Source: Alphaproteobacteria bacterium (GTDB lineage Bacteria; Pseudomonadota; Alphaproteobacteria; UBA6615). Taken from it: DNA of 64,000 nt. Numbering within the stretch: the stretch's first letter is position 1; each line of letters begins with the position of its first letter. Shown here piece by piece: positions 1 through 64,000 of this stretch. The notes under the pieces are model-generated. The model saw only the letters and a program-made list of their open reading frames with translations. It was not told the origin of the DNA and did no database searches. The position numbers and the translations under genes are program-made. The stretch covers positions 192,212-256,211 of the forward strand of contig JBFWVF010000005.1 in NCBI GenBank assembly GCA_050246875.1, given 5' to 3'.

Positions 1-54
1 TTGCGCAAGAAAATCCGTGAGTTAGACATAGAGGTGGTACGCGGCGTAAAATAG
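1..54 (+). CDS. ntrC: 3' end of nitrogen regulation response regulator NtrC (partial, runs off window start)
   Basis: Frame-1 translation LRKKIRELDIEVVRGVK* resembles the conserved C-terminal HTH tail of NtrC (…NRNTLRKKIREL…). It lies directly upstream of ntrYX, the conserved alphaproteobacterial ntrBC-ntrYX arrangement. Confidence 0.45.
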   Translation: MRKKIRELDIEVVRGVK

Positions 55-131
55 CGGCGCCGTCGGGCCGCGGGTGCGGCGGGGACGGTCGACCCGTACC
101 GGGCGCCCTTGCGAGCAGCAGGCCGACCGAG

Positions 132-2381
132 TTGAGCGACACCACATCCGCCGTTCCGAACGCGGCCGTCGCCCGCTGGCGTCAATGGCCGGTCGTCCGC
201 CGCCTGACGCTGGCGGTCGCCGTCATTGCCGTGCTGGCCGGCGCGGCGACGTTCCTCGTCCTCACCGGCACCGCCGGCTTCGGCATCAACCAGGACACGC
301 TGCTGGTCCTGCTGGTCGTCGACGTGGCCGTGGTGCTCTGCCTCGGCGCGCTCGTCGGCTATGCGATCGTGACGCTGTGGGCCGAGCGCCGGGCCGGCGC
401 GGTCGGTGCCCGGCTGCATGTCCGCCTCGTCGCCCTGTTCAGCGTCGTCGCCGTGGTGCCCGCCATCATCGTCGCGGTGATGGCGGCGCTGTTCTTCAAT
501 TTCGAGGTCAAGACCTGGTTCAACGAGCGGGTGCGGACCGCCGTCGACAACTCCGTCGCCGTCGCCGAGGGCTACCTGCGCGAGCATAAGCAGGTCATCG
601 CCGGCGACGCCGTCGCCATGGCCAACGACCTCTACCGCATCTGGCCGGCCATCCTGTCGTCGAGCGGCACGGCCGAGCGGGCGGTCGACGCCCAGGCCGC
701 CATGCGCTCGCTGTCGGAGGCGGTGGTCTTCGACTCGACGGGCCGGGTGCTCGCGCGCACCGGCCTCGCCCTCGAAAGCGAGCCGCCGCCGGCCTGGGCG
801 CTGGAGCGCGCGAGCGGCGGCGAACTGGTCATCCTGACCGGCAGCAACGACGACCGCGTGCGCGCCCTTGTCGGCCTCAACACGGTGCCGCGGGCCTTCC
901 TCTACGTCACCCGCTTCATCGACCCGACGGTGCTGCGCCACCTCGAACGCACGCGCCAGGCGGCGACGGAATACAATCGCCTCGAGGAACTGCGCGGCGA
1001 CCTGCAGGCGACGATGGCCGGCATCTTCGTCGCCTTCGCCCTGCTGCTGCTGTTCGCCGCGATCTCGGTCGGCCTCGCCCTCGCCAACCGTCTGGCGCGG
1101 CCGATCGCGCGCCTCATCGCGGCGGCGGAGCAGGTGCGCGCCGGCGACCTCGACGCCCGCGTGACGCCGTCGGGCGACGAGCCGGAGCTCGGCTCGCTGA
1201 TGCGCTCGTTCAACCGCATGACCGAGCAGCTTTCGCAGCAGCACCGCGAACTGACCGACGCCAACCGGCAGCTCGAGGATCGCCGGCGCTTCACCGAAAC
1301 CGTGCTGGCCGGCGTCTCGGCCGGCGTGCTGGGCCTCGATGCCGAGGGCCGCGTGACGCTGCCCAACCGCTCGGCGGCGACGCTGCTGGGGCTCGGCCGC
1401 GGCGAACTGGCCGGCCGGCCGCTCGGCGAGGCGGTGCCGGAAATGTCCGGTCTGGTCGAGGCGGCGCGCCAGCGCCCCGACCGCCGCGTCGAGGACCAGG
1501 TGACCGTGCGCCGCGATGGCGAGGCCCGCACCCTGCTGGTCCGCATCGTCGCCGAGCGTGGCGAGGACGAGGCCGCGCCCGGCTATGTCGTGACGTTCGA
1601 CGACATCACCGAGCTCGAGGCGGCGCAGCGCAAGGCGGCGTGGGCCGACGTCGCGCGCCGCATCGCCCACGAGATCAGGAACCCGCTGACCCCCATCCAG
1701 CTCTCGGCCGAGCGCCTGAAGCGCAAGTACGCCGGTGAGGTGACGAGCGACCGGACGGTGTTCGAGCAGTACACCGACACCATCGTGCGCCAGGTCGGCG
1801 ACATCCGCCGCATGGTCGACGAGTTCTCCGCCTTCGCCCGCATGCCGCAGCCCGAGCCGGCGCTGGTCGACCTGCGCACGCTGGCGCGCGACGGCGTCTT
1901 CGTGCAGCGCACGGCGCACCCCGAGGTGCGCTTCGAGTTGCGCCTGCCGGACGCGCCGGTGACGTGCCGGTGCGATGCCCGGCTGGTCGCGCAGGCGATC
2001 ACCAACCTGCTGCAGAATGCCGTCGAGGCGATCGAGGGCCGCGAGGGCGATGTGCCGCCCGGCGAGATCGTGGTTGCCCTGGAGCCCGGCGACGAGACGG
2101 TCGCGCTGTCCATCGAGGACAACGGCCGTGGCCTGCCGGTGGCCGAGCGGGCGCGGCTGACCGAGCCCTACGTGACGACGCGCGCCAAGGGGACGGGGCT
2201 CGGCCTCGCCATCGTCAAGAAAATCGTGGAGGACCACGGCGGCCGTCTGATACTGGAGGATCGCGGTGCGGGGGCCGCTACGGCAGCGGGAGCGGCGGGC
2301 GCACGCGTTGTGCTGACGTTCCCGATGCCGGCGACCGGTGAGTCGGCGTCGTCCGCGGCAGCGCGGCCGGCGGCCGAGTAA
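132..2381 (+). CDS. ntrY: Two-component sensor histidine kinase NtrY (TM-HAMP-PAS-HisKA-HATPase)
   Basis: 749-aa ORF. N-terminal TM helices, HAMP region (…RLARPIARLIAAAEQVRAGDLDARV…), H-box HEIRNPLTPIQLSAERL, N-box QNAVEAI and a G-box (GTGLGLAIVKKIVEDHGG). Followed by ntrX. TTG start at 132 is uncertain. Confidence 0.85.
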   Translation: MSDTTSAVPNAAVARWRQWPVVRRLTLAVAVIAVLAGAATFLVLTGTAGFGINQDTLLVLLVVDVAVVLCLGALVGYAIVTLWAERRAGAVGARLHVRLVALFSVVAVVPAIIVAVMAALFFNFEVKTWFNERVRTAVDNSVAVAEGYLREHKQVIAGDAVAMANDLYRIWPAILSSSGTAERAVDAQAAMRSLSEAVVFDSTGRVLARTGLALESEPPPAWALERASGGELVILTGSNDDRVRALVGLNTVPRAFLYVTRFIDPTVLRHLERTRQAATEYNRLEELRGDLQATMAGIFVAFALLLLFAAISVGLALANRLARPIARLIAAAEQVRAGDLDARVTPSGDEPELGSLMRSFNRMTEQLSQQHRELTDANRQLEDRRRFTETVLAGVSAGVLGLDAEGRVTLPNRSAATLLGLGRGELAGRPLGEAVPEMSGLVEAARQRPDRRVEDQVTVRRDGEARTLLVRIVAERGEDEAAPGYVVTFDDITELEAAQRKAAWADVARRIAHEIRNPLTPIQLSAERLKRKYAGEVTSDRTVFEQYTDTIVRQVGDIRRMVDEFSAFARMPQPEPALVDLRTLARDGVFVQRTAHPEVRFELRLPDAPVTCRCDARLVAQAITNLLQNAVEAIEGREGDVPPGEIVVALEPGDETVALSIEDNGRGLPVAERARLTEPYVTTRAKGTGLGLAIVKKIVEDHGGRLILEDRGAGAATAAGAAGARVVLTFPMPATGESASSAAARPAAE

Positions 2382-2398
2382 CGCGGAACGACCCGATT

Positions 2399-3843
<1,445 letters not shown>

Positions 3844-3847
<4 letters not shown>

Positions 3848-5220
3848 AGGCCATCATCTGCGGCGCCGGCCAGGTCGGCTCCAACATCGCGCGCGAACTG
3901 GCCGCCGAGCGCGTCGACGTCACCGTCATCGACCAGCGCCCCGATCTCATCCACCGCCTGTCCGACAGCGCCGACGTGACGGCGATGGTCGGCCACGCCG
4001 CGCATCCCGACGTGCTGGAGCGGGCGGGGGCGGCCGACGCCGACATGATCATCGCGGTGACCTACACCGACGAAGTCAACATGGTGGCGTGCCAGGTCGC
4101 GCACTCGCTGTTCAACGTGCCGACCAAGATCGCGCGCATCCGCGCGCAGTCCTACCGCGAGCAGCACTGGTCGTCGCTGTTCAGCCGCGACCACCTGCCC
4201 ATCGACATGATCATCTCGCCGGAGGTCGAGGTCGCCCGCGCCATCGCGCGCAGCTTCACCGTGCCCGGCGCCTTCGACATGATCCCACTTGCCGACGGTC
4301 GCCTGCGGCTGATCGGCGTGCGCTGCCCCGACGACTGCCCGATCGTCGACACGCCGCTGCGCCAGCTCACCACGCTGTTTCCCGACATGCGCATCGCCGT
4401 CGTCGGCATCGTGCGCAACGGCAAGTCGATCGTGCCGTCGGGCGACGACGAGATGCTGGCGCGCGACGACGTCTATTTCGTCGTCGACAGCGAGCATGTC
4501 GGCCGCGCCATGGCGGCGTTCGGCCACGAAGAGCCCGAGGCGCGCCGCGTCGTCATCATCGGCGGCGGCAACATCGGCCGCTTCCTCGCCGCCGACATCG
4601 AGGCCGAATTCGCCGCCATGTCGGCGAAGATTATCGAGATCGACAAGGCCCAGGCCGCCACCGCCGCGCAGGCGCTCGGCCGCACCGTCGTCATCAACGG
4701 CGACGCCCTCGACCCCGAGATCCTCACCGAGGCGAGCATCGCCAGCACCGAGGTCGTCGTCGCCGTCACCAACGACGACGAGGTCAACATCCTCGCCTCG
4801 CTGCTGGCCAAGCGGCACGGCGCCGCGCGCGCGGTCACGCTGGTCAACACGACGACCTACACGCCGATGCTGTCGACCCTCGGCATCGACGTCGTCGTCA
4901 ACCCGCGCTCGATCACCGTCTCGACGATCCTGCAGCACATTCGGCGCGGCCGCATCCGCTCCGTGCATACGCTGGGCGACAATTTCGGCGAGCTGATCGA
5001 GGCCGAGGCTTTGGCCACGTCGAGCCTCGTCGGCAAGGCGCTCGGCGACGCCAAGCTGCCCGCCGGCGTCATCGTCGCCGCCATCGTGCGCGACGACGCG
5101 GTGCAGATGGCGACGCGCGAAACGGTGATCGAGGTCGGCGACCGGGTGGTGCTGTTCGCCACCAAGGATGCGATCCGCAAGATCGAGAAGATGTTCGCCG
5201 TACGCCTGGAGTTCTTCTAG
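3844..5220 (+). CDS. trkA: Trk potassium uptake system NAD-binding protein TrkA
   Basis: Starts MKAIICGAGQVGSNIAREL (Rossmann GxGxxG). Two RCK_N/RCK_C repeats (second VVIIGGGNIGRFLA). ATGA overlap with ntrX stop. 458 aa. Confidence 0.9.
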
Positions 5221-5222
5221 CC

Positions 5223-6137
5223 GTGCCGGCGCCGCTCCTGTCCCGCGTCGCCTGGGTCGACGGTCGCTATGTCGGGCATGCCGACGCCTATGCCGTGCAT
5301 GTCGAGGATCGCGGCTACCAGTTCGCCGACGGTGTCTACGAGGTCATCCACGTCGAGGACGGAAGGCTGGTCGACGAGGGGCCGCACCTCGACCGCCTCG
5401 ATCGGTCGCTCGGCGAACTGGCCATCCCGGCGCCGATGGCGCGGCGGCCGCTGCAGCGCGTGCTGCGCGAGGTGGCGCGGCGCAACGGCGTCGCGCACGG
5501 GCTGGTCTACCTGCAGGTGACGCGCGGCATCGCCCGCCGCCGCCACGCCTTTCCGGCCGATGCAAGGCCGGTGATGGTGGTGACGGCGCGCAGCGAGCCG
5601 GGGCCCGAGCCGTCGCTGCTGGAGGAGGGCGTGGCCGTGGTCACGCTGCCCGATCAGCGCTGGGCGCGCTGCGACATCAAGTCCGTCGCCCTGCTGGCAA
5701 ACGTCCTCGCCAAGCAGGCCGCCGCTGCCGCCGGGGCGGCCGAGGCCTGGCTGGTCGACCGCGACGGGATGGTCACCGAAGGCGGCTCGTCGAACGCCTG
5801 GATCGTCACCACGGACGGGCGGCTCGTCACCCGGCCGGCCGATAACGCCATCCTCGACGGCATCACCCGTCGCACCCTGCTGGCGCTCGCCGCGGGGCAG
5901 GGGCTGACGGTGGACCTGCGCGGCTTTTCCCCGGAAGAGGCGCGGGGCGCGCGCGAAGCGTTCTTTTCCAATTCGTCGAGCTGGGTGATGCCGGTGACCC
6001 GCATCGATGACGCCGTCGTCGCCAATGGGCGCGCCGGCAGCCTGTCGCGGGCCCTCAACGCCGCCTATCTGGAGCGGCTGGGCGGTCTGCCCCGCATGGC
6101 AGCGGGACTGCCGCCCGTAGCCGGTGGGACGCGTTGA
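5223..6137 (+). CDS. dat: D-amino-acid (D-alanine) aminotransferase, PLP fold-type IV
   Basis: …GYQFADGVYEVIHVEDGRLVDEGPHLDRLDRSL… and catalytic-Lys region typical of class IV aminotransferases. GTG start 3 nt after the trkA stop. Start codon choice is uncertain. Confidence 0.75.
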   Translation: MPAPLLSRVAWVDGRYVGHADAYAVHVEDRGYQFADGVYEVIHVEDGRLVDEGPHLDRLDRSLGELAIPAPMARRPLQRVLREVARRNGVAHGLVYLQVTRGIARRRHAFPADARPVMVVTARSEPGPEPSLLEEGVAVVTLPDQRWARCDIKSVALLANVLAKQAAAAAGAAEAWLVDRDGMVTEGGSSNAWIVTTDGRLVTRPADNAILDGITRRTLLALAAGQGLTVDLRGFSPEEARGAREAFFSNSSSWVMPVTRIDDAVVANGRAGSLSRALNAAYLERLGGLPRMAAGLPPVAGGTR

Positions 6138-6265
6138 ACAATATGCTGGTATTTCAGCCGGCAGTCCCTATCCTAGAACCAACAAGAACGAAGAGGGCCG
6201 GGAGTTGACGTCGCTTCGCGCGGGGGCGCGCGTCTGGTCGACAACAAAAGCAACAGAGGTCGATT

Positions 6266-6520
6266 ATGGCCGACAAGTCACAAAACGTGCAGGATGTGTT
6301 CCTTAACAACATCCGCAAGAACAAGACCCCGGTGACGATCTTCCTGGTCAACGGCGTAAAGCTTCAAGGCGTGGTGACGTGGTTCGACAATTTCTGCGTT
6401 CTGCTGCGCCGCGATGCCCACTCGCAGCTCGTCTACAAGCACGCCATTTCGACGGTGATGCCGTCGGTCCCGGTGCAGCTGTTCGAGCCCGAGACCGCCG
6501 ACGCCGAGGCTGCCGCCTGA
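6266..6520 (+). CDS. hfq: RNA chaperone Hfq
   Basis: [64 protein letters not shown]. Sm1/Sm2 motifs are essentially identical to known Hfq. Lower-GC promoter region upstream. Confidence 0.97.
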
Positions 6521-6521
6521 C

Positions 6522-7874
6522 TTGAGCGAACGCGAACGCGGCGACGGTGGGCGAGCCGGCACGGAGCCGGCGCGCACGCGGACGGTCGTACTCCATCCGG
6601 CACTGAAGACGGCGCGCGCGGCCGCGGGGCCCGCCGCCGTGACGCCGGAAATGCGTCTGGAGGAGGCCTGCGGGCTGGCCGCCGCGATCGACCTCGATCT
6701 CGTCCACAGCGAGGTGGTGCGGCTGGTCGAGCCGCGGCCGGCGACGCTGTTCGGCTCGGGCACGGTCGAGCGGCTGGGCACGGCGGTCGCCGGGACCGAG
6801 GCGACGCTGGTCTATGTCGACGGCACCCTGTCGCCGGTGCAGCAGCGCAACCTGGAAAAGGCGTGGAAGGCCAAGGTCATCGACCGCACCGGCCTGATCC
6901 TCGAAATCTTCGGCGAGCGGGCGCGGACCCGCGAGGGCCAGTTGCAGGTCGAACTGGCGGCGCTGACCTACCAGCGCTCGCGGCTGGTGCGCTCGTGGAC
7001 CCACCTCGAACGCCAGCGCGGCGGTTTCGGCTTCCTCGGCGGGCCGGGTGAAAGCCAGCTCGAACTCGACCGCCGCGTCATCGGCGACCGCATCGTCAAG
7101 CTGCGCGGCGAACTCGACCAGGTGCGCCGCACGCGCGGCCTGCACCGCAAGGCGCGCGAGCGGGTGCCGTACCCGGTCGTGGCGCTGGTCGGCTACACCA
7201 ATGCCGGCAAGTCGACGCTGTTCAACCGGCTGGCACATTCGGCGGTGATGGCGGCCGACATGCTGTTCGCCACGCTCGACCCGACGATGCGCGCGGTGCG
7301 CCTGCCCGGCGGGCGCACGATCATCCTGTCCGACACGGTGGGCTTCATCTCCGACCTGCCGCACGACCTCGTCGCCGCCTTTCGCGCGACGCTCGAAGAG
7401 GTACTGGCGGCCGACGTCGTCGTGCATGTGCGCGATGTTGCCCATCCGCAGACCGAGGCCCAGCGCGCCGATGTCGAATCGATTCTCGCCGGACTCTTCG
7501 CGCGGGGCCCGGATGACGACGGCGCGTCCGCCCGGCCGCCGCAGATCGAGGCCCTGAACAAGGTCGACCTGCTCGACGAGGAAGCGCGTACTGCCATTGC
7601 GGAGCGCGCGCGGCGCGACGGCCGCGCGGTGTCGCTGTCGGCGCTGACGGGCGAGGGCTGCGACGCCCTGCTGGCGGCGATCGAGGCCGATCTGGCTGCC
7701 TCGCAGGTGGTGAGCGAAGTCGAGGTGAAGCTGTCCGACGGGGCCGGGCTGGCCTGGCTCTACCGCAAGGGCGAGGTGCTGTCGCGCGAGGACACCGACG
7801 AGGTCGCCCGCGTGCGGGTGCGGCTGGAACCGGCCGACCTAGCGCGCTTCCAGCGCCGCCACGGCGTGGCGTGA
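6522..7874 (+). CDS. hflX: GTPase HflX
   Basis: HflX N-domain (…RTGLILEIFGERARTREGQLQVELAALTYQRSRLVR…) and G-domain (VALVGYTNAGKSTLFNRL, DTVGF). TTG start one nt after the hfq stop is uncertain; hfq-hflX synteny is conserved. Confidence 0.88.
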   Translation: MSERERGDGGRAGTEPARTRTVVLHPALKTARAAAGPAAVTPEMRLEEACGLAAAIDLDLVHSEVVRLVEPRPATLFGSGTVERLGTAVAGTEATLVYVDGTLSPVQQRNLEKAWKAKVIDRTGLILEIFGERARTREGQLQVELAALTYQRSRLVRSWTHLERQRGGFGFLGGPGESQLELDRRVIGDRIVKLRGELDQVRRTRGLHRKARERVPYPVVALVGYTNAGKSTLFNRLAHSAVMAADMLFATLDPTMRAVRLPGGRTIILSDTVGFISDLPHDLVAAFRATLEEVLAADVVVHVRDVAHPQTEAQRADVESILAGLFARGPDDDGASARPPQIEALNKVDLLDEEARTAIAERARRDGRAVSLSALTGEGCDALLAAIEADLAASQVVSEVEVKLSDGAGLAWLYRKGEVLSREDTDEVARVRVRLEPADLARFQRRHGVA

Positions 7875-8689
7875 GCGTCCCGATGGCCGGTTCGCCCGAT
7901 ACCGACCGCGTCGGCGCGTTGATGCGCGAGGCGGCGCGGCAGTTCGTGCTGCCGCGCTTCCGCGCGCTCGAGACGCACGAGATCCTCACCAAGTCCGGCG
8001 ACAACGACCTCGTGACCGTCGCCGACCGCGAGAGCGAGGCGTGGCTGACGGACGAACTGGCCGCGCTGCTGCCGGGCAGCGTCGTGGTCGGCGAGGAGGC
8101 GGTGTTCGCCGACGCCACGGTGATCGACCGGCTGGCGGGTGCGGCGCCGACCTGGGTGATCGACCCGGTCGACGGCACATGGAACTTCGCCCACGGGGTC
8201 GAGCGCTTCGCCATGATGGTGGCGCTGGTCGAGGCCGGCACGGTCTCGCACGGCTGGATTCTCGAGCCGGCCAGCGACCGCCTGGCGGTCGGCGTGCGCG
8301 GCGGCGGCGTGACGCTCGACGGCGCGCCGGTGCGGCTCGGCGAGGGCTCCCCCGCGTCCCGCCCTGACGGCCGCCATACGGGCGTCGCCGTGCGCCGGAT
8401 GATGGAGCGCGCGAAGACGCGCGACGACCTGTTCGGCGCGCTGCGTGGCTCCTCGTCGGCGGGCTGCGAGTATCTGCTGCAGCTCGCCGGCGAGGCGGAT
8501 TTCTCGGCCTACAACCGCCTGCTGCCGTGGGACCACGCGGCCGGCGCCTTCCTCGTCGCCGAGGCCGGCGGCGTCGCCCGCCTGCTCGACGGCACCGTCT
8601 ACTCGCCGCTGGTGCACAAGGGCGACTACCTCAGCGCCCGCAGCGAGAGCGTGTGGCGCGAAGTGCGTGACGTGCTGGCGGAAGCCTAG
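7871..8689 (+). CDS. Inositol monophosphatase family protein (IMPase/SuhB/HisN-like)
   Basis: Metal-binding motifs …VIDPVDGTWNFAHGVERFAMMVALVEAG… and WDHAAG. GTGA overlap with hflX stop. Confidence 0.75.
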   Translation: MSVPMAGSPDTDRVGALMREAARQFVLPRFRALETHEILTKSGDNDLVTVADRESEAWLTDELAALLPGSVVVGEEAVFADATVIDRLAGAAPTWVIDPVDGTWNFAHGVERFAMMVALVEAGTVSHGWILEPASDRLAVGVRGGGVTLDGAPVRLGEGSPASRPDGRHTGVAVRRMMERAKTRDDLFGALRGSSSAGCEYLLQLAGEADFSAYNRLLPWDHAAGAFLVAEAGGVARLLDGTVYSPLVHKGDYLSARSESVWREVRDVLAEA

Positions 8690-8701
8690 ACGCGCCGTCC
8701 G

Positions 8702-9859
8702 CTACACCGCCTCGGCCTTGTCGCGCGCCTGCACCTTCACGCCCGAGACGCCCGTGGGGTTCGCGCGCCGCCAGTCGTAGTAATTGTCGAGCGTGGCATA
8801 GGGCGTGATCATGCCGGGGTCGAAGGCGATCGGCGCCTCGCCGCGGGCGATCTTCGCCGCCCAGTGCGGGTCGGCCAGCGCGCCCTTGCCGATGCAGCAG
8901 AAATCGCCCTGGCCGCCGGTCAGCGCCGCCTCGGCCACCGCCGGGTCCTGCAGCTTGCCGTTGGCGAGGATCGGCAGGCCGGAATACTTGCGTGCCAGGC
9001 CCGAGAGGCTGTCGGCGCAGCCGAACACCGGCGAGACGCCGAGATGGGCCGAGATGTCGATGAAGTCGATGCCGGTCTTCGCCAGCGCCGAGAAGATCGC
9101 CTTCGCATCGGCCTCGCCGCCCGGCCAGACATAGTCGAAGTCGTTGACCTTGGTCTGCGAGATGCGCACGCCTACCGGCCTGTCGGGCACGGCGGCGCGG
9201 ACCGCCCGCATCACCTCGCAGTGGAAGCGGACGCGGTTCTCGACCGGGCCGTTGTACTCGTCGGTGCGGAGATTGGTGTGCACGGTGAGGAACTGGTCGG
9301 GCAGGTAGCCGTTCGCGCCGTGTACCTCGATGCCGTCGAAGCCCAGTTCGGCGGCGCGGCGGGCAGCTGCGGCGTAGCTCGCCACCACCTCGGCCATCTC
9401 GTCGCGGGTGATCTCGCGCGGCGTCTGGAACACCGTGCCGCTGCCGCGGTAGCGGTCGATCTGCTTGCCCTTCGGCGTCACCGCCGAGGCCGAGATCGAG
9501 CCCTCGACCCAGTTGTTGCCCTGGTTGATGGCGCCGCAGTGGAAGATCTGCATGAAGGCCGGCGAGCCCTCGGCGTGGATCGCGTCGACCACCTTGCGCC
9601 AGCTTTCCTGCTGGCGGTCGCTGCCGATGCCCGGCTGGTACTTGTAGCCCTGGCTGTACTTGAGGTCGATGTAGACGGCCTCGGTCATCACGAGGCCCCA
9701 GCCGCCGCGCGCGTAGTCGGCGTAGTAGTCGCGCATCTGGTCGGTGACGATGCCGTCCTCGGTCGCGCTCGCGCGCGTCAGCGGCGAGACGACGGCGCGG
9801 TTGCGCAGTGTCAGGCCACCGAGGCGGCCGGGCGAGAGCAGGGTGGGGTAGGTCGCCAT
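8702..9859 (-). CDS. NADH:flavin oxidoreductase, Old Yellow Enzyme family
   Basis: 385 aa, …LRNRAVVSPLTRASAT…, HGANGYLPDQFL (OYE active-site His/Asn region), TIM-barrel FMN oxidoreductase signature. Confidence 0.85.
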   Translation of the reverse strand: MATYPTLLSPGRLGGLTLRNRAVVSPLTRASATEDGIVTDQMRDYYADYARGGWGLVMTEAVYIDLKYSQGYKYQPGIGSDRQQESWRKVVDAIHAEGSPAFMQIFHCGAINQGNNWVEGSISASAVTPKGKQIDRYRGSGTVFQTPREITRDEMAEVVASYAAAARRAAELGFDGIEVHGANGYLPDQFLTVHTNLRTDEYNGPVENRVRFHCEVMRAVRAAVPDRPVGVRISQTKVNDFDYVWPGGEADAKAIFSALAKTGIDFIDISAHLGVSPVFGCADSLSGLARKYSGLPILANGKLQDPAVAEAALTGGQGDFCCIGKGALADPHWAAKIARGEAPIAFDPGMITPYATLDNYYDWRRANPTGVSGVKVQARDKAEAV

Positions 9860-10033
9860 CGTCGAGGCCTCCCGGGCATGCGTTCGTGATCGTTGGCGCG
9901 GATCATAACATCCGGCCGATGGCGGTAAACCGTGGGCAGGGCGCGGTTTGCGCCGTCGCGCCGGCCCTCGCTATCATCCGCCGCCGGCCTCGCCGCGAGG
10001 CCGCCATCACCCGAACAGGCGGAGCGCCGTGAC

Positions 10034-10912
10034 ATGCCCGAATCCCGCAACCTCGCTTTTGTCGGCCTCGGCGTCATGGGTTTTCCGATGGCCGGCCATC
10101 TGGTCAAGGCCGGCCATGCCGTCACGGTGTGGAACCGCACCGCCGCGCGCGCCGAGAAATGGGTCGGCCAGCACAAGGGCAAGGCCGCCGCGAGCCCGCG
10201 CGAGGCGGCGGCGAGCGCCGACATCGTGTTCATGTGCGTCGGCAACGACGACGACGTGCGCAGCGTCGTCTACGGCGACAACGGCGTGCTGACCGGCATG
10301 CGCAAGGGGACCGTCCTGGTCGACCACACGACCGCCTCCGACACGCTGGCGCGCGAACTGGCCGAGGCGTGCAGGGCGAAGGGCGTGGACTTTCTCGACG
10401 CGCCCGTCTCGGGCGGCCAGGCCGGCGCCGAGAACGGCGTGCTGACCGTCATGTGCGGTGGCGACGAGGCGACCTTTGCCGCGACGCGGCCGACCATCGA
10501 CGCCTATGCGCGTGCCTGCGAACTGATCGGTCCCACCGGCTCGGGCCAGCTCGCCAAGATGATGAACCAGATCTGCATCGCCGGCGTGCTGCAGGGGCTG
10601 TCGGAGGCGATCAATCTCGGCCAGAAGGCCGGCCTCGACATCGAGAAGGTGATCGGCGCCATCTCGAAGGGCGCCGCCGGTTCATGGCAGATGGACAACC
10701 GCTGGAAGACGATGATCGCCGGCCAGTTCGAGTACGGCTTCGCCGTCAACTGGATGCGCAAGGACCTGTCGATGTGCCTCGACGTCGGCGAGAAGACCGG
10801 CGCACGCCTGCCGCTGACTGCGCTGGTCGACCAGTTCTACAAGCACGTCCAGGCGCGCGGCGGCGGCCGCTGGGACACGTCCTCGCTGATCCATCTGCTG
10901 CAGAAGGATTGA
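10034..10912 (+). CDS. NAD(P)-dependent 3-hydroxyisobutyrate/6-phosphogluconate dehydrogenase family oxidoreductase
   Basis: N-terminal Rossmann LAFVGLGVMGFPMAGHLVKAGHAVTVWNRT and C-terminal 6PGDH-like NAD-binding domain. Start placed at the internal ATG (MPESRNL) of the 9932..10912 ORF. Confidence 0.8.
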   Translation: MPESRNLAFVGLGVMGFPMAGHLVKAGHAVTVWNRTAARAEKWVGQHKGKAAASPREAAASADIVFMCVGNDDDVRSVVYGDNGVLTGMRKGTVLVDHTTASDTLARELAEACRAKGVDFLDAPVSGGQAGAENGVLTVMCGGDEATFAATRPTIDAYARACELIGPTGSGQLAKMMNQICIAGVLQGLSEAINLGQKAGLDIEKVIGAISKGAAGSWQMDNRWKTMIAGQFEYGFAVNWMRKDLSMCLDVGEKTGARLPLTALVDQFYKHVQARGGGRWDTSSLIHLLQKD

Positions 10913-10945
10913 GGGAGCGGGTGGTGTCGCTGGGCGACGTCCCCA

Positions 10946-11037
10946 TCCCTCGACAAGCTCAGGATGAGGACGACCGGTAACGGCATTCCCGATGCCAGGG
11001 CATTACAGGGCAGCCTCACCCTGAGCCTGTCGAAGGG
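10946..11037. repeat. MITE-like inverted-repeat element, copy A (arms TCGACAAGCTCAGGATGAGG / CCTCACCCTGAGCCTGTCGA)
   Basis: Arms are near-perfect reverse complements separated by ~45 bp. The same arm consensus TCCTTCGACAGGCTCAGGATGAGG recurs at 12682, 33895 and 44230. Sits between convergent gene ends. Confidence 0.8.
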
Positions 11038-11071
11038 CGAGACTGCCAGGCATCGATAGTCCGCGTCCGCG

Positions 11072-11788
11072 CTATCCGTCCAGTTCCGGATAATGCCGGA
11101 AGATACCGTGCTGGTTGAAGGGCAGGCGGCGGTCGGACGCCAGATACGCCGCGATGCGCGGCCGCGCGGCGACGCGGTCGTGCAGCGCGCGGACGCGCGG
11201 CAGCTTCCGCGCCAGCTTCTTCATCGTCCTGGGAAAGGCGTAGTCGAGGCCGGCGACGATCTGGAACACCGACAGGTCGGCGTAGGTCAGCCGCGCGCCG
11301 ACGAGGTGCCGGTCGCCCGAGGGGTTCTGCGCCAGCACCTGTTCGAACCAGCCGAGATACTTGGGCGCCCGCTCCTTGACGAAGTGGCCGGAGAAGCGCG
11401 CCGCCTCCGGCTTCTGCTCGTCGTAGTAGAGGCTGCCGGCAATGGGGTGGTGGGTGTCGTGAATCTCCTTCACGAAGTCCGTCACCGTGAGCTGGATCTG
11501 GTGCGTCCACAGCCGCGCCGCCTCGCTCGCCGGCACGAGGCCGTGGCGCGGCCCGAGGTACTCTAGGATGTTCGCCGTCTGGGCGAGCACCAGCTTGCCG
11601 GCCTTGAGGATCGGCGGCGCGTAGGGCGGGCGGTCGAGGCCGGCGCCGTCGAGCAGCGCGGCCATGGTGGTCGAACCCTTGCCGCCGCGCTCGACGTCGA
11701 TGTAGTCGGCGCCCGCTTCCTCCAGCGCCAGGCGGACGAATTCGCCGCGTCCCTGGATGCCGGGCCAGTAGTAAAGCTCGTAACGCAT
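11072..11788 (-). CDS. Glutathione S-transferase family protein
   Basis: MRYELYYWPGIQGRGEFVRLALEEAGADY… thioredoxin-like GST N-domain plus C-terminal helical domain. Start set at the internal ATG of the 11072..11839 ORF. Confidence 0.8.
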   Translation of the reverse strand: MRYELYYWPGIQGRGEFVRLALEEAGADYIDVERGGKGSTTMAALLDGAGLDRPPYAPPILKAGKLVLAQTANILEYLGPRHGLVPASEAARLWTHQIQLTVTDFVKEIHDTHHPIAGSLYYDEQKPEAARFSGHFVKERAPKYLGWFEQVLAQNPSGDRHLVGARLTYADLSVFQIVAGLDYAFPRTMKKLARKLPRVRALHDRVAARPRIAAYLASDRRLPFNQHGIFRHYPELDG

Positions 11789-11790
11789 CG

Positions 11791-12609
11791 TCAGCTTCTC
11801 CCGCTTTCGCTCTTCTCGTTCGCCTTCGCCGCCTGCCACAGCGCCTCGAGTTCGTCGAGCGGGGCGTCGGCGGCGATGCGGCCCTGACCGGCCAGCGCCT
11901 CCTCGACGGCGCGGAAGCGGCGCTCGAAGCGCGCGTTAGCGCCGCGCAGCGCGATCTCCGGGTCGATGTCGAGACGGCGGGCGAGTTGCGCCACGGCGAA
12001 CAGCACGTCGCCGATCTCCGCCTCGGTGCGATCGGGCGGCGCGCCGGCATCGAGCTCGGCCGACACCTCCTCGATCTCCTCGCGCACCTTGGCCATGACG
12101 CCGGCCACGTCCGGCCAGTCGAAGCCGGTGCGGGCGGCGCGCTTGCCGAGCTTGCCGGCGCGCATGAGCGCGGGCAGGGCGCGCGGCACGTCGTCGAGCG
12201 CACTGGCCCGCGTACCTTCCGCCGCCGCCTTCGCGCCGCGCTCGTCGGCCATGATCGCCTCCCAGGTGCGCTGCACGGCCGCCGCATTCTCGCCGGCGGC
12301 GGCGGCGAAGACGTGCGGGTGGCGGCGCACCAGCTTCTCGGCGATGGCGGCGGCGACGTCGTCGAAGGCGAAGGCGCCTTCCTCCTCGGCCATGCGGGCG
12401 TGGAACACCACCTGCAGCAGCAGGTCGCCCAGCTCGTCGCGCAGTCCCTTGCGGTCGTCGCGCTCGATGGCGTCGGCGACCTCGTAGGCTTCCTCGATCG
12501 TGTAGGGCGCGATGCTGGCAAAGGTCTGCTCGACATCCCACGGGCAGCCGCGCGCGGGGTCGCGCAGGCGCGCCATGATGTCGAGCAGACGGTCGAGATT
12601 GTCGGGCAA
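11791..12609 (-). CDS. mazG: Nucleoside triphosphate pyrophosphohydrolase MazG
   Basis: Tandem MazG EExxE motifs (TIEEAYEVADAIE…, EIGDVLFAVAQLAR). Typical position downstream of hflX in alphaproteobacteria. Confidence 0.85.
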   Translation of the reverse strand: MPDNLDRLLDIMARLRDPARGCPWDVEQTFASIAPYTIEEAYEVADAIERDDRKGLRDELGDLLLQVVFHARMAEEEGAFAFDDVAAAIAEKLVRRHPHVFAAAAGENAAAVQRTWEAIMADERGAKAAAEGTRASALDDVPRALPALMRAGKLGKRAARTGFDWPDVAGVMAKVREEIEEVSAELDAGAPPDRTEAEIGDVLFAVAQLARRLDIDPEIALRGANARFERRFRAVEEALAGQGRIAADAPLDELEALWQAAKANEKSESGRS

Positions 12610-12681
12610 GGGACGACTCCCGGACGGGACTGTCCAATCCTAACGATATGGCTCGTCCACGGCGACTGTGCGTCGTCCCCG

Positions 12682-12793
12682 TCCTTCGACAGGCTCAGGA
12701 CGAGGACGATTGGCAACGACGGTGCGGCCGGCTCGGTCCCGTCATGTGCTGGACGGACCGTGCAGGCATCCTCATCCTGAGCCTGTCGAAGGA
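12682..12793. repeat. MITE-like inverted-repeat element, copy B
   Basis: TCCTTCGACAGGCTCAGGACGAGGA …(60 bp)… TCCTCATCCTGAGCCTGTCGAAGGA; arms are reverse complements. Between mazG start and tadG-like end. Confidence 0.8.
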
Positions 12794-12809
12794 TGAGGAT
12801 GCCGGCGCT

Positions 12810-14237
12810 TCAGCTCGCCAGACGCAGGTTCGTCAGGTCCTTTCCGATGGCATCGAAGGCGTTCTGCAGCGAGCTGTTGCTCGGCGAGTTGAAGTAATGC
12901 GCGGGTGTCGTGGCACAACTGCGATAGAGGTTCTGCGCCGATGTGCTCGAGAGCTGGAAGGTGATGGCGTAGATGATCACGCCCTCGGCCTTCATCGCCG
13001 TGCAGGCCGCCAGCATGCGGTTGTTGATGATCGTCGTGGCGGCGCTGCCGCCGTTGAACACGCCGAGGCGCCCCTCGGTGGGCCGGCCATAGGCGGTGTA
13101 GTCGGCGCTGGGGCTGTTGGGCTGGCCGCCCGACCAGTCGAACCACTGGTTCTCGCCGTCGGTGAGGATGATCAGCACCTTGTCCATCAGCGGCGTGTGG
13201 TAGTCGAGCGGCAGCTCGGCCGGCGAGGTGCCGCCCCACAGCCCGCGCCAGCGCGGCGACAGCACCCGCCAGCCCCAGACGAGACCGAGATTGGCCATGG
13301 TGCCGCCGCGGTGCCACGGCAGCATGTCGGCGATGCTGGCGAGCACCGTCGACTTCTCCGCCGTCAGCGGCAGGATCGGCGGGCCGCATCCGAGGTTGGG
13401 CCCGCGTCCGTTGTCCTGCGCGCTGTTGGCCTCGTTCATGTTGGTCGGCGTCCAGTTGTTGTCGCCGTTGCCGTTGTACTGGCCGCTGGTCGAGGCCCAG
13501 CGATAGGGCGCGAAGGCGGCGACCGCCGGCGGATCGTCGGTCTGGTCGTAGGGCGCGGCGCGCGCCTCGACGCAGCCCTTCCACGTCGAGTTGAGATAGA
13601 GCGCCGGATTGTGGGTGGCGAGCCAGTCGGTGCGGCCGGGGCCGATGTTGACGCTGGCGACGTAGGGAACGAGCGCGACCCAGAAGTCGTCGACCGTCTC
13701 GTGCTCGCCGTAGAGCTGGTTGACCAAGGTCGTCGCCGCGCCCTTCATGGCGTCGATCTTGCCGTTCGAGCGCATCGAGCCGGTGTTGTCCATCACCAGC
13801 ACCAGCTCCATGCCGCGCACCGCCCGCCGCACCACGGCGCGCGCGCGCACGTCGACCGTCTCGATGCCGAGCACGCGGACGAACGACGTCGGCACGGCGG
13901 CCTGCGCCTCCAGCGTCAGTTCGCCGGTGTCGAGGTCGGCGACGATGCTCGGCCCGGTCACCTGGGCGCCGAGGAAGCCGGCGGGAAAGTTGGCGGCGAA
14001 GAAGGCAGCGATGTCGGCGTCGCGCGTCGGCGACAGCATCGCGCGGCCGCCGGCGAGCCCGGCGGCGTCGAGGGCGTGGGCCAGCTTCTCGCGCACGATC
14101 CAGCCGCGCGCCGCATCGGTGGCGAGGCCGACCATGCCGACCAGCGGCACGACGGCGACGGCGAGCAACAGGGCGACCGCGCCGCGCCGCTCGCGCAGCA
14201 GCCTTCCGACGAGACCGGCAAGGGGGTTCCGCCACAT
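12810..14237 (-). CDS. tadG: Tad pilus-associated TadG-like protein (TadE-like N-terminal TM segment + von Willebrand factor A domain)
   Basis: N-terminus …RERRGAVALLLAVAVVPLVGMVGLATDAARGW… (TadE/TadG pseudopilin-like) and VWA/MIDAS motif LVMDNTGSM. ATG at 14237 preferred over the TTG at 14249 listed in the ORF track. Confidence 0.7.
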   Translation of the reverse strand: MWRNPLAGLVGRLLRERRGAVALLLAVAVVPLVGMVGLATDAARGWIVREKLAHALDAAGLAGGRAMLSPTRDADIAAFFAANFPAGFLGAQVTGPSIVADLDTGELTLEAQAAVPTSFVRVLGIETVDVRARAVVRRAVRGMELVLVMDNTGSMRSNGKIDAMKGAATTLVNQLYGEHETVDDFWVALVPYVASVNIGPGRTDWLATHNPALYLNSTWKGCVEARAAPYDQTDDPPAVAAFAPYRWASTSGQYNGNGDNNWTPTNMNEANSAQDNGRGPNLGCGPPILPLTAEKSTVLASIADMLPWHRGGTMANLGLVWGWRVLSPRWRGLWGGTSPAELPLDYHTPLMDKVLIILTDGENQWFDWSGGQPNSPSADYTAYGRPTEGRLGVFNGGSAATTIINNRMLAACTAMKAEGVIIYAITFQLSSTSAQNLYRSCATTPAHYFNSPSNSSLQNAFDAIGKDLTNLRLAS

Positions 14238-14242
14238 GGGGC

Positions 14243-14276
14243 GGAACAAGAAAACCCTTCGCGCGGCGAAGTCAAA
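14243..14276 (-). terminator. Putative rho-independent terminator of nhaP2 (hairpin CTTCGCCGCGCGAAG followed by T-rich GGTTTTCTTGTT on the minus strand)
   Basis: 6-bp GC stem plus U-rich tail immediately downstream of the nhaP2 stop. A second dyad GTTCCGCCccatgtGGCGGAAC encloses the tadG ATG. Confidence 0.45.
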
Positions 14277-14280
14277 ATAA

Positions 14281-16164
14281 TCATTTCGGCGTTCTTTGCG
14301 CGAAAATGCCGCGCAATTTTCGCCATGTCCCCGTCACTGCCCCGGCGATCCGCCGACCGCTGGCGGCGGTGATGCGGGCGATGCCGCCCGTGCGCGGGCC
14401 GAGGCGGGCGGCCGCGGGAACGAGACGCACGCGATCGATGAAGGAATCGGCGAAGTCCTCGAGCACGAGCGTCGCGGCGGCGACATTGCCGTTGGCGATG
14501 CTGCCGGCGATCAGCGTCGCCGTGCCGAAATCGATGCGGTCGCCCGGCACCGGCCGGCCGTCGAACTGCTCGGCGAACAGGGCCGCGATGGTGACGCCGG
14601 CCTGGTCGTCGCCGAGGTCCGCCGCGAAATCGTACAGCGTCGCCAGGCTGTCGATGGTCACGTCGCCGGCGAAGGTGAAGCCGCCGGTCGCGGCGGCGGC
14701 CGGCGCGTCCTCGGCGCTGGCGAACAGCGGGTCGAGGCGCGGCAGGCGGCTCGGCGGCGCCAGCAGGTAGGCGTAGTCGCCGGCCCGCAGCGCGCCGGCC
14801 TCGGCCGGTCCGAGCACGACCTGGTCGCGCACCACCAGCGTCAGCCGGGCCCAGCGTGGCAGCGCCGGGCGGCGCAGCACCGGGCTGTCGGGCAGGACCG
14901 GGTAGCCCGCCATCTCGAGGTCGAGCTGGCCCGGCAGGTCGAGGTCGACGCGCGCCACCGGCGGCACCGTCCGGCCGAGGGCGATGCCGAGCCGGCGCGC
15001 CGCCGAAGTGACGGTCGAGCCCTGTACCAGCAGCGACACCAGCACGACGAAGAAGGCGATGTTGAAGTAGGCGTCCGCGTGCGGCAGGCCGCTGAGCATC
15101 GGCACGGCGGCGAGGAAGATGCTGACGGCGCCGCGCAGGCCGACCCAGGAGACGAAGGCTTTCTCCTCGCGCGCGAAGCGGAACGGGGCGAGGCAGACCC
15201 AGACGGCCAGCGGCCGCGCGACGAGCATCAGCCACAGGGCGATGGCGAGGCCGGGAATGGCGTAGTCGAGCAGGTGCGTCGGCGTGACCAGCAGGCCGAG
15301 CAGGATGAACATCAGGATCTGCGCCAGCCAGGTGGCGGCGTCGTGGAAGCTGGTGATCGAGGCGAAGGCGCGGACCGGACGGTTGCCGAGCACGAGGCCG
15401 GCCAGATAGACGGCGAGGAAGCCGCTGCCCTCGGCGAGCGACGTCGCGGCGTAGATCGACACGGCCGCGGCGACGACGAAGAGGGGGTGCAGCCCGGTCG
15501 GCAGCGTCAGCCGGTTGAGCGCGGCGGCGACGGCGAAGCCGCCGCCGATGCCGAGCGCGGCGCCGACGGCCGCCTGGCTGGCGAGCGTCACGGCCACCTC
15601 CCAGCCCGGTCCGCCGGTATCGGCCAGCAGGACCTCGACCAGCACCAGCGTCAGGAACATCGCCACCGGGTCGTTGGTGCCGCTCTCGATCTCCAGCGTC
15701 GTGCCGACCCGCTTACGCAGTTGCAGGCCGCCTGTCCGCAGCAGGAAGAAGACCGCCGCGGCGTCGGTCGAGGCCACGATGGCGCCGACCAGCGCGCCTT
15801 CCAGCGGGGTGAACTCGAGCAGCACCACGGCCAGCAGGCCGGTCAGCGCCGCGGTGACCACGACGCCGACGGTGGCCAGCACCATCGACGGCGCGAGCGC
15901 GCCGCGGAAGCTCGCCAGGCGGGTACGCAACCCGCCGTCGAACAGGATCACCGCCAGCGCGGCCGAGCCGACGAGGTAGGTGAGGCGGTAGTCCGAGAAC
16001 TGGATGTTGCCGGGGCCGTCCTCGCCGGCGAGCATGCCGATGACGAGGAAGACGAGCAGCAGGGGCATGCCGAAGCGGCTGGCGATCAGGCTCGACATGA
16101 TGCCGGCCAGCACCAGCAGGGCGCCCAGCAGCAGCAGCGTGTTGACCAGACCGATACTCGCCAT
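14281..16164 (-). CDS. nhaP2: K+/H+ antiporter NhaP2 (CPA1 family) with C-terminal TrkA-C/RCK_C domain
   Basis: 627 aa, ~12 TM helices (MASIGLVNTLLLLGALLVLAGIMSSLIASRFGMPLLLVFLVIGMLAGEDG…) and soluble C-terminal regulatory domain; CvrA/NhaP2 architecture. Confidence 0.85.
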   Translation of the reverse strand: MASIGLVNTLLLLGALLVLAGIMSSLIASRFGMPLLLVFLVIGMLAGEDGPGNIQFSDYRLTYLVGSAALAVILFDGGLRTRLASFRGALAPSMVLATVGVVVTAALTGLLAVVLLEFTPLEGALVGAIVASTDAAAVFFLLRTGGLQLRKRVGTTLEIESGTNDPVAMFLTLVLVEVLLADTGGPGWEVAVTLASQAAVGAALGIGGGFAVAAALNRLTLPTGLHPLFVVAAAVSIYAATSLAEGSGFLAVYLAGLVLGNRPVRAFASITSFHDAATWLAQILMFILLGLLVTPTHLLDYAIPGLAIALWLMLVARPLAVWVCLAPFRFAREEKAFVSWVGLRGAVSIFLAAVPMLSGLPHADAYFNIAFFVVLVSLLVQGSTVTSAARRLGIALGRTVPPVARVDLDLPGQLDLEMAGYPVLPDSPVLRRPALPRWARLTLVVRDQVVLGPAEAGALRAGDYAYLLAPPSRLPRLDPLFASAEDAPAAAATGGFTFAGDVTIDSLATLYDFAADLGDDQAGVTIAALFAEQFDGRPVPGDRIDFGTATLIAGSIANGNVAAATLVLEDFADSFIDRVRLVPAAARLGPRTGGIARITAASGRRIAGAVTGTWRKLRGIFAQRTPK

Positions 16165-16411
16165 CGCCCGCGATCTCTCAGGCGCGGACGGCGCGGGCGG
16201 CGCGGGGACGCGGGTGGCGTCGCGCCGCGACCGTCCGGGCCGTGCGCCGGCCAGGAATTACCGGAAATTGCATTTTGTTTTGCAATATTCTCTCCGGAAA
16301 GGCAACACAAAATCGTAGAAAATAATATTCATATTGCTATAAATAATCGCTCTCCTCATCGCATGGTTTTGTCTAAATGTCTTGACGTTCTATTTATTGT
16401 TCTTTCTGATT

Positions 16412-16427
16412 TTAACCTCGGATTAAC
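16412..16427 (+). promoter_or_regulatory. CtrA-box-like motif TTAACCTCGGATTAAC (TTAA-N7-TTAA) in flp promoter
   Basis: Perfect TTAA-N7-TTAA about 50 bp upstream of the flp start, in a 300-bp AT-rich promoter region. Caulobacter pilA is CtrA-dependent (established). A TTGACG -35-like hexamer lies at about 16382. Confidence 0.5.
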
Positions 16428-16478
16428 CGGGCAAGGCAAGTATTCGCCCGCTGGTTCTGCAGCCACGGGAGATCGCGA

Positions 16479-16697
16479 ATGCACAGGTTCCTTACCCGCT
16501 TCGTCCGGGACGAGTCCGGCGCCACGGCCATCGAGTACGGCCTCATCGCCGCCCTCGTCTCGGTCGCGGCGATCGGCGCCCTCAGCCTGATGGGCGGCTC
16601 GCTCGACACCATGTTCACCGCCGTGTCGGGGCAGCTCGACAGTGCGGTCAGCGCCATGCCCACCACCCCGCCGCCGGCCGAGCCGCCGGCGGAGTAG
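16479..16697 (+). CDS. flp: Flp/Fap family type IVb pilin
   Basis: 72 aa. Flp motif GATAIEYGLIAALVSVAAI after a short charged leader. Good RBS GGGAGA. First gene of the tad locus. Confidence 0.9.
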   Translation: MHRFLTRFVRDESGATAIEYGLIAALVSVAAIGALSLMGGSLDTMFTAVSGQLDSAVSAMPTTPPPAEPPAE

Positions 16698-16710
16698 CCA
16701 CAAGGAACGA

Positions 16711-16736
16711 GCGGCAACTGTCCCACCCGTTGCCGC
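16711..16736 (+). terminator. Stem-loop GCGGCAAC-N10-GTTGCCGC downstream of flp (attenuator/partial terminator)
   Basis: Perfect 8-bp GC stem 14 nt after the flp stop with no strong U-tract. Typical arrangement for differential pilin versus machinery expression. Confidence 0.4.
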
Positions 16737-16836
16737 TCGGACGCGACCGGCGGGTTGCGGCGCGGCGTGTGGATGGCCCCGCACCGCGCAGCGCCCGCCG
16801 GCGCGTCACCCCCACGGGAGATTCACGGAGCGTCGA

Positions 16837-17361
16837 ATGCCGGATGCCCTGCCGCTCGGTCTGCTGCTGCTCGCCGCCTTCGTGGCGCTGGTCGGCCTCG
16901 CGGCGTGGAGCGACATCCGCCGCCTCGTCATTCCCAATGCCATTCCGCTCGCGCTGGTGCTGATCTGGCCGGCCTTCGCCGCCGCCACCGGCATCGGCCT
17001 CTGGAGCGGGCTGGCGACCGGCGCCCTCGTGCTGGCCATCGGCGCCGGCCTGTTCGCCGCCGGCCTCGTCGGCGGCGGCGACGCCAAGTTGATGGCGGCG
17101 TGCGCCCTGTGGGCGGGGCCGACGCTGGTCCTGCCGTTCATTCTCGTCACGCTGCTCGGCGGCGGCGCGCTCGGCATGGCCGAGTGGCTGCGCCTCGGGC
17201 GCAAGCGCCGGCTGGAGGCCCGCTACGGTCCCGTCGCCACGTCGCGCACGGCGCCTGCCCAGGCCGGCACCGCCGTCGTGCCCTATGCCGTCGCCATCGC
17301 CGGCGGCGCCCTGTGGGTCGCGGTCGCGACCGCCGTCGCGCTGATCGCGCGGATGAACTGA
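16837..17361 (+). CDS. cpaA: Prepilin peptidase CpaA/TadV (A24 family aspartic peptidase)
   Basis: 174 aa polytopic membrane protein, …AWSDIRRLVIPN… and …LVGGGDAKLMAACALWAGP… (two catalytic Asp motifs of TadV). Confidence 0.85.
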   Translation: MPDALPLGLLLLAAFVALVGLAAWSDIRRLVIPNAIPLALVLIWPAFAAATGIGLWSGLATGALVLAIGAGLFAAGLVGGGDAKLMAACALWAGPTLVLPFILVTLLGGGALGMAEWLRLGRKRRLEARYGPVATSRTAPAQAGTAVVPYAVAIAGGALWVAVATAVALIARMN

Positions 17362-17364
17362 GCC

Positions 17365-18276
17365 ATGCGCGCCAGGGCCATCCTGCTCGCCGCGGTGGCG
17401 CTCGCCGCCGCCGGCACCGCCGCGTGGGGCGCGCGGCACTACCTCGCGAGCGAACGCGCCGCCATCGCCGCGCGCACGCCGCAGCAGCCCGCGCCGGCCA
17501 AGGCCCACCGCGTGCTGGTGGCGCGCAGCGACCTGCCGGCCGGCACCATCGTCCAGGCGAAGCACCTGCGCTGGCAGGCGTGGCCCGACGCGTCGCTGCC
17601 CGACGGCTGGTATGTCGAGGGCAAGGCCGACCCGGCCGATCTCGCCGGCACGGTCGTGCGCGGACTGGTGGCGGCCGGCGAGCCGGTGGCCGCCTCGCGC
17701 CTCGTGCATCCGGGCGAGCAGGGCTTCCTCGCCGCCGTGCTGGCGCCCGGCATGCGCGCGGTCTCGGTCTCGGTCAACGCCACCACCGGCATCGCCGGCT
17801 TCGTCTTTCCCGGCGACCGCGTCGACCTCATCCTGTCGCACGGCGTCGAGCGCGAGGGCGGCAACGGCCGGCTGCGCCGCGCCTCCGAGACGGTGCTGTC
17901 GGACGTGCGCGTGCTGGCGGTCGACCAGTCGACCGACGATGCCGCCGCCAAGGCCAGCCTGGCCAAGACCGTGACGCTCGAAGTCTCGCCCAAGGACGCC
18001 GAGAAGGTGACGCTCACGGCCGATCTCGGCCGCCTGTCGCTGAGCCTCCGCAGCCTTGCCCGCGACGAGGCCGCGACGGCCGAGGCGGAACCGAGGCCGG
18101 CCGCGCCGCACACCTGGGACAGCGAGGTCAGCCGGCTGCTGGCGTCGCCGGCGGCACCGAAGGCACGGGAGGTCCGGGTCTGGCGCGGCGGCGAGCAGGT
18201 GACGCTGCGCTTCGGCGGCCCGGATCGCCCCTCCGCCCCGGTCGATGCCGCGCCGCCGCCGGAGGTCGAGCCATGA
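17365..18276 (+). CDS. cpaB: Flp pilus assembly protein CpaB/RcpC
   Basis: N-terminal TM/signal segment, SAF-like domain, RcpC/CpaB domain; position in locus. Confidence 0.85.
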   Translation: MRARAILLAAVALAAAGTAAWGARHYLASERAAIAARTPQQPAPAKAHRVLVARSDLPAGTIVQAKHLRWQAWPDASLPDGWYVEGKADPADLAGTVVRGLVAAGEPVAASRLVHPGEQGFLAAVLAPGMRAVSVSVNATTGIAGFVFPGDRVDLILSHGVEREGGNGRLRRASETVLSDVRVLAVDQSTDDAAAKASLAKTVTLEVSPKDAEKVTLTADLGRLSLSLRSLARDEAATAEAEPRPAAPHTWDSEVSRLLASPAAPKAREVRVWRGGEQVTLRFGGPDRPSAPVDAAPPPEVEP

Positions 18277-19664
18277 GAACCCTGCGTGCCGCCGGGATCG
18301 CCGCCGTCGTCGCCGTGCAATTGCTGGGCGGCATGGCGCCGGCCTCCGCCGCCGCGGTGGCCATCGCTACCATCGCCGCAGCCGGCGGCGAACTGGCGCT
18401 CGAAGCCAACCGCGGCATGCTGGTCAGGTTGCCGGCGGCGGCGGCGGCGGTGCTGGTCGCCAACCCGGAAATCGCCGACGTCGTGGTCAAGTCGCCGACG
18501 CTGGTCCACGTCATCGGCAAGCGGGCCGGCGAGACGACGCTGATCGCCGTCGACGCCGCCGACGTCGTGCTGGCCAACGCCACCGTGCGGGTGACGCACA
18601 ATCTGGCGGCGCTGGCCGGGGCGCTGGGCTCGCTGCTGCCCGGTTCGGCGGTGACGCCGCGCACGGTCGCCGGCGGGCTGGTGCTGACCGGCACCGTCGC
18701 CAGCGCCGTCGAGGCGGAGGAGGCCAACCGCCTCGCCGCCGGCTTCGTCGCCCAGGGCGAGCGGGTGGTCAACCAGCTCCGCTTCGCCGGCCCCAACCAG
18801 GTCAACCTGCGCGTCCGCGTCGCCGAGGTCTCGCGCGACACGGTCAAGCGCCTCGGCTTCAACTTCGACGTCATCCCGACCATCGGCTCGATCACCTTCG
18901 GCCTCGCCACCGGCCGCCTGCCGGCCGCCGGGGGGGCGGCGCTCACCCGCGCCAACGGCGAGAACAACGTCTTCGCCCGTTCCGCCGACGGCAACATCGA
19001 CGTGAGCGCCGTCATCGACGCGCTGGAGACCGAGGGGCTCGTCACCATGCTCGCCGAGCCGAACCTGACGGCGCTGTCGGGCGAGACGGCGAGCTTCCTT
19101 GCCGGCGGCGAGTTTCCCATCCCGGTCGTGCAGGGCGACGGCAGCACCTCGGTCGAGTTCAAGAAATTCGGCGTGGCGCTGGCCTTCACGCCGACCGTGC
19201 TGGACGCCGGCCGCGTCAGCCTGCGCGTGGCGCCGGAGGTCAGCGCGCTGTCGAACGCCGGCGCCGTCACCGTCAACGGCTTCAGCATTCCGGCGCTGAC
19301 GGCGCGGCGGGCCGAGACCACGGTCGAACTGGGCTCGGGTCAGTCGCTGGCCATCGCCGGACTGCTGCAGAACAACACCGCGCAGGACGTGCGCGAGTTT
19401 CCCTGGCTCGCCGACCTGCCGATCATCGGCGCGCTCTTCCGCTCGACCGAGTTCAGCCGCGACGAGACCGAGCTGGTCATCCTCGTCACGCCCTATCTGG
19501 TGCGTCCGTCGTCGACGGCGCTGGCGGTGCCGACCGACGGCTTCCGCGCGCCGGACGATGCCGGCCGCGTGCTCGGCGGCGAGACCTGGCGGCAGCGCCA
19601 GCCGGGGCGGCCGGTGCCGGCCACGCCGCGCCTCGCCGGGCCGGTGGGCTTCATCGTCGATTGA
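18273..19664 (+). CDS. cpaC: Flp pilus secretin CpaC/RcpA
   Basis: Signal peptide, BON-like N-domain, secretin domain (…MLAEPNLTALSGETASFLAGGEFPIPV…). ATGA overlap with cpaB. Confidence 0.88.
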   Translation: MRTLRAAGIAAVVAVQLLGGMAPASAAAVAIATIAAAGGELALEANRGMLVRLPAAAAAVLVANPEIADVVVKSPTLVHVIGKRAGETTLIAVDAADVVLANATVRVTHNLAALAGALGSLLPGSAVTPRTVAGGLVLTGTVASAVEAEEANRLAAGFVAQGERVVNQLRFAGPNQVNLRVRVAEVSRDTVKRLGFNFDVIPTIGSITFGLATGRLPAAGGAALTRANGENNVFARSADGNIDVSAVIDALETEGLVTMLAEPNLTALSGETASFLAGGEFPIPVVQGDGSTSVEFKKFGVALAFTPTVLDAGRVSLRVAPEVSALSNAGAVTVNGFSIPALTARRAETTVELGSGQSLAIAGLLQNNTAQDVREFPWLADLPIIGALFRSTEFSRDETELVILVTPYLVRPSSTALAVPTDGFRAPDDAGRVLGGETWRQRQPGRPVPATPRLAGPVGFIVD

Positions 19665-19677
19665 GGGGGAAGGGACC

Positions 19678-20103
19678 ATGTCACGCCAACGTCTGCTGAA
19701 GCCGCCGCGGCGCCTGTTCTCGGCGCGCCGCCGCAGCCCGCTGCCGGTGCTGCTGGCGCTGCTCGCCCTCGTGCTCGCCTCCTGCGTGACCGGGCCGGAG
19801 GACTGGAGTCCGGCCGGCCGGCCGGTCGCGCCGCACGTCGTCACCACGGCCGAGGGGCGCAGCGTCGTGCTGCCGCCGGCCTGTGCCGACTGGTCGCAGC
19901 CCTCGGCGGCCAATCCGGCCAACCATCCGACCGGCGCGCTGGGCTGCGCCAATGCCTACAACCTCGGCCTGATGATCGCCGAGCCGGCCGACCTCGTGCG
20001 CGGCCGCGCGGCGACGGCCGCCGACGGCGAGGCCGCGACGCTGGCGATCCAGCGCTATCGCAAGGGCGAGATCCGCGCGCCGGTGCCGCAGGAGACGCAG
20101 TGA
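19678..20103 (+). CDS. cpaD: Pilus assembly lipoprotein CpaD
   Basis: Lipobox LASC, conserved CpaD region …LPPACADWSQPSAANPANHPTGALGCANAYNLGLMIAEPADLV…. RBS GGGGGAAGGG. Confidence 0.8.
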   Translation: MSRQRLLKPPRRLFSARRRSPLPVLLALLALVLASCVTGPEDWSPAGRPVAPHVVTTAEGRSVVLPPACADWSQPSAANPANHPTGALGCANAYNLGLMIAEPADLVRGRAATAADGEAATLAIQRYRKGEIRAPVPQETQ

Positions 20104-21308
20104 TGGCGCTCGCCGCGGCCGACCCCGACACCGGGGCGACGCACGTTCTGGCGGCATTCGCGGCGGACGCGGCGATGGAGGCGGTGCTGGCGGAGGCTGC
20201 GGCGACGCGGTTTCCCGGTGCCACGATCGCCAGCGGCGGGGCCGCCGCGGCGGCGCGCTGGCTGGCGCGGGGCCGGGCTATGCCGGCGGTGCTCGTCGTC
20301 GACCTCGGCGACAGCGCCACGCCCTACGACGACCTGATGGCGCTCGCCGACCTCTGCGCGCCGGCGACGCGCGTCGTGGCGCTCGGCGCCGTCAACGACC
20401 TCGCCCTCTATCGCCGCTTCCTCGCCGCCGGCGTCGCCGACTATCTCGTCCGGCCAGTCGCGGCGCCGGACCTCGCGGCGGCTTTGGCGAAAGCGGTCGA
20501 GACCGGAAGCGGCGGCTCGCCGACGACGGCGGCGCGTCCGGCGGGGGGCCGGCTCGTCGCCGTCGTCGGCGTGCGCGGCGGCGTCGGGGCCTCGACGCTG
20601 GCGCTCAACGCGGCGGCGCTGTCGGCGGGCAAACGGGGCCAGCGCACGGCGCTGGTCGACCTCGACCTCGCCTTCGGCACGCTGGCGCTCGGGCTCGACC
20701 TCGAACCGTCGGGTGGCGTCGCCGAGGCGCTGGCGCGCCCGGAACGGATCGATGCGCTGTTCCTCGCCTCGGCCGGCATCCGGCGTGGCGAGCGGCTGCT
20801 GGTGTTCGCCGCCGAGGACGATCTCGCGCGGCCGGGCCGGGTCGGCGCCGAGGCCGCCACGCGGCTGCTCGACGAGGTCCGCGAGGCCAGCGAGCGGGTC
20901 TGGATCGACCTGCCGCGCGGCGAGGCGATTCACGCGTCGGCCCTGCTCGCCGCGCCCGATCGCGTCCTGCTTGTCGCCGACCCGTCGCTCGCCGCCGCCC
21001 GCGACGCGGCGCGGCTGGCGGCGCTGGCAGCCGCCAGCGGGGCGGCGTCCGTGGCGCTCGTCCTCGTCGACACCGGCCGCCGCGGCGCCTTGTCGACGGC
21101 CGAGATCGAGCGCAGCGCAGGGCTGCGCGTGGTCGCCCGCCTGCCGCACGATCGCCATGCCGCCGCCGCCGCCGCCGCCGGGCGCCCGCTGGTCGAGGCG
21201 CAGCCGCGCGGCCCCTATGCACGTGCGCTGGAGGGACTGCTCGACAAGTTCGACCCGGCACCGCGCGTGCGCCGTGGCCTGCGGTTGATCGGCGGGGGCC
21301 GGCGGTGA
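20100..21308 (+). CDS. cpaE: Pilus assembly protein CpaE/TadZ (receiver-like N-domain + MinD/ParA-type ATPase)
   Basis: Deviant Walker A VVGVRGGVGASTLALN, 402 aa, TGATGG overlap with cpaD. Confidence 0.85.
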   Translation: MMALAAADPDTGATHVLAAFAADAAMEAVLAEAAATRFPGATIASGGAAAAARWLARGRAMPAVLVVDLGDSATPYDDLMALADLCAPATRVVALGAVNDLALYRRFLAAGVADYLVRPVAAPDLAAALAKAVETGSGGSPTTAARPAGGRLVAVVGVRGGVGASTLALNAAALSAGKRGQRTALVDLDLAFGTLALGLDLEPSGGVAEALARPERIDALFLASAGIRRGERLLVFAAEDDLARPGRVGAEAATRLLDEVREASERVWIDLPRGEAIHASALLAAPDRVLLVADPSLAAARDAARLAALAAASGAASVALVLVDTGRRGALSTAEIERSAGLRVVARLPHDRHAAAAAAAGRPLVEAQPRGPYARALEGLLDKFDPAPRVRRGLRLIGGGRR

Positions 21309-22924
21309 GCTTCGGCCGCCGGCAACCCGGCGCGGCACCGCCGGAGGAGCCGGCCGCGTCCGTCGTCACCATCGGGCCTTGGCGCGACGATGCCATCCGC
21401 CCGGAGGTGCAGGGCGAGGCGACCGAAGTACTGACCGCGACGGCGCTCGAAGCCGTGCGCGAGGCGGCCGGCGACGCGATTCCGGCCGGCACCGCGCTGC
21501 AGCTCGGCCGCGCCGAGGTGGCGCGCCGGGTCGAGGCGGTGGCCGTCGAATGCCTCGGCGACGCCTTCTTCCGCCTGCATCCGCTGGAGCGCCAGAAGCT
21601 GGTGGCGCTGGTGGCAACCGAGCGGCTGGTGGCGCCGGCCGCCGAGGGCGAGGGGAAGGCCGCGCCGAGCGGTCTCGACGTCGCCCGCGCCAGGGTGCAG
21701 CCGGTGCTGGTCGAGCGCATCGACGCCACGGCGGCGCTGCAGGTGCCGCGCGAGGCCCTGCAGCGCGAGGTCGCCGGCATCGTCGACGAGATCCTTGCCG
21801 AGCAGGGCCTGCGCCTCAACGCCGCCGAGCGGCGCGCCCTCGTCGCCACCATGCTCGACGAGATGCTCGGCTTCGGCCCGCTCGAACCGTTGCTTGCCGA
21901 CGACAGCGTTACCGACATCCTCGTCAACGGCGCCGGCAAGGTCTGGGTCGAACGGGCCGGCAAGCTCGAACTCACCCCGGTGCGCTTCCGCGACGACCGC
22001 CATGTGATGAACATCGCCCAGCGCATCGTCAGCGGCGTCGGCCGCCGCATCGACGAGACGACGCCGCTGGCCGACGCCCGCCTGCCGGACGGCTCGCGGG
22101 TCAACATCGTCATCCCCCCGCTGGCCATCGACGGCCCCTCGATCTCCATCCGCAAGTTCGCCAAGCGGAAGATCACGCTGGAGGTCATGGAGCGGCAGGC
22201 CAACCTGTCGGCCGCGATGGGCGCCGTGCTGCGGATCGCCGCGCGGGCCCGCCTCAACATCCTGATTTCCGGCGGCACCGGCTCGGGCAAGACGACGCTG
22301 CTCAACGCCCTGTCGCGGCTGATCGACGCCGGCGAGCGCATCGTCACCATCGAGGATGCCGCCGAGCTGCAGCTGCAGCAGCCGCATGTTGTCCGGCTCG
22401 AAACCCGGCCGGCCAACCTTGAAGGGCAGAACGCCATCGGCATGCGCGAGCTGGTGAAGAACGCGCTTCGCATGCGTCCCGACCGCATCATTCTGGGCGA
22501 GGTGCGCGGCAGCGAGGCCGTCGACATGCTGCAGGCGATGAACACGGGCCACGAAGGCTCGATGTGCACCGTCCACGCCAACCGCCCGCGCGAGGCGCTG
22601 ACGCGGTTGGAGAACATGGTCGGCCTCGCCGGCATCAACCTGCCGGCACGCGCCGTCCGCACACAGATCGCCGCCGCCGTCGACCTCGTCGTGCAGGTCT
22701 CGCGCATGCGCGACGGCGTGCGCCGCATCACCCACATCGTCGAGGTCGTCGGCATGGAGGGCGAGGTGGTGACGACGCAGGACCTGTTCGTCTGGGAGCA
22801 CGAGGGCGAGGACAGCGCCGGCCGGCTCACCGGACGCTGGACGGCGACCGGCGTGCGCCCGCACTTCACGCCGAAGGCGGCCTATTTCGGCCTTGAGCGC
22901 GCGCTGCAGGAGGCGATGCGATGA
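21305..22924 (+). CDS. cpaF: Tad secretion ATPase CpaF/TadA (type II/IV secretion NTPase)
   Basis: Walker A ILISGGTGSGKTTLLNAL, Asp/His boxes, 539 aa. GTG start overlapping cpaE stop. Confidence 0.9.
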   Translation: MSFGRRQPGAAPPEEPAASVVTIGPWRDDAIRPEVQGEATEVLTATALEAVREAAGDAIPAGTALQLGRAEVARRVEAVAVECLGDAFFRLHPLERQKLVALVATERLVAPAAEGEGKAAPSGLDVARARVQPVLVERIDATAALQVPREALQREVAGIVDEILAEQGLRLNAAERRALVATMLDEMLGFGPLEPLLADDSVTDILVNGAGKVWVERAGKLELTPVRFRDDRHVMNIAQRIVSGVGRRIDETTPLADARLPDGSRVNIVIPPLAIDGPSISIRKFAKRKITLEVMERQANLSAAMGAVLRIAARARLNILISGGTGSGKTTLLNALSRLIDAGERIVTIEDAAELQLQQPHVVRLETRPANLEGQNAIGMRELVKNALRMRPDRIILGEVRGSEAVDMLQAMNTGHEGSMCTVHANRPREALTRLENMVGLAGINLPARAVRTQIAAAVDLVVQVSRMRDGVRRITHIVEVVGMEGEVVTTQDLFVWEHEGEDSAGRLTGRWTATGVRPHFTPKAAYFGLERALQEAMR

Positions 22925-23904
22925 ACGGCGCCGATCCCGCCCTGCTCGCCGCGGCCGCCGCTGTCCTTGCCGCCGTCGCCGTGCTTGCCGGCGGATTGGC
23001 GTTCGCCGGCGGCGACCGGGCACGCCTGCGCCGCCGCCTCGCCGCCGTCGCCGCGCGCCGCACGGCACCCGTCGGCGCCGCCGCGACGGCGACCGTCCGC
23101 CGCGAGGGCGCGGGGGAGGGGACCCTCGAACGTCTGGCCGTCCGCCTGCTGCCGCGCCCGGCGCTGCTGCGCCAGCGCCTGACGCGGGCCGGCCTCGCCG
23201 GCGGCGCCGGCCGCTACCTGCTGTTCGTCCTCCTCGCCGCCGCCGTCGCCTTCCTCGCGCTGGCCGGTCTGCTGCGACTGCCGCCGCTCGTCTGCGGCCT
23301 CGCTGCGGTCGCCGCCGGGCTGCTGCTGCCGCACCTCGCCGTCGGCTGGCTCGTCCTGCGCCGCCGCGCCGCCTTCACGGCGGCCTTCCCCGAGGCCATC
23401 GAGCTGATCGTGCGCGGCCTCAAGTCGGGCCTGCCGGTCAGCGAGTCGATCCGCGCTGTGGGCAACGAGTTCGCCGCCCCGGTCGGCGAGGAGTTTCGCC
23501 GCATCGCCGACGTGCAGGCGGTCGGGCGGACGCTCGAGGAGGCATTGTGGGAGGCGGCCCCGCGCATCGACACGGCCGAGTTCCGCTTCTTCGTCGTCGC
23601 GCTGTCGGTGCAGCGCGAGACCGGCGGCAATCTCGGCGAGACGCTGGCCAACCTCGCCGACGTGCTGCGCCGCCGCCGCCAGATGAAACAGAAGATCAGG
23701 GCCATGGCTTCGGAGCCGAAGGCCAGCGCATGGATCCTCGGCAGCCTGCCCTTCGTCATGGCCGGCCTCATCTGGGCGGTGAACGCCGGCTATGTCGCGA
23801 CGCTTCTCGACGACCCGCGCGGCGCCAAGCTGATCGCGGCGGGCCTCGTCAGCCAGGCCATCGGCGTGGCGATCATGGCCCGCATGGTCCGGTTCGAGAT
23901 ATGA
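22921..23904 (+). CDS. tadB: Flp pilus assembly inner-membrane protein TadB
   Basis: GspF/TadB-like polytopic protein, 327 aa, ATGA overlap with cpaF. Confidence 0.85.
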   Translation: MNGADPALLAAAAAVLAAVAVLAGGLAFAGGDRARLRRRLAAVAARRTAPVGAAATATVRREGAGEGTLERLAVRLLPRPALLRQRLTRAGLAGGAGRYLLFVLLAAAVAFLALAGLLRLPPLVCGLAAVAAGLLLPHLAVGWLVLRRRAAFTAAFPEAIELIVRGLKSGLPVSESIRAVGNEFAAPVGEEFRRIADVQAVGRTLEEALWEAAPRIDTAEFRFFVVALSVQRETGGNLGETLANLADVLRRRRQMKQKIRAMASEPKASAWILGSLPFVMAGLIWAVNAGYVATLLDDPRGAKLIAAGLVSQAIGVAIMARMVRFEI

Positions 23905-23961
23905 GCGCGGCGTCCGGCGGTCTGGCGTCGTCGCTCCTGGGCAGGGCGGGCGTGCCGGTAA

Positions 23962-24084
23962 CGCCCCCACCTCACCCCGGCCCTCTCCCCCCCCAAAAGG
24001 GGGGCGGAGAGGGAGCATCCCTGACGCTCCTTCCCCTTACCCTCTCCGCCCTCGGGGGCGGAGAGGGCAGGGAGAGGTGGGGGA
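23962..24084. repeat. REP-like nested palindromic element between tadB and tadC
   Basis: Outer 10-bp arms CCCCCACCTC…GAGGTGGGGG enclose two hairpins: CCCTCTCCCCCCCCaaaaGGGGGGGCGGAGAGGG (imperfect) and CCCTCTCCGCCCtcgGGGCGGAGAGGG (perfect 12-bp stem). Confidence 0.8.
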
Positions 24085-25087
24085 CGCCGCCGACGCGACG
24101 GATCCGGCCGTGAACCCGGCCGACTACATCCCCGAGCTGACGCCGGAGGCGCTGGTCGTCTGGCTCGCCGCGCTGGCGGCGGCCTGTGGCGTGCTGGCGA
24201 CGTGGAGCGTCCTGCTCGCCGCGCCGCCGCGTGTGCGCCGTCTGGCCGCCCTCGTCCGGCGGCGTGAACGGCTCGCCGGCGCCGCCGTGCTGCCGCGGCG
24301 GCACAGGCTGCGCGCCACCGGCCTCGGCGTCGCCGGGCGCATCGTGCAGCGGCTGCGCCTGCTGCAATCGTCGCAGGCGCGGCGCACCGCGCTTAAACTT
24401 GCCGCCGCTGGCTGGCGCGGCCGAGACGCGATGGCCGTCTATCTCGTCGCCAAGCTGGTCGGCCCAACGCTCGCCGGCAGCGCCGCCGCCGTCGTCGTAT
24501 GGGTGCTGCAGCCGTGGCCGATGCCGCCACTGGCCAAGCTGATGGTCGTGCTGGCGGCGCTGCTGCTCGGCGCCTTCGCGCCCGACGTGGTCGTCGCCAA
24601 CGCCACCCAGCGTCGCCGCCAGCAGTTGCAGAAGACGCTGCCCGACGGCCTCGACCTGCTGGTGATCTGCGCCGAGGCCGGGCTGGCGCTCGACGCCGCG
24701 CTGGCCCGCGTCGGCCGCGAGCTGGCGGCCTCGGCGCCGGAACTCGCCGACGAGATCGCGCTCACGGCGGTCGAGCTTGGCTTCCTGCCGGACCGCCGCG
24801 ATGCGCTGCAGGGCCTCGCCCGCCGCACCGGCGTCGCCGGGCTGCGCGCGCTGGTTGCCACCCTGCTGCAGACCGAGCGCTACGGCACGCCGCTCGCCCA
24901 GGCGCTGCGCGTGCTGTCGGCGGAGATGCGGACCACGCGGCTGCTGGCGGCGGAGGAGAAGGCAGCGCGGCTGCCGGCCACCCTGACCGTGCCGATGATC
25001 CTGTTCATCCTGCCGGCGCTGTTCGTCGTGCTGATCGGCCCCGGCGCGCTGCGGACCATCGACGCGCTGCGGGGGATCGAGTTTTGA
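24077..25087 (+). CDS. tadC: Flp pilus assembly inner-membrane protein TadC
   Basis: GspF-like membrane protein …MAVYLVAKLVGP…, …LDLLVICAEAGLALDAALARV…. GTG start at 24077 lies inside the right arm of the palindromic element, so the true start may be a downstream GTG (e.g. ~24111). Confidence 0.75.
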   Translation: MGDAADATDPAVNPADYIPELTPEALVVWLAALAAACGVLATWSVLLAAPPRVRRLAALVRRRERLAGAAVLPRRHRLRATGLGVAGRIVQRLRLLQSSQARRTALKLAAAGWRGRDAMAVYLVAKLVGPTLAGSAAAVVVWVLQPWPMPPLAKLMVVLAALLLGAFAPDVVVANATQRRRQQLQKTLPDGLDLLVICAEAGLALDAALARVGRELAASAPELADEIALTAVELGFLPDRRDALQGLARRTGVAGLRALVATLLQTERYGTPLAQALRVLSAEMRTTRLLAAEEKAARLPATLTVPMILFILPALFVVLIGPGALRTIDALRGIEF

Positions 25088-25098
25088 GCGCGCGCCGC

Positions 25099-25899
25099 CT
25101 AGCGTTGCGCGCCCAGCGCCCCGACCGCGGCGACGCGGTCGGCGTGGCTGGGCAGGCCGCGGATGACGTCGGCGGCGGCGAGGTTCTCGCGTACCGCCGC
25201 GTCGTCGAGGTCGACGCGGGCAAGCCGCGCCGCCCGTTCGCCGTCGCCGCCCAGCGCATAGACCAGCGACAGGTTCTGGCGCTGGCGCGGGCCGGCGCCC
25301 GGTCGCGCCAGCGCCGCCTCGAGCAGGCGGGAGGCCTCGGCGTAGCGGCCGGCGACCGCCAGCGACAGCGCGAGGTTGGTGGCGAGGCGGGGATCCTCCG
25401 GCGCCAGGGCGAGGCCGGCGCGGTACGCCGTCTCGGCGTTGCCGGCCTCGCCGAGCATGTCGCGGGCGACGCCGAGCTGGTTCCACAGGCCGGGCGAGGG
25501 CGCCTTCGTGAGGGCCGTCTCGAGCATCGGCACCGCGTGCTGCGGCTGGCCGGCGGCGAGGTAGGCGCCGGCGCGGCCGGCGATGATCGCCGGATCGCCG
25601 GGCGCCAGCCGGGCCGCCTCGCTCCAGGCGTCGAGCGCCTCGCCGGTGGCGCCGGCCTGCATCAGGGCGCGGGCGAGGCCGGCGAGCGGGGCGGCGTTCT
25701 CGGGCGCCAGCACATGGGCGCGGCGCCACAGCGGAATGGCGGCGCCGGGGTTGCCGCTGGCCTGGGTCGTTTCTGCCAGCCGCATCAGCGTCGCCGCGTC
25801 GGCCGCCGGATCGGCGCCGGAGACGTGGCCGGCGCCGGCGCAGGCGGACAGCGCCAGCGCGGCGGCGAGGGCGAGGGCAGGGTGGCGGGAGCGGGGCAT
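25099..25899 (-). CDS. tadD: TPR-repeat lipoprotein TadD
   Basis: Lipobox LALSAC, tandem TPR repeats; encoded on the opposite strand, convergent with tadC. Confidence 0.7.
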   Translation of the reverse strand: MPRSRHPALALAAALALSACAGAGHVSGADPAADAATLMRLAETTQASGNPGAAIPLWRRAHVLAPENAAPLAGLARALMQAGATGEALDAWSEAARLAPGDPAIIAGRAGAYLAAGQPQHAVPMLETALTKAPSPGLWNQLGVARDMLGEAGNAETAYRAGLALAPEDPRLATNLALSLAVAGRYAEASRLLEAALARPGAGPRQRQNLSLVYALGGDGERAARLARVDLDDAAVRENLAAADVIRGLPSHADRVAAVGALGAQR

Positions 25900-25966
25900 G
25901 ACGGGGCATCCGGGCTGGCGGGCAGGCGGCGATCCTCCGTCATGCCGGTCAAGGACGCGTAAACAG

Positions 25967-26560
25967 ATGATACAATTGCATAATCTTGCATTTTACCGGC
26001 TTGTGGCCGACCGTCGCGGCGGGCCGAGCGTGGAGTTCGCGCTGGTCCTGCCGGTGCTGCTGGTCCTGCTGCTCGGCATCGTCGAGAGCGGCCGCGTGCT
26101 CGCCGCCTCGGCCTTGCTCGACGGGGCGGTGCGCGAGGCGGCGCGGCGCGGTATCACCGGCATGGCCGGAGCCGCCGACCAGGCGGCGATCCGGGCGCTG
26201 GTGGCGGCGCGGACGGCCGGCCTCGTCGTCGGCCCCGACACCACGGTGGCGACACTCATCTACCCGCGCTTCGCCGACGTCGGATTGCCGGAACCGTTTA
26301 CCGATGCCGCCCCGTTCAACGGCGTCTGGGACGAGGGCGAGGACTTCGACGACCTCAACGGCAACGGCGCCTGGGACGCCGATCGCGGCCGTCCCGGCGG
26401 CGGCGCGCCGGGGGAGGTTGTCGTCTACACGGTGAACGCGGAGCTGCGGAGCCTCACCGGCTTCGTCGACCGTCTGCTGGCGCCGTCCGGGCGCTTCCGC
26501 CTGTCGGCGTCGATCGCCGTACGCAACGAACCCTTCGACGACGATGCGGCGGGCGGGTGA
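25967..26560 (+). CDS. tadE: TadE/TadF-like pseudopilin
   Basis: TadE-like N-terminus …GGPSVEFALVLPVLLVLLLGIVESGRVLAA…. Start set at the internal ATG (MIQLHNL) of the 25583..26560 ORF. Confidence 0.75.
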   Translation: MIQLHNLAFYRLVADRRGGPSVEFALVLPVLLVLLLGIVESGRVLAASALLDGAVREAARRGITGMAGAADQAAIRALVAARTAGLVVGPDTTVATLIYPRFADVGLPEPFTDAAPFNGVWDEGEDFDDLNGNGAWDADRGRPGGGAPGEVVVYTVNAELRSLTGFVDRLLAPSGRFRLSASIAVRNEPFDDDAAGG

Positions 26561-27141
26561 TGGGCGTGTATTCGATGCAGTTTTTCAGGGCCTTGGCGAA
26601 CCTCGTTCGTTTGCCACGCGAATCGGGCGGTTCGGTGCTGGTCGAGTTCGCGATGGCGGTTCCGGTATTCGTCGGCCTCCTGCTGGGCGGCATCGAAGTC
26701 GCCCGCTATGCCCTTGCCGTGCAAAAGCTCGACCGTGTCGCTGCCAGCGTCGCCGACCTCGTGGCGCGGCTCGACGGCGTCACGACGGCCGACCTCGACG
26801 ATGTCTTCGCCGCCGCGCGCCTCGTCGCGGCGCCGCTCGACATGGCCGGGCGGGGCAGGGTGATCGTCTCGGCCATCGCCGACACGGGGACCGGCGACCG
26901 GGTCCACTGGCAGCGCCTCGACGGCGGCGCCCTGACGGCGGCGAGCAGCGTCGGCGTCGCGGGCGGCTTCGCCAGCGTTCCCGGCGCCATCACCATTCCC
27001 GACGGCGAGAGCATCGTCGTCGCCGAAGTCGTCTACGCCTGGTCGCCGCTGCTGGTGCCGTGGCTCGGCGGCGAGCGCACCCTGCGGCAGCGCGCCGTCC
27101 ACCGTCCGCGCCTCGTGCGCGTCCTCGACTTAACGCCTTGA
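26557..27141 (+). CDS. tadF: TadE/TadF-like pseudopilin (second copy)
   Basis: …SGGSVLVEFAMAVPVFVGLLLGGIEVARYALA… TadE-like N-terminus; GTGATG overlap with preceding gene. Confidence 0.7.
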   Translation: MMGVYSMQFFRALANLVRLPRESGGSVLVEFAMAVPVFVGLLLGGIEVARYALAVQKLDRVAASVADLVARLDGVTTADLDDVFAAARLVAAPLDMAGRGRVIVSAIADTGTGDRVHWQRLDGGALTAASSVGVAGGFASVPGAITIPDGESIVVAEVVYAWSPLLVPWLGGERTLRQRAVHRPRLVRVLDLTP

Positions 27142-27159
27142 AAACCGGGAGGTTGCAGA

Positions 27160-27714
27160 ATGACTGCCGATATCCGTACCCTCGACGCCGCGCGCGCCGC
27201 CCGGACGCCGGCGCCCGCCGGGGCAGTCCCGTCCGCCGGAGTGGCCGAGATTTCCACCTACGAAGAGGTCACGCGGCTGGTCGAGCGGCTCCACCGCCGC
27301 TACCTCGACGTCATCCGCACCGAACTGTCTCGCCTCGGCGTCGACGATCTCAACGCCGTGCAGGCGCTGCTGCTGGTCAATGTCGGACGCAACGAGGTGG
27401 CCATCAAGGACCTCGTGGAGCGCGGCTACTATGTCGGCTCCAACATCACCTATAACGTGAGAAATCTCTCGGAAACAGGTTATATCGTTCAGAATCGATC
27501 GGAGCGGGACCGCCGCTCGGTGCGCATCGCCCTGACCGCCAAGGGCCTCGCCATCTACGACCACCTGCTGGCCATGGAGCAACGCCACGCCGCCGCCCTC
27601 GACGGGCGCGCCGGCGACGCCGAAGGCACGGCGGCACGCGGCCTGTTGCGGACGCTCGAGCGCATCTGGTCCGACAGCATCAACTACGGGCCGGGAGTCG
27701 GCGAGGGCGGGTAG
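27160..27714 (+). CDS. MarR-family transcriptional regulator
   Basis: Winged-HTH region …LLLVNVGRNEVAIKDLVERGYYVGSNITYNVRNLSETGYIVQNRSERDRRSVRIALTAKG…. Only 18 bp downstream of tadF with RBS GGGAGG. Confidence 0.7.
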   Translation: MTADIRTLDAARAARTPAPAGAVPSAGVAEISTYEEVTRLVERLHRRYLDVIRTELSRLGVDDLNAVQALLLVNVGRNEVAIKDLVERGYYVGSNITYNVRNLSETGYIVQNRSERDRRSVRIALTAKGLAIYDHLLAMEQRHAAALDGRAGDAEGTAARGLLRTLERIWSDSINYGPGVGEGG

Positions 27715-27723
27715 GCGCCGGCC

Positions 27724-28131
27724 TCAGCCGCCGAACAGGCCGATCACGAGGCCCTGGACCAGCAGCACGCCGAGCCAGTGCAGGCCGTCGACCAGCGTCA
27801 GCAGCCGGCTGGCACCCTGGAAGCTGTGATTGACGGCCATCGTCGTCAGCACGAGGCCGAACCACAGGATGGCGCCGGAAATCAGCCCGTTGAGCGGCGT
27901 CACGTTGCCCGGGCCGAGATGGCCGAGGGCACCGGCCAGCACCGTCGCCATGACCGCCTGGGCGACGATGGCGACGACGAACGGCATCGCTCCGCCGGGC
28001 AACTGCGCTTTGGTCTTGCCGATGGCGGCGAGCCATTGCCGCGACAGCGTCGAGTACCAGACCGCGCCGAAGGCGAAGCCGGCGATGGCGGCGACGAGGA
28101 CGGCGAAATAGTTCACTCCGGCGAAGGCCAT
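27724..28131 (-). CDS. DUF1761-family membrane protein
   Basis: 135 aa, 4 TM helices, MAFAGVNYFAVLVAAIAGFAFGAVWY… typical of DUF1761. Start set at the internal ATG of the 27724..28467 ORF. Confidence 0.6.
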   Translation of the reverse strand: MAFAGVNYFAVLVAAIAGFAFGAVWYSTLSRQWLAAIGKTKAQLPGGAMPFVVAIVAQAVMATVLAGALGHLGPGNVTPLNGLISGAILWFGLVLTTMAVNHSFQGASRLLTLVDGLHWLGVLLVQGLVIGLFGG

Positions 28132-28204
28132 GGGGCGGGGCTCCGATTGATTCGCATAATGTATATTATGGGAAATTATATCGATGTCGCGAGTCCCGGG
28201 ACGT

Positions 28205-28876
28205 TCAGTGCGTTGTGGCGCTTTCCGGCGCCTCTGCGCCCTGGCCCAGCGAGATCCTGCCGGCGCACCAGGCGTCGACCACCGGCGCCAGCTCGTCATA
28301 CGGCGTGCAGCCGACGGTGAGCAGCCCGAAGCGGTCGTCCTCGCGCACGACGACGGTCGGAAAGCCGGTGACGCCGGCGCGGTGGCACCACTGGAAGTCG
28401 CCGAGCGCCGCCGACCGGGCCGCCCGGTCGTCGAACTGCGCGCGGAAATCGTCGCGTCCGATGCCATGCTCGGCGGCGATGTCGGCCAGCACGGCCGCGT
28501 CCGTCACGTCGCGGTTGCCGGCATGGAAGCCGTGGTGCAGGCCTTCGTAGAAGTCCCACATGCGGTCGGGCCAGTGCTGACGGACGACCACGGCGGCGCG
28601 GCACGCCGGCTCGCTGTCGAAGACGAAACCGGGCCGGTCGAAGAAGCGCGGGTCGAAAGGCTGGCCGGTGGCGCGGTTGACGTCGTCCCAGTGCTTGCGC
28701 ACGGCCGCGCGGCGGGCGTCGTCCATCGGCGCGGTCTCGAAGGCGCGCATGCCGCCGAGGACCAGCGCCATCGGCGCTGCGGCGCCGAACTCCTCGCGCA
28801 GGCGCTTCAGCGTGGGCGCGAAGCCCCAGCACCACGAGCACATCGGGTCGCCGATGTAGATGATCTGCCGTTCCAT
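28205..28876 (-). CDS. DsbA-family thiol:disulfide oxidoreductase-like protein
   Basis: N-terminal CxxC active site IYIGDPMCSWCWGF, thioredoxin fold; 223 aa. Confidence 0.75.
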   Translation of the reverse strand: MERQIIYIGDPMCSWCWGFAPTLKRLREEFGAAAPMALVLGGMRAFETAPMDDARRAAVRKHWDDVNRATGQPFDPRFFDRPGFVFDSEPACRAAVVVRQHWPDRMWDFYEGLHHGFHAGNRDVTDAAVLADIAAEHGIGRDDFRAQFDDRAARSAALGDFQWCHRAGVTGFPTVVVREDDRFGLLTVGCTPYDELAPVVDAWCAGRISLGQGAEAPESATTH

Positions 28877-29005
28877 CCCCGCCCTTCCCGTCCGGTTCGC
28901 GGTGTCCGCAGTGTAACGCATGACGGCGGGAGTCCGCCGTCACACGTCTATGAGCGGACCGGCACAGCCTGCGATACTGCCGCGTCGCAGGCAGCGGAGG
29001 CAGCC

Positions 29006-29620
29006 ATGGCCGACGACGGCGTCACCATCGTCACCTACATCGAGGTCGCGGCGTCGGCCGCCGGCCGCGCGCACGATCTGGCGGCGGCCTACCGCCATGC
29101 CGCCCGCGGCGAGCCGGGCGCGCGCGACGTGGAGGCCCTGCAGCGCCTCGGCCGGCCGGGCCATTTCGTGCTGGTGGAGACCTGGCGGGCCGAGACCGAC
29201 TGGCGGGCCCACGCCGCCGACACCGTCACGCAGAGCTTCCGCAACGGCCTCGAGACCGCGCGGCTGGCCCCCGACGACGAGCGCCTGCACCACGCGCTGT
29301 CGGCCGGCCCGTCGGGCGTGCCGGGCAGCGGCGCCGTTTGCGCCGTCACCCATGTTGACGTGATTCCGCCGCGCAAGGACGACGGCACGGCGCTGGTGGC
29401 GGCGCTGGCCGTGGCGGGACGGCGGGCGCCGGGCAATCTGCGCTTCGATGCCTGGACCCAGACGTCACGGCCGAACCACATGACACTGGTCGAGTTCTGG
29501 GCCTCGCCGGCCGAATTCGAGGCCTGGTCGGCGGGCGAACCGATGCGCGCCTTCCGCGCCGCGCTGGCGCCGATGAGCGGCGCGCTGTTCGACCAGCGTC
29601 TCTACCGCGCCATCGGCTGA
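29006..29620 (+). CDS. Antibiotic-biosynthesis-monooxygenase (ABM) domain protein, tandem ABM repeats
   Basis: Two ABM-like halves (…VTIVTYIEVAASAA…HFVLVETWRAETDWRAH… and …CAVTHVDVIPPRKDD…MTLVEFWASPAEFEAW…). Upstream 274 codons of the listed ORF are antisense to the dsbA-like gene and rejected. Confidence 0.65.
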   Translation: MADDGVTIVTYIEVAASAAGRAHDLAAAYRHAARGEPGARDVEALQRLGRPGHFVLVETWRAETDWRAHAADTVTQSFRNGLETARLAPDDERLHHALSAGPSGVPGSGAVCAVTHVDVIPPRKDDGTALVAALAVAGRRAPGNLRFDAWTQTSRPNHMTLVEFWASPAEFEAWSAGEPMRAFRAALAPMSGALFDQRLYRAIG

Positions 29621-29627
29621 GCCGGGC

Positions 29628-30398
29628 TCAGACCTCGATCGCCATGCCGTCATAGGCCGGCTCGACGCCGTCCGGCAGGCGCGCGCGCAGCGCCGCGTAG
29701 TCGAGCCGGAAGCCCATATGCGTCAGCACGGCCCGGCGCGGCCGCACGCGGGCGATCCAGTCGAGCGTGCGTTCGACGTGCGAGTGGGTCGGGTGCGGAC
29801 TGTCCGAAAGGCAGTCGACCATCCAGGTGTCGACGCCGCGCAGGGCGTCGAAGGCGTCCTCGGGCAGGCCGGCGGCGTCCGTCGAGTACGCGAACGGCCC
29901 GAAACGGAAGCCGAGCGTCGGCATGCGGCCATGCTCCTGGCGGAACGGCACGACGTCCAGTTCGCCGACGCTGAACGGCCCGGTGATCTCGCGCGGTGTC
30001 ACGCATGGCCGCCAGAAGGTTGGTGGCGTACTGCGATAGGGCTCGAAGACATAGGCGAAGCGCTGGGCGAGGATGTCGAGCGTCGCCCGCTCGGCCCAGC
30101 CGTCCAGCGCGCCGCCGCCGTAGTAGTTGAGCGAGCGGATGTCGTCGATGCCGTTGACGTGGTCGGCATGGGCGTGGGTGAACAGCACCGCGTCCACCTT
30201 CCAGATGCCGGAATCGAGGAGTTGCACGCGCAGATCGGGCGAGGTGTCGACCAGCACCCGCGTCCCGCCTCTTTCGACGACGATCGAGGCACGGCGGCGA
30301 TGGTTCTTCGGCTCGGTCGGGTCGCACGCGCCCCAGCCATCGGGCCCGACGGCCGGCACGCCGGTCGACGGCCCGCAGCCGAGCACCGTCACGCGCAC
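29628..30398 (-). CDS. MBL-fold metallo-hydrolase (PhnP/YcbL-like)
   Basis: MRVTVLGCGPSTGVP… and HxHxDH motif FTHAHADHVNGIDD. Confidence 0.8.
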   Translation of the reverse strand: MRVTVLGCGPSTGVPAVGPDGWGACDPTEPKNHRRRASIVVERGGTRVLVDTSPDLRVQLLDSGIWKVDAVLFTHAHADHVNGIDDIRSLNYYGGGALDGWAERATLDILAQRFAYVFEPYRSTPPTFWRPCVTPREITGPFSVGELDVVPFRQEHGRMPTLGFRFGPFAYSTDAAGLPEDAFDALRGVDTWMVDCLSDSPHPTHSHVERTLDWIARVRPRRAVLTHMGFRLDYAALRARLPDGVEPAYDGMAIEV

Positions 30399-31185
30399 AG
30401 GGTGCGATCCGCGCGCGTGAACAGGCGGAAGAAATTGTCGGTCGTCTGCGCCGCCAGCGCCGCCGTCTCCACGCCGCGCAGCCTCGCCACCGCCGCCGCC
30501 GTGTGGGCGACGAAGGCCGGTTCGTTGCGCTTGCCGCGCAACGGCACGGGCGCGAGGAACGGCGCATCGGTCTCGACCAGCACGCGGTCGGCGGGAATGT
30601 CCGGCACGATCGCCTGCAGGTCGGCGGCACCCTTGAAGGTGGCGATTCCCGACAGGCTGATGAAGAAGCCGATTTCCAGCGCCGCCTCAGCCAGTTGCCG
30701 CCCGCTGCTGAAGCAGTGCATGACGCCGGTGAAGGCGCCCCTGGCGTATTCCTCGTGCAGGATCGCCGCGCATTCGGCATCGGCGTCGCGGGAATGGACG
30801 ACCAGCGGCAGGCCAAGCTCGCGTGCCGCTGCGATATGGGCGCGGAAGCTCGTCGCCTGGGCGTCGCGCGGGCTGCGCTCGTAATAGAAGTCGAGGCCGG
30901 TCTCGCCGATGCCGATGACCTTCGGGTCTCCGCCGGCCAGCGCGATCAGCCGGGCCGCGTCCCCCTGCCCCTCCGTCCCCGCCTCGTGCGGATGCACGCC
31001 GACGGTGCAGTAGACGTTGGCGAAGCGTTCCGCGACCGCGCGCACGCCCTGCCACTTCGACAGGTGCGTGCCGATGGTCAGCATCATGCCGATGCCAGCC
31101 TCGCCGGCCCGCGCGACGACGCCGTCGAGGTCGGTGGCGAACTCGGGGAAGTCGAGATGGCAGTGACTGTCGACGAGCATGGCCG

Positions 31186-31189
<4 letters not shown>
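30389..31189 (-). CDS. tatD: TatD-family metal-dependent DNase/hydrolase
   Basis: MTAMLVDSHCHLDFPEF…, conserved His/Glu metal ligands; conserved metG-tatD pairing. Confidence 0.85.
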
Positions 31190-32751
<1,562 letters not shown>

Positions 32752-32961
32752 TCGGCTCGGGTACGGGCTATGGCGGTATTGGCCATGCCGCGCGCTCGCC
32801 GGTCAAGCGCGGCCGGCCGCGCACGCGCCGCCGGCGAATTCCAGCCAGTGGTGGCCCGGCGCTGATAGCTGTCGGGCCGGCCCGGCGGCGGTGTTAGCGT
32901 CCGGCCCGTGACCGGTGGACGCCAAGCCGCCGGCGCCTTTGTGCAGGGAGAGGGTTGGGCG

Positions 32962-33879
32962 ATGAAGATTTTCCTGACCGGCGCGACCGGTCTCATCGGC
33001 GGCACCATCGCCGCCAAGCTGATCGGCGCCGGGCATACGGTGCGCGGGCTGGTGCGCGACGCCGAGCGCGGCAAGCTGCTGGCGGCCAAGGGCATCGAGC
33101 CGGTCGTCGGCACGCTCGACCATCTCGACACACTGGCCGCCGAGGCGCGGACGGCCGACGCGACGTTCAATACCGCCAACGCCGACAACCCCTTCGCCGC
33201 CGACGCGCTGGTCAATGCCCTGAAAGGCAGCGGCAAGACGCTCATCCACACCAGCGGATCGACCATCGTCGGCGATCATTCGGCCGGCGAGTACCCCAGC
33301 GCCGTCTACCACGAGGATCTGCGCCGGCCGCAGCCACTGCCGGAGAAGGCCAGCCGCATCGCCACCGACGCGCTGGTCGCGGCCAGCGCCACCGAGGGCG
33401 TGCGCAGCATGGTGCTGTGCCCGACGCTGGTCTACGGCACCGGCCTCGGCGTCCGCACCGTCGGGCCGCAGGTGATGAACTTCATCAAGCTGGCGCAGGA
33501 GCGCGGCCAGCCCTGCCATATCGGCGCCGGCAAGAACGTCTGGTCGCATGTCCATGTCGAGGACTGCGCCGAGGCCTACCTGCTGGCCTTCGAGAAGGCC
33601 CAGGCGGGCGCCTACTACTTTCTCGCCGGCGGCGAGGCGACGTGGCTGGAGATGGCGCAGGCCATCGGCCGTCTGCTCGGCCTCGGCGAGAAGACCGGCA
33701 CCATCAGCAACGTCGAGGCGGTACGCCGCTGGGGCGCGCCCTTCGCCCATGCCATGGGTGGCAACAGCCGCCTGTCCTCGGCCAAGGCGAAGGCCGAACT
33801 GGGCTGGTCGCCGAGCCGCAAGTCGATCCTGCACGACATCGAGTTCGGTTCGTTCAAGCAGGCGCTGGCGGCTGGGTGA
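32962..33879 (+). CDS. NAD(P)-dependent epimerase/dehydratase family protein (atypical SDR)
   Basis: MKIFLTGATGLIGGTIAAKLIGAGHTV… Rossmann motif; RBS GAGGG. Confidence 0.8.
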   Translation: MKIFLTGATGLIGGTIAAKLIGAGHTVRGLVRDAERGKLLAAKGIEPVVGTLDHLDTLAAEARTADATFNTANADNPFAADALVNALKGSGKTLIHTSGSTIVGDHSAGEYPSAVYHEDLRRPQPLPEKASRIATDALVAASATEGVRSMVLCPTLVYGTGLGVRTVGPQVMNFIKLAQERGQPCHIGAGKNVWSHVHVEDCAEAYLLAFEKAQAGAYYFLAGGEATWLEMAQAIGRLLGLGEKTGTISNVEAVRRWGAPFAHAMGGNSRLSSAKAKAELGWSPSRKSILHDIEFGSFKQALAAG

Positions 33880-33894
33880 CGGTCCGTGCGGGCC

Positions 33895-34004
33895 TCATCC
33901 TTCGACAGGCTCAGGATGAGGATGACCGGTCGTGACTTGGTGCCGATCGCAGACACAATGATCCCAGGACATCCTCACCCTGAGCCGGTCGAAGGGCGAG
34001 GATG
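33895..34004. repeat. MITE-like inverted-repeat element, copy C
   Basis: TCATCCTTCGACAGGCTCAGGATGAGGATG …(48 bp)… CATCCTCACCCTGAGCCGGTCGAAGGGCGAGGATG. Between convergent epimerase and holB. Confidence 0.8.
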
Positions 34005-34022
34005 TCCGGCACCGGCGTCGCG

Positions 34023-35183
34023 TTACCGCCGCACCGTCTCGGCCAGGGTGAAGACGGCGTCCATGGCGAGTTGCTTGCGGTCGAGGTTGAGGCCGTCGCC
34101 GCGCGCGAACAGGGTGGCGAGGCGCTCGGCCGCCTCGGCCCAGGCGGCCGGCGCGGCGAGGCCGAGCAGGCGGGCGCGCACCGCCTCCTCCCCGGCGACG
34201 ATCTCGGGCGGCCGTTCGCCGCACGCGGCGGCGCGCACGGCGCGCGACAGCCACCACTGCACGAGGTCGGCGAAGGCGCGGAAGGCCGGCTCGCCGGCAT
34301 TGCCGCCGAAGCGGTCGGTCGTCGCCGCGAGCCGCTTGCCGTCGAGGGCCGGCAGCGTGCCGAGCAGGGTCATCATCTCGGCGTAGACGGCGAGGCCGCC
34401 GGCCGCCGCCAGCGCCAGCGCCCGGCCGGGGGCGCCGTCGGCGAGGCGGGCGAGCCCGGCCATGGTGGCATCGTCGAGCCCGGCGACGGCCTTCGCCGCC
34501 TCGGTCGGCAGGCCGGTGCGCGCCAGCACCCCCTCCTCGTCCACCGCCTCCGCCAGCGCCGCCTGCGCGGCGGCGCGGCGTTCCTCAAGTACGGCCAGCA
34601 CGTCGGCGTCGGCCAGCGGCCGCAGCAGCAGCGTGCGGCAGCGCGAGCGGATGGTCGGCAGCAGCCGCGACGGGGCGTGCGCGACGAGCAGGAACACCGT
34701 GCGGGCCGGCGGCTCCTCGAGCAGCTTCAGCAGGGCGTTCTGGGCGTTGCGGTTCATGTCGTCGGCGGCGTCGACGACGATCACCCGCCAGCCGCCGCGC
34801 GCCGCCGTCTGGTGCAGGAACGGGCCGAGGTCGCGGATGTCGTCGACGGCGATCTCGGTGCGGAAGTTGTAGGGTGCCTTGCGGGCATGACTGCGCCGGA
34901 CGAGGCGCATGTCGGGATGGGAGCCGGCGATGACCTGCCGCGCTCCGGGGTCGGCCGGGTCGGTTGCCAGCCCCTCCCCGGCCGGGCGCACCGCCAGCAC
35001 GGTGCGGGCGAAGCGCCAGGCCAGCGTCGCCTTGCCGATGCCCTGTGGTCCGGCGACGAGCCAGCCATGCGCCAGCCGTCCGCCCTGCCAGGCATCCGCC
35101 AGCAGGCGCGCGGCGGGCGCGTGGCCGACCAGTCCGGCCGCGCGCCGCGGCGCCTCGATGGCGGCGATGATCTCCTCGCTCAC
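34023..35183 (-). CDS. holB: DNA polymerase III subunit delta'
   Basis: AAA+ clamp-loader fold …HGWLVAGPQGIGKATLAWRFA…; tmk-holB synteny. Confidence 0.85.
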   Translation of the reverse strand: MSEEIIAAIEAPRRAAGLVGHAPAARLLADAWQGGRLAHGWLVAGPQGIGKATLAWRFARTVLAVRPAGEGLATDPADPGARQVIAGSHPDMRLVRRSHARKAPYNFRTEIAVDDIRDLGPFLHQTAARGGWRVIVVDAADDMNRNAQNALLKLLEEPPARTVFLLVAHAPSRLLPTIRSRCRTLLLRPLADADVLAVLEERRAAAQAALAEAVDEEGVLARTGLPTEAAKAVAGLDDATMAGLARLADGAPGRALALAAAGGLAVYAEMMTLLGTLPALDGKRLAATTDRFGGNAGEPAFRAFADLVQWWLSRAVRAAACGERPPEIVAGEEAVRARLLGLAAPAAWAEAAERLATLFARGDGLNLDRKQLAMDAVFTLAETVRR

Positions 35184-35824
35184 GGGGCGGCCAGCCTGAT
35201 CGAAAGACGCGCGCCGACGGCCGCGGCAACCTGCGCCGCCACGGCGTCGACCGATGCGGTGGCGTCGATGACGACGCAGCGGCCCGGCTCGCGGCGGGCA
35301 ATGTCGAGGAAGCCGGCGCGCAGGCGCTCGTGGAAGGCGATGTCCATGCGTTCGTAACGGGTCTCGGCGCCTTGCCGCGTGGCGGCGCGGGCCAACCCCT
35401 GCTCGACAGGCAGGTCGAGGATCAGTGTCAGGTCCGGGGCGAACTCGCCGGCAATGAGGCCGTGGACCGTCGCCACGGCGACGCGCGACAGGCCATGCCC
35501 GCTGCCCTGGTAGGCCATCGTGGAATCGGCGAAGCGGTCCGACACCACCCAGCGTCCGGCCTCGAGGGCCGGCCAGACGGTGCGGACGAGGTGGTCGCGG
35601 CGCGCGGCGGCGTGCAGCAACAGTTCGCTGGTGGCGTCCCAGCGGTCGGTCTCGCCGGTCACCAGCAAGGCGCGGATGGCGTCCGCGCCCGGCGAGCCGC
35701 CGGGCTCGCGCGTTCGCACCGTGGCGATGCCGGCGCCGTCCAGTGCCGCGACGAGGCGCGCCACCTGCGTCGACTTGCCGGCTCCCTCGCCGCCCTCGAA
35801 GGTGATGAACCGCCCGCGCGCCAT
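35180..35824 (-). CDS. tmk: Thymidylate kinase
   Basis: MARGRFITFEGGEGAGKST (P-loop), DRF motif (VVSDRFADS). Start set at the internal ATG of the 35180..36067 ORF. Confidence 0.9.
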   Translation of the reverse strand: MARGRFITFEGGEGAGKSTQVARLVAALDGAGIATVRTREPGGSPGADAIRALLVTGETDRWDATSELLLHAAARRDHLVRTVWPALEAGRWVVSDRFADSTMAYQGSGHGLSRVAVATVHGLIAGEFAPDLTLILDLPVEQGLARAATRQGAETRYERMDIAFHERLRAGFLDIARREPGRCVVIDATASVDAVAAQVAAAVGARLSIRLAAP

Positions 35825-35876
35825 GCCGCCCTTATAGCAGGCTGGGGACGGTGCGCCTCCACGTCCCCGCCGGGGG

Positions 35877-37010
35877 TCAGCTTCCCGGTCCCCACACGAG
35901 ATGGGAGACCGCCGTCTGGATGCGGCCGAAGAAGTCGAGGCCCTCGACCGCGTTCGCCGCATAGAGCGGGCGCTCGATCGGCGCCATGTCCGGGGCGGTG
36001 AGCACCAGCCGGGCGATCGGCTGGCCGGCGGCGATCGGCGCCGGCACCGGGCCGTCGTAGCGCACAATCACCTTGAGCTGCTGGCGCGCCCGGCGCGGCA
36101 GCGTGACGACGAGGTCCTTGTCGAGGACGAGGCCGACCGACGGCGCCTGGCCGAGCCAGACCTCGGCCGTCTCGACCGGCGCGCCCTTGCGGAACAGGGC
36201 GTAGTTGCCGAATTCGCGAAAGCCCCACTCGATCAGCTTCTCGGACTCCGTCGCGCGCTCCTGCATGCTGCTCATGCCGTTGAGCACGAGGATCAGGCGG
36301 CGGCCATCGCGCTCGCACGAAGCGACGAGACCATACCCGGACTGCTCGGTATGGCCGGTCTTCAGTCCGTCGCAGTGCATGTCCTTGTAGACCAGCGGGT
36401 TGCGGTTGCCCTGCCGGATGTTGTTCCAGACGAATTCCTTCTCCGCGTAGTAGTGGTAGTACTCGTGGTCGTCGGCGATCACGCGGCGCGACAGCTCGGC
36501 CAGCTCGCGCGAGGTGGTGACGTGCTCGGGGTCGGGCCAGCCGGTCGCGTTGCGGAAGGTCGTCACCTTAAGGCCCATCTCGCGCGCCTTGGCGGTCATG
36601 CGCTCGGCGAAGGCCTCCTCGCTGCCGGCGATGGCTTCGGCGACGACGACCGAGGAATCGTTGCCCGACTGCACGACGATGCCGCGGATCAGCGCCTCGA
36701 CCGGCACGCGGTTGCCGATGCCGACGAACATCTTGGAGCCGCCCATCCGCCACGCCTTTTCCGAAACCGGCAACTGGTCGTCGAGCTTCAGCTTGCCCTT
36801 GCGGATCTCCTCGAACAGCAGATAGGCGGTCATGATCTTCGTCATCGACGCCGGGTACATCACCTCGTCGGCGTTCTTGGCGAACAGTTCCGTGCCCGTC
36901 TCGAAATCGATCATCAGCGCCTGCTTCGCCTTCGTTTCGTAAGCGACGGCGGGCGCCGCGGCGGCCGCGGCGACGAGGGCGAGGGCGGCGATCGAAGACA
37001 GTCTGGGCAT
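35877..37010 (-). CDS. dacC: D-alanyl-D-alanine carboxypeptidase (PBP5/6 family, S11 peptidase)
   Basis: Signal peptide, SxxK (PASMTKIMT), SGN (VQSGND), KTG (LKTGHT) motifs. Confidence 0.88.
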   Translation of the reverse strand: MPRLSSIAALALVAAAAAAPAVAYETKAKQALMIDFETGTELFAKNADEVMYPASMTKIMTAYLLFEEIRKGKLKLDDQLPVSEKAWRMGGSKMFVGIGNRVPVEALIRGIVVQSGNDSSVVVAEAIAGSEEAFAERMTAKAREMGLKVTTFRNATGWPDPEHVTTSRELAELSRRVIADDHEYYHYYAEKEFVWNNIRQGNRNPLVYKDMHCDGLKTGHTEQSGYGLVASCERDGRRLILVLNGMSSMQERATESEKLIEWGFREFGNYALFRKGAPVETAEVWLGQAPSVGLVLDKDLVVTLPRRARQQLKVIVRYDGPVPAPIAAGQPIARLVLTAPDMAPIERPLYAANAVEGLDFFGRIQTAVSHLVWGPGS

Positions 37011-37105
37011 GGCCACGGTATTCCCGGTCGGGCGAACGGTTGGAGCGGTGATCCGGTTCCGCCGCCAGCGTGACCGGCGACGGTGGCGACAATGCGGCGC
37101 CGGCA

Positions 37106-38128
37106 CTACTCGACGATGATCAGCGCCTCGCGCTGGCAGCAGGAAATGACCTGCGTCAGCAGGGCGTCGGCCTGGTCGACGGTGTCCAGCGGTCCGACTC
37201 GCACGCGGTACAGGTCGCCGTTGGTGCTGCTGGTCCGGCTGATATGGGTCGAGCCGAGCGACTGCAGGCGGTCGCGCATCCGCAGGGCATTGTCGAGGCG
37301 GCCGAAGGCGCCGGCCTGGACGTAGATGCCGGTCGGGCTGACCGGCAGGATGTCCACCTTGTCGGTCAGCCGCGGCGGCTGCGCCACGGGCGGTCGCGCG
37401 GCGGCCACCGGCGGCGGCTGCGGCGTCACCGGCGCACGCGGGGCCGTCGCCGGCGGCGTGCGCGCCGGCGGCACGCGGGCGATCTGGGTGTCCGGGCCGC
37501 CCGGCACCGGGGGCAGCGGCTCGGCGGCGACGGTCTCGCGCGGCGCGGCGGCGACCTGAAGCTGGTCACGGCGCCCTTCCGGCGAGTTGAGCGAGGCGAG
37601 TTTGATCTGCTGGCTTTCCTCGGGAAGGATTTCGACCTTCACCTTGGCCGTGCCGTTGCGCTCGAAGCCGAGGAGCTGGGCGCCGCGGCGCGAGACGTCG
37701 ATGATGCGGCCGCGTGCGAAGGGCCCGCGGTCGTTGACCGTCAGCACGATCGAGCGGCCGTTCTCAAGGTTCGTCACCCGCACGACGCTGGGCATCGGCA
37801 GGGTGCGGTGCGCCGCGGTCAGGGCGTTCTGGTCGTAGGTCTCGCCGTTGGCTGTCGAGCGGCCGTGGAAGCCGGGGCCGTACCACGAGGCGATGCCGGT
37901 CTCGCGGTAGTCGTAGTCCTCGGCCGGGTAGTACCAGATGCCCTCGATCTGGTAGGGCGTGCCGACCTTGTAGCGCCCGCTGCCGGGCGGCTGCTGCGGC
38001 ACCGGCTCCTGCGTGCGCTTGGCCGTGTTGACGAGGAATTCCGTCTCGGCGCAGCCGCCGAGGACGAGCGCCGTCAGCGCGGCGGCGGCCAGCAGTCCAA
38101 GGTGACGCGGGCGGGCGGCGCTCCTCAT
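37106..38128 (-). CDS. rlpA: Septal ring lytic transglycosylase RlpA family protein with C-terminal SPOR domain
   Basis: Lipobox (LVLGGCA), DPBB domain (…GIASWYGPGFHGRSTANGETYD…VRVTNLENGRSIVLTVNDRGPF), Pro-rich linker, SPOR domain. Confidence 0.85.
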   Translation of the reverse strand: MRSAARPRHLGLLAAAALTALVLGGCAETEFLVNTAKRTQEPVPQQPPGSGRYKVGTPYQIEGIWYYPAEDYDYRETGIASWYGPGFHGRSTANGETYDQNALTAAHRTLPMPSVVRVTNLENGRSIVLTVNDRGPFARGRIIDVSRRGAQLLGFERNGTAKVKVEILPEESQQIKLASLNSPEGRRDQLQVAAAPRETVAAEPLPPVPGGPDTQIARVPPARTPPATAPRAPVTPQPPPVAAARPPVAQPPRLTDKVDILPVSPTGIYVQAGAFGRLDNALRMRDRLQSLGSTHISRTSSTNGDLYRVRVGPLDTVDQADALLTQVISCCQREALIIVE

Positions 38129-39099
38129 GGCGCACCGATGCGGTCGGACAGCAGGCCGACCGCCGTGGCGAAGTAGAGCGAACGGTTCCAGCGCATGATG
38201 GCGCGGTAGTTGTCGTAGACGAGGAAGGCCGGCCCGCCGGCACCGCCCGGCAGGACGATCGAGGCCGACAGGTCGCGCTCGGGCAGGTCGCCGCCGTCGG
38301 CGCGCCGCACGCCGCGCTTCTGCCACTCGGTCAGCGTCTTCGCCACCTTGAGGTCGGCGTCGGCGGCGTCGAAGCCGGCCGGCAGTTTCACCTCGCGCCC
38401 CCAGGTCAGGTCGTTGTTCCAGCCGACGCTTTTCAGGTAGTTGGCGGCCGAGGCGAAGACGTCGGCATGGGTGCCCCAGATGTCCTTGGCGCCGTCGCCG
38501 TTCCAGTCGATGGCGTAGGCGAGGAAGCTCGACGGCATGAACTGGCTGTGGCCCATGGCCCCGGCCCAGGAGCCCATCATGCTGGCCGGCCGGACGTGGC
38601 CCTGATCGACGATCTTCAGCGCCGCCAGCAGCTCGCCGCGGAAATAGTCGGCCCGCCTGCCCTCCCAGGCCAGCGTCGCCAGCGCGCCGATGACCGAAAA
38701 ACTGCCGGTGTAGCCGCCGTAGCTGGTCTCGATGCCCCACAGGGCGACGATGAAGCGCGGCTGCACGCCGAAGCGTTGCGCCACCTCCTCGAGGATCGCC
38801 CTGTGCTCGACGAGCTTGGCGCGGCCGGTGGCGATGCGCGTCGGCGACAGGATGCGCCCGATGTAGTCGTCGAAGGTGACGGTGCGCTCGGGCTGCTTGC
38901 GGTCCAGTTCGATGACGCGCGGAATGGGTTCGAGGCCGGTCAGCGCCGCCTCGATCGTGGCCGCCGAGATGCCCTTGGCCGCCGCCTCGCTGCGAAAGCC
39001 GTCGAGCCAGTTGTTGAAGTCGGCATCGGTCGCCGCGGCGGCCGGTGCCGTCGCGAGGAATGCCGTCATGGCCAGAATGCCGAAGCTGCGCGCCCGCAT
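38125..39099 (-). CDS. mltB: Lytic murein transglycosylase (MltB family)
   Basis: Signal peptide, …VALWGIETSYGGYTG…, …MGHSQFMPSSF… MltB catalytic region; ATGA overlap with rlpA. Confidence 0.85.
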   Translation of the reverse strand: MRARSFGILAMTAFLATAPAAAATDADFNNWLDGFRSEAAAKGISAATIEAALTGLEPIPRVIELDRKQPERTVTFDDYIGRILSPTRIATGRAKLVEHRAILEEVAQRFGVQPRFIVALWGIETSYGGYTGSFSVIGALATLAWEGRRADYFRGELLAALKIVDQGHVRPASMMGSWAGAMGHSQFMPSSFLAYAIDWNGDGAKDIWGTHADVFASAANYLKSVGWNNDLTWGREVKLPAGFDAADADLKVAKTLTEWQKRGVRRADGGDLPERDLSASIVLPGGAGGPAFLVYDNYRAIMRWNRSLYFATAVGLLSDRIGAP

Positions 39100-39249
39100 C
39101 GCGCCGAACCTGTCCGCTGCCGTCGGACACAAGCCTGTGCCATACGCCCGCGCGTCGGCGCAATCCCGTGCGCGTGACGTTTCGCCATCCGGCGGCGTCT
39201 GCCAATTGGCACGGTGACCGTGTAGAATGTGGCGACTCCGGGGGCCGCG

Positions 39250-40296
39250 ATGATTTTCCGCCAGCTCTTCGACAAGACCTCCTCGACCTACACCTACCTG
39301 CTGGCCAGCCGTCCCGGCGGCGAGGCGCTGATCATCGACCCGGTGATCGAGAATGTGCCGCTCTACCTGCGGCTGGTCGATGAACTCGGCCTGCGGCTGC
39401 TGAAGGCCGTCGATACGCACGTCCATGCCGACCACATCACCGGCCTTGGTGCGCTGCGCGACCGCACCCGCTGCATCACCGTGATGGGCGAGCAGGCGGG
39501 CGTCGACACGGTCTCGATGCGCGTGGCCGACGGCGACACGGTGGACATCGAGGGGCTCAGCCTGCGCGCCCTCTACACCCCGGGCCACACGGACGATTCC
39601 TACTGCTTCGCCATGGACGACCGGGTCTTCACCGGCGACACGCTGCTGATCCGCGGCAGCGGCCGCACGGACTTCCAGAATGGCGATTCGCGCGCGGCTT
39701 ACGACTCGATCTTCAACAAGCTGCTGAAGCTGCCCGACGACACGCTGGTCTACCCGGCGCACGACTACAAGGGCGAGACGGTGTCGACCATCGGCGAGGA
39801 GCGACGCTTCAACCCGCGCCTGCAGGTGAAGTCCGCCGACGAGTACGCGGCGCTGATGGCCGGCCTCAAGCTCGGCAATCCGAAGATGATGGACGTGGCC
39901 GTGCCGGCCAATCGCAAGGTCGGTCTCGACCAGGCCGAACTCGCCGTCGCCGGCCTGTCGCTGGAGCCCGCCGACACCATCCCGCGCCTGCCGCTGAAGG
40001 ACATGCTGCTGGTCGACCTGCGCGACGACGGCGAGCGCGAGCGCACCGGCATCATCCCCGGCTCGCTGCACGCGCCCTACGGCGAACTGGCGCACTACCT
40101 GCGCACCGGCGGCATCCTCGCCGAACTGGCGCGCGCATCGGGCCGCCGCCTCGTCTTCTACTGCGCCTTCGGCGAACGCTCGGCGCTGGCCGTGAAGGCC
40201 GCGATGGAAGCCGGCCTGCCCCCGCCCCTCAATTTGCGCGGCGGCGTCGACGCCTGGAAGAAGGCGGGCGGTCCGCTGGAGCGGCTGGCGGGGTGA
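39250..40296 (+). CDS. Persulfide dioxygenase (ETHE1-type MBL fold) fused to C-terminal rhodanese domain
   Basis: MIFRQLFDKTSSTYTYLLAS…THVHADHITG… (PDO/Blh) plus C-terminal rhodanese with catalytic Cys (FYCAFGERS). The first ATG at 39229 would add 7 residues; MIFRQLFD is the typical PDO start. Confidence 0.85.
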   Translation: MIFRQLFDKTSSTYTYLLASRPGGEALIIDPVIENVPLYLRLVDELGLRLLKAVDTHVHADHITGLGALRDRTRCITVMGEQAGVDTVSMRVADGDTVDIEGLSLRALYTPGHTDDSYCFAMDDRVFTGDTLLIRGSGRTDFQNGDSRAAYDSIFNKLLKLPDDTLVYPAHDYKGETVSTIGEERRFNPRLQVKSADEYAALMAGLKLGNPKMMDVAVPANRKVGLDQAELAVAGLSLEPADTIPRLPLKDMLLVDLRDDGERERTGIIPGSLHAPYGELAHYLRTGGILAELARASGRRLVFYCAFGERSALAVKAAMEAGLPPPLNLRGGVDAWKKAGGPLERLAG

Positions 40297-40313
40297 GCGA
40301 TGGACGCAACTGG

Positions 40314-40481
40314 ATGATCACTTTCTATACGTTCCGAATATTCTTTCTGGCAGGCATCGTATACGTGGTCTCGGATATCCTGTTTAAAAAAAGGATAAAG
40401 AACTTCCTCCCGAAGCGTCATGGAATCAAAATATCGTCTTTCGATATTTGTCTCAATTGTAGTCGAGTGATAGTTTATTGA
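40314..40481 (+). CDS. Small hypothetical single-TM peptide (55 aa) in AT-rich islet
   Basis: MITFYTFRIFFLAGIVYVVSDILFKKRIKNFLPKRHGIKISSFDICLNCSRVIVY. Hydrophobic N-terminal helix then a basic tail. ~30% GC versus ~67% genome. The ORF track lists a GTG start at 40293 overlapping the PDO stop. Confidence 0.3.
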   Translation: MITFYTFRIFFLAGIVYVVSDILFKKRIKNFLPKRHGIKISSFDICLNCSRVIVY

Positions 40482-40498
40482 GGATAGGGAATATTAAA

Positions 40499-40645
40499 AT
40501 GAAAATACCTATGAAACTGGTTGAGTTGAAATTAAAAAAGGGGAAAAATGCTTCCAGAAATCTTAAATATTTCTATTGGTTTGTTCAGTTTTATCTAATA
40601 ATTCTTATAGCTTATGTATTGTATCGGTGGATCGAAAAAATGTAG
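40499..40645 (+). CDS. Small hypothetical peptide (48 aa), basic N-terminus + C-terminal TM helix, in AT-rich islet
   Basis: ATG preceded by RBS GAGGATAGGG. MKIPMKLVELKLKKGKNASRNLKYFYWFVQFYLIILIAYVLYRWIEKM*. Below the ORF-track size cutoff; found by reading the sequence. Confidence 0.3.
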   Translation: MKIPMKLVELKLKKGKNASRNLKYFYWFVQFYLIILIAYVLYRWIEKM

Positions 40646-40687
40646 GTGCGTCGCACGTTGATGCGAGTGCGTTCAAAGGGGAATGAT

Positions 40688-41452
40688 ATGGCCGGTCGGG
40701 TGGCGGGGAAGGTGGCGCTGGTGACGGGAGGCGCGCGCGGGATCGGGCGGGCCTGCGCCGAGCTGTTCGTCGCCGAGGGCGGGCGCGTGGCGCTGTTCGA
40801 CCGCAACGCCGAGGGCGCGGCGGCGGCGGCGCGGGAGATCGGTGCCGGCACCGTCGCCATCGCCGGTGACGTCACCGTCGAGGCCGACTGGCAGCGCGCG
40901 GTGGCGCAAACCGTCGAGGCGCTGGGCGGCCTCAACATCCTGGTCAACGCCGCCGGCATTGCCATCGTCGGCACCGTCGAGGACACCTCGCTGGAGGACT
41001 GGAAGCGCGTCCACGCGGTCGACCTCGACAGCGTCTTCCTCGGCTGCAAGACGGCCATCCCGGCGATGGCCAAATCGGGCGGCGGCTCGATCGTCAACCT
41101 GTCCTCGATCGCCGGCATCGTCGCCAGCCACAACTTCGCCGCCTACAACTCGGCCAAGGCCGGGGTGCGGCACCTGACCAAGTCGGTGGCGCTGCACTGC
41201 GCGCGCAAGAAATACGGCATCCGCTGCAATTCGGTGCATCCGGCGTTCATCGATACGCCCATGCTCGACGACATCATGCGCAAGGACCGCACGCGCGACG
41301 AAAGCGTCGACCGGCTGGCCTCGCAGCTTCCCCTCGGCCGCGTCGGCACGGCGCGCGATATCGCCTATGGCGTGCTCTACCTCGCCAGCGAAGAGAGCGC
41401 CTTCATGACCGGTGCCGAGCTGGTGCTCGACGGCGGCGTCAGCGCCATGTAG
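40688..41452 (+). CDS. SDR-family oxidoreductase
   Basis: VALVTGGARGIGRA, NAAG, catalytic YNSAKAG triad region. Confidence 0.85.
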   Translation: MAGRVAGKVALVTGGARGIGRACAELFVAEGGRVALFDRNAEGAAAAAREIGAGTVAIAGDVTVEADWQRAVAQTVEALGGLNILVNAAGIAIVGTVEDTSLEDWKRVHAVDLDSVFLGCKTAIPAMAKSGGGSIVNLSSIAGIVASHNFAAYNSAKAGVRHLTKSVALHCARKKYGIRCNSVHPAFIDTPMLDDIMRKDRTRDESVDRLASQLPLGRVGTARDIAYGVLYLASEESAFMTGAELVLDGGVSAM

Positions 41453-41520
41453 GCCGGTTGCCGCCGCGCGGCCGGCGGGACACAATCCCGGCCCCTGCCC
41501 TGCCACCGCGCGAGGCCGCC

Positions 41521-42471
41521 ATGGCGCACCACCACCTGCCGTCGAAGCCCGAGAACATCCACTGGGGCTCCTTCTCGGCGCAGCATCGCCCGGTGCTGGA
41601 GATCGCCTCGGGCGACCGCGTCACCATCGACACCATCTCCGGCGGGCGCGACCAGTTGCCGACGGAAAAGGGCGACTGGCACTACCTGCCCGACCACCTC
41701 GCCTATCTCGAGGTCGGCAAGCCGGCGATGCGCGGCCACATCATGACCGGCCCCATCGCGGTCAAGGGCGCGAAGGCCGGCAGCGTGCTGGAGGTGCGCG
41801 TCCTCGACGTGAAGCTGCGCCAGGACTGGGCGTGGAACATCATCATGCCGCTGCGCGGCTCGCTGCCGCACGACTTCAAGCAGGAGCGGCGCATGACCAT
41901 CCGCCTCGACATCGCCCGCAACAAGGCGATCATGCCGTGGGGCGTCGAGCTGGAGTGCAGCCCGTTCTTCGGCGTCATGGGCGTGGCGCCGCCGCCCAAC
42001 TGGGGCGAGATCAGTTCGATCCAGCCGCGCGCCCATGGCGGCAACCTCGACATCAAGGCCATGGTCGCCGGCTCGACCCTCTACCTGCCGGTGTGGAACG
42101 ACGGCGCCCTGTTCTCCTGCGGCGACGGCCATGCCGTGCAGGGCGACGGCGAGGTCTGCCTGTCGGCGGCCGAGACGGCGCTGACCGGCACCTTCGAGTT
42201 CCACGTCCGCGACGACATGAAGCTGGAGATGCCGCAGGCCGAGACGCCGACCGACTACGTCACCATCGGCATCGACCCCGACCTCGACGACGCGGCACAG
42301 ATGGCGCTGCGGGCGATGATCGACCTCGTCTGCTCGAAGACCAACCTCGCGCGCGAGGACGCCTTTACGCTGATGAGTCTGGCCGCCGACACCCATGTCT
42401 CGCAGCTCGTCAACGAGAACAAGGGCATCCATGTGATGCTGCCGAAGGCGGCGGTGCACGGGGCGAAGTAG
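41521..42471 (+). CDS. Acetamidase/formamidase (FmdA/AmdA) family protein
   Basis: …GGNLDIKAMVAGSTLYLPVWNDGALFSCGDGHAVQGDGEV… family signature; 316 aa. Confidence 0.8.
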   Translation: MAHHHLPSKPENIHWGSFSAQHRPVLEIASGDRVTIDTISGGRDQLPTEKGDWHYLPDHLAYLEVGKPAMRGHIMTGPIAVKGAKAGSVLEVRVLDVKLRQDWAWNIIMPLRGSLPHDFKQERRMTIRLDIARNKAIMPWGVELECSPFFGVMGVAPPPNWGEISSIQPRAHGGNLDIKAMVAGSTLYLPVWNDGALFSCGDGHAVQGDGEVCLSAAETALTGTFEFHVRDDMKLEMPQAETPTDYVTIGIDPDLDDAAQMALRAMIDLVCSKTNLAREDAFTLMSLAADTHVSQLVNENKGIHVMLPKAAVHGAK

Positions 42472-42536
42472 TCCACGGAGTCGAAAAGCCGCGTGGCGGA
42501 ACAACAAGAATCGGGCCCGACGCCGTGAAGCACATC

Positions 42537-43346
42537 ATGCAGGGCTGCAGCCGCGTGCCGGCGCTCGGCTTCGGCACCTTCCGCATGCAGGGCGAAGAGT
42601 GCCGCGAGGCGGTGCGCTGCGCGCTGGAGACCGGCTACCGCCACATCGATACCGCGCAGGCCTACGGCAACGAGGCCGAGGTCGGCGCCGCGCTGGAGGA
42701 TGTCGGCCTGCCGCGCGAGCAGGTGTTCCTCACCACCAAGTGCCACAAGGACCACCTGACGGCGCCGGAGGTGGCGCGCTGGTTCGACAGCAGCCTGCGG
42801 GCGCTGCGCACCGACCACGTCGACCTGCTGCTGATCCACTGGCCAAGCACGAAGACGCCGCTGGGCGAGACGCTCGACGCCATGCGGGCGCTGCAGGCGA
42901 CGGGCAAGGTGAAGCACATCGGCGTCTCCAACTTTCCCGTGGCGCTGCTGCGCGAGGCGATCGAGACGCACAAGGCGCGGCTGTTCACCAACCAGATCGA
43001 GTACCATCCGCTGCTGGTGCAGCCGGCGCTCACCGACTACGTCTTCCGCCACGGCATGCTGCTGACCGGCCACTCGCCGCTGGCCACCGGCCGGCTCGTC
43101 GACCACCCCGTCCTCGCCGCCATCGGCGCCCGCTACGGCAAGTCGGCGACGCAGGTGGCGATCCGCTGGCAGCTCGAGCAGGACAAGGTGATCGTGCTGC
43201 CCAAGTCGCAAACCCCGGCGCGCATCGGCGAGAACTTCGACGTCTTCGACTTCGCCCTCGACGAGGACGACATGGCGGCCATCGCCGCCCTGCCCGGCAA
43301 CCAGCGCGGCGTCAACCCGCCCTGGGCGCCGGCGTGGGACGAGTGA
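42537..43346 (+). CDS. Aldo/keto reductase
   Basis: …VPALGFGTFRM…, …RHIDTAQAYGNE…, …LLLIHWP… AKR catalytic tetrad region; 269 aa. Confidence 0.85.
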   Translation: MQGCSRVPALGFGTFRMQGEECREAVRCALETGYRHIDTAQAYGNEAEVGAALEDVGLPREQVFLTTKCHKDHLTAPEVARWFDSSLRALRTDHVDLLLIHWPSTKTPLGETLDAMRALQATGKVKHIGVSNFPVALLREAIETHKARLFTNQIEYHPLLVQPALTDYVFRHGMLLTGHSPLATGRLVDHPVLAAIGARYGKSATQVAIRWQLEQDKVIVLPKSQTPARIGENFDVFDFALDEDDMAAIAALPGNQRGVNPPWAPAWDE

Positions 43347-43381
43347 ACGCGGCACGACATCACAAGAACAAGACCGAGGGG

Positions 43382-44218
43382 ATGCACATGGCCGACAGGC
43401 TGGCCGGCAAGATCGCCATCGTGACCGGCGCGGGGTCCATCGGCCCCGGCTGGGGCAACGGCAAGGCGGCGGCGGTGCTGTTCGCGCGCGAGGGCGCGAA
43501 GGTGCTGCTGGTCGACCGCAACCGCGACGCCGCCGAGGAAACCGCCGCCATCATCCGCGGCGAGGGCGGCACTTGCGCCGTCCATGCCGCCGACGTGGCC
43601 ACGGCCGAGGGCTGCGAGGGCATGGTGGCCGCCTGCGTCGAGGCCTGGGGCCGGCTCGACGTGCTGCACAACAACGTCGGCATCCTCGCCCAGGGCGGCG
43701 CGGTCGAGCACACGCTGGCCGACTGGGAGCGCGTCACCGCGGTCAACCTGACCAGCGTCTTCCTCGGCTGCAAGTACGCCATCCCGCGGATGATCGCGAA
43801 CGGCGGCGGCTCGATCATCAACCTGTCGTCGATCGCGTCCAACCACCACCTCGGCCACGCCTATGTCAGCTATCCGACGACCAAGGCGGCCATCAACCAG
43901 TTCACGAAAGTGACGGCGGCGCAGTACGGCAAGCACAACATCCGGGTGAACGCCATCCTGCCCGGCTTCATCCGCACGCCGATGGTCGAGATGACGGTGG
44001 TCGACGCCTTCAAGGGCAAGGCGCGTCTCGACGACGCCGAGCGCGAGCGCACGATCACCGAGTACCTCGCCAAGCGCAACGCACAGATCCCGCTCGGCCG
44101 CTGGGGCGAGGGCTGGGACGTGGCCAGGGCCGCGCTGTTCCTCGCCTCGGACGACAGCGCCTACATCAGCGGCGTGCTGCTGCCGGTCGACGGCGGCGCC
44201 GCCGGCATGCTGGCGTAG
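43382..44218 (+). CDS. SDR-family oxidoreductase
   Basis: IAIVTGAGSIGPGWG, NNVG, YVSYPTTKAA; alternative start at 43388. Confidence 0.85.
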   Translation: MHMADRLAGKIAIVTGAGSIGPGWGNGKAAAVLFAREGAKVLLVDRNRDAAEETAAIIRGEGGTCAVHAADVATAEGCEGMVAACVEAWGRLDVLHNNVGILAQGGAVEHTLADWERVTAVNLTSVFLGCKYAIPRMIANGGGSIINLSSIASNHHLGHAYVSYPTTKAAINQFTKVTAAQYGKHNIRVNAILPGFIRTPMVEMTVVDAFKGKARLDDAERERTITEYLAKRNAQIPLGRWGEGWDVARAALFLASDDSAYISGVLLPVDGGAAGMLA

Positions 44219-44229
44219 GGCGTGGCGCT

Positions 44230-44280
44230 TCATCCTTCGACAGGCTCAGGATGAGGTCTTCATGGTGAGCCTGTCGAACC
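44230..44280. repeat. MITE-like inverted-repeat element, copy D (short form)
   Basis: TCATCCTTCGACAGGCTCAGGATGAGG tcttcat GGTGAGCCTGTCGAACC; the same left arm as copies A-C with a truncated right arm. Confidence 0.7.
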
Positions 44281-44305
44281 ACGAGTCCTGATCCCGGAGA
44301 CCACG

Positions 44306-45088
<783 letters not shown>

Positions 45089-45130
45089 GAGCCAGGGTGG
45101 GAGGGCAGGAGAAGGTCGGCCCGGCGCTCG

Positions 45131-45868
45131 CTACTCCGCCGCAAGGGCGCCGAGCTGGCCCGCCGCCGGCACGTCGCCGGCAATCTCCAGCACCAGCTTC
45201 TTCAGCACGGCGTCGGAGAAGGTCACCTCGCGGCCGGCGGTGATGACGAAGGCGCCCGGGCCGCCGATGATGTCGTTGCGGAAATGGTCCTCCAGCGGCA
45301 TGCCCTGGTAGGGCCGCGTCGAGCCCTGGCGGGCGATGGCGAGGCCGTTGATGGTGATGCCGTCGGCGAGCGCCTCGGCGCGCGTCACGGCCAGCGGCCG
45401 TCCGCCGTAGTTGCCGGCATCGGCCGACACGTCGATGACCTTGCGCGTGCCCTCGATGTCGTTGGTCTCGATGATGTTGCGGGCGAAGTCGATGGCGTTG
45501 GCGATCGAGTTGTAGCCGACGGCGGCGCGCGGCGTCGTCCGCAGCGTTTCGGCGAAGGCAGCCGCCGCGACCGGCCCGTCGATGATCGTCCAGTCGGCGA
45601 TGACGTGCTGCGAATGCGCGGCGCCCCACTCGACATAGGCGACGGCGATGCGGCCGAGCATGCCGGAGCGGATCGCCCCCTGCACGTCGGGGTGCATCAG
45701 CGCCGCGCCGTAGCCCTCGCGCTGCAGCGCCAGCTCGGCATCGTCGATGGAGCCGGAGCCGTCGGCGGCGAGCACCAGTTCGAGGTCGACCGCCTCAGCC
45801 GCGGCAGCCGGCCCGCCGGCGAGACCGGTCAGCAGGGCGGCGGCGAGGATCGGGCGGAACGCGCGCAT
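45131..45868 (-). CDS. DUF1194 (vWA-like) domain protein, secreted
   Basis: Signal peptide, …ELVLAADGSGSIDDAE… MIDAS-like motif, …VAYVEWGAA… typical of DUF1194. Confidence 0.65.
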   Translation of the reverse strand: MRAFRPILAAALLTGLAGGPAAAAEAVDLELVLAADGSGSIDDAELALQREGYGAALMHPDVQGAIRSGMLGRIAVAYVEWGAAHSQHVIADWTIIDGPVAAAAFAETLRTTPRAAVGYNSIANAIDFARNIIETNDIEGTRKVIDVSADAGNYGGRPLAVTRAEALADGITINGLAIARQGSTRPYQGMPLEDHFRNDIIGGPGAFVITAGREVTFSDAVLKKLVLEIAGDVPAAGQLGALAAE

Positions 45869-45911
45869 GGCGGAACGATAGCATGCGCGACGGCCGGCAG
45901 AACCGCCGCCG

Positions 45912-46532
45912 TCACGCCGTCGCGCTGTCGTGAAGGACCGGGCGATAGCCGGCGGCGAGCGCCGCCACCGTCGGCGCCGGCGTCAGCACCGCGACCGTCG
46001 CGTCGGTCGCGCATGCCTGCGCCGCGCGGTAGCCGCCGGGCGACCACGGCAGCAGCCGTGTTCCGAGGACGAGGCAGGGCCCCTGCCCCGCGTCGACGAA
46101 GGTGCCGTCCGGCAGCCCGGCCAGCCGCGCCGGGAACCGCCGCTGCGCGCGGCGGCGCGGCACGAGGCGGGCGGCGTGCAGCGCACGGTCGAGGTCGGCG
46201 GCGCCGCGCACACCGTCGCCGGTGCCGGTGCGCCAGGCGGCGAGGAAGCCGAGCCAGTCAGCCCGCCGGCACTCGGCGCAGGGGCGATGTCCGGCGGCCA
46301 GCGCCACCCCCTCGTCGAGGAAGAACAGCTCGGTGTAGCGTCCAGGCGTCATCGGCACGCGGCTCCGGCCGCGGAACGCCGTCAGGCAGACGATCCAGTG
46401 CGGATGGCGCCAGCGCGGCGTGCCGAGGCGGCGCGCGCCGTCGTGCAGGATGCCGCGGTTGCCCATGAACAGGCCGCGCGCCGGATGTGCGATGATGTCG
46501 CCGGTCGGGGCGACGCGGTTCTGCAACGGCAT
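45912..46532 (-). CDS. Conserved hypothetical protein
   Basis: MPLQNRVAPTGDIIAHPARGLFMGNRGILHD…YTELFFLDEGVALAAGHRPCAECRR…. No domain recognised; start at 46532 or 46550. Confidence 0.45.
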   Translation of the reverse strand: MPLQNRVAPTGDIIAHPARGLFMGNRGILHDGARRLGTPRWRHPHWIVCLTAFRGRSRVPMTPGRYTELFFLDEGVALAAGHRPCAECRRADWLGFLAAWRTGTGDGVRGAADLDRALHAARLVPRRRAQRRFPARLAGLPDGTFVDAGQGPCLVLGTRLLPWSPGGYRAAQACATDATVAVLTPAPTVAALAAGYRPVLHDSATA

Positions 46533-46623
46533 GGCGGCTCCCGGTGGCACGCGAGGCTAGCCTGCCCCGGCGGCGGCGGCCATGGGACCGTGGCCATCGG
46601 CGGGGCCGCGGGCGGAGGCGGGC

Positions 46624-46926
46624 ATGGGCGGCATCGTCGGCGCGTTGTGGCGGGGCGAGGTTCCCCTCGCCCGCGCCTTCTGGGACCACATGCTGCTGCG
46701 CGGCACGCTGCTCAACCTGACGGCGACGGTGGCGGCGCTGATCCTGCTCGCCAGCGGCGTCCCGACGGCGGTCGTCGCGGCCGTCAACTTCGCGCCGGTG
46801 CCGTGGAATTTCGTGCTGCTGGTTGCAGTCTGGCGCGCGGCGGCACGCCATGACGGCCCGGCCGAACGCCGGAGCGCCGCCCGCCTCGCCGCCGCCATCT
46901 GGTTCGTCGTCGCCATCGCGTTGTGA
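46624..46926 (+). CDS. Small hypothetical membrane protein (3 TM)
   Basis: MGGIVGALWRGEVPLARAFWDHMLLRGTLLNLTATVAALILLASGV…IWFVVAIAL; start uncertain (46582 or 46624). Confidence 0.4.
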   Translation: MGGIVGALWRGEVPLARAFWDHMLLRGTLLNLTATVAALILLASGVPTAVVAAVNFAPVPWNFVLLVAVWRAAARHDGPAERRSAARLAAAIWFVVAIAL

Positions 46927-46932
46927 GACCGG

Positions 46933-46952
46933 CCTGTGAGGCGCCTCACAGG
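46933..46952. terminator. Perfect palindrome CCTGTGAGG-CG-CCTCACAGG (candidate bidirectional terminator)
   Basis: 9-bp arms 6 nt after the membrane-protein stop, followed by GTTGTCCGTTCC. Confidence 0.4.
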
Positions 46953-47021
46953 CGTTGTCCGTTCCTGCCCCTAGGTTGAGGGCGGCGGCAGGTCCGGCCG
47001 CGCAGCCTCGCGGAGGTCCCG

Positions 47022-47336
47022 ATGCGTCCGTTGCGTCAAATCCTGCTGCCTCTCGCCCTCCTCGTCGGCATCGCGGCGGCGCCGGCCTGCGTGCCGGTGG
47101 CCCTGCAGGGTGCCGGCCAGATCCTCAGCAGCATCGCCGCGCTGATCGACTTCTCCAGCGCCTTCAACCGCCAACGCCTGCTCGACCGCTCGAAGCCGCA
47201 GGACAAGGTGGCGAGCGTCTGCGACACGCCCATCGGCCAGTGCCCGCTGGGCGCGCCGCAGGTCGAGGACCTCGCCTGCCAGTGCACCACCGACAAGGGC
47301 GTCCTCGTCGACGGGCTGACGCGCAAGACACCGTAG
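47022..47336 (+). CDS. Small secreted Cys-rich hypothetical protein
   Basis: Signal peptide MRPLRQILLPLALLVGIAAAPA, mature part with 4-5 Cys (…VCDTPIGQCPLGAPQVEDLACQCTTDKG…). Confidence 0.45.
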   Translation: MRPLRQILLPLALLVGIAAAPACVPVALQGAGQILSSIAALIDFSSAFNRQRLLDRSKPQDKVASVCDTPIGQCPLGAPQVEDLACQCTTDKGVLVDGLTRKTP

Positions 47337-47458
47337 CGGCGGGCAACGCCGGATCCCGGACCGGCGTAGTTCCCGGCAGCATCGCGGCTCAGCCAAGATG
47401 GCCGCAGCGCCGGACCGCGCGGGCCGCTAGACTTGCACCGGTGGCGCGGGGATCCGGG

Positions 47459-50400
47459 ATGGACGTTGCGGGCTGGCTCAAGGCCATCGGGCTTGCGAGG
47501 TACGAGCAGACCTTCCGCGAGCAGGCCATCGACATGGACGTGCTCCCGGCGCTCGACGACGCCCATCTCCGGGAACTCGGTGTGCCGCTGGGCGACAGGC
47601 TGCGCCTGTTGAAGGCCATCGCCGGGCTGCAGGAAGCCAGCGCCACCATTCCGTCTCCGCAAGCGCGCGGCGTGGACATTCCGCCGGCTGCGGCGTCCGC
47701 ACCCGATGGCGAGCGCCGCCAGGTCACCGTCGTCTTCGCCGATCTGGTCGGCTTCACCTCCCTGAGCAACGCGGTCGACGCCGAGGAGGTTCACGGACTG
47801 CTCGGGCACTTCTTCGAGCGTGCCGACCGCATCGTCGAAGCGCATGGCGGGCATGTCGACAAGCATATCGGCGACTGCGTGATGGCGGTCTTCGGCGCGC
47901 CGGTCGCCCATGGCAACGATGCCGAGCGGGCCGTCCGGGCGGCGCTGGCGATCCGCGCGGCGATGCCGGGACTGGCGGCGCAGATCGGCCGGCCGGTCGA
48001 CGTGCATGTCGGTATCGCCGGCGGTCAGGTCGTCGCCAGCAGCACCGGCAGCACCAGCCATCAGGAATACACGGTCACCGGCGAGACGGTTAACCTCGCG
48101 GCGCGCCTGACCGAGGCCGCCCGCGCCGGCGAAATCCTGCTGTCCGACCACGTGCGCCAGCAGTTGCCGGGCCGCCTCGCGGTCGACGATGCCGGGCAGC
48201 TTGCGGTCAAGGGGTTCGCCCGGCCGGTCGCTGCGTGGCGGCTGTCCGGATTGCGCCAGGGCGGCGAAGCCGCCGGCCCGCCCCTCGTCGGTCGCACCGC
48301 GCAACTGGGGCAGTGCCGGGCGTTGCTCGGCTCCGGGCGCGAGTCCCGGCGTGGCCATCTGGTCTACATCCGGGGCGAGGCCGGAATCGGCAAGTCGCGG
48401 CTGGTCGAGGAGATCCGCAAGGAGGCTGCGGGGCTCGGTTACGTCTGCACCACCACGCTCATCCTCGACTTCGGGGCCGGCGCCGGCCACGAGCCACTCA
48501 CGAACATTGTGCGCGGACTGCTGGATATCGACGTGGCGGCCGACGATCGGGCGGTGCGCGCGGCGGTCGAACAGGCGCTCGAAGACGGGGCCGTCGCACC
48601 GGCCGACGCGGTCTTTCTCTATCATCTGCTGGCCGTCCTGCCGCCGCCGTCGCTGGGAAGCCATTACGAGGCGATGGATGTCGCGACCCGTCGCGATGGC
48701 GGCGACAGGGTTGTCGCCGCCCTGCTCCGCCATGCTGCCGCACGGCATCCCCGCCTGCTCGTGGTGGAGGACCTGCACTGGGCCGACCCGGTGTTCCTCG
48801 CGCAATTGGCCAGCCTGGCCGCGGCGGTGTCCGAGTGCCCGGCCATGCTGGTCATGACGTCACGCGTCGATGGCGATCCGGTCGACGGCGCGTGGCGGAG
48901 TGCGGCAAGCCACGCGTCCCTCGTCACGCTGGACCTCGCGCCTTTGAGTGGCGATGACGCGCTGGCGCTCGCCGGCGCGCTGACCGGCGCCGCGGGACCG
49001 CTGGCAGAGCGCTGTGTCGCGCGGGCCGCCGGCAATCCGCTGTTCCTCGAACAACTTCTCCGTCATACCGGGGAAAGCGCCGAAGCCGGCGTGCCCGGCT
49101 CCGTCCAGAGCCTCGTGCAGGCGCGCCTCGACCGTCTCGAAGCCGTCGACAGGGCCGTCCTCAAGGCGGCGTCCGTGCTCGGCCAGCGGTTCGATGTGGC
49201 GCTGCTCGCGATCCTCGTCGAGGGCTCGCCCGAGGACTCCCTCGAACGGGCGGCGGCGAGCTTCCTGATCCGGCGTCAGGGCGGAGATGCCTGCCTTTTC
49301 AGCCATGCCCTGATCCGCGACGGCATCTACGCGACGCTGCTGAAGAGCCAGCGGCGGAGCCTCCATCGCCGCGCCGCCGACTGGTTCGTCGACCGCGACC
49401 CCGTGCTGCGGGCCGAGCATCTCGACCGGGCCGAGGCTCCGGACGCGGACGCCGCCTACCTGGCGGCGGCGACAGCGCAGGCGGCGCAGTCCCGCCAGTC
49501 GTCGGCCCTGCGGCTGGTCGGCCGCGGCCTCGAGATCGCCGCCTCGGACGAGATGCGTTTCGCGCTGTCCTGCCTGCAGGGCGATCTCCTGCACGACCAG
49601 GGCAGCATGCGCGAGGCGAAGCAGTCCTATTCGGCCGCGGCGGAGGCCGCCGGTTCGGAGCGCGAGCGCTGCCGCGCCTGGATCGGCCTCGCCTCGGTCA
49701 AGCGCGTCACCGACGATCTCGACGGCGCCTTCGCCGACCTTGCCCGCGCCGAGGCGGCCGCCGGCGGGCAGGCCCACGACCGCGCGCGCATCGCCTTCCT
49801 GCGCGGGAACCTTCTATTCCCGCGAGGCGATATCGAAGGTTGCCTGCGCGAGCACAGCAGCAGCCTCGCGCTCGCCCGCGAGGCCGGGTCCGTGGAGACG
49901 GAGGCGGCGGCGCTGGGCGGTCTCGGCGACGCCGAGTACCTGCGCGGGCACCTGATCAGCGCGCACCGGAATTTCCGGCACTGCGTCGAGCTGAGCCGCC
50001 AGCACGGTCTTCTCAGGGTGGAGGCGGCCAACCGGCCGATGGCGGCGATATCGCGCTGGCTGGCGGGCGACGCGCAGGAGGGCGTGTTGCAGGATGCGCT
50101 GGAGGCGGTCGACGCGGCCCGGAGCCTCTTCCATTTGCGGGCGGAGATGGTGGCGCATCACGCAGTCTACCTGTGCAGCCGGGCGCTCATGGACCTGGAC
50201 CGGGCCGCGGCGAGCGTCGAACGTGCAATCGATATCGCGCGTACTCTCGGGGCGATGCGCTTCGTTGCCGAGGGCCTTGCCTTCCGCGCGGAGTTGCGGC
50301 GGCTGGCCGGCCGTGACGCCGAAGCGGCGGCGGATGTTGGCGAAGCGCTGGAGATAGGTCGGGCATCCGGCATGGCCTTCATCGGTCCGGTCATCCTGGG

Positions 50401-50836
50401 AACGAAGGCGCGCATCGCCGCCGATCCGGGCCTGCGGCGGCAGGCCATCGCGGAGGCCGAGGCGCTTCTGGCGGCCGGATCGCCGAGCCACAACCACCTG
50501 CTTTTTCGCCAGGACGCGATCGACGCCTGCCTGGCCGCCGGCGAGTGGAGCGAAGCCGCGCGGCTTGCGCGCGATCTGCTGGTCTACGCCGGCGCGGAAC
50601 CGATGCCATTGAGCAGTTTCGTGGCGGCGCGGGGAGCGGCGCTGGCCGCATTCGGCGGCGGCAGGCGCGACGGCGAACTGCATCGCCATCTTGCCGGCCT
50701 GCGCGACGAGGGCAAACGCCTGGGCCTGCTCATCGCCCTGCCCGAGATTCAGGCCGCGCTGGCCCGCTTCGAGGGGCCGGCCGCTGATGCGGGTGGCGCG
50801 GCGGCGGGGTCGACGGCCGCCGGGCCGCCGCGCTAG
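47459..50836 (+). CDS. Multidomain signalling protein: SAM domain - class III adenylate/guanylate cyclase (CHD) - AAA/STAND ATPase - TPR/helical C-terminus
   Basis: SAM (MDVAGWLKAIGLARYEQTFREQAIDMDVLPALDDAHLRELGV…), cyclase (RRQVTVVFADLVGFTSL…IGDCVMAVFGAP), P-loop (YIRGEAGIGKSRL), long TPR-like tail. 1125 aa. Confidence 0.85.
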   Translation: MDVAGWLKAIGLARYEQTFREQAIDMDVLPALDDAHLRELGVPLGDRLRLLKAIAGLQEASATIPSPQARGVDIPPAAASAPDGERRQVTVVFADLVGFTSLSNAVDAEEVHGLLGHFFERADRIVEAHGGHVDKHIGDCVMAVFGAPVAHGNDAERAVRAALAIRAAMPGLAAQIGRPVDVHVGIAGGQVVASSTGSTSHQEYTVTGETVNLAARLTEAARAGEILLSDHVRQQLPGRLAVDDAGQLAVKGFARPVAAWRLSGLRQGGEAAGPPLVGRTAQLGQCRALLGSGRESRRGHLVYIRGEAGIGKSRLVEEIRKEAAGLGYVCTTTLILDFGAGAGHEPLTNIVRGLLDIDVAADDRAVRAAVEQALEDGAVAPADAVFLYHLLAVLPPPSLGSHYEAMDVATRRDGGDRVVAALLRHAAARHPRLLVVEDLHWADPVFLAQLASLAAAVSECPAMLVMTSRVDGDPVDGAWRSAASHASLVTLDLAPLSGDDALALAGALTGAAGPLAERCVARAAGNPLFLEQLLRHTGESAEAGVPGSVQSLVQARLDRLEAVDRAVLKAASVLGQRFDVALLAILVEGSPEDSLERAAASFLIRRQGGDACLFSHALIRDGIYATLLKSQRRSLHRRAADWFVDRDPVLRAEHLDRAEAPDADAAYLAAATAQAAQSRQSSALRLVGRGLEIAASDEMRFALSCLQGDLLHDQGSMREAKQSYSAAAEAAGSERERCRAWIGLASVKRVTDDLDGAFADLARAEAAAGGQAHDRARIAFLRGNLLFPRGDIEGCLREHSSSLALAREAGSVETEAAALGGLGDAEYLRGHLISAHRNFRHCVELSRQHGLLRVEAANRPMAAISRWLAGDAQEGVLQDALEAVDAARSLFHLRAEMVAHHAVYLCSRALMDLDRAAASVERAIDIARTLGAMRFVAEGLAFRAELRRLAGRDAEAAADVGEALEIGRASGMAFIGPVILGTKARIAADPGLRRQAIAEAEALLAAGSPSHNHLLFRQDAIDACLAAGEWSEAARLARDLLVYAGAEPMPLSSFVAARGAALAAFGGGRRDGELHRHLAGLRDEGKRLGLLIALPEIQAALARFEGPAADAGGAAAGSTAAGPPR

Positions 50837-50848
50837 ATGGGCGGCGAC

Positions 50849-50938
50849 GGATGGGTGGCCGAGCGGTTTAAGGCACCGGTCTTGAAAACCGGCGGAGGTT
50901 CACGCCTCCCGTGGGTTCGAATCCCACCCCATCCGCCA
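50849..50938 (+). tRNA. tRNA-Ser (anticodon UGA)
   Basis: Acceptor stem GGATGGG/CCCATCC, D-arm GCCGAGCGGTTTAAGGC, anticodon loop CTTGAAA (UGA), long variable arm CGGAGGTTCACGCCTCCC, TΨC GGTTCGAATCC, discriminator G + CCA. Confidence 0.85.
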
Positions 50939-51035
50939 ATTGCATGTTCGGACGGATTTTGAGGCGTTCAGGCCCGTCCGCTGAATCGCAGGCGATCTGC
51001 GGCTCTCGCGAAGAACACTGTTCGCGCGCGTTCAA

Positions 51036-52379
51036 TTGCATCCAGCCAGATTAACCGATGGAACATGGGTCGAAGCATGGGCAGTCGACTTGGGCGGAAG
51101 GTTTTTCGTGGCCCGGACGAAGCACAGATTGCGGCCATTGCAGGTCAAGGCGCTGACCAAGCCCGGCCTCTACGCGGACGGCGGCGGGCTCTACCTCCGT
51201 GTTGCTCCGGGCGGCACGCGAGGTTGGATTTTCCGATGGGCGCGTGACGGCCGGACGCGCGATATGGGCCTTGGCTCGGTTGACGCGGTGTCGCTTGCAA
51301 AGGCCCGGGAGAAGGCGGACGCCTATCGAGCTCAGGCTGCCGACGGGATCGACCCGATCGAGGCGCGCAAGGGTGCACGCCTGGCGGCTGCCGTCGTCGC
51401 CGCGAGGACGAGCACGTTCGAGGAAGCTGCGCGATCCTGCGTGAAGGCACGTTCGGCGGGCTGGCGCGACCCGAAGCACGAGAAGCAGTGGGTCACCACG
51501 CTCGAGACATACGCCTTTCCGCACTTCGCATCGGTGCCGGTCGATCAGGTCGACGTCGCGATGGTGATGAAGGCGCTCGAGCCGATCTGGACGGAGAAGC
51601 CGGAGACGGCGAGCCGTGTCCGGGGTCGCATCGAGACGGTGCTCGACTGGGCGGCGGCGCGAGGCTACCGGAGCGGCGACAATCCGGCCCGGTGGCGCGG
51701 CCATCTGCAGAGCCTGTTGCCGCCGGCGAAAAAGGTGCGCCGAGTATAGCACCACGCCGCCCTGCCCTACGGTGAGGTTGGCAACTTCGTCGCCCAGGTC
51801 CGCAAGCAGGAAGGAGTGGCCGCGGCCGCGCTCGAATTCACCATCCTCACCGCCGCCCGTACCGGCGAGGTCATCGGCGCCCGCTGGCCGGAGATCGACC
51901 AGGCGAACAACGTCTGGACCATCCCGCCCGCGCGGACCAAGGCGGGCCGCGAGCATCGGATCCCGCTCTCCCGCCAAGCGCTCGCGGTACTGCACCGCAT
52001 GGCGCCGCTTCGACGTGACGATGGTTACGTCTTCCCTGGCCGCGACAAGGGCCGGCCACTCTCGAACATGGCGATGCTCGTGCTGCTCGAGCGCATGAAA
52101 CGGAACGATCTGACCGTGCATGGCTTCCGCTCGACGTTCCGGGACTGGACTGCCGAGCGCACGAACTTCCCGCAGCACGTCGCTGAGATGGCGCTGGGAC
52201 ACTCCATCCCCGATGCCGTTGAGGCTGCCTATCGCCGCGGCGAGCTGCTCCAGAAGCGACAGCAGCTTGCCCAGGGGTGGGGAGATTTCTGCGATCGCGC
52301 GCCGGCTGCCACCGTCGGCGACGTCGTGCCGATGAGCGAAGGCCAGCGACGGCGCCCAGAGGCGCAGGCGGCCGGCTAG
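51036..52379 (+). pseudogene. int: P4-type tyrosine integrase interrupted by an in-frame TAG (51747..51749)
   Basis: N-terminal Arm/DUF4102 (…LTKPGLYADGGGLYLRV…WIFRW…) and SAM-like domain; after the TAG the same frame continues HHAALPYGEVGNFVAQ… into the catalytic domain (R…HGFRSTFRDW…AYRRGE). The two ORF-track ORFs 51036..51749 and 51816..52379 are in the same frame. Confidence 0.8.
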
Positions 52380-52574
52380 ACCATCGGCGGGGATAGGCTC
52401 GCTACCGACAAGGCCGGAGACCGCGCCGGCCTTCCCCGTCGACCACTTCGCGGACGCCTGCGGAGGCGTTGGACATGAGCGTTAAGCCGGATGTCGCGCT
52501 GCTGGCCCGGCGATAGTTAGCCCTCGAACGCAGTATTTTTCCAACAGCCATAAAGTCGCCCAGCGCTTGGGCGG

Positions 52575-53276
52575 CTAGTCATCCGGCACCAGCAAGCGGT
52601 AGCCAACCCCGGGCTCATTGCCGATGAACCGCGGGGCGGCGGGATCGTCGCCCAGCTTCTGCCTCAGGTGGCCGATGTAGACACGCAGGTAGTGGGTCTC
52701 TGTTTCGTGCGCCGGGCCCCATACCTCCCGCAACATGTGCCGATGGGTGACGATGCGGCCAGCATGCTGGGCGAGGAGGCGTAGCACGTCGAACTCCTTG
52801 CGCGACAGCTTCACGTCGTGGCCGGCAACAGTGACGCGGCGACGCGCCAGATCGATGCGCAGGTCGCCCGCATCTATTTGCGACGGCGGACTCGGAACGT
52901 CCGGGCGTCGCGTGCGCAGCGCCGCGCGAGCCCGTGCCAGCAGTTCGGCGATGCCGAACGGCTTTGTAATGTAGTCGTTGGCACCGCGGTCGAGCGCCGC
53001 CACCTTCTCGGCTTCACCCGCGCGTACGGACAGCACGACAATTGGCACATCCGACCATTCGCGGATTTGGGATATGACCTCCTGTCCGTCGATGTCCGGC
53101 AGGCCGAGGTCGAGGACGACAAGGTCCGGCCGCTCGGTCGCGCATTTCGCGATGGCATCCTGGCCGCGAACTGCTTCGACGATGTCGTAGCCGTGCGCGG
53201 CGAGACTGATGCGCAGAAACTTCCGGATCTGCGGTTCATCGTCCACGATCAGGATGCGCGATTTCCGTTCGCTCAC
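52575..53276 (-). CDS. kdpE: Response regulator KdpE (OmpR family)
   Basis: RILIVDDEPQIRKFL receiver + winged-helix (…YLRVYIGHLRQKLGDD…). Start uncertain (GTG 53276 or ATG 53306/53303); overlaps the kdpD 3' end. Confidence 0.85.
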   Translation of the reverse strand: MSERKSRILIVDDEPQIRKFLRISLAAHGYDIVEAVRGQDAIAKCATERPDLVVLDLGLPDIDGQEVISQIREWSDVPIVVLSVRAGEAEKVAALDRGANDYITKPFGIAELLARARAALRTRRPDVPSPPSQIDAGDLRIDLARRRVTVAGHDVKLSRKEFDVLRLLAQHAGRIVTHRHMLREVWGPAHETETHYLRVYIGHLRQKLGDDPAAPRFIGNEPGVGYRLLVPDD

Positions 53277-55995
53277 CGTCGACCCTCTCCACCGCCTGAG
53301 CATCATCCCGGATCGTCGGCAATGGCTCCAGCGGCAACGTGAATTCGATCGTCGTGCCCTGATCGCCCGGCCCGACTCCCGCGACGATGGTACCGCCGTG
53401 CGCCTCGATCAGGCCACGGCAGATCGACAGGCCGAGGCCGGTACCTGCGGCCTGCCTGTCGCCGGCATGGACCCGATAGAACACGTCAAACACGGCCTCC
53501 CGAGATTCCGGAGGGATACCGCGCCCCTCGTCGGATACCCGGGTGACGAGGCTATCGCCCACTCGACGGGACGCGACAACAATCCGGCTTCCAGGCGGCG
53601 AATACTTAGCCGCGTTGTCGAGCAGATTGACCAGCACCTGCTCGATTAGCACCGGATCCACTTTCACCACCGGCAGATCGAAGGGAATGTCGATGTCGAC
53701 CCGGTGTCGCCGCAACAGCTTCTCCAGCCGCCGGGCGGCCCGACCGGCGATTTCGCGCAGGTCGGCCCATTCCTTGTTGGGCTGGAGCGCGCCATACCCC
53801 AGCCGCGTCATGTCGAGGAGGTTCTGGACGAAGCGGTTGAGGCGTTCGCCCTCGCCAAGGATGGTCTGCAGGAGCTCGTCACGGTCGGCATCGGATAACT
53901 TGTCTGAGTGGCTAGCGAGGCTGGTCGCCGAGCCGATGATCGCGACCAGGGGCGTACGCAAGTCGTGCGAGACAGACGACAGCAGGGCCGAACGTAGCCG
54001 TTCGGTCTCGGTGAGGATGCGCGCCTCCTCGATGTCGGTGGCGAGACGCGTACGCTCGATCGCGACTGCGACCTGGTCGACGAGAGCGTCTATGAGGCGG
54101 CGTTGCTCGGGGTCCAGGCTGGCCTGCCGCGACCGGTCTGCGAACGAGATGGCGAGCAAGCCGACGGGCCCGCGCTGGGTCTTGAGCGGAAGGAACTGCC
54201 AGTCGGCCGTCGGCAGCGTGTCCGAGCCCCAGCCGGTGACGAGGCCGTGCTGCCACGCCCATTCGGCGGCGCCTCGATCCTTCGAGGACAACGTGTCTTC
54301 CGGAGGAAACCCGGCGGCGATGTCGAGACTTTCTCCATCCTTCTGCATCAGCACCAACGCGTGGCATTGCAGCGTCGAGGCGACGTGATGAACGGCCGCC
54401 CACAGTACGTCGTCGAGCGACGCGGCGGCGACGATGCGGCGACTGAAGTCGAACAGGTTCGAGGTGCGGCGGGCCGCCGTCCGCATGGCCTCGACCTGTG
54501 CCTTGAGGCGCGCGGCGAGATTGCCGACGAGCACTGCGACGATGAGGAAGAACAGGATCGTCGACAGCTCGCCTTCATGCAGGACGTTGAATGTGTAGTA
54601 AGGCTCTGTGAATAGGAAGTTGTAGGTAAGGAAGCTGATCAGGCTGGCGTAGAGGGATGGCCACAGGCCGAACCGGATGGCGACGACCAGCACCCCCACC
54701 ACGAAGACGAGCGAGACGTTGGGCAGCGGCAGGTACGACCAGACGCCGAAGGCGGCGACGGACGCGGCGGCGATGATCGCCGTCGCCAGCCCGTAGGCCT
54801 TGGCATCGAGGCGCAGCGAGGGCTTGCCTGGCTCGATCCACTGGCCCGGCCCGTCCTCGGCCGCCGGCGCGACGATAGTGACCTCGAAGGAATCCGCCTT
54901 GCGCAGCAAGCGTTCCGCCACGTTCTCGCGGAAGAAAGCCGCCAGCCGGCGCTTGCGTGGCCGGCCAATGACCAGCCGCGTCACGTTGCGCGCCCGGGCG
55001 AAGCGCAGCAGCTCGTCCGCCATATCGGACTCGGCGTGCAGCGTGGTCGTCTCGGCGCCGAGGCTTTCGGCGAACCGCAATGCCTCGGCGATGCGGTCCT
55101 TCGCGTCGTTGGGCAGGCTCTCGTGGCCAGGCGTCTGCACGTAGGTCACGATCCACGGGATGCGCGCGCGGTCGGCCATCCGCCGAGCCGCCCGCACCAG
55201 CTGCTTCGAGACAGGCGATTCGTTGATGCAGACGAGAAGGCGATCCTGTGTCGGCCATGGCCCGGCAATGGCATGGGCGCGCATGAAGTTGATCATCTGC
55301 GCGTCGACCCGCTCGGCGGCGACGCGCATCGCCAGCTCGCGAAAGGCGGTGAGGTTGCCCTTGGAGAAGAAGTGCCGGATCGCACGCCCGATCTGATGGG
55401 CGACATAGACTTTGCCTTCGCGGAGCCGCTGGATGAGGTCGTCCGGCGGCAGGTCGATCAGCTCGATCTCGTCGGCGAGCTCCAGCACCTTGTCGGGAAC
55501 AGTCTCGCGCACCCTGACGCGTGAAATGCGGGCCACCACGTCGTTCAGGCTGTCGAGATGCTGGATGTTGAGCGTGGTATAAACGTCAATGCCGGCGGCC
55601 AGCAGCTCCTCGACATCCTGCCAGCGCTTGGCGTGGCGGGTGCCGGGCACATTGCTGTGGGCGAACTCGTCGACGATGGCGAGCTTCGGCCGTCGCTGCA
55701 GAACGGCGTCGATATCCATCTCGCCGAATACCCGGCCACGATAGAGGTGGCGCTTGCGCGGCAGGATGTCGAGGCCGTGCAGCAGCCGCTCGGTCTCGAC
55801 GCGACCATGCGTTTCTACGACGGCGACGACGACATCGATGCCCTCGCGCCGACGCTCCTGCGCGGCCTCGAGCATGGAATACGTCTTGCCCACGCCCGGA
55901 TAGGCGCCGAGGAAGACCTTCAGGCGGCCGCGACCTTCCTTCTTCGCCTCTTCGAGAAGAACGTCGGGTGCCGGCCGCTCCTGGTCGTCAGACAT
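53236..55995 (-). CDS. kdpD: Sensor histidine kinase KdpD
   Basis: 919 aa. N-terminal KdpD domain with P-loop (GAYPGVGKTYSML), Usp domain, 4 TM, GAF, HisKA (SHDLRTPL), HATPase. Confidence 0.92.
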   Translation of the reverse strand: MSDDQERPAPDVLLEEAKKEGRGRLKVFLGAYPGVGKTYSMLEAAQERRREGIDVVVAVVETHGRVETERLLHGLDILPRKRHLYRGRVFGEMDIDAVLQRRPKLAIVDEFAHSNVPGTRHAKRWQDVEELLAAGIDVYTTLNIQHLDSLNDVVARISRVRVRETVPDKVLELADEIELIDLPPDDLIQRLREGKVYVAHQIGRAIRHFFSKGNLTAFRELAMRVAAERVDAQMINFMRAHAIAGPWPTQDRLLVCINESPVSKQLVRAARRMADRARIPWIVTYVQTPGHESLPNDAKDRIAEALRFAESLGAETTTLHAESDMADELLRFARARNVTRLVIGRPRKRRLAAFFRENVAERLLRKADSFEVTIVAPAAEDGPGQWIEPGKPSLRLDAKAYGLATAIIAAASVAAFGVWSYLPLPNVSLVFVVGVLVVAIRFGLWPSLYASLISFLTYNFLFTEPYYTFNVLHEGELSTILFFLIVAVLVGNLAARLKAQVEAMRTAARRTSNLFDFSRRIVAAASLDDVLWAAVHHVASTLQCHALVLMQKDGESLDIAAGFPPEDTLSSKDRGAAEWAWQHGLVTGWGSDTLPTADWQFLPLKTQRGPVGLLAISFADRSRQASLDPEQRRLIDALVDQVAVAIERTRLATDIEEARILTETERLRSALLSSVSHDLRTPLVAIIGSATSLASHSDKLSDADRDELLQTILGEGERLNRFVQNLLDMTRLGYGALQPNKEWADLREIAGRAARRLEKLLRRHRVDIDIPFDLPVVKVDPVLIEQVLVNLLDNAAKYSPPGSRIVVASRRVGDSLVTRVSDEGRGIPPESREAVFDVFYRVHAGDRQAAGTGLGLSICRGLIEAHGGTIVAGVGPGDQGTTIEFTLPLEPLPTIRDDAQAVERVDGERTEIAHPDRGR

Positions 55996-56088
55996 TCCGT
56001 CCTGCCGTTGGCCGGCACGGCCCGCGAATCTCCGGCCGCACCGAAAGTGTACTCCCTCGGCCGATCGCCAGGCGCGCCGCGCGTGGCA

Positions 56089-56652
56089 TCACCGGCCGCG
56101 CCTGTCGAGTGCAAGGTTGAGCTCCAGAACGCTGACGATCCGCTCCGGCGTCACGATGCCGCCGGGCGAGAAGGCGTGCTGGTCGACCAGCCGCTCGACC
56201 TCGCCGACGGGCAACCCGCGGGCGTCGGCGACGCGCCGGGCCTGGTACAACGCCGCAGGCGCGGTGATGTGAGGATCGAGCCCGCCGCCGGATGCCGCCG
56301 CCAGATCGGCAGGCAGCGGCCGTTCCGGCGTGGCTTCGTAGCGGGCAACAAGCTCGCGTCCGCGCGCTGTCAGGTCGGCGCTCGTCGGCGACTTGTTGCT
56401 GCCGGCCGCGGCGGTCGCATCGTAGCCGGTCTTGCCGGCCGCCGAGGGGCGCGGCCAGAAGTAGCGCGGCTCGGTGAAGTTCTGGCCGACCAGGCGGCTG
56501 CCGACAATCCGCCCGTCGGCAGTCCTGATTAGCGAGCCGGCCGCCGTATCGGGAAAGAGCTGGGCAATGCCCAGGATCACTGACGCGTAGCCGGCGACAC
56601 AGATCAGCATGGTCGCGACGACGAGCCGGGCGCTGGCAATGAACATCGACAT
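56089..56652 (-). CDS. kdpC: K+-transporting ATPase subunit C
   Basis: N-terminal TM, …SLIRTADGRIVGSRLVGQNFTEPRYFWPRPSAAG…, …GGLDPHITAPAALYQ…, ELNLALD C-terminus = KdpC. Confidence 0.9.
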   Translation of the reverse strand: MSMFIASARLVVATMLICVAGYASVILGIAQLFPDTAAGSLIRTADGRIVGSRLVGQNFTEPRYFWPRPSAAGKTGYDATAAAGSNKSPTSADLTARGRELVARYEATPERPLPADLAAASGGGLDPHITAPAALYQARRVADARGLPVGEVERLVDQHAFSPGGIVTPERIVSVLELNLALDRRGR

Positions 56653-56671
56653 GGTTACACTCCTGCCTGCG

Positions 56672-58348
56672 CTAGTTCATGAAGGTGAAGTGCTCGGCGA
56701 GCGGTCCCAGTGCCGCCGCCGGAAAGAACGTCAGCGCACCGAACACGAGGATGGTGGCGATCAGCATGAGGGCGAATGTCGCGTCCTCGACGCCGAGCGT
56801 ACCGGCCGTCGTCGCCGCCCGCCGCTTTGTACCGAGCGAGCCCGCGATGGCCAGCGGCAGGATGATCGGAATGAAGCGCGCCAGCAGCATGACGATGCCG
56901 GTTGCCACGTTCCACGGCACCGTGTTGTCGCCCAGCCCTTCGAAGCCGGACCCGTTGTTGGCGCTGGCGGAGCTGAATTCGTAGAGCATCTCGCTGAAGC
57001 CGTGCGCGCCGACATTGTTGAGCGTTCCGGTGCCCCACGATGTCGCAGCGAAGAGTGCCGTGCCGCCGAGGATGAAGGCGGCATGGGCAACCAGCGCGAG
57101 AACGGCGAGCTTCACCTCGCCGGCCTCGACGCGCCGCCCCAGATACTCCGGGGTGCGGCCTACCATCATGCCGGCGAGGAACACGGCGACGATGATGTAC
57201 AGGAACATGTTGATCATGCCGACACCGACACCGCCGAACGTGGCGTTGAGCCACATGCCTATCATCGGCATCAATCCGGTCATCGGATTCAGGCTATCAT
57301 GCATGGCGCCGACCGAGCCGTTGCTGGTAGACGTCGTCAGCACGGCCCACAGCGGACCTGAGGCCGAGCCAAAGCGCAGCTCCTTGCCTTCGAGGTTGCC
57401 AACGCCCTGCTCGATGGGAAGCGCGGCAAAGGCCTCTGTCGGCGCAGATTCGAAATACACCGCGCCGCCGATCTTGGCGAGCAGCAGCACCAGCATGACG
57501 CCGAAGACCACGGCAGCATGGCGCGGGCGCCCGACGATCCGGCCGAACAGCCATACCGACGCCATCGGGATGAGGATGATCGCCACCATCGACAGCCCGT
57601 TGGTCCAGAAGGTCGGGTTCTCGAGCGGGTGCGTGCTGTTGGGACCGAAGAAGCCGCCGCCGTTGGTGCCGAGCTGCTTGATCGTCAAGAAGGCCGCCAC
57701 CGGACCGCGGGCGATGGTCTGCATCGCACCTTCCAGCGTCGTCACCACTGCCGCGCCGTCGAAGGTCATCGGCATGCCGCCGGCGACCATCAGCGTGGCG
57801 ACGACGAGGGCCAGCGGCAGCAGCACCAGGAAAGAGGCCCGCTGCAGGTCGACGAAGAAATTGCCGAGCGGTCGCCCGGCAAGGCCGCGGGCGAGTGCCG
57901 TCAACGCCGCGATGCCGGTCGCCGCCGAGACGAACTGCAGCCACATCAGGCCGCCGAGCTGCGAGAAATAGCTGAGCGTGCTTTCGCCCGAATAGTGCTG
58001 CAGGTTGGTGTTGGACGTGAAGGACGCCGCAGTGTTGAACGCGAGGCTGCCTTCGATCGGGCCCATGCCATCCGGATTGAGCGGCAGGTACTGCTGCAGG
58101 GCAAGGATGGCGTAGGTCACCGTGAACATCACGGCGTTGAATGCCAGCATCGCGAACACGTATGGCTTCCAGCCTTGCGACGCGCGGGTCAGCGGGCCGC
58201 CGACGGCCTGAAAGACGCGGGTCCAGCCGTCGGGCCCGGTCGCCGGCTGGTCGGGGTCCATGGCCCGCTTCATGTAACGGCCAAGCGGCCACGAAAGCAG
58301 CGCGGTGCCGCCTACAATAACGGCGACGAGAAGTACGGCGTTCAGCAT
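56672..58348 (-). CDS. kdpA: K+-transporting ATPase subunit A (channel-like subunit)
   Basis: KdpA hallmarks NTNLQHYSGESTLSYFSQ, GTNGGGFF, GNLEGKE, GRTPEYLG; 558 aa from MLNAVLLVAV. Confidence 0.92.
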   Translation of the reverse strand: MLNAVLLVAVIVGGTALLSWPLGRYMKRAMDPDQPATGPDGWTRVFQAVGGPLTRASQGWKPYVFAMLAFNAVMFTVTYAILALQQYLPLNPDGMGPIEGSLAFNTAASFTSNTNLQHYSGESTLSYFSQLGGLMWLQFVSAATGIAALTALARGLAGRPLGNFFVDLQRASFLVLLPLALVVATLMVAGGMPMTFDGAAVVTTLEGAMQTIARGPVAAFLTIKQLGTNGGGFFGPNSTHPLENPTFWTNGLSMVAIILIPMASVWLFGRIVGRPRHAAVVFGVMLVLLLAKIGGAVYFESAPTEAFAALPIEQGVGNLEGKELRFGSASGPLWAVLTTSTSNGSVGAMHDSLNPMTGLMPMIGMWLNATFGGVGVGMINMFLYIIVAVFLAGMMVGRTPEYLGRRVEAGEVKLAVLALVAHAAFILGGTALFAATSWGTGTLNNVGAHGFSEMLYEFSSASANNGSGFEGLGDNTVPWNVATGIVMLLARFIPIILPLAIAGSLGTKRRAATTAGTLGVEDATFALMLIATILVFGALTFFPAAALGPLAEHFTFMN

Positions 58349-58374
58349 AGGACGATCTCCAGCACGGCCGGCGT

Positions 58375-58455
58375 TCAGGTCCGGTCGACCGTCTCGGCAA
58401 GCACGAACAGCGCGCCGAAGACGGCGAGTCCGAGGAGCAGGTAGAGCCACAGCAT
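58375..58455 (-). CDS. Small hydrophobic peptide (26 aa) between kdpB and kdpA, possible second KdpF-like subunit
   Basis: ATG with RBS AAGGA 9 nt upstream. MLWLYLLLGLAVFGALFVLAETVDRT*. Single TM. Stop 24 nt before the kdpA ATG. Not in the ORF track (too short); read directly. Confidence 0.35.
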   Translation of the reverse strand: MLWLYLLLGLAVFGALFVLAETVDRT

Positions 58456-58473
58456 GGCGAGGATCCTTCTGGT

Positions 58474-60501
58474 CTAGACGAGTCCCAGCGACGCGATGAG
58501 CATGTCGATGAGCTTGATGCCGGCGAATGGCACGACGAGGCCGCCGACACCGTAGACCAGCAGGTTGCGCTGCAGCAGGGCGGCGGCACTCGATGGCGTG
58601 AAGCGGACGCCGCGCAGCGCCAGCGGGATGAGGGCGACGATGATCAGCGCGTTGAAGATGACCGCCGACAGGATCGCGCTCTCCGGGCTGGCGAGGTGCA
58701 TGATGTCGAGGGCGTCGAGCGATGGATAGGCGGCGACGAACATCGCCGGCAGGATGGCGAAGTACTTGGCCACGTCGTTTGCGATGGAGAACGTCGTCAG
58801 CGCGCCGCGGCTGATGAGCAGTTGCTTGCCGATCTGCACCACCTCCATCAGCTTGGTCGGGTCGCTGTCGAGGTCGACGATATTGGCGGCCTCCCGCGCA
58901 GCCTGGGTGCCGTCGTTCATGGCGACGCCGATGTCAGCCTGGGCCAGCGCAGGGGCGTCGTTGGTGCCGTCGCCGCACATCGCCACCATGCGTCCCTCCG
59001 CCTGCTCGCGGCGGATCCACTCGAGCTTCTTCTCCGGAGTGGCTTCGGCAAGGAAGTCGTCGACACCGGCCTCGGCCGCGATGGCGGCAGCGGTCAGCGC
59101 ATTGTCGCCCGTGATCATCACCGTGCGGATACCCATGCGGCGAAGCTGGGCGAAACGGTCGGCGATGCCGGGCTTGACGATGTCCTTGAGATGGACGACG
59201 CCGAGCACCCGGCGATCTCGGGCGACGAGGATCGGCGTGCCGCCGGAGCGTGCGATGTCCTCGACCGTGCGCTTGAGACCCATCGTCTCGGCCAGGTCGG
59301 CGTAGGTCAGTATGGCGTCCTCGGCACCCTTGCGGACCTCGCCATCGGCCAGGTCGGCGCCGCTCATGCGGATCTCGGCGCTGAAGGGGATGAATTTTCG
59401 TACCTGCGAGGCGTCGGGCGTCACGCCGTACTTGCGCTTCGCCAGCTCGACGATGGAGCGCCCTTCCGGCGTCTCGTCGCTGAGCGAGGCCAGCGCCGCA
59501 GCCTCGGCCAGTTCCTGCATGCCGACGCCACGCGACGGAATGAACTCGTCGGCCATGCGGTTGCCGAAGGTGATGGTGCCGGTCTTGTCGATGAGCAGCG
59601 TGTCGACGTTGCCGGCGGCCTCCACCGCGCGCCCCGACTTGGCGATGACGTTGGCCTGGACCAGTCGGTCCATGCCGGCGATGCCGATGGCCGACAACAG
59701 GCCGCCGATGGTCGTCGGGATCAGGGTGACGAGGAGTGCGATGAGGAAGACAACCGGAATTGCCGCGCCGGAATAGATGGCAAAAGGCTCCAGCGTGACC
59801 ACGACGATGAGGAAGATCAGGGTCATGCCGACCAGCAGGATGCTTAGCGCGACCTCGTTCGGCGTCTTCTGCCGTTGCGCGCCCTCCACCATGGCGATCA
59901 TGCGGTCGAGGAAGCTCTCCCCCGGCTTTGCCGTGACGCGCACCTTGAGCCAGTCCGATACCACCCGCGTCCCGCCGGTGACGGCCGAGCGGTCGCCCCC
60001 GCTCTCGCGGATGACCGGCGCCGACTCACCAGTGATCGCCGCCTCGTCAACCGAGGCAATACCCTCGATGACCTCGCCGTCGGCCGGGATCAACTCGCCG
60101 GCTTCGACCAGCACGACATCGCCGCTGCGCAGCTCGCTGCTGCGCACCGTTTCGTGACCGTCGCCGGCGGGCGCGCCGAGGCGCCTGGCCATCGTCTCCC
60201 GGTGCGTCTCGCGCAGACTGTCGGCGCGCGCCTTGCCTCGGCCTTCGGCGACAGCCTCGGCGAAGTTGGCGAACAGCACCGTGAACCACAGCCAGGCGGC
60301 GATCTGGCCGATGATGCCGGCATCGGCAGCGCCGAACAGATCGCGCAGGAATGCCAGCGTCGCCAGCACTGCGACGACCTCGACGACGAACATCACCGGA
60401 TTGCGGACTAGCGTGCGCGGATCAAGCTTGCGCACGGAAACCGATAGCGCCTGCAGCACCAGTGCACGGTCGAGCAGGACTATGCTTCGGGACTTGAGCA
60501 T
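58474..60501 (-). CDS. kdpB: K+-transporting P-type ATPase subunit B
   Basis: [11 protein letters not shown] phosphorylation motif, [15 protein letters not shown]; 675 aa from [11 protein letters not shown]. Confidence 0.92.
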
Positions 60502-60591
60502 TGTTCGATCTCCACGCGGAACAGGTGGCGGCGATTGCGGCGCTGCACCCGGCGGGTCTGGTATTGCGCGCCGGCGGTCGCGCACGGGTCG

Positions 60592-60681
60592 CTAGAACTG
60601 CTCCGGCCGGAGCAGCGCATAAAGCAGGTAGCCAAGCAGCAGCAGCGCAACTCCGCCGCCGATCAGGAATTCGAGTGTCAT
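60592..60681 (-). CDS. kdpF: K+-transporting ATPase subunit F
   Basis: 29-aa MTLEFLIGGGVALLLLGYLLYALLRPEQF* matches the KdpF consensus (…LLGYLxYALxxPExF). Not in the ORF track; read directly. Confidence 0.7.
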   Translation of the reverse strand: MTLEFLIGGGVALLLLGYLLYALLRPEQF

Positions 60682-60967
60682 GGCCTTACCTCACCTCCGC
60701 GCTCCGCCACGCCGCACCGAGTAACCACCCCGATCGACAAGGGCGGTGCCGACTTGGCGAAGTTGCTTCCCTTGCTGCGTGCAAACATTCGATATGAAGA
60801 AGACTTTGCCTCGAAAAGTGCGGCGCGAGCTGACATGGATCAATCGCGGAGAAATCTATAGGCTGTTTTGTGAAGTTCCTCCCAAGCGGCACAAGGAACA
60901 TGTTGCCAAATCCCATAAAAGTGCCATGCCTGTTGCTTGCGACTGCCGTAAAGAATGCATCAATTCT

Positions 60968-61996
60968 TTATGCAATTTTTATACGGTCCGGCGCCCAAGC
61001 GGCTTCTCGCCCGTCTGGACAAGATGGCGGCCTGCCGCCGCGATCGTCAGCCCAAGGCCGCGATTGTGCGGCGGGCTCGCAGGACGGCTGTCGGAGCAGC
61101 CCCATGCGGACCAGCACCTCGGCGACCTCGATCCGAGTCGCCGCCGCAGGTTCACACAATGGCAACCGCATTTCGGGGCGCATCCGCCCGAGCAGACTCA
61201 GCGCGAACTTCACGGGGATCGGATTGGCTTCGGTCGCGAGCGCACGCACCAAGGGCACCAGCGACGCCCCTATGGTACGCGCCTCGCCATAGTAGTCGCC
61301 GCGGCGACAGGCCGCGTCCAGCTTCGCGCATTCGCCGGGCACGACGTTGGCGAGAACGGAAATGCAGCCGTTGCCGCCTTTCATCATGAAGTCGAGGGCG
61401 GTCGCATCGTCGCCGCTGAACAGACGGAACGCCTCGCCGAGTTGACGGCGCAGATGCAACGCACGCTCCGGCCGTCCGGTTGCGTCCTTGAAGCCGACGA
61501 TCCGAGGTAACTGGGCGAGGCGCTGGAGTGTATCGGCCGTCAGTGTGACGCCGGTTCGCGCCGGCACGTCGTAGAGCAGGATGGGTATCGAAGTCGCCGC
61601 GTGGACAGCCTCGAAATGGCGGAAGATGCCCTCCTGCGGCGGCCGATTGTAGTAGGGCGTCACCACGAGCAGGCCATCAGCACCGGCCCGTTCGGCCCGT
61701 CGCGCGAGTTCGACGGCGTGCGCGGTCTCACTGGATCCGGCGCCGGCGATGACCGGCACGCGTCCATTGACCGCTTTGACCGCGAGCACGATGGTGCGCG
61801 ACTGCTCGACCGCGCTCAGTGTCGGCGCTTCGCCGGTGGTGCCGTTGACGACCAGCGCGGCGATGCCGCTGTCGACCTGCCACCGGCAGAATTCGACGAA
61901 GGCGGGCTCGTCGATGTGGCCCTGGGCGAATGGCGTCGGCGCCGCGCTGACATGGCCAGTCAACGTGTCGATGGGGAGGCGTTGTCGGTCGGTCAT
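60968..61996 (-). CDS. Dihydrodipicolinate synthase (DapA/NAL) family lyase with ~45-aa C-terminal extension
   Basis: …ALVVNGTTGEAPTLS…, …GVTPYYNRP…, Schiff-base Lys region (GFKDATG); TIM-barrel class I aldolase. Confidence 0.75.
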   Translation of the reverse strand: MTDRQRLPIDTLTGHVSAAPTPFAQGHIDEPAFVEFCRWQVDSGIAALVVNGTTGEAPTLSAVEQSRTIVLAVKAVNGRVPVIAGAGSSETAHAVELARRAERAGADGLLVVTPYYNRPPQEGIFRHFEAVHAATSIPILLYDVPARTGVTLTADTLQRLAQLPRIVGFKDATGRPERALHLRRQLGEAFRLFSGDDATALDFMMKGGNGCISVLANVVPGECAKLDAACRRGDYYGEARTIGASLVPLVRALATEANPIPVKFALSLLGRMRPEMRLPLCEPAAATRIEVAEVLVRMGLLRQPSCEPAAQSRPWADDRGGRPPSCPDGREAAWAPDRIKIA

Positions 61997-62004
61997 GGTC
62001 AGCC

Positions 62005-62469
62005 TCACGCGGCATGCGCGAGGGCGGGCCGCTTTCGCGCGAAGCACAGGCCGCTGCCGTCCGACAGCCGCTGCGTCATCCATGTCAGGCCGAAACCGTA
62101 TTCGGCCAGCAGCCGACGCAACCGGCATAGCCGCCCGGAGGACAGATGGCCGGCGAGGCGCAGTACAACCCGGCTGCCGGCACGCATCGTCCGACCAAGC
62201 GATCCGAGGGCACGGCGCAGATCGGGCTCGCGGCGGGGATCGACGATGATCAGCAGGTCGGCCGGCGCCGCCGGGTCATGGGGTCCGCCCTGCGGGGCCC
62301 GGCACGCGGCACGAGCGACGCCGCGGCGGCACAGTGCCGCCAGCAGGTCGATCTGGCCGGTGCCGACGATGGTGACCGCCTGACCGGGCGTCGTCGCGCA
62401 GGCGTCGACCAGTTCTTCGCAGACGCCGGCCCGGCAATGCTCAGGCGAACGGGGTGATGTCGGGCGCAT
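62005..62469 (-). CDS. Hypothetical protein
   Basis: 154 aa from the internal ATG; …QAVTIVGTGQIDLLAALCRRG…LLIIVDP… weak Rossmann-like segment, no confident family. Confidence 0.35.
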   Translation of the reverse strand: MRPTSPRSPEHCRAGVCEELVDACATTPGQAVTIVGTGQIDLLAALCRRGVARAACRAPQGGPHDPAAPADLLIIVDPRREPDLRRALGSLGRTMRAGSRVVLRLAGHLSSGRLCRLRRLLAEYGFGLTWMTQRLSDGSGLCFARKRPALAHAA

Positions 62470-62719
62470 GACTTCCTCCTGGCCCTGGCCGGGCCGGTTG
62501 TTTTCGTCGGAAGACAAGCTGGTGCGTGCCGCCATCAAGGTGCCATGACGGTTGCGCGGCAAGGGCGACAAATCCGAGCAAAACTTTTACGCGCCCTTGA
62601 CACGGGCGCGAACTCCGGCTGTGCAGGTTCTTATGCCGAAGCAGAGATGCGCGCCGACGAGCTACTCGATAAGAGTGACACGGGTAGCCAGCGGGTTTAG
62701 CGGCGCATCAGGATTCCGG

Positions 62720-63043
62720 CTAAGTGCGCAACCGGTGCAAGATTCTGTAACCATTTTCTTGCGTGGCGTACGCCGCTCGCCCGCCGGTGTCGGAAGCGTC
62801 ACTTCCATCGATGAAGCCAGCATCCAATGCCAGCCAGCCGTGGTAGGCGATCTGTTCGCGGCTATAGCTTTCGATCTCGATCTCCGCGGTAAATGCAGGC
62901 TCGTCCCCTTGGGCCTCGACGTAGAGCAGAATTTCTCGGAGTAGGCCGAGGTCGCGCTTCATTGCCGCCGCCCACAGCATCCGCGTCGCACAATCCTGCC
63001 AAATCTGCACCGATTGCGCGAACATGGGCGGAAACATGGGCAT
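62720..63043 (-). CDS. DUF2513-like hypothetical protein
   Basis: …MKRDLGLLREILLYVEAQGDEPAFTAEIEIESYSREQIAYHGWLALDAGFIDGSD… resembles DUF2513 (MKRD…IR.ILL..E). Lower-GC coding region; start uncertain (63043 or 62962). Confidence 0.4.
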   Translation of the reverse strand: MPMFPPMFAQSVQIWQDCATRMLWAAAMKRDLGLLREILLYVEAQGDEPAFTAEIEIESYSREQIAYHGWLALDAGFIDGSDASDTGGRAAYATQENGYRILHRLRT

Positions 63044-63092
63044 GCCAGAACGATCATGCCTAAGCCTTTGATCAAACGAAAAGTCTGGCAGA

Positions 63093-63106
63093 CACCCCAT
63101 CCGCCA
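63093..63106. repeat. 14-bp direct repeat CACCCCATCCGCCA identical to the tRNA-Ser 3' end (candidate attR of the island)
   Basis: Exact 14-mer (next base differs, then TTG) also present at 50925..50938 inside the tRNA-Ser. About 12.2 kb downstream, on the integrase side. Confidence 0.6.
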
Positions 63107-63141
63107 TTTGGCAGCGATGGCAGTGTCGTGCGGGGAATCCC

Positions 63142-63690
63142 CTACCCGCCGCCCTGCGCCAGCGGCTTCGCGTTCCATGTCGCGGTGAAGCGCATGGCGG
63201 CGAAGTGGAAGCCGATGAAGCTGCCGACCTCCATGATCTCGGCGTCGCTCCAGTGCCGGCGCATGCCGTCGTAGAAGGCGCGGTCGACCTTCTCGGCGTC
63301 GAGGAAGAGCTGGTCGCCGTAGCGCATGAACCACTTCTCGGCGTCGGTGAAGAGGGCTGAGTCGTCGTAATCGCCGAGCGCCGCCTGCACCTCCTCCTCG
63401 GTCATGCCCTCGGCGATCGCCTTCTTCGAGCGCAGGCCGGAGAAGTAGCTGTCGCCGCAGAACTGCGCGAGCTGCAGGCGGATCAGCTCCTTCAGGCGAT
63501 GGGGGACGTTACCCTCGTAGTGCGATTGCAGGATCATCCGCATCGTCGGCACGGCCATGGTGTTGGCGCGCGCGATGATGCGGACGAACAGGGAGTCGGG
63601 CACGCCCAGCTCCTCGTCGCAGCGCCGCGCGATCTCGCGCAGCTCCGGGTCCTCGATGTCGTCGAGCGCCAGCGGCCGGATGTTCGACAT
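63142..63690 (-). CDS. Carboxymuconolactone decarboxylase (AhpD-like) family protein
   Basis: 182 aa, CMD-family core (…EEVQAALGDYDDSALFTDAEKWFMRY…). Confidence 0.7.
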   Translation of the reverse strand: MSNIRPLALDDIEDPELREIARRCDEELGVPDSLFVRIIARANTMAVPTMRMILQSHYEGNVPHRLKELIRLQLAQFCGDSYFSGLRSKKAIAEGMTEEEVQAALGDYDDSALFTDAEKWFMRYGDQLFLDAEKVDRAFYDGMRRHWSDAEIMEVGSFIGFHFAAMRFTATWNAKPLAQGGG

Positions 63691-64000
63691 CACTCGGCCG
63701 CCTCCGCCTTGCGCAGCGAGGTCGGCGCCGCGCCATAGAGACGCGCCGACTCCTCCTGGCTCACCAGCCGCCCGTCGGGCGCGAACATCGGGTAGAACTT
63801 GAGCGACCCGAAGAAGGTATGGAAGCCGAGGTTGTAGAACATGAACACGCCGAGCTCGGTGATCTCGTCCTCGCTCAGCACCGCGCGCATCTCGTCGTAG
63901 AACGCCGCGTCGACCGAGTGCGGGTCGGAACCCATCGCCTCGGAGTAGCGCAGCATCATCTTTTCCTTGGCCGAGAAGTTGGGGCTGTCGGCCCAGTTCT
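63690..64000 (-). CDS. Carboxymuconolactone decarboxylase (AhpD-like) family protein, 5' end beyond window
   Basis: …NFSAKEKMMLRYSEAMGSDPHSVDAAFYDEMRAVLSEDEITELGVFMFYNLG… CMD family motif. The reading frame stays open to the window edge, so the gene is partial. Confidence 0.65.
   Translation of the reverse strand, partial: NWADSPNFSAKEKMMLRYSEAMGSDPHSVDAAFYDEMRAVLSEDEITELGVFMFYNLGFHTFFGSLKFYPMFAPDGRLVSQEESARLYGAAPTSLRKAEAAE

Follow-up and report, generated by a model that had tools for sequence, protein, structure and literature searches.

The window analysed here, a 64,000-nucleotide stretch of contig DNA from an uncultured alphaproteobacterium, contains an AT-rich islet situated between the genes for a fused persulfide dioxygenase-rhodanese (PDO) and a short-chain dehydrogenase (SDR). 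Two very short open reading frames, termed here pep1 and pep2, occupy this islet (Table 1). PDO and all genes that follow it are co-directional and separated by short gaps, and the SLT_2 transglycosylase gene upstream of the islet is a conserved core gene on the opposite strand.

Table 1. Positions of the islet, its open reading frames and the neighbouring features in the window
Feature	Position	Strand	Basis
PDO, fused persulfide dioxygenase (metallo-beta-lactamase fold)-rhodanese, core gene, left flank	39250..40296	+	Pfam Lactamase_B and Rhodanese
AT-rich islet	40301..40647	.	composition; alignment to L083, L085 and L086
pep1, 55 aa, N-terminal TM-like helix, basic C-terminal tail with CxxC motif	40314..40481 (ATG-TGA)	+	ORF list, hydropathy, charge
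Shine-Dalgarno-like GAGGATAGGGA, good match, ends 6 nt 5' of the pep2 ATG	40482..40492	+	read from the sequence
pep2, 48 aa, basic N-terminal half, C-terminal TM-like helix	40499..40645 (ATG-TAG)	+	ORF list, hydropathy, charge
Conserved SDR leader, outside the islet, marks the right border	40648..40687	+	near-identical in L083 and L085
SDR, short-chain dehydrogenase, core gene, right flank	40688..41452	+	Pfam adh_short_C2, E = 3e-63

The first-pass annotation of this DNA described a 390-bp region of sharply reduced GC content between flanks of about 67% GC. A sharply bounded AT-rich islet is indeed present: the GC content is 33.8% over positions 40300-40645, compared with 69.9% and 71.0% in the left and right 1-kb flanks, which are thus slightly richer in GC than had been estimated. 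Over the interval 40297-40687 the value is 36.6%, and the minimum within the islet reaches 27-30% in windows of 100-200 bp. The whole 64 kb has an average GC content of 70.5% (mean 0.705, sd 0.056 in 200-bp windows), and no other part of it is as GC-poor as the islet. Milder dips occur at two places only, at 16.2-16.5 kb (39-47%), upstream of a Flp pilin gene, and at 60.7-61.0 kb (45-51%).

The limits of the islet were defined by alignment with three closely related loci, L083, L085 and L086, in which the PDO gene is 85-90% identical at the DNA level. On the left, homology with all three breaks off at most a few bases away from the PDO stop codon, at about 40300. On the right, homology with the close relatives restarts at position 40648 (GCGTCGCACGYTGATGCGAG...), 40 nt upstream of the SDR start, and L083 and L085 share 93-94% identity with the window over the block from there through SDR and the next gene, up to about 42480. 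The insertion site is therefore bounded by the PDO stop on one side and the conserved GCGTCGCACG on the other, and the islet proper measures 347 bp instead of 390 bp, with about 34% GC in a host genome of 70% GC. The conserved SDR leader carries the dyad TCGCA-N6-TGCGA (40651-40666) and the ribosome-binding site of SDR. The dyad GTGCGTCGCAC at 40646-40656, which had been taken for a feature of the islet at its right border, belongs mostly to the same leader, as its right-hand 9 nt lie within it and are conserved in the relatives. The islet begins 13 nt upstream of the pep1 ATG and ends 2 nt past the pep2 stop codon; it thus consists of two whole open reading frames and does not look like a random slice of a larger gene. 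A region of 7,047 bp around the islet matches, with zero mismatches, contig JBFXDC010000007.1 of another assembly (GCA_050181545.1, a MAG named 'Alphaproteobacteria bacterium'). Proteins identical to PDO and SDR are also encoded by a second MAG (accessions MGE3338142.1 and MGE3338143.1). A second copy of the islet was found neither in the window nor in 84 loci (L001-L084). The islet was also considered as a remnant of a MITE or IS element, and this was rejected: the best inverted repeat at its borders is 9 nt long at 89% and extends into conserved DNA, and direct repeats do not flank it.

Three close relatives were identified by a search with the PDO protein followed by contig look-ups, and one more distant relative by a genome scan. 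The close ones are L086 (JGI 3300020214), L085 (JGI 3300015615) and L083 (GCA_009691025.1), with PDO-side DNA identities to the window of 90%, 88% and 85.5%, respectively. The more distant syntenic locus L002, from a MAG labelled Proteobacteria bacterium, has 73% identity to the window on the PDO side, at the protein level. The three close relatives share the gene row of a Peptidase_S11/PBP5-type carboxypeptidase, a DPBB_1/SPOR protein, SLT_2, PDO, SDR and FmdA, with flanks that are 85-94% identical at the DNA level. The islet is missing from all four syntenic relatives, and each of them has a different insert at the same site, which answers the proposal of the first-pass annotation to look for presence/absence polymorphism. 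The site in L086 contains a MITE-like palindrome and, after it on the minus strand, genes for an HTH antitoxin and a toxin of the RelE family (PF06296, E = 9e-42). About 1.83 kb with roughly 58% GC occupies the site in L083 and includes a MUG113/T5orf172 gene, MITE-like palindromes and the same HTH antitoxin gene as in L086. The PDO stop of L085 is immediately followed by an AT-rich (32-39% GC) ORF of 94 aa with two predicted TM segments, whose product shows no similarity to pep1 or pep2; the insert further includes a MITE-like repeat, a duplicate of 75 bp from the PDO 3' end and another AT-rich ORF, 190 aa long. Finally, the site in L002 is filled by a gene for a GNAT acetyltransferase. The PDO-SDR interval in these four relatives and in the window is a hypervariable site of insertion or replacement.

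Both micro-ORFs, of 55 and 48 aa, are present as originally described, and they lie in different reading frames. The claim that both possess ribosome-binding sites holds for pep2 with its good GAGGATAGGGA match and fails for pep1, whose ATG, 18 nt downstream of the PDO stop, is preceded by a weak Shine-Dalgarno sequence only, none being convincing. Alternative starts exist for both: pep1 would be extended to 62 aa from a GTG at 40293, in frame and overlapping the PDO stop as GTGA, and pep2 to 55 aa from a TTG at 40478. Two other interpretations of the ORFs were dropped. One is a single frameshifted gene, with pep1 and pep2 in different frames; the other, an alternative code with TGA read as tryptophan, gives no extension, since an in-frame TAG follows one codon after the pep1 TGA.

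In agreement with the initial description, each product contains one TM-like helix as well as a segment that is strongly basic. In a 19-residue Kyte-Doolittle window, hydropathy peaks at 1.89 in the N-terminal part of pep1 and at 1.72 in the C-terminal part of pep2, and the net charges, calculated for the alternative-start forms, are +7 for pep1 (62 aa) and +10 for pep2 (55 aa). The basic tail of pep1 ends with ...DICLNCSRVIVY. Single-sequence AlphaFold2 models predict helices at residues 2-31 and 43-54 of pep1 (pLDDT 71) and a single helix at residues 6-47 of pep2 (pLDDT 83). The two sequences are unrelated, and neither is a duplication of the other.

We estimated how often such ORFs arise by chance in DNA of this composition. 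About 10% of dinucleotide shuffles of the islet contain an ATG-initiated ORF of 55 aa or more, so that a single one is unremarkable, whereas two non-overlapping ORFs on the same strand, both starting with ATG and both of 48 aa or more, are present in 0.02% of such shuffles and in at most 0.01% of local-block shuffles (blocks of 30, 60 or 120 nt). These tests are post hoc, the region having been chosen for its ORFs; with this reservation, the pair of micro-ORFs is non-random. Over the length of pep1 the other two plus-strand frames contain four and two stops, and over pep2 seven and two, compared with none in the coding frames. Of the shuffled open runs of 45 aa or longer, only 0.6% reach both the charge density of pep1 and the hydropathy score of pep2. 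On the minus strand the islet has an open run of 65 codons. In general, the A-rich and T-rich runs of non-coding AT-rich DNA are able to imitate lysine-rich and hydrophobic segments.

Neither peptide had been recognised as a member of any family at first reading, and extensive searches gave the same answer. Pfam, NCBIfam (both at E-values up to 1-10), PHROGs and PADLOC contain no match for pep1 or pep2, and a word-index search of 5.8 billion proteins yielded no candidate for either. An exhaustive phmmer (HMMER) search, conducted with pep1 only against 1.84 billion representatives, returned one match, a 3206-aa repeat protein with E = 4.8e-4; it was rejected as a homologue, being matched in six stretches, so that the score is a sum over repeats. 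Exact look-ups found neither peptide on record as a called gene. At the DNA level, back-translated scans of viral and metagenome contigs gave nothing for pep1 or pep2, no exact 23-mer was matched in viral contigs, and searches of phage and plasmid records by blastn and tblastn produced two chance matches to Staphylococcus phages only (E = 0.03-0.4). Such ORFs are expected to be under-represented in protein databases. No gene is called between PDO and SDR by the gene caller of the collection, nor, judging from consecutive protein accessions, by the NCBI pipeline. The DNA-level scans, which do not depend on gene calls, were likewise empty. Within the reach of these searches, of which the exhaustive HMMER search covered pep1 alone, pep1 and pep2 are orphans.

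The codon usage of both ORFs is AT-biased, as had been noted, and alien to the surrounding genome. GC contents at the three codon positions are 0.34/0.29/0.49 in pep1 and 0.31/0.19/0.33 in pep2, compared with 0.93 at the third position in the neighbouring genes. A CAI-like index, for which twelve neighbouring genes including PDO, SDR and AKR served as the reference, is 0.14 for pep1 and 0.06 for pep2 versus 0.72-0.83 for PDO, SDR and AKR. Codons whose synonymous share in the host is below 10% make up 48% of pep1 and 67% of pep2. This foreign codon use points to a recent arrival of the islet.

A scan of positions 39000-41600 for expression signals detected a single promoter-like site on the plus strand, at 39199-39228 just upstream of PDO, and no terminator-like site, with both strands of the islet included. 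The islet itself contains one promoter-like site, on the minus strand (40456-40428), compared with 1.3 expected from shuffles; a transcript from it would run antisense to pep1 over its 5' half. The folding of either strand is no better than that of its shuffled versions (z = +0.82 and +0.19), and Rfam searches at permissive E-values gave chance-level matches only (E = 0.16-8.5), far below the gathering scores.

The above analysis suggests that pep1 and pep2 are real orphan membrane micro-genes in recently acquired foreign DNA, expressed by read-through from the PDO operon, a reading to which we assign a probability of about 0.55. On balance, the evidence favours the view that the islet codes for protein, now or until recently. 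It is likely, counting the toxin-type readings as coding, that the products are two single-pass basic membrane peptides. A strain-specific fragment of foreign DNA would have recently entered the hypervariable site between the co-directional core genes PDO and SDR. Since the islet lacks both a promoter and a terminator of its own, its transcription would depend on read-through that starts at the PDO promoter and covers the PDO-SDR-formamidase row. Ribosomes that terminate at the PDO stop could reinitiate on pep1, either at the GTGA overlap or at the ATG 18 nt downstream, and pep2 could be translated from its own Shine-Dalgarno site. Both would probably be translated poorly, because half to two-thirds of their codons are seldom used by this host of 70% GC. 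By the positive-inside rule, the N-terminal helix of pep1 is predicted to lie in the membrane and the lysine/arginine-rich tail to face the cytoplasm, and pep2 would be tail-anchored, with the basic N-terminal half in the cytoplasm and the C-terminal helix in the membrane. As to activity, our best guess is an accessory pair that mildly perturbs the membrane or modulates membrane proteins, of the kind that rides in hotspots beside toxin-antitoxin modules.

It is less probable, though by no means negligible, that the islet is inert scrap, namely 347 bp acquired by illegitimate or flank-mediated recombination, with no useful expression or selection, whose ORFs are intact only through youth or as former genes of the donor. 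The lack of homologues, the absence of gene calls from two pipelines, the extremely poor fit of the codons to the host, the weak ribosome-binding site of pep1 and the rapid turnover at the site, with other cargo in every relative, are all compatible with such an origin. What it explains poorly is that the insert consists of just two whole ORFs, that this tiling has a (post hoc) probability of about 1e-4 to 2e-4, and that both products have a coherent design of a TM helix plus a basic segment, reached by so few of the shuffled open runs. Far less credible is a non-coding role, in which the islet would be a promoter island or a nucleoid-protein patch of the MucR type regulating the downstream SDR operon. 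Elsewhere in the window, AT-rich patches lie upstream of genes, as at 16250-16420 ahead of the Flp pilin gene, and MucR-type silencers have been proposed to target AT-rich foreign DNA in alphaproteobacteria (PMC7710501). However, the islet is conserved in no relative, whereas SDR and its 40-nt leader are; the islet lacks a plus-strand promoter-like site, and the tiling by ORFs would be left unexplained. We also considered a self-contained two-peptide membrane module, a minimal cassette landing at the 3' end of the PDO-rhodanese gene, which might consist of a membrane toxin with a peptide antidote or immunity partner, or of a phage-excluding pair. If true, this improbable reading would place the islet among the smallest known gene cassettes.

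The first-pass annotation had likened the pair to type I toxins and to holins and antiholins, and neither reading is supported. In a toxin-antitoxin locus of type I, one or both peptides would be membrane toxins restrained by an antisense small RNA from the minus strand. The features of such toxins, namely small size, a TM segment and an end that is polar or aromatic (Fozo et al. 2010, PMC2887945), recur in pep1 and pep2, which like Hok, Ldr, Ibs, TisB, Fst, TxpA and ZorO are shorter than 70 aa, contain one TM segment, have charged or aromatic ends, and are unannotated and intergenic. The minus-strand promoter-like site opposite the 5' half of pep1, the type II toxin-antitoxin pair in the hotspot of relatives and the precedent of two tandem small toxins with one antisense RNA (yonT/yoyJ/SR6, PMC5848175) point in the same direction. 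On the other hand, promoter-like sites are at chance level in the islet, a terminator is predicted on neither strand, and no fold is better than in shuffles and no Rfam family is matched, so that sequence prediction gives no above-chance sign of the antisense small RNA whose search had been recommended. No Pfam toxin family matches, the proximity of pep1 to the PDO stop leaves no room for a long structured leader, and pep1 and pep2 are unrelated ORFs rather than tandem duplicates. Moreover, the islet is tightly packed between two genes of an operon-like row, whereas the type I loci known so far tend to keep a distance from neighbouring genes (PMC2887945). This reading is accordingly very unlikely. 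The chance is slimmer still that the islet is a holin/antiholin remnant of a phage lysis cassette, or else a chimera introduced during assembly of the MAG. Class III and pinholin-type holins are likewise small, have one TM segment and a terminal domain of high charge, and are sometimes paired; but PHROGs, phage and viral DNA and proteins gave no match, and neither an endolysin nor any other phage gene lies nearby, the neighbours being core metabolic genes and the SLT_2 transglycosylase being a conserved core gene on the other strand. The source of the sequence is a MAG, which makes a chimera conceivable, but two false joins restoring the same locus would be required, and the flanking genes on either side run colinear with those of the relatives.

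Orphan membrane micro-genes in a transfer hotspot, the reading preferred here, have known counterparts. Transferred genes cluster in hotspots between core genes, where gene content turns over fast, and many hotspots contain no mobile-element genes (Oliveira et al. 2017, PMC5635113). Short length, high AT content and a narrow distribution are typical of ORFans (Yu and Stoltzfus 2012, PMC3514957). The islet resembles these ORFans in being short, richer in AT than the host, confined to one lineage and flanked by core genes, and its site resembles such hotspots in having a different gene content in each relative and neither integrase nor transposase in the interval. It differs in the extreme GC contrast (34% versus 70%), in its size of 347 bp and in its cargo of two micro-ORFs below the usual gene-calling length, and the site is known here from four syntenic relatives instead of a population sample. 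The islet is thus a case of a known type, short AT-rich ORFans in transfer hotspots, and no new kind of system; current understanding is unchanged by it.

Small regulatory membrane proteins such as MgrB, AcrZ, KdpF, MgtS and CydX are often missed by annotation, are conserved together with partner genes and use host-typical codons. They are similar to pep1 and pep2 in size (about 30-60 aa) and in the single TM helix, whereas pep1 and pep2 are absent from close relatives and have foreign codons. If the two peptides are made, they would enlarge the set of small bacterial membrane proteins, still poorly charted, that escape gene callers, with a clean example from an uncultured alphaproteobacterium of 70% GC. 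The more solid result is the locus itself, a turnover point of a few bases between the stop of the PDO-rhodanese gene and the SDR leader, at which the cargo is, depending on the strain, toxin-antitoxin genes, MITE-like repeats, orphan membrane ORFs or an acetyltransferase. It offers a convenient natural setting for studying the entry and exit of very small foreign DNA. In L085, the AT-rich membrane-protein cassette at this point is flanked by direct repeats of the PDO 3' end.

In the relative designated L085 (JGI 3300015615), the site between the persulfide dioxygenase/rhodanese gene (PDO) and the short-chain dehydrogenase gene (SDR), which in the window holds the AT-rich islet, is occupied by a 94-aa ORF of 32-39% GC with TM-like hydrophobic stretches at its N- and C-terminal ends. 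It has the same position and orientation as the islet and is unrelated to it in sequence, and thus non-homologous AT-rich small membrane ORFs recur at the PDO-SDR site. The JGI gene caller chose a 33-aa ORF in a different frame here.

The 3' end of PDO is duplicated in L085, so that direct repeats of it enclose a segment of approximately 480 bp in which the 94-aa ORF and one MITE-like repeat are located. This arrangement is as would be left after a target-duplicating integration. The MITE-like palindromic repeats of the relatives, with arms of 24-26 nt that are 81-88% complementary in L083 (GCA_009691025.1), L085 and L086 (JGI 3300020214), are situated both at the PDO-SDR site and in other places; none was found across the 64-kb window. 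In L086, the closest relative (90% DNA identity), the PDO-SDR site is occupied by a type II toxin-antitoxin pair. The antitoxin gene is retained in L083 (91% identical), where a MUG113/T5orf172 gene replaces the toxin next to it.

Features of the window and of its relatives
Feature	Sequence	Position	Strand	Remark
Region upstream of Flp/Fap pilin gene	window	16250-16420	+	
Flp/Fap pilin gene	window	16479-16697	+	PF04964, E = 1.4e-18
Mini-ORF, five codons	window	40300-40317		ATG GAC GCA ACT GGA TGA; PDO stop to pep1 ATG
Dyad TCGCA-N6-TGCGA	window	40651-40666		inside 40-nt SDR leader
Aldo-keto reductase gene	window	42537-43346	+	in PDO-SDR gene row
Third low-GC patch	window	about 60780-60990		mild, intergenic, 45-51% GC
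MITE-like repeats	L083	12565-12710, 12726-12895, 16483-16544, 18473-18591		
94-aa ORF	L085	2094-2378	+	directly 3' of PDO stop
MITE-like repeat	L085	2408-2556		
Second copy of PDO 3' end	L085	2530-2604		75 bp, 81% identical to window 40235-40307
MITE-like repeat	L086	2844-2990		
RelE-family toxin (PF06296) and MqsA/NadS-like HTH antitoxin	L086	3000-3693	-	type II pair

Two candidate signals lie at the islet borders. Both arms of the dyad are conserved in L083 and L085, with a single base different in the loop, and this inverted repeat could serve as an operator or a leader hairpin of the SDR operon. At the other border, the stop codon of the mini-ORF overlaps the start codon (ATGA) of pep1, the 55-aa ORF of the islet; the mini-ORF could relay terminating ribosomes onto pep1, or it could have arisen by chance.

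The aldo-keto reductase gene, for which no counterpart aligned at that position in L083 and L085, represents a second insertion/deletion difference, approximately 2 kb downstream of the islet. The second-lowest GC patch of the window (39-47%) is the stretch preceding the Flp/Fap pilin gene, which shows that a less pronounced dip in GC content can mark an ordinary promoter region in this DNA.

Follow-up and report, generated by a model that had tools for sequence, protein, structure and literature searches.

The 12 kb at positions 50,939–63,106 of the 64,000-nucleotide stretch of DNA analysed here (the window), which comes from an uncultured high-GC alphaproteobacterium, is very probably a genomic island, inserted through site-specific recombination into the 3' end of a tRNA-Ser(UGA) gene. 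The first-pass annotation had described a 12-kb tRNA-Ser island with an attL/attR pair, a dead integrase and the whole kdp system, and this central reading is supported by the breakpoints found in relatives.

The tRNA-Ser(UGA) gene that served as the integration target lies at 50849..50938 on the plus strand (ARAGORN; Rfam tRNA, 61 bits). On the left flank, two relatives, L006 (81–93% nucleotide identity) and L163 (82%), align with the window up to 50938, where homology ends. On the right flank, alignment with L163 (86%) and a third relative, L169 (88%), resumes at 63139/63140, which is 33 bp beyond the right copy of a 14-bp repeat. A comparison with relatives had been proposed as a check, and it bears out the insertion: in L169, the 3' end of the tRNA-Ser is only 377 bp from the AhpD-like gene, and L163 has the same flanks as the window around a different filling of 4.9 kb (hydantoinase B/A), compared with 12.2 kb in the window. 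The tRNA-Ser(UGA) is identical in L163 when compared by eye; the L169 contig covers just 20 nt of the tRNA, and the full gene is presumed there. In L006, the tRNA is followed by different, low-GC DNA, and the contig stops 915 nt past the tRNA. The fillings differ among the three relatives, and each begins exactly at the tRNA 3' end. The tRNA-Ser site is thus a hot spot, with different contents in every relative examined. No strictly empty site was present among the relatives compared, as the L163 interval holds other DNA.

Homologues of the integrase, the kdp genes, the dihydrodipicolinate synthase family (DHDPS) gene, the 185-aa hypothetical protein (hyp185) and the DUF2513 protein are absent from the fetched parts of L163 (21.5 kb) and L169 (1.1 kb). 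No second copy of the island was found, and a megablast comparison of the island with plasmids matched only the kdp genes, at 74–78% identity and no more than 18% coverage. A search with the upstream cyclase/AAA/TPR protein yielded paralogues (36–60% identity, without tRNA-Ser(UGA)) in 79 of 80 loci, leaving L006 as the sole orthologue. The AhpD-like protein of the right flank has a single close homologue (89%) among 5.8 billion proteins, and the 1-kb contig that encodes it supplied the near-empty site. The 33 bp that follow attR have no significant similarity to the post-tRNA sequence of L163 (p about 0.06–0.18); homology of these 33 bp was dropped as evidence, since its score was reached by 119 of 2000 shuffles and 543 of 3000 random window segments.

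As first reported, the 14-mer CACCCCATCCGCCA has exactly two copies in the window, at 50925..50938 and 63093..63106, both on the plus strand, and it does not occur in a further 9.7 kb of the source contig. The expectation for this sequence is 2e-4 to 8e-4 per 64 kb (Markov order 0–4), or about 1e-6 per 100-bp zone. Nevertheless, the repeat was rejected as strong evidence by itself, because recurring 14-mers are common in this GC-rich window: a 14-mer recurs on the same strand at 1.5% of positions and in 22% of 45-nt segments, and a 13-mer of the tRNA's 5' portion, for example, has a chance recurrence at 2138. Taken alone, the 14-mer is suggestive, being only moderately beyond chance. The right copy, however, ends 33 bp from a synteny break that was mapped independently.

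Lambda-type tyrosine recombinases use att sites in which inverted core-binding sites flank a 7-bp overlap. The attR core, TGGCAGA-CACCCCA-TCCGCCA (63086..63106, plus strand), has this form, as does the putative attP of the integrase family, TGGCGGA-N7-TCCGCCA. The attL core, CGAATCC-CACCCCA-TCCGCCA (50918..50938, plus strand), corresponds to the last 21 nt of the tRNA, and its first heptamer, CGAATCC (the left core site of attB), is unlike TGGCGGA; core binding and cleavage in the present system are predicted only. By analogy, the 14-bp repeat would consist of the 7-bp overlap region plus one (right) 7-bp core site, because the 7-7-7 core of attR matches the sites of homologous integrases. With up to one mismatch, TGGCGGA-N7-TCCGCCA has a single site in the window, at 63086..63106 (attR itself, with one mismatch), against 0.03 expected.

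The integrase family is very large (8000 or more members at E < 1e-60). The loci used for comparison were 42 viral contigs that carry homologous integrases and enough upstream DNA, collected with an alignment-based integrase scan; a single-sequence scan gave three distant matches only. In 17 of these 42 loci, TCCGCCA ends 133–225 nt upstream of the integrase start, compared with an expectation of 0.02 per locus. This heptamer is common to Ser and Sec tRNAs, where it comprises acceptor strand, discriminator and CCA. The TGGCGGA-N7-TCCGCCA palindrome is perfect in L188, L196, L206, L231 and L242 and has one mismatch in L237, and sites at tRNA-Ser ends are found in L187, L222 and L253 (ARAGORN calls) and, by T-loop sequence only, in L212 and L217. 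The best integrase homologue (L165, 64% identity) follows a tRNA-Ser(GGA), and that of L168 follows a tRNA-SeC ending in N7-TCCGCCA. The integrase of L166 (about 60% identity) has no tRNA upstream, so that homologues this distant are not always linked to a tRNA. The segment between attL and the integrase start (50939..51107, plus strand) corresponds to the island-side P' arm and includes TGTTCG at 50945..50950. (T)GTTCG repeats occur at the corresponding position in L187, L190, L188, L237 and L242 and are probably arm-type binding sites.

The P4-like tyrosine integrase is a pseudogene on the plus strand at 51108..52379, with a TAG at 51747..51749. It had been placed 98 nt after the tRNA, which is correct if the first TTG (51036) is the start; the likelier start, however, is a GTG at 51108, 169 nt after the tRNA and within the 133–225 nt range of the family. 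The three expected Pfam domains are present (Arm-DNA-bind_3, E = 1.3e-21; Phage_int_M, 3.7e-32; Phage_integrase, 9.8e-17), and the two halves share one frame that aligns over its full length with intact homologues of about 410 aa. The TAG is codon 214 of a frame of 424 codons, counted from GTG 51108 with the stop included, at a position occupied by E, Q, K or A in homologues. All family-invariant residues are retained, including the catalytic R-K-H-x-x-R-H-Y set (R251, K278, H338, R341, H365 and Y375). "Decayed", as the gene was first called, is therefore too strong a word for a full-length frame with one in-frame TAG and every invariant residue intact. The TAG could also be an assembly error; no independent assembly reaches it, L002 spanning only 60266–64000. 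Seven nucleotides past the integrase stop is a possible int-alpA RNA (RF02996; 52386..52453, plus strand), which matches the full-length model at 33.6 bits, below the gathering threshold of 35.8. No alpA gene follows it, and the RNA was not found after eight homologous integrases. Domain searches found no excisionase, Xis/AlpA-like ORF or transfer genes in the island.

Domain searches and gene calls agree with the cargo list of the first-pass annotation: the stop-bearing integrase is followed by kdpE, kdpD, kdpC, kdpA, kdpB, kdpF, a dapA-like gene, a 185-aa hypothetical protein and a DUF2513 protein, all but the integrase on the minus strand. The response regulator KdpE (52575..53276; 233 aa, Response_reg and Trans_reg_C) and the sensor kinase KdpD (53236..55995; KdpD, Usp, DUF4118, GAF, HisKA and HATPase_c domains) are encoded by adjacent genes. 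The Kdp subunits are all full length and above curated cut-offs: KdpC (56089..56652; Pfam KdpC, E = 1.6e-53), KdpA (56672..58348; NCBIfam kdpA equivalog, 564 bits vs. a cut-off of 388), KdpB (58474..60501; NCBIfam kdpB equivalog, 1025 bits vs. 528), whose gene is upstream of kdpA in the operon, and the 29-aa KdpF (60592..60681; NCBIfam potass_kdpF, 35.4 bits vs. 26.85). By homology, kdpFBACDE is predicted to provide ATP-driven K+ uptake that is induced by K+ limitation. An intergenic stretch of lower GC content (53.8%) upstream of kdpF, at 60682..60967 inside the island, is the presumed kdp promoter region, although a promoter scan found no sigma-70 consensus sites across the island. The dapA-like gene (60968..61996) belongs to the DHDPS family (Pfam E = 1e-76; NCBIfam dapA equivalog, 293 bits vs. 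206). The hyp185 gene (62005..62562), 9 nt upstream of it, is a gene call whose product has no match in Pfam, NCBIfam or PHROGs. The last gene (62720..63043) encodes a 107-aa member of the phage-associated DUF2513 family (Pfam E = 4e-9; phrog_585, E = 1.3e-7).

The gene order in the window is F-B-A-C-D-E, rather than the customary F-A-B-C, although order is not strictly defining. It had been suggested that transfer on an island would explain this odd architecture, but F-B-A-C-D-E is the prevailing order in related kdp loci with an ordinary chromosomal context: of 80 related loci from metagenomes, 47 have it, and kdpC directly follows kdpA in 18 more. The closest kdp operon (83–87% protein identity) has an ordinary context. 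A check of the 23 longest loci found no tRNA next to the kdp operon, and only one of the 80 (L144) has an integrase nearby, a distant one. The same order appears in the PGAP annotation of plasmid pBSY17_1 of Sphingobium sp. RAC03, where KdpA is 71% identical to that of the island, and has been described for Deinococcus radiodurans (PMC5716572), where kdpD is split; neither operon adjoins a tRNA or an integrase. The order is thus a lineage trait of this Kdp clade, already in public annotations, and not a by-product of mobility. B before A is a tempting but wrong sign of mobility, which is corrected here.

The composition of the island is modestly shifted. Its GC content is 66%, compared with 71.5% upstream, and its GC3 is 0.82 vs. 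0.90 (Mann-Whitney p = 8e-4). The dips to about 45–50% GC that had been reported at both island edges were not reproduced: the values are 53.6% for 60700–60960 and 59.3% for 62480–63100, and only single 100-bp windows reach 45–52%. Moreover, 60700–60960 is the region between kdpF and the dapA-like gene, internal to the island rather than at its edge.

In the proposed mechanism, an island-encoded P4-like integrase would have recombined a TGGCAGACACCCCATCCGCCA-attP with the tRNA-Ser end, that is, the attP core TGGCAGA-CACCCCA-TCCGCCA with the tRNA end CGAATCC-CACCCCA-TCCGCCA, with cleavage positions predicted by analogy to lambda-type tyrosine recombinases. The 14 bp common to both sites would then be left as a direct repeat at each junction, with the tRNA intact. 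The element may be viewed as a stripped phage or satellite backbone, with attL, the integrase and perhaps the int-alpA-type RNA on the left and DUF2513 and attR on the right, and with intact kdpFBACDE, the dapA-like gene and one hypothetical gene carried between these ends. Because of the TAG, the island would be unable to excise by its own integrase, and the host would retain an inducible, ATP-driven, high-affinity K+ uptake system under KdpD/KdpE control. The whole 12 kb probably arrived as one unit.

The alternative that survives best is a composite history, in which a small element consisting of the integrase, DUF2513 and the att sites integrated first, and the kdp operon and the dapA-like pair were acquired later through other recombination events, so that the island was never mobile as a unit. 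This is rather unlikely, but several observations fit it. The backbone-like parts are confined to the two ends. The cargo found with homologous integrases is of phage or satellite type (for example, the DUF5906 and Nu1-like genes of L165), and in no other locus does a member of this family occur together with kdp, DHDPS, hyp185 or DUF2513; tblastn searches for DUF2513, hyp185 and DHDPS in all 250 fetched loci found nothing. Related kdpFBACDE operons, as described above, sit in ordinary chromosomal contexts. On the other hand, there are no IS elements, transposases or internal repeats to mark secondary insertions, and GC3 is similar in the integrase (0.79–0.84), the kdp genes (0.79–0.87) and the dapA-like gene (0.76). 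A composite history would alter only the past of the cargo and would leave the boundaries and the insertion mechanism unaffected.

There is little to recommend a larger island that ends at about 64.4 kb and contains the 14-mer as a relic in its interior. It would take in the trio of AhpD/CMD-like genes, whose GC content (61–68%, against 72–75% further right) is as low as that of the island and whose AhpD-like member has just the one close homologue noted above. However, in L163 the trio keeps its synteny with EamA and TcuA, in L169, without the kdp island in between, it adjoins the tRNA-Ser end, and no further copy of the tRNA end exists up to 9.7 kb beyond. The extension was rejected on the synteny of L163 and L169; an older, separate acquisition of the trio is possible. 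Least likely of all is an ancestral region, in which kdp was inherited vertically at this site and later lost from L163 and L169, the integrase is an unrelated remnant and the 14-mer repeats by chance. In its favour, 14-mers commonly recur (1.5% of positions), the compositional difference is modest and neither L163 nor L169 is a truly empty site. Against it, only 33 bp separate the repeat from the synteny break, the heptamer to its left completes a family-specific 7-7-7 core, three relatives have three fillings that begin exactly at the tRNA 3' end, and the integrase is at the family-typical distance from the tRNA.

The island favoured here resembles other tRNA-integrated islands and prophages with P4-like integrases in having an integrase downstream of a tRNA, a distal repeat of the tRNA 3' end, a distinct composition and relatives from which it is absent. 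It differs from them in its lack of phage or satellite and excision functions, the stop codon in its integrase and its kdp cargo. The nearest example is L222 (IMG/VR UViG_3300048997_000233), in which an identical tRNA-Ser(UGA) 3' end, CACCCCATCCGCCA, precedes the integrase by 153 nt, although that integrase is only about 50% identical to the one in the island. Staphylococcal cassettes depend on serine (Ccr) recombinases acting at orfX. They thus differ from the present island, with its tyrosine integrase at a tRNA, in both host phylum (Firmicutes) and recombination system. The likeness is in the cargo, as a complete kdp operon is likewise carried by chromosomally integrated, recombinase-dependent elements with direct repeats in ACME types IV/V and SCCmec (PMC7029739).

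It is conceivable, though we hold this only tentatively, that the integrase clade uses TCCGCCA as a fixed right core, with the 7-bp overlap of attP setting the isoacceptor, so that small changes in attP would retarget elements among Ser(UGA), Ser(GGA), Ser(GCU) and Sec tRNAs. The interval between tRNA-Ser(UGA) and the AhpD-like gene would then be a multi-tenant hot spot in which such elements leave metabolic cargo; relics that lack an integrase, like the L163 hydantoinase module with its degenerate tRNA copy, would be among them.

The island is an ordinary example of a tRNA-integrated genomic island and leaves the understanding of genomic islands and of Kdp unchanged. Its mapped junctions document that a phage-type island at a tRNA-Ser can carry a complete kdpFBACDE system, here in a high-GC and poorly sampled lineage of Alphaproteobacteria, and they provide a concrete att model, a 7-7-7 core anchored by TCCGCCA, for a very large family of integrases.

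The only tRNA gene of the window, tRNA-Ser(UGA) (50849..50938, + strand; ARAGORN), is followed by an island that ends in a second copy of a 14-bp sequence from the tRNA 3' end. In the best-supported account, an integrase inserted the island at the tRNA-Ser 3' end and later became inactive; the island is of the same type as the standard tRNA-integrated islands with P4-like integrases. Its leftmost gene encodes a three-domain integrase (51036 or 51108 to 52379, +; Pfam among others). All other genes are on the minus strand: kdpE (52575-53276), kdpD (53236-55995), kdpC (56089-56652), kdpA (56672-58348), kdpB (58474-60501), kdpF (60592-60681), a DHDPS/dapA-like gene (60968-61996), a gene for a 185-aa protein of no family (62005-62562) and DUF2513 (62720-63043). 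The gene content listed in the first-pass annotation is confirmed by Pfam and NCBIfam and by the gene calls of the depositor. Every Kdp component is full length and scores above curated thresholds (KdpB, 1025 bits vs. 528; KdpA, 564 vs. 388; KdpF, 35.4 vs. 26.85), and the DHDPS-family gene scores 293 bits against a dapA equivalog cut-off of 206.

The backbone-like parts of the island are confined to its two ends, with the integrase and a match to the int-alpA RNA on the left and DUF2513 (phrog_585) on the right. The int-alpA match (Rfam; 52386..52453, +) begins 7 nt past the integrase stop and is full length, with a sub-threshold score of 33.6 bits vs. 35.8. No alpA gene lies downstream of it, and the motif was found behind none of 8 homologous integrases. 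No excisionase or transfer genes were found in the island. The 12 kb may have come in as one unit or, less probably, kdp and the dapA-like pair may have joined an element already resident. All collections searched lack a second copy of the island.

Three comparison contigs bear on the boundaries. L006, from a Baikal MAG (Baikal-deep-G54) and the sole orthologous match from the genome scan, is collinear with 38010-50938 of the window at 81-93% nucleotide identity, and the alignment stops at the final tRNA base. Directly past the tRNA is unrelated low-GC DNA (L006 13536..14450), with the contig end 915 nt on; the tRNA site is occupied here in a third, different way. L163, a 45-kb JGI contig retrieved via its TcuA-like flank protein (96% identical), aligns with 48223-50938, stopping at the tRNA 3' end, and the alignment restarts at 63139, across three AhpD-like ORFs (the AhpD-like trio), EamA, and the TcuA-like and carboxylase genes. 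DNA specific to the window spans 50939-63138, with the end of the right 14-mer 33 bp short of the right breakpoint. The corresponding interval of L163 measures 4.9 kb and contains hydantoinase B/A, a 74-aa ORF and a degenerate tRNA-Ser-like copy, but no integrase, kdp, dapA-like or DUF2513 gene. The third contig, L169 (ENA, 1 kb), encodes an AhpD-like protein with 89% identity. One terminus of L169 lies 20 nt inside the 3' end of tRNA-Ser, and 377 bp containing a ParD-like ORF separate this tRNA end from the AhpD-like gene. The tRNA-to-AhpD interval is consequently ~0.38 kb in L169, 4.9 kb in L163 and 12.2 kb in the window. The empty tRNA-Ser site that the first-pass annotation suggested looking for is thus approached by L169, where the interval is near-empty and the flanks are kept, although the contig stops within the tRNA. 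A branch of the assembly graph at a polymorphic site would produce a contig end of this kind.

These contigs have features of their own. In L169, the stretch from the tRNA-Ser 3' end to the AhpD-like gene (671..1049) holds only the small ParD-like ORF. The tRNA-Ser-like copy of L163 (6731..6813) is nearly full length, with 79.5% identity over 83 nt and CGA at the anticodon position, and was not called by ARAGORN. It sits at the right end of the hydantoinase B/A module (2728..7626) between tRNA-Ser(UGA) and the AhpD-like trio. The module may be an older, integrase-less island; the copy may otherwise be a dead second tRNA-Ser gene. L163 also carries a VapB/PIN toxin-antitoxin pair (12541..13145) between the PEP-mutase-like and carboxylase genes that the window genome does not have. 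In another fetched contig, L164, a tRNA-SeC-like gene (ARAGORN; 6676..6771) overlaps the start of the TcuA-like ORF.

The direct repeat, CACCCCATCCGCCA, was said to occur exactly twice in the window, and so it does, once as the 3' end of the tRNA and once at 63093..63106; there is no further copy in the 9.7 kb past the window covered by contig L001. The window is GC-rich, and 14-mers that recur on the same strand occupy 1.5% of its positions, with 22% of 45-nt segments containing one. By chance, GGTGGCCGAGCGG, a 13-mer of the tRNA 5' part, is found again at 2138..2150, which shows how little weight short repeats derived from the tRNA carry in this genome. The composition of CACCCCATCCGCCA is atypical, with an expectation of 2e-4 to 8e-4 per window (Markov models of order 0-4). 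Taken alone, the repeat is only moderately beyond chance, and the case for the island rests mainly on two independent lines: the synteny of the relatives and the fit between the att sites and the integrase family.

The best match to the integrase is 64% identical, and its family, one of ~410-aa proteins, is very large, with at least 8000 members at E < 1e-60. IMG/VR was scanned with an alignment of 12 family members. Of the loci retrieved, 42 extend at least 270 nt upstream of the integrase, and in 17 of these a TCCGCCA ends 133-225 nt before the integrase start (expected 0.02 per locus). One class of these sites consists of tRNA-Ser 3' ends, either called by ARAGORN (loci L187, Ser-GCU; L222, Ser-UGA; L253, Ser-GGA) or known from T-loop and acceptor-end sequence only (L212 and L217). 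The Ser-UGA end of L222 carries an identical CACCCCATCCGCCA. The other class has no tRNA and consists of palindromes, TGGCGGA-N7-TCCGCCA, perfect in L188, L196, L206, L231 and L242 and with one mismatch in L237; they are read as attP. In L165, the closest homologue, a tRNA-Ser(GGA) truncated at the contig end precedes the integrase, and in L168 the integrase follows a tRNA-SeC ending in TGCCTCT-TCCGCCA. At this L168 site (9757..10001), the integrase is 149 nt past the tRNA, beside selA/selB genes.

Directly left of its right 14-mer, the window has the heptamer TGGCAGA, so that attR reads TGGCAGA-CACCCCA-TCCGCCA, with one mismatch to the family palindrome; it is the sole such site in the 64 kb (expected 0.03). 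At attL, the tRNA end CGAATCC-CACCCCA-TCCGCCA is followed by the island arm, and the GTG start at 51108 is 169 nt past attL, within the family range. In lambda-type tyrosine recombinases, inverted core sites flank a 7-bp overlap. By analogy, the 14-bp repeat would comprise CACCCCA as overlap and TCCGCCA as right core site. It is then not the remnant of a longer, decayed repeat, because attP and attB need share nothing beyond these two parts. The predicted junctions are ...AAAAGTCTGGCAGACACCCCATCCGCCAATTGCATGTTCGG... for attP of the excised island and ...GGTTCGAATCCCACCCCATCCGCCATTTGGCAGCGATGG... for the empty attB. (T)GTTCG motifs just past the core in several family members and at 50945-50950 of the window may be arm-type sites. 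Readings as an ancestral region or a chance repeat are disfavoured, since the break in synteny coincides with both the repeat and the family-specific core.

The integrase had been described as decayed, but "recently inactivated" fits better. A single TAG (51747-51749) divides the gene into two halves that share one frame. The sequence aligns end to end with intact homologues and keeps every invariant column, including R251, K278, H338, R341, H365 and Y375. The homologues carry E, Q, K or A at the TAG position, and GAG, CAG or AAG would become TAG by one base change. An assembly error is possible, the position being read in a single assembly.

The island differs from its flank in composition, a real if modest difference: its GC is 66% vs. 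71.5% upstream, and its genes have a GC3 of 0.82 vs. 0.90 for flank genes (p = 8e-4). The dips to ~45-50% reported at both edges were overstated. Against a background of ~71-75%, GC is 53.6% over 60700-60960, which is the island-internal kdpF/dapA intergenic region and not an edge, and 59.3% over 62480-63100. L001 is 100% identical to 53142-64000 and runs 9.7 kb beyond. The closest relatives within the collections belong to the uncultured Alphaproteobacteria; a regulator of the PhyR type is located nearby.

The syntenic AhpD/CMD-like trio (63142..64000 and L001 9378..10549) is itself low in GC (61-68%), but L163 and L169 refute a larger island that takes it in; the trio may have been acquired earlier and separately. 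Its 81-aa and 88-aa ORFs represent a tandem paralogue split into two, because they jointly align at 31% identity with the whole 182-aa AhpD-like protein. The split is also kept in L163. On the minus strand, the attR palindrome (63086..63106) and adjoining T-rich island DNA score as a hairpin resembling a terminator, 36 nt downstream of the stop codon of the AhpD-like gene, and the junction may be the present terminator of the flanking operon.

Horizontal transfer had been invoked to explain the odd kdp gene order. In a metagenome scan with KdpA (80 loci, 62-83% identity), kdpB is directly upstream of kdpA, followed by kdpC, in 47 loci, and 18 more have kdpC directly behind kdpA on upstream-truncated contigs. 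The canonical A-B-C order is found in 9 loci, among the more distant ones (KdpA identity ≤69%). Plasmid pBSY17_1 of Sphingobium sp. RAC03 has a PGAP-annotated kdpF-kdpB-kdpA-kdpC-kdpD-regulator cluster (KdpA 71% identical), and kdpBAC is described for Deinococcus radiodurans (PMC5716572). The B-before-A order is common across related loci and is therefore a trait of the Kdp clade, older than the island capture, so transfer is not its explanation. L085 holds the closest operon (KdpB 87%, KdpA 83%), between sulfate-ABC/Rrf2 genes and trkH. No tRNA lies beside the operon in the 23 longest loci checked, and among the 80 loci an integrase is near kdp only in L144, a distant one (36-37% identity; 20549..21656). 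L144 is a kdpBACDE locus with the integrase ~5.7 kb past kdpE; the otherwise similar L147 has no integrase match.

Under the insertion account, the integrase would have recombined the element into the tRNA-Ser 3' end and later lost its function, which would leave the host with an inducible, high-affinity K+ pump. As in this island, kdp operons are cargo of integrated elements in the staphylococcal ACME/SCCmec cassettes, which provide a precedent (PMC7029739). What the island adds is small: the mapping of a hot spot, and an explicit model of the att core for a large integrase clade targeting Ser and Sec tRNAs.

Follow-up and report, generated by a model that had tools for sequence, protein, structure and literature searches.

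The 64-kb stretch of DNA analysed here (the window) contains a K+ pump operon in the order kdpF-kdpB-x-kdpA'-kdpC'-kdpD-kdpE, x being a 26-aa ORF, which we regard, with a probability of roughly 0.6, as a functional, conserved variant of the KdpDE-controlled system in which x, kdpA' and kdpC' make up a module, x encodes a putative membrane subunit, and the whole sits at the edge of a probable tRNA-Ser island.

Operon Layout in the Window

The genes form a single minus-strand series, listed here from the first gene onward.

60592..60681, minus strand, kdpF, the operon's first gene: 29 aa, MTLEFLIGGGVALLLLGYLLYALLRPEQF; PF09604 E=1.3e-8, TIGR02115 35 bits
60502..60591, minus strand, kdpF-kdpB spacer: 90 bp, containing the kdpB RBS (GGAG)
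58474..60501, minus strand, kdpB, P-type ATPase subunit: 675 aa; TIGR01497 1025 bits
58375..58455, minus strand, micro-ORF x, predicted single-pass membrane peptide: 26 aa, MLWLYLLLGLAVFGALFVLAETVDRT
58349..58374, minus strand, x-kdpA spacer: 26 nt, holding a separate kdpA RBS (GGAG)
56672..58348, minus strand, kdpA, channel-like subunit: 558 aa; PF03814 689 bits
56089..56652, minus strand, kdpC: 187 aa; PF02669 E=1.6e-53
53236..55995, minus strand, kdpD, sensor kinase: 919 aa; Pfam KdpD, Usp, DUF4118, GAF, HisKA and HATPase_c
52575..53276, minus strand, kdpE, response regulator: Response_reg and Trans_reg_C; start as in the NCBI call in locus L168

The order kdpF-kdpB-peptide-kdpA-kdpC had been proposed in an earlier sequence-only reading, and each gene was found on the minus strand where that reading had placed it. 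The same is true of its canonical kdpF ahead of kdpB, borne out by the PF09604 and TIGR02115 matches, of the AAGGA ribosome-binding site of x (58468..58464, 8 nt upstream of the ATG), and of a kdpB-kdpA spacer put at ~125 bp, which measured 125 bp. As in the E. coli-type KdpFABC/KdpDE system (kdpFABC-kdpDE), there are four pump subunits and two regulators with full-length family matches, and the KdpB catalytic motifs (DKTGT, TGES and NDVAKY) and all four KdpA filter motifs (NTN, TNGGG, SNGS and NNGS) are intact in the translations. The window differs from that system in its order (F-B-x-A-C versus F-A-B-C), in its extra micro-gene and in its KdpA and KdpC, which belong to a separate lineage. 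Its kdpF is of the alphaproteobacterial 29-aa type found in canonical host operons, and its KdpB, whose start agrees with the NCBI call, is nearest to a canonical Rhizobiales KdpB (72%). The kdpF-kdpB spacer, which ranges from -38 to 263 bp across relatives, has in the window neither an Rfam match nor a kdpA remnant. The same contig at NCBI (GCA_050181545.1, JBFXDC010000007.1) has identical genes in the identical order, with the 26-aa ORF left uncalled, and an identical KdpA is present on two contigs.

A Recurrent Gene Order

A synteny comparison across related genomes, which included 80 metagenome loci mapped by tblastn, found the order F-B-(x)-A-C-D in ~64 independent loci or contigs, among them Hoeflea sp. 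BAL378, Stappia sp. TSB10GB4, a Burkholderiales MAG and a Sphingobium plasmid in RefSeq, and it is because of this recurrence that neither chance nor mis-assembly can account for it. The window does derive from a metagenome-assembled genome, and the sequence-only reading had left the choice between evolutionary rearrangement and assembly artefact to be made. The same order occurs in the genomes of isolates, on a closed RefSeq plasmid and on dozens of metagenome contigs that are independent of one another, and x is conserved in 33 distinct sequences; a mis-assembled order or a chance ORF was thus rejected, its likelihood being negligible, in favor of a genuine rearrangement.

The order by itself is not new, since relatives in RefSeq and GenBank are already annotated with it (the closed plasmid, pBSY17_1 of Sphingobium sp. 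RAC03, as kdpF-kdpB-kdpA-kdpC), and a kdpBAC operon with kdpB first has been published for Deinococcus radiodurans (PMC5716572). The earlier statements that every known kdp operon runs F-A-B-C, and that the order here might be novel, were therefore mistaken; by that reading's own rule, under which annotated relatives make an order rearranged but not novel, it is the former. The D. radiodurans operon, kdpBAC(D-N) on megaplasmid MP1, resembles that of the window in having kdpB upstream of kdpA and kdpC in the transcript. It differs in having kdpF still immediately ahead of kdpA, behind a 600-bp insert (B-...-F-A-C), with no kdpF ahead of kdpB, and a KdpA outside the clade to which that of the window belongs; no x-family match was found in the operon. 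It is an independent rearrangement.

The KdpA' and KdpC' Lineage

The window KdpA falls in a separate lineage, A', which has only 41-49% identity to canonical KdpA from Alphaproteobacteria, includes more than 100 relatives at 78-87% identity and is distributed over Alphaproteobacteria and some Betaproteobacteria. In neighbor-joining trees of tblastn-derived sequences, built without bootstrap and with very short internal branches in the KdpB tree, the KdpAs of loci with kdpB ahead of kdpA (B-A loci) were monophyletic, whereas the KdpBs of the same loci were scattered among canonical ones. The B-first order is shown by this comparison to be inherited within a monophyletic KdpA lineage. KdpC co-varies with KdpA, at 59-73% identity inside the clade and 36-52% to canonical KdpC. 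Some pairs of B-A and canonical loci share KdpBs that are 80-87% identical with KdpAs at ~45%, whereas canonical pairs with KdpBs at 85-90% have KdpAs at ~82%; between Hoeflea and Bosea the values are 85-86 for B, 68-69 for D and 76 for E, versus 44-46 for A and 41-44 for C. The window KdpD likewise tracks the host lineage, being 61% identical to that of the canonical Fulvimarina operon versus 49% to that of the Hoeflea B-A operon. In both the F-B-x-A-C and the F-x-A-C-B arrangement the micro-gene immediately precedes kdpA', and in sister loci (x-F-A-B-C) it is one gene further upstream of kdpA.

These identities and neighborhoods show x, KdpA' and KdpC' to have had one evolutionary history, with KdpF, KdpB, KdpD and KdpE resembling the canonical operons of the host's relatives, and they suggest that x, kdpA and kdpC recombine into host operons as a module. 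The contiguous x-kdpA'-kdpC' segment would act as a unit, and recombination between kdp operons would have joined it to host-type kdpF/kdpB and kdpDE, which may be why kdpB comes ahead of kdpA with x between them. Gene conversion of kdpB and kdpD by resident copies is an alternative to such an exchange; neither an intermediate operon carrying kdpA twice nor recombination breakpoints within kdpB or kdpD came to light.

The Micro-Gene x and Its Family

The conservation of the 26-aa ORF in relatives, raised earlier as a test of whether it was a chance ORF, was clear: all 36 loci whose B-A gap measures 94-133 bp (33 distinct DNA sequences) have it intact, starting with ATG, 24-37 aa long and preceded at 6-10 nt by AGGA or GGAG. 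Codon-position entropies were 0.99/0.65/1.35, so that third positions vary most, and pN/pS was 0.55, a moderate value only, with synonymous sites near saturation. Over the same locus pairs x and KdpF are equally conserved (54% versus 53% identity). Judged by this conservation, x is shown to be a real protein-coding micro-gene for a predicted single helix, preceded by its own RBS. It is dispensable: a Sphingomonad-like subclade (F-B-A-C, B-A gap 16-32 bp) lacks it, as do loci L094, L105 and L113, the kdp operons of Pseudomonas and Bacteroidota and, presumably, that of E. coli.

Neither Pfam, NCBIfam nor PDB has an entry for the family of x, which is made up of single-helix peptides of 24-31 aa, and a search of PDB with its profile gave nothing significant. 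Among 50,448 small ORFs, taken from both strands, a family HMM search with three iterations produced 107 matches, each of them located either immediately ahead of kdpA' or beside kdpF at the head of the operon. Of 80 canonical kdp operons, from several phyla, 52 have a family member as the ORF immediately 5' of kdpF; sister loci have one in 13 of 14, and loci L097 and L083-85 have two copies each, one at the head and one adjoining kdpA'. The alignment is gapless, with a nearly invariant F13 and a C-terminal [C/V][D/E][R/K][L/I/A]; F13, Y/F6, G10 and the C-terminal D/E-R/K are conserved across phyla. A 41-aa 'hypothetical protein' 5' of kdpF in Azospirillum ramasamyi (WP_281280356.1) is, by HMM and gapless alignment, of the same family. 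Canonical members stand at the operon head and usually end in C-D/E-R/K-L, whereas x of the window stands between kdpB and kdpA and forms of its type end in V/I-D-R-A, the two subtypes being bridged by sister-clade forms (MILYLILGLIIFAALAAITAACDKI). What had been taken for a novel accessory peptide inserted at this locus is, on this evidence, a relocated one: x is a member of a widespread kdp-linked family, moved along with kdpA; in most canonical operons the family's place is at the head, just ahead of kdpF.

x Is Not a Second KdpF

The peptide had also been described as KdpF-like, with each large subunit having its own small partner, and a check against the KdpF HMM had been proposed. That x might be a diverged kdpF duplicate is understandable, as the two are similar in size, predicted N-out/C-in topology and single hydrophobic helix, are both encoded within the kdp operon at an equal level of conservation, and are aligned end to end by hhalign with a narrow profile (40% probability). 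With the family-wide profile, however, that probability fell to just 1.1%, neither PF09604 nor TIGR02115 matched x, and the invariant Y-L...P-E-x-F of KdpF (Y18, L19, P26 and F29), a 29-aa stabilising subunit, is missing from it, x having different conserved residues. Furthermore, at least 59 canonical operons, and L100 as well, have an x-family gene adjoining a genuine kdpF; the family is a separate one and no local duplicate, and x coexists with KdpF and does not replace it. Profile comparison thus shows x not to be a KdpF homolog, and a duplicate origin is highly improbable. The one-partner-per-subunit scheme is contradicted by L099 and L100, where kdpF and x are adjacent ahead of kdpA and kdpB follows kdpC, by the sister loci and by the x-less F-B-A-C subclade.

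Possible Roles of x

Single-pass micro-proteins encoded or expressed with P-type pumps have precedents in sarcolipin and phospholamban with SERCA, FXYD with the Na,K-ATPase, and MgtS and MgtR with MgtA. The likeness is one of concept: these have no sequence relationship to x, whose inferred partner is the channel subunit KdpA and not the ATPase. We infer, from gene neighborhood and co-inheritance only, that x is a putative membrane partner of KdpA. It would be a small subunit of the inner membrane with its N-terminus outside and a basic C-terminus inside, translated from its own RBS, which associates with the KdpA/KdpC channel half and aids assembly or stability in the manner of KdpF.

MgrB with PhoQ, and mycobacterial KdpF as reported, are precedents for a different role, in which x would be a regulatory micro-protein acting on the KdpD sensor kinase and not a pump subunit. 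The operon with which x is co-transcribed is always linked to kdpDE, and sensor kinases are often modulated by small membrane peptides, a general point made in PMC3618439, where KdpF is described as supposedly stabilising the KdpABC pump. However, x is co-inherited with kdpA'/kdpC' and not with the host-like kdpD, and stays beside kdpA' while other genes move, so that this role seems unlikely.

Somewhat less likely again is that only the translation of x matters, as a coupling or leader ORF for kdpA translation or transcript stability, with a functionless peptide. Canonical members are placed as a leader peptide would be, at the very start of the coding region and just ahead of kdpF, and in relatives 1-31 nt, with GGAG among them, separate the stop codon of x from the start of kdpA. 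Against this, kdpA has that GGAG RBS of its own; neither attenuator or terminator structures nor Rfam elements turned up, the kdpB-x interval being free of terminators and Rfam elements; the amino acids conserved across phyla are as well kept as those of KdpF; and the peptide sequence was retained after the shift to an internal position.

Context of a Probable Genomic Island

The 3' end of the operon adjoins a plus-strand block (50849..52379) of a tRNA gene and an integrase.

50849-50938, plus strand, tRNA-Ser: ARAGORN
51036-51749 and 51816-52379, plus strand, split P4-type integrase: Arm-DNA-bind_3, Phage_int_M and Phage_integrase domains

No second att copy or far end of an island was found inside the 64-kb window. 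GC content drops at ~51000, from 0.71-0.76 to 0.63-0.69, and the whole operon probably lies, in this genome, at the edge of a tRNA-Ser genomic island.

The kdp Operon and Its Genomic Setting

The window carries a single kdp operon, on the minus strand from 60681 to 52575, and its pump genes kdpF, kdpB, kdpA and kdpC, together with a micro-ORF between kdpB and kdpA (called x here), lie where the sequence-only reading had placed them.

Features of the kdp operon, all on the minus strand
60681..60592: kdpF, 29 aa; PF09604 E = 1.3e-8
kdpF-kdpB spacer: 90 bp
60501..58474: kdpB, 675 aa; TIGR01497 1025 bits (cut-off 528)
kdpB-x gap: 18 nt, containing AAGGA
58455..58375: x, 26 codons; MLWLYLLLGLAVFGALFVLAETVDRT
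x-kdpA gap: 26 nt, containing GGAG
58348..56672: kdpA, 558 aa; PF03814 689 bits, TIGR00680 564 bits
56652..56089: kdpC; PF02669 E = 1.6e-53
55995..53236: kdpD
53276..52575: kdpE

All four K+-filter motifs (NTN, TNGGG, SNGS and NNGS) are readable in the KdpA translation, and that of KdpB has the phosphorylation site, the TGES motif and the membrane Asp/Lys pair of its family (DKTGTIT, ITGESAP and ANDVAKYF). With KdpC and KdpF encoded in the same operon, the full KdpFABC set is present. Its order, F-B-x-A-C, departs from kdpF-kdpA-kdpB-kdpC, an order that is typical of the KdpFABC family and not functionally defining.

The 3' end of the operon adjoins two further features.

Features beside kdpE
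50849-50938: tRNA-Ser (tga)
51036-52379: split P4-type integrase, two ORFs (Arm-DNA-bind_3 + Phage_int_M; Phage_integrase), next to kdpE

Here the marks of a tRNA-linked island coincide: the tRNA gene, the integrase beside it and a change in composition, the GC content going from ~0.72-0.76 to ~0.63-0.69 at 51000 (a drop of about 5-8 points). The far border of such an island would be marked by a repeated tRNA 3' end (an att copy); allowing up to 3 mismatches, a search of the window found no second copy. The operon probably lies in a genomic island that has the tRNA-Ser/integrase edge as its border, and the island may extend beyond position 64000.

Gene Order in Relatives

The window contig corresponds to NCBI JBFXDC010000007.1, from an alphaproteobacterial MAG, in which the gene calls match in order and omit x; an identical KdpA occurs on two contigs, and more than 100 relatives have a KdpA at 78-87% identity. 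The order kdpF-kdpB-gap-kdpA-kdpC-kdpD-kdpE is common to Hoeflea sp. BAL378, Stappia sp. TSB10GB4 and a Burkholderiales MAG, and a closed RefSeq plasmid of Sphingobium sp. RAC03, pBSY17_1, is annotated kdpF-kdpB-kdpA-kdpC-kdpD-RR. An assembly artefact, which the sequence-only reading had left open, is rejected by the recurrence of the order in these four sources. In the metagenome loci retrieved with KdpA, kdpB directly precedes kdpA in ~60 of 80. This clade of B-A loci was reached only by KdpA searches; a KdpB search of genome contigs brought up canonical A-B-C and C-A-B loci alone, none above 72% identity, and missed it. Among the 80 genome loci so retrieved with KdpB, kdpA stands directly before kdpB wherever both are present, the order being mostly A-B-C, with C-A-B in three and C-B in one truncated contig. 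The kdpC-kdpA-kdpB order was seen in the Bacteroidota/Ignavibacteria genome loci L043, L067 and L072.

A B-first operon, kdpBAC, has also been published for Deinococcus radiodurans (PMC5716572). The locus reads kdpB, 600 bp, then kdpF-kdpA-kdpC, and its order arose in an event independent of that in the window. It was the sole precedent in our literature search, which turned up no account of a proteobacterial F-B-A-C order or of the micro-ORF. The D. radiodurans insert between kdpB and kdpA holds an antisense 133-aa membrane-like ORF followed by kdpF, and inserts of 470-930 bp at this junction were observed in some B-first operons (L131 1562-2034, L156 2573-3501 and L167 18923-19530). F-A-B-C is thus not, as had been assumed, the order of every known kdp operon, since both the Sphingobium plasmid and the D. 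radiodurans operon depart from it. The gene order of the window is a conserved variant already in public annotations, which makes it rearranged and not novel by the standard that the sequence-only reading had itself set, namely prior annotation in close relatives. Gene order alone is of minor interest, and what adds value is the micro-ORF, with its broad family that lacks a Pfam, NCBIfam or PDB entry, and the evidence for an x-KdpA-KdpC module joined to host-type KdpB and KdpDE.

The Micro-ORF x Is a Gene

The B-A loci divide by their kdpB-kdpA spacer into a group with 94-133 bp and another with 16-32 bp. An ATG-initiated ORF of 24-37 codons is kept in all 36 loci with the long spacer (33 distinct DNA sequences; in two of them the ORF extends into the kdpA start), preceded at 6-10 nt by AGGA or GGAG; the peptides have the consensus MxxLYLLLGLAVFGLLxxxTxAVDRA. 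The loci with the short spacer contain no x ORF. Entropy at the three codon positions of x is 0.99, 0.65 and 1.35, i.e., the third position varies most, and the pooled pN/pS comes to 0.55, a value obtained with nearly saturated synonymous sites. Compared over the same pairs of loci, x and KdpF are equally conserved (54% versus 53% identity). A chance ORF is rejected by the intact reading frame in 36/36 loci and by variation weighted to the third position; judged by this conservation, x is a real gene, as the sequence-only reading had proposed. Exact look-up found four of ten x variants, named at most “hypothetical protein”; a few variants appear under that name in JGI gene calls, whereas the NCBI records for the window, Hoeflea and Stappia include none.

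A Family of kdp Micro-Peptides Distinct from KdpF

An HMM of x was searched against 50,448 ORFs of 18-70 codons from both strands of all the collected loci. Apart from the ORFs next to kdpA, its matches were micro-ORFs just 5' of kdpF in the closest relatives with canonical order, with E down to 3e-9 (e.g., MILYLILGLIIFAALAAITAACDKI), and, weakly, ORFs in ordinary alphaproteobacterial operons. Three iterations brought the matches to 107, every one directly 5' of kdpA' (the kdpA of the lineage that holds the B-A loci) or at the operon head beside kdpF, five of them having scored as “other” only through an overlapping or offset kdpF call. The family was defined as HMM-matching ORFs of 24-31 aa with one hydrophobic helix, a near-invariant Phe at 13-14 and a C-terminal acidic-basic pair. 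Window x has these sequence features and a kdp-operon position on the coding strand, and it matches the first HMM with 49.0 bits (E = 1.1e-12) and the iterated HMM with 39.5 bits (E = 9.6e-10). The members align without gaps, with an almost invariant Phe13 and [C/V][D/E][R/K][L/I/A] at the C-terminus.

Members occur in 52 of the 80 genome loci, spread over Alphaproteobacteria, Acidobacteriota, Chloroflexota, Gemmatimonadota and other groups, and in 13 of 14 sister loci (the nearest canonical-order relatives in the KdpA tree). Among the collected loci, the short-gap B-A subclade and the loci of Pseudomonas and Bacteroidota lack the family. Profile searches gave no match in Pfam or NCBIfam and none of significance in the PDB. 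In RefSeq, the family gene of Azospirillum ramasamyi is called as a 41-aa hypothetical protein, and on a Rhizobium indigoferae plasmid it is present and uncalled in the gene table examined. One canonical-type micro-peptide had a sub-threshold match (E = 0.05) to NCBIfam NF040912 (SGM_5486 family transporter-associated protein, 37 aa), which may be an actinobacterial counterpart of the family or a chance match. The family is broad, and is not described in the literature searched. On profile matches and position, x is a relocated member of this kdp-operon micro-peptide family; it is not a novel accessory peptide inserted in the clade of the window, as had been supposed, the family being widespread at the head of canonical kdp operons.

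The peptide had further been taken for a second KdpF-like one. Neither PF09604 nor TIGR02115 matches x at E ≤ 1, and in the set of 31 (x and 30 relatives) no peptide matches either family, the cut-off for PF09604 being E ≤ 10. The invariants of the KdpF alignment are Y18, L19, P26 and F29 (a Y-L core and a C-terminal P-E-x-F); x has instead F13, Y5, G9 and a C-terminal D-R. An hhalign comparison of x with KdpF gave 40% probability with a narrow profile, an effect of the hydrophobic helix, and 1.1% with a 45-sequence family profile, a value on which the idea of a KdpF duplicate is rejected. Of the sequence-only interpretation as a whole, then, the order of the genes stands, and the novelty of that order and the KdpF likeness of the peptide do not.

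Separate Histories within One Operon

In a neighbor-joining tree of KdpA (no support values), the B-A loci, with 68 tips, all group in a single clade, A', next to which stand, as its sister, 14 loci with the order x-F-A-B-C. Loci bearing x fall on both sides of the deepest split in A', so x is ancestral in the clade; it was lost in the Sphingomonad-like short-gap subclade and in three other loci (L094, L105 and L113). The KdpB tree (also without support values) is incongruent with that of KdpA, as the KdpBs of B-A loci scatter among canonical ones. Some pairs of a B-A and a canonical locus have KdpBs that are 80-87% identical and KdpAs that are ~45% identical, whereas KdpA identity is ~82% in canonical pairs whose KdpBs are 85-90% identical. 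Between Hoeflea (B-A) and Bosea (canonical), identity is 85-86% for KdpB, 68-69% for KdpD and 76% for KdpE, versus 44-46% for KdpA and 41-44% for KdpC. Between the window and Hoeflea the figures are 78% for KdpA, 60% for x, 59-61% for KdpC, 66-68% for KdpB and 49% for KdpD, and the KdpF of the window is of the host type (29 aa), not the sister type (26 aa). From these identities and the trees it follows that the genes of the contiguous stretch x-kdpA'-kdpC' share one history and kdpF, kdpB, kdpD and kdpE another.

The mechanism would be recombination between kdp operons, with the conserved kdpB and kdpD as putative homology arms, and its outcome either that an x-A'-C' module moved into host operons or that the flanking genes were converted to the resident type. 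Two copies of x, a host-type copy 5' of kdpF and an A'-type copy 5' of kdpA', are present in L097 (1135-1218) and in the loci of the Burkholderiales MAG (L083-L085, 3586-3681). A third order, kdpF-x-kdpA'-kdpC'-kdpB, with the micro-genes adjacent, occurs in the same KdpA lineage (L099 1-3592, L100 3300-5476). In every arrangement x is at most one gene 5' of kdpA', and it is kdpB that moves. The double copies, the third order and the retention of x near kdpA' fit such recombination. The kdpF-kdpB spacers hold no remnant of a deleted native kdpA, sliding-window identity along KdpB and KdpD gave no clear recombination breakpoints, and no operon with two kdpA genes, as an intermediate would have, was among the collected loci. 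Overall, the evidence suggests that an x-KdpA-KdpC module has been combined with host-type KdpB and KdpDE.

Possible Function and Relevance

In the peptide a short N-terminus leads into a single hydrophobic helix, and the C-terminus is acidic-basic; for this pattern the positive-inside rule predicts an N-out/C-in topology, as in KdpF. The A' lineage is a natural experiment in which the micro-gene stays with kdpA and kdpC while kdpB, kdpD and kdpE are exchanged, and it therefore points to the partner of x: co-inheritance and adjacency with kdpA'/kdpC' indicate the channel half of the pump. At a little under even odds, x would be a small, dispensable assembly or stabilising subunit. That it modulates KdpD, one of the exchanged proteins, we consider improbable. 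Still less probable is that only the translation of x matters and not the peptide itself, as the peptide sequence is conserved across phyla and was kept after the move from the operon head to an internal site, and kdpA has its own RBS. Nor does x fit a leader peptide or transcription attenuator (the first ORF of a transcript, with alternative terminator/antiterminator folds behind it): in the window it is internal, after kdpB, and in the spacers of the operon the Rfam scan was blank and the promoter/terminator scans did not rise above chance.

Our broader reading, to which we give a probability of about 0.3, is that the x family is an unrecognised fifth component of the Kdp pump, which most kdp operons outside the enterics would encode and E. 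coli would lack (hence unseen in the solved KdpFABC structures), and that x, KdpA and KdpC of the A' lineage are a self-contained, laterally moving channel module that plugs into resident KdpB and KdpDE, giving the B-first order. To our knowledge, and judging by the retrieved papers, studies of KdpFABC mechanism and structure rely on the E. coli complex with its four subunits; should an extra conserved membrane micro-protein be encoded in the operon by most bacteria of soil and water, the composition, assembly or regulation of their pumps may differ from this model. Neither Pfam nor NCBIfam has a model for the family, and annotation pipelines mostly miss the gene. The chimeric A' pump would also mean that the channel half and the ATPase half can recombine in nature, and interest would grow if x turned out to be physically part of the Kdp pumps of non-enteric bacteria.

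Further small genes were observed in the collected loci. In the Hoeflea/Stappia subgroup the kdpF-kdpB spacer is 200-260 bp (L082 3553-3802; also L086, L091, L096, L098, L102, L104, L107 and L134) and encloses a further small conserved ORF, whose product has a basic N-terminus and a single hydrophobic helix (e.g., ...RASDIILGMTLAMLVIVLVVWLLAQLF...), which is absent from the window and does not match KdpA. In the Burkholderiales MAG, kdpC and kdpD are separated by two additional genes (L083-L085 8291-9231), a 43-aa ORF and one for a PF09694 (Gcw_chp) protein.
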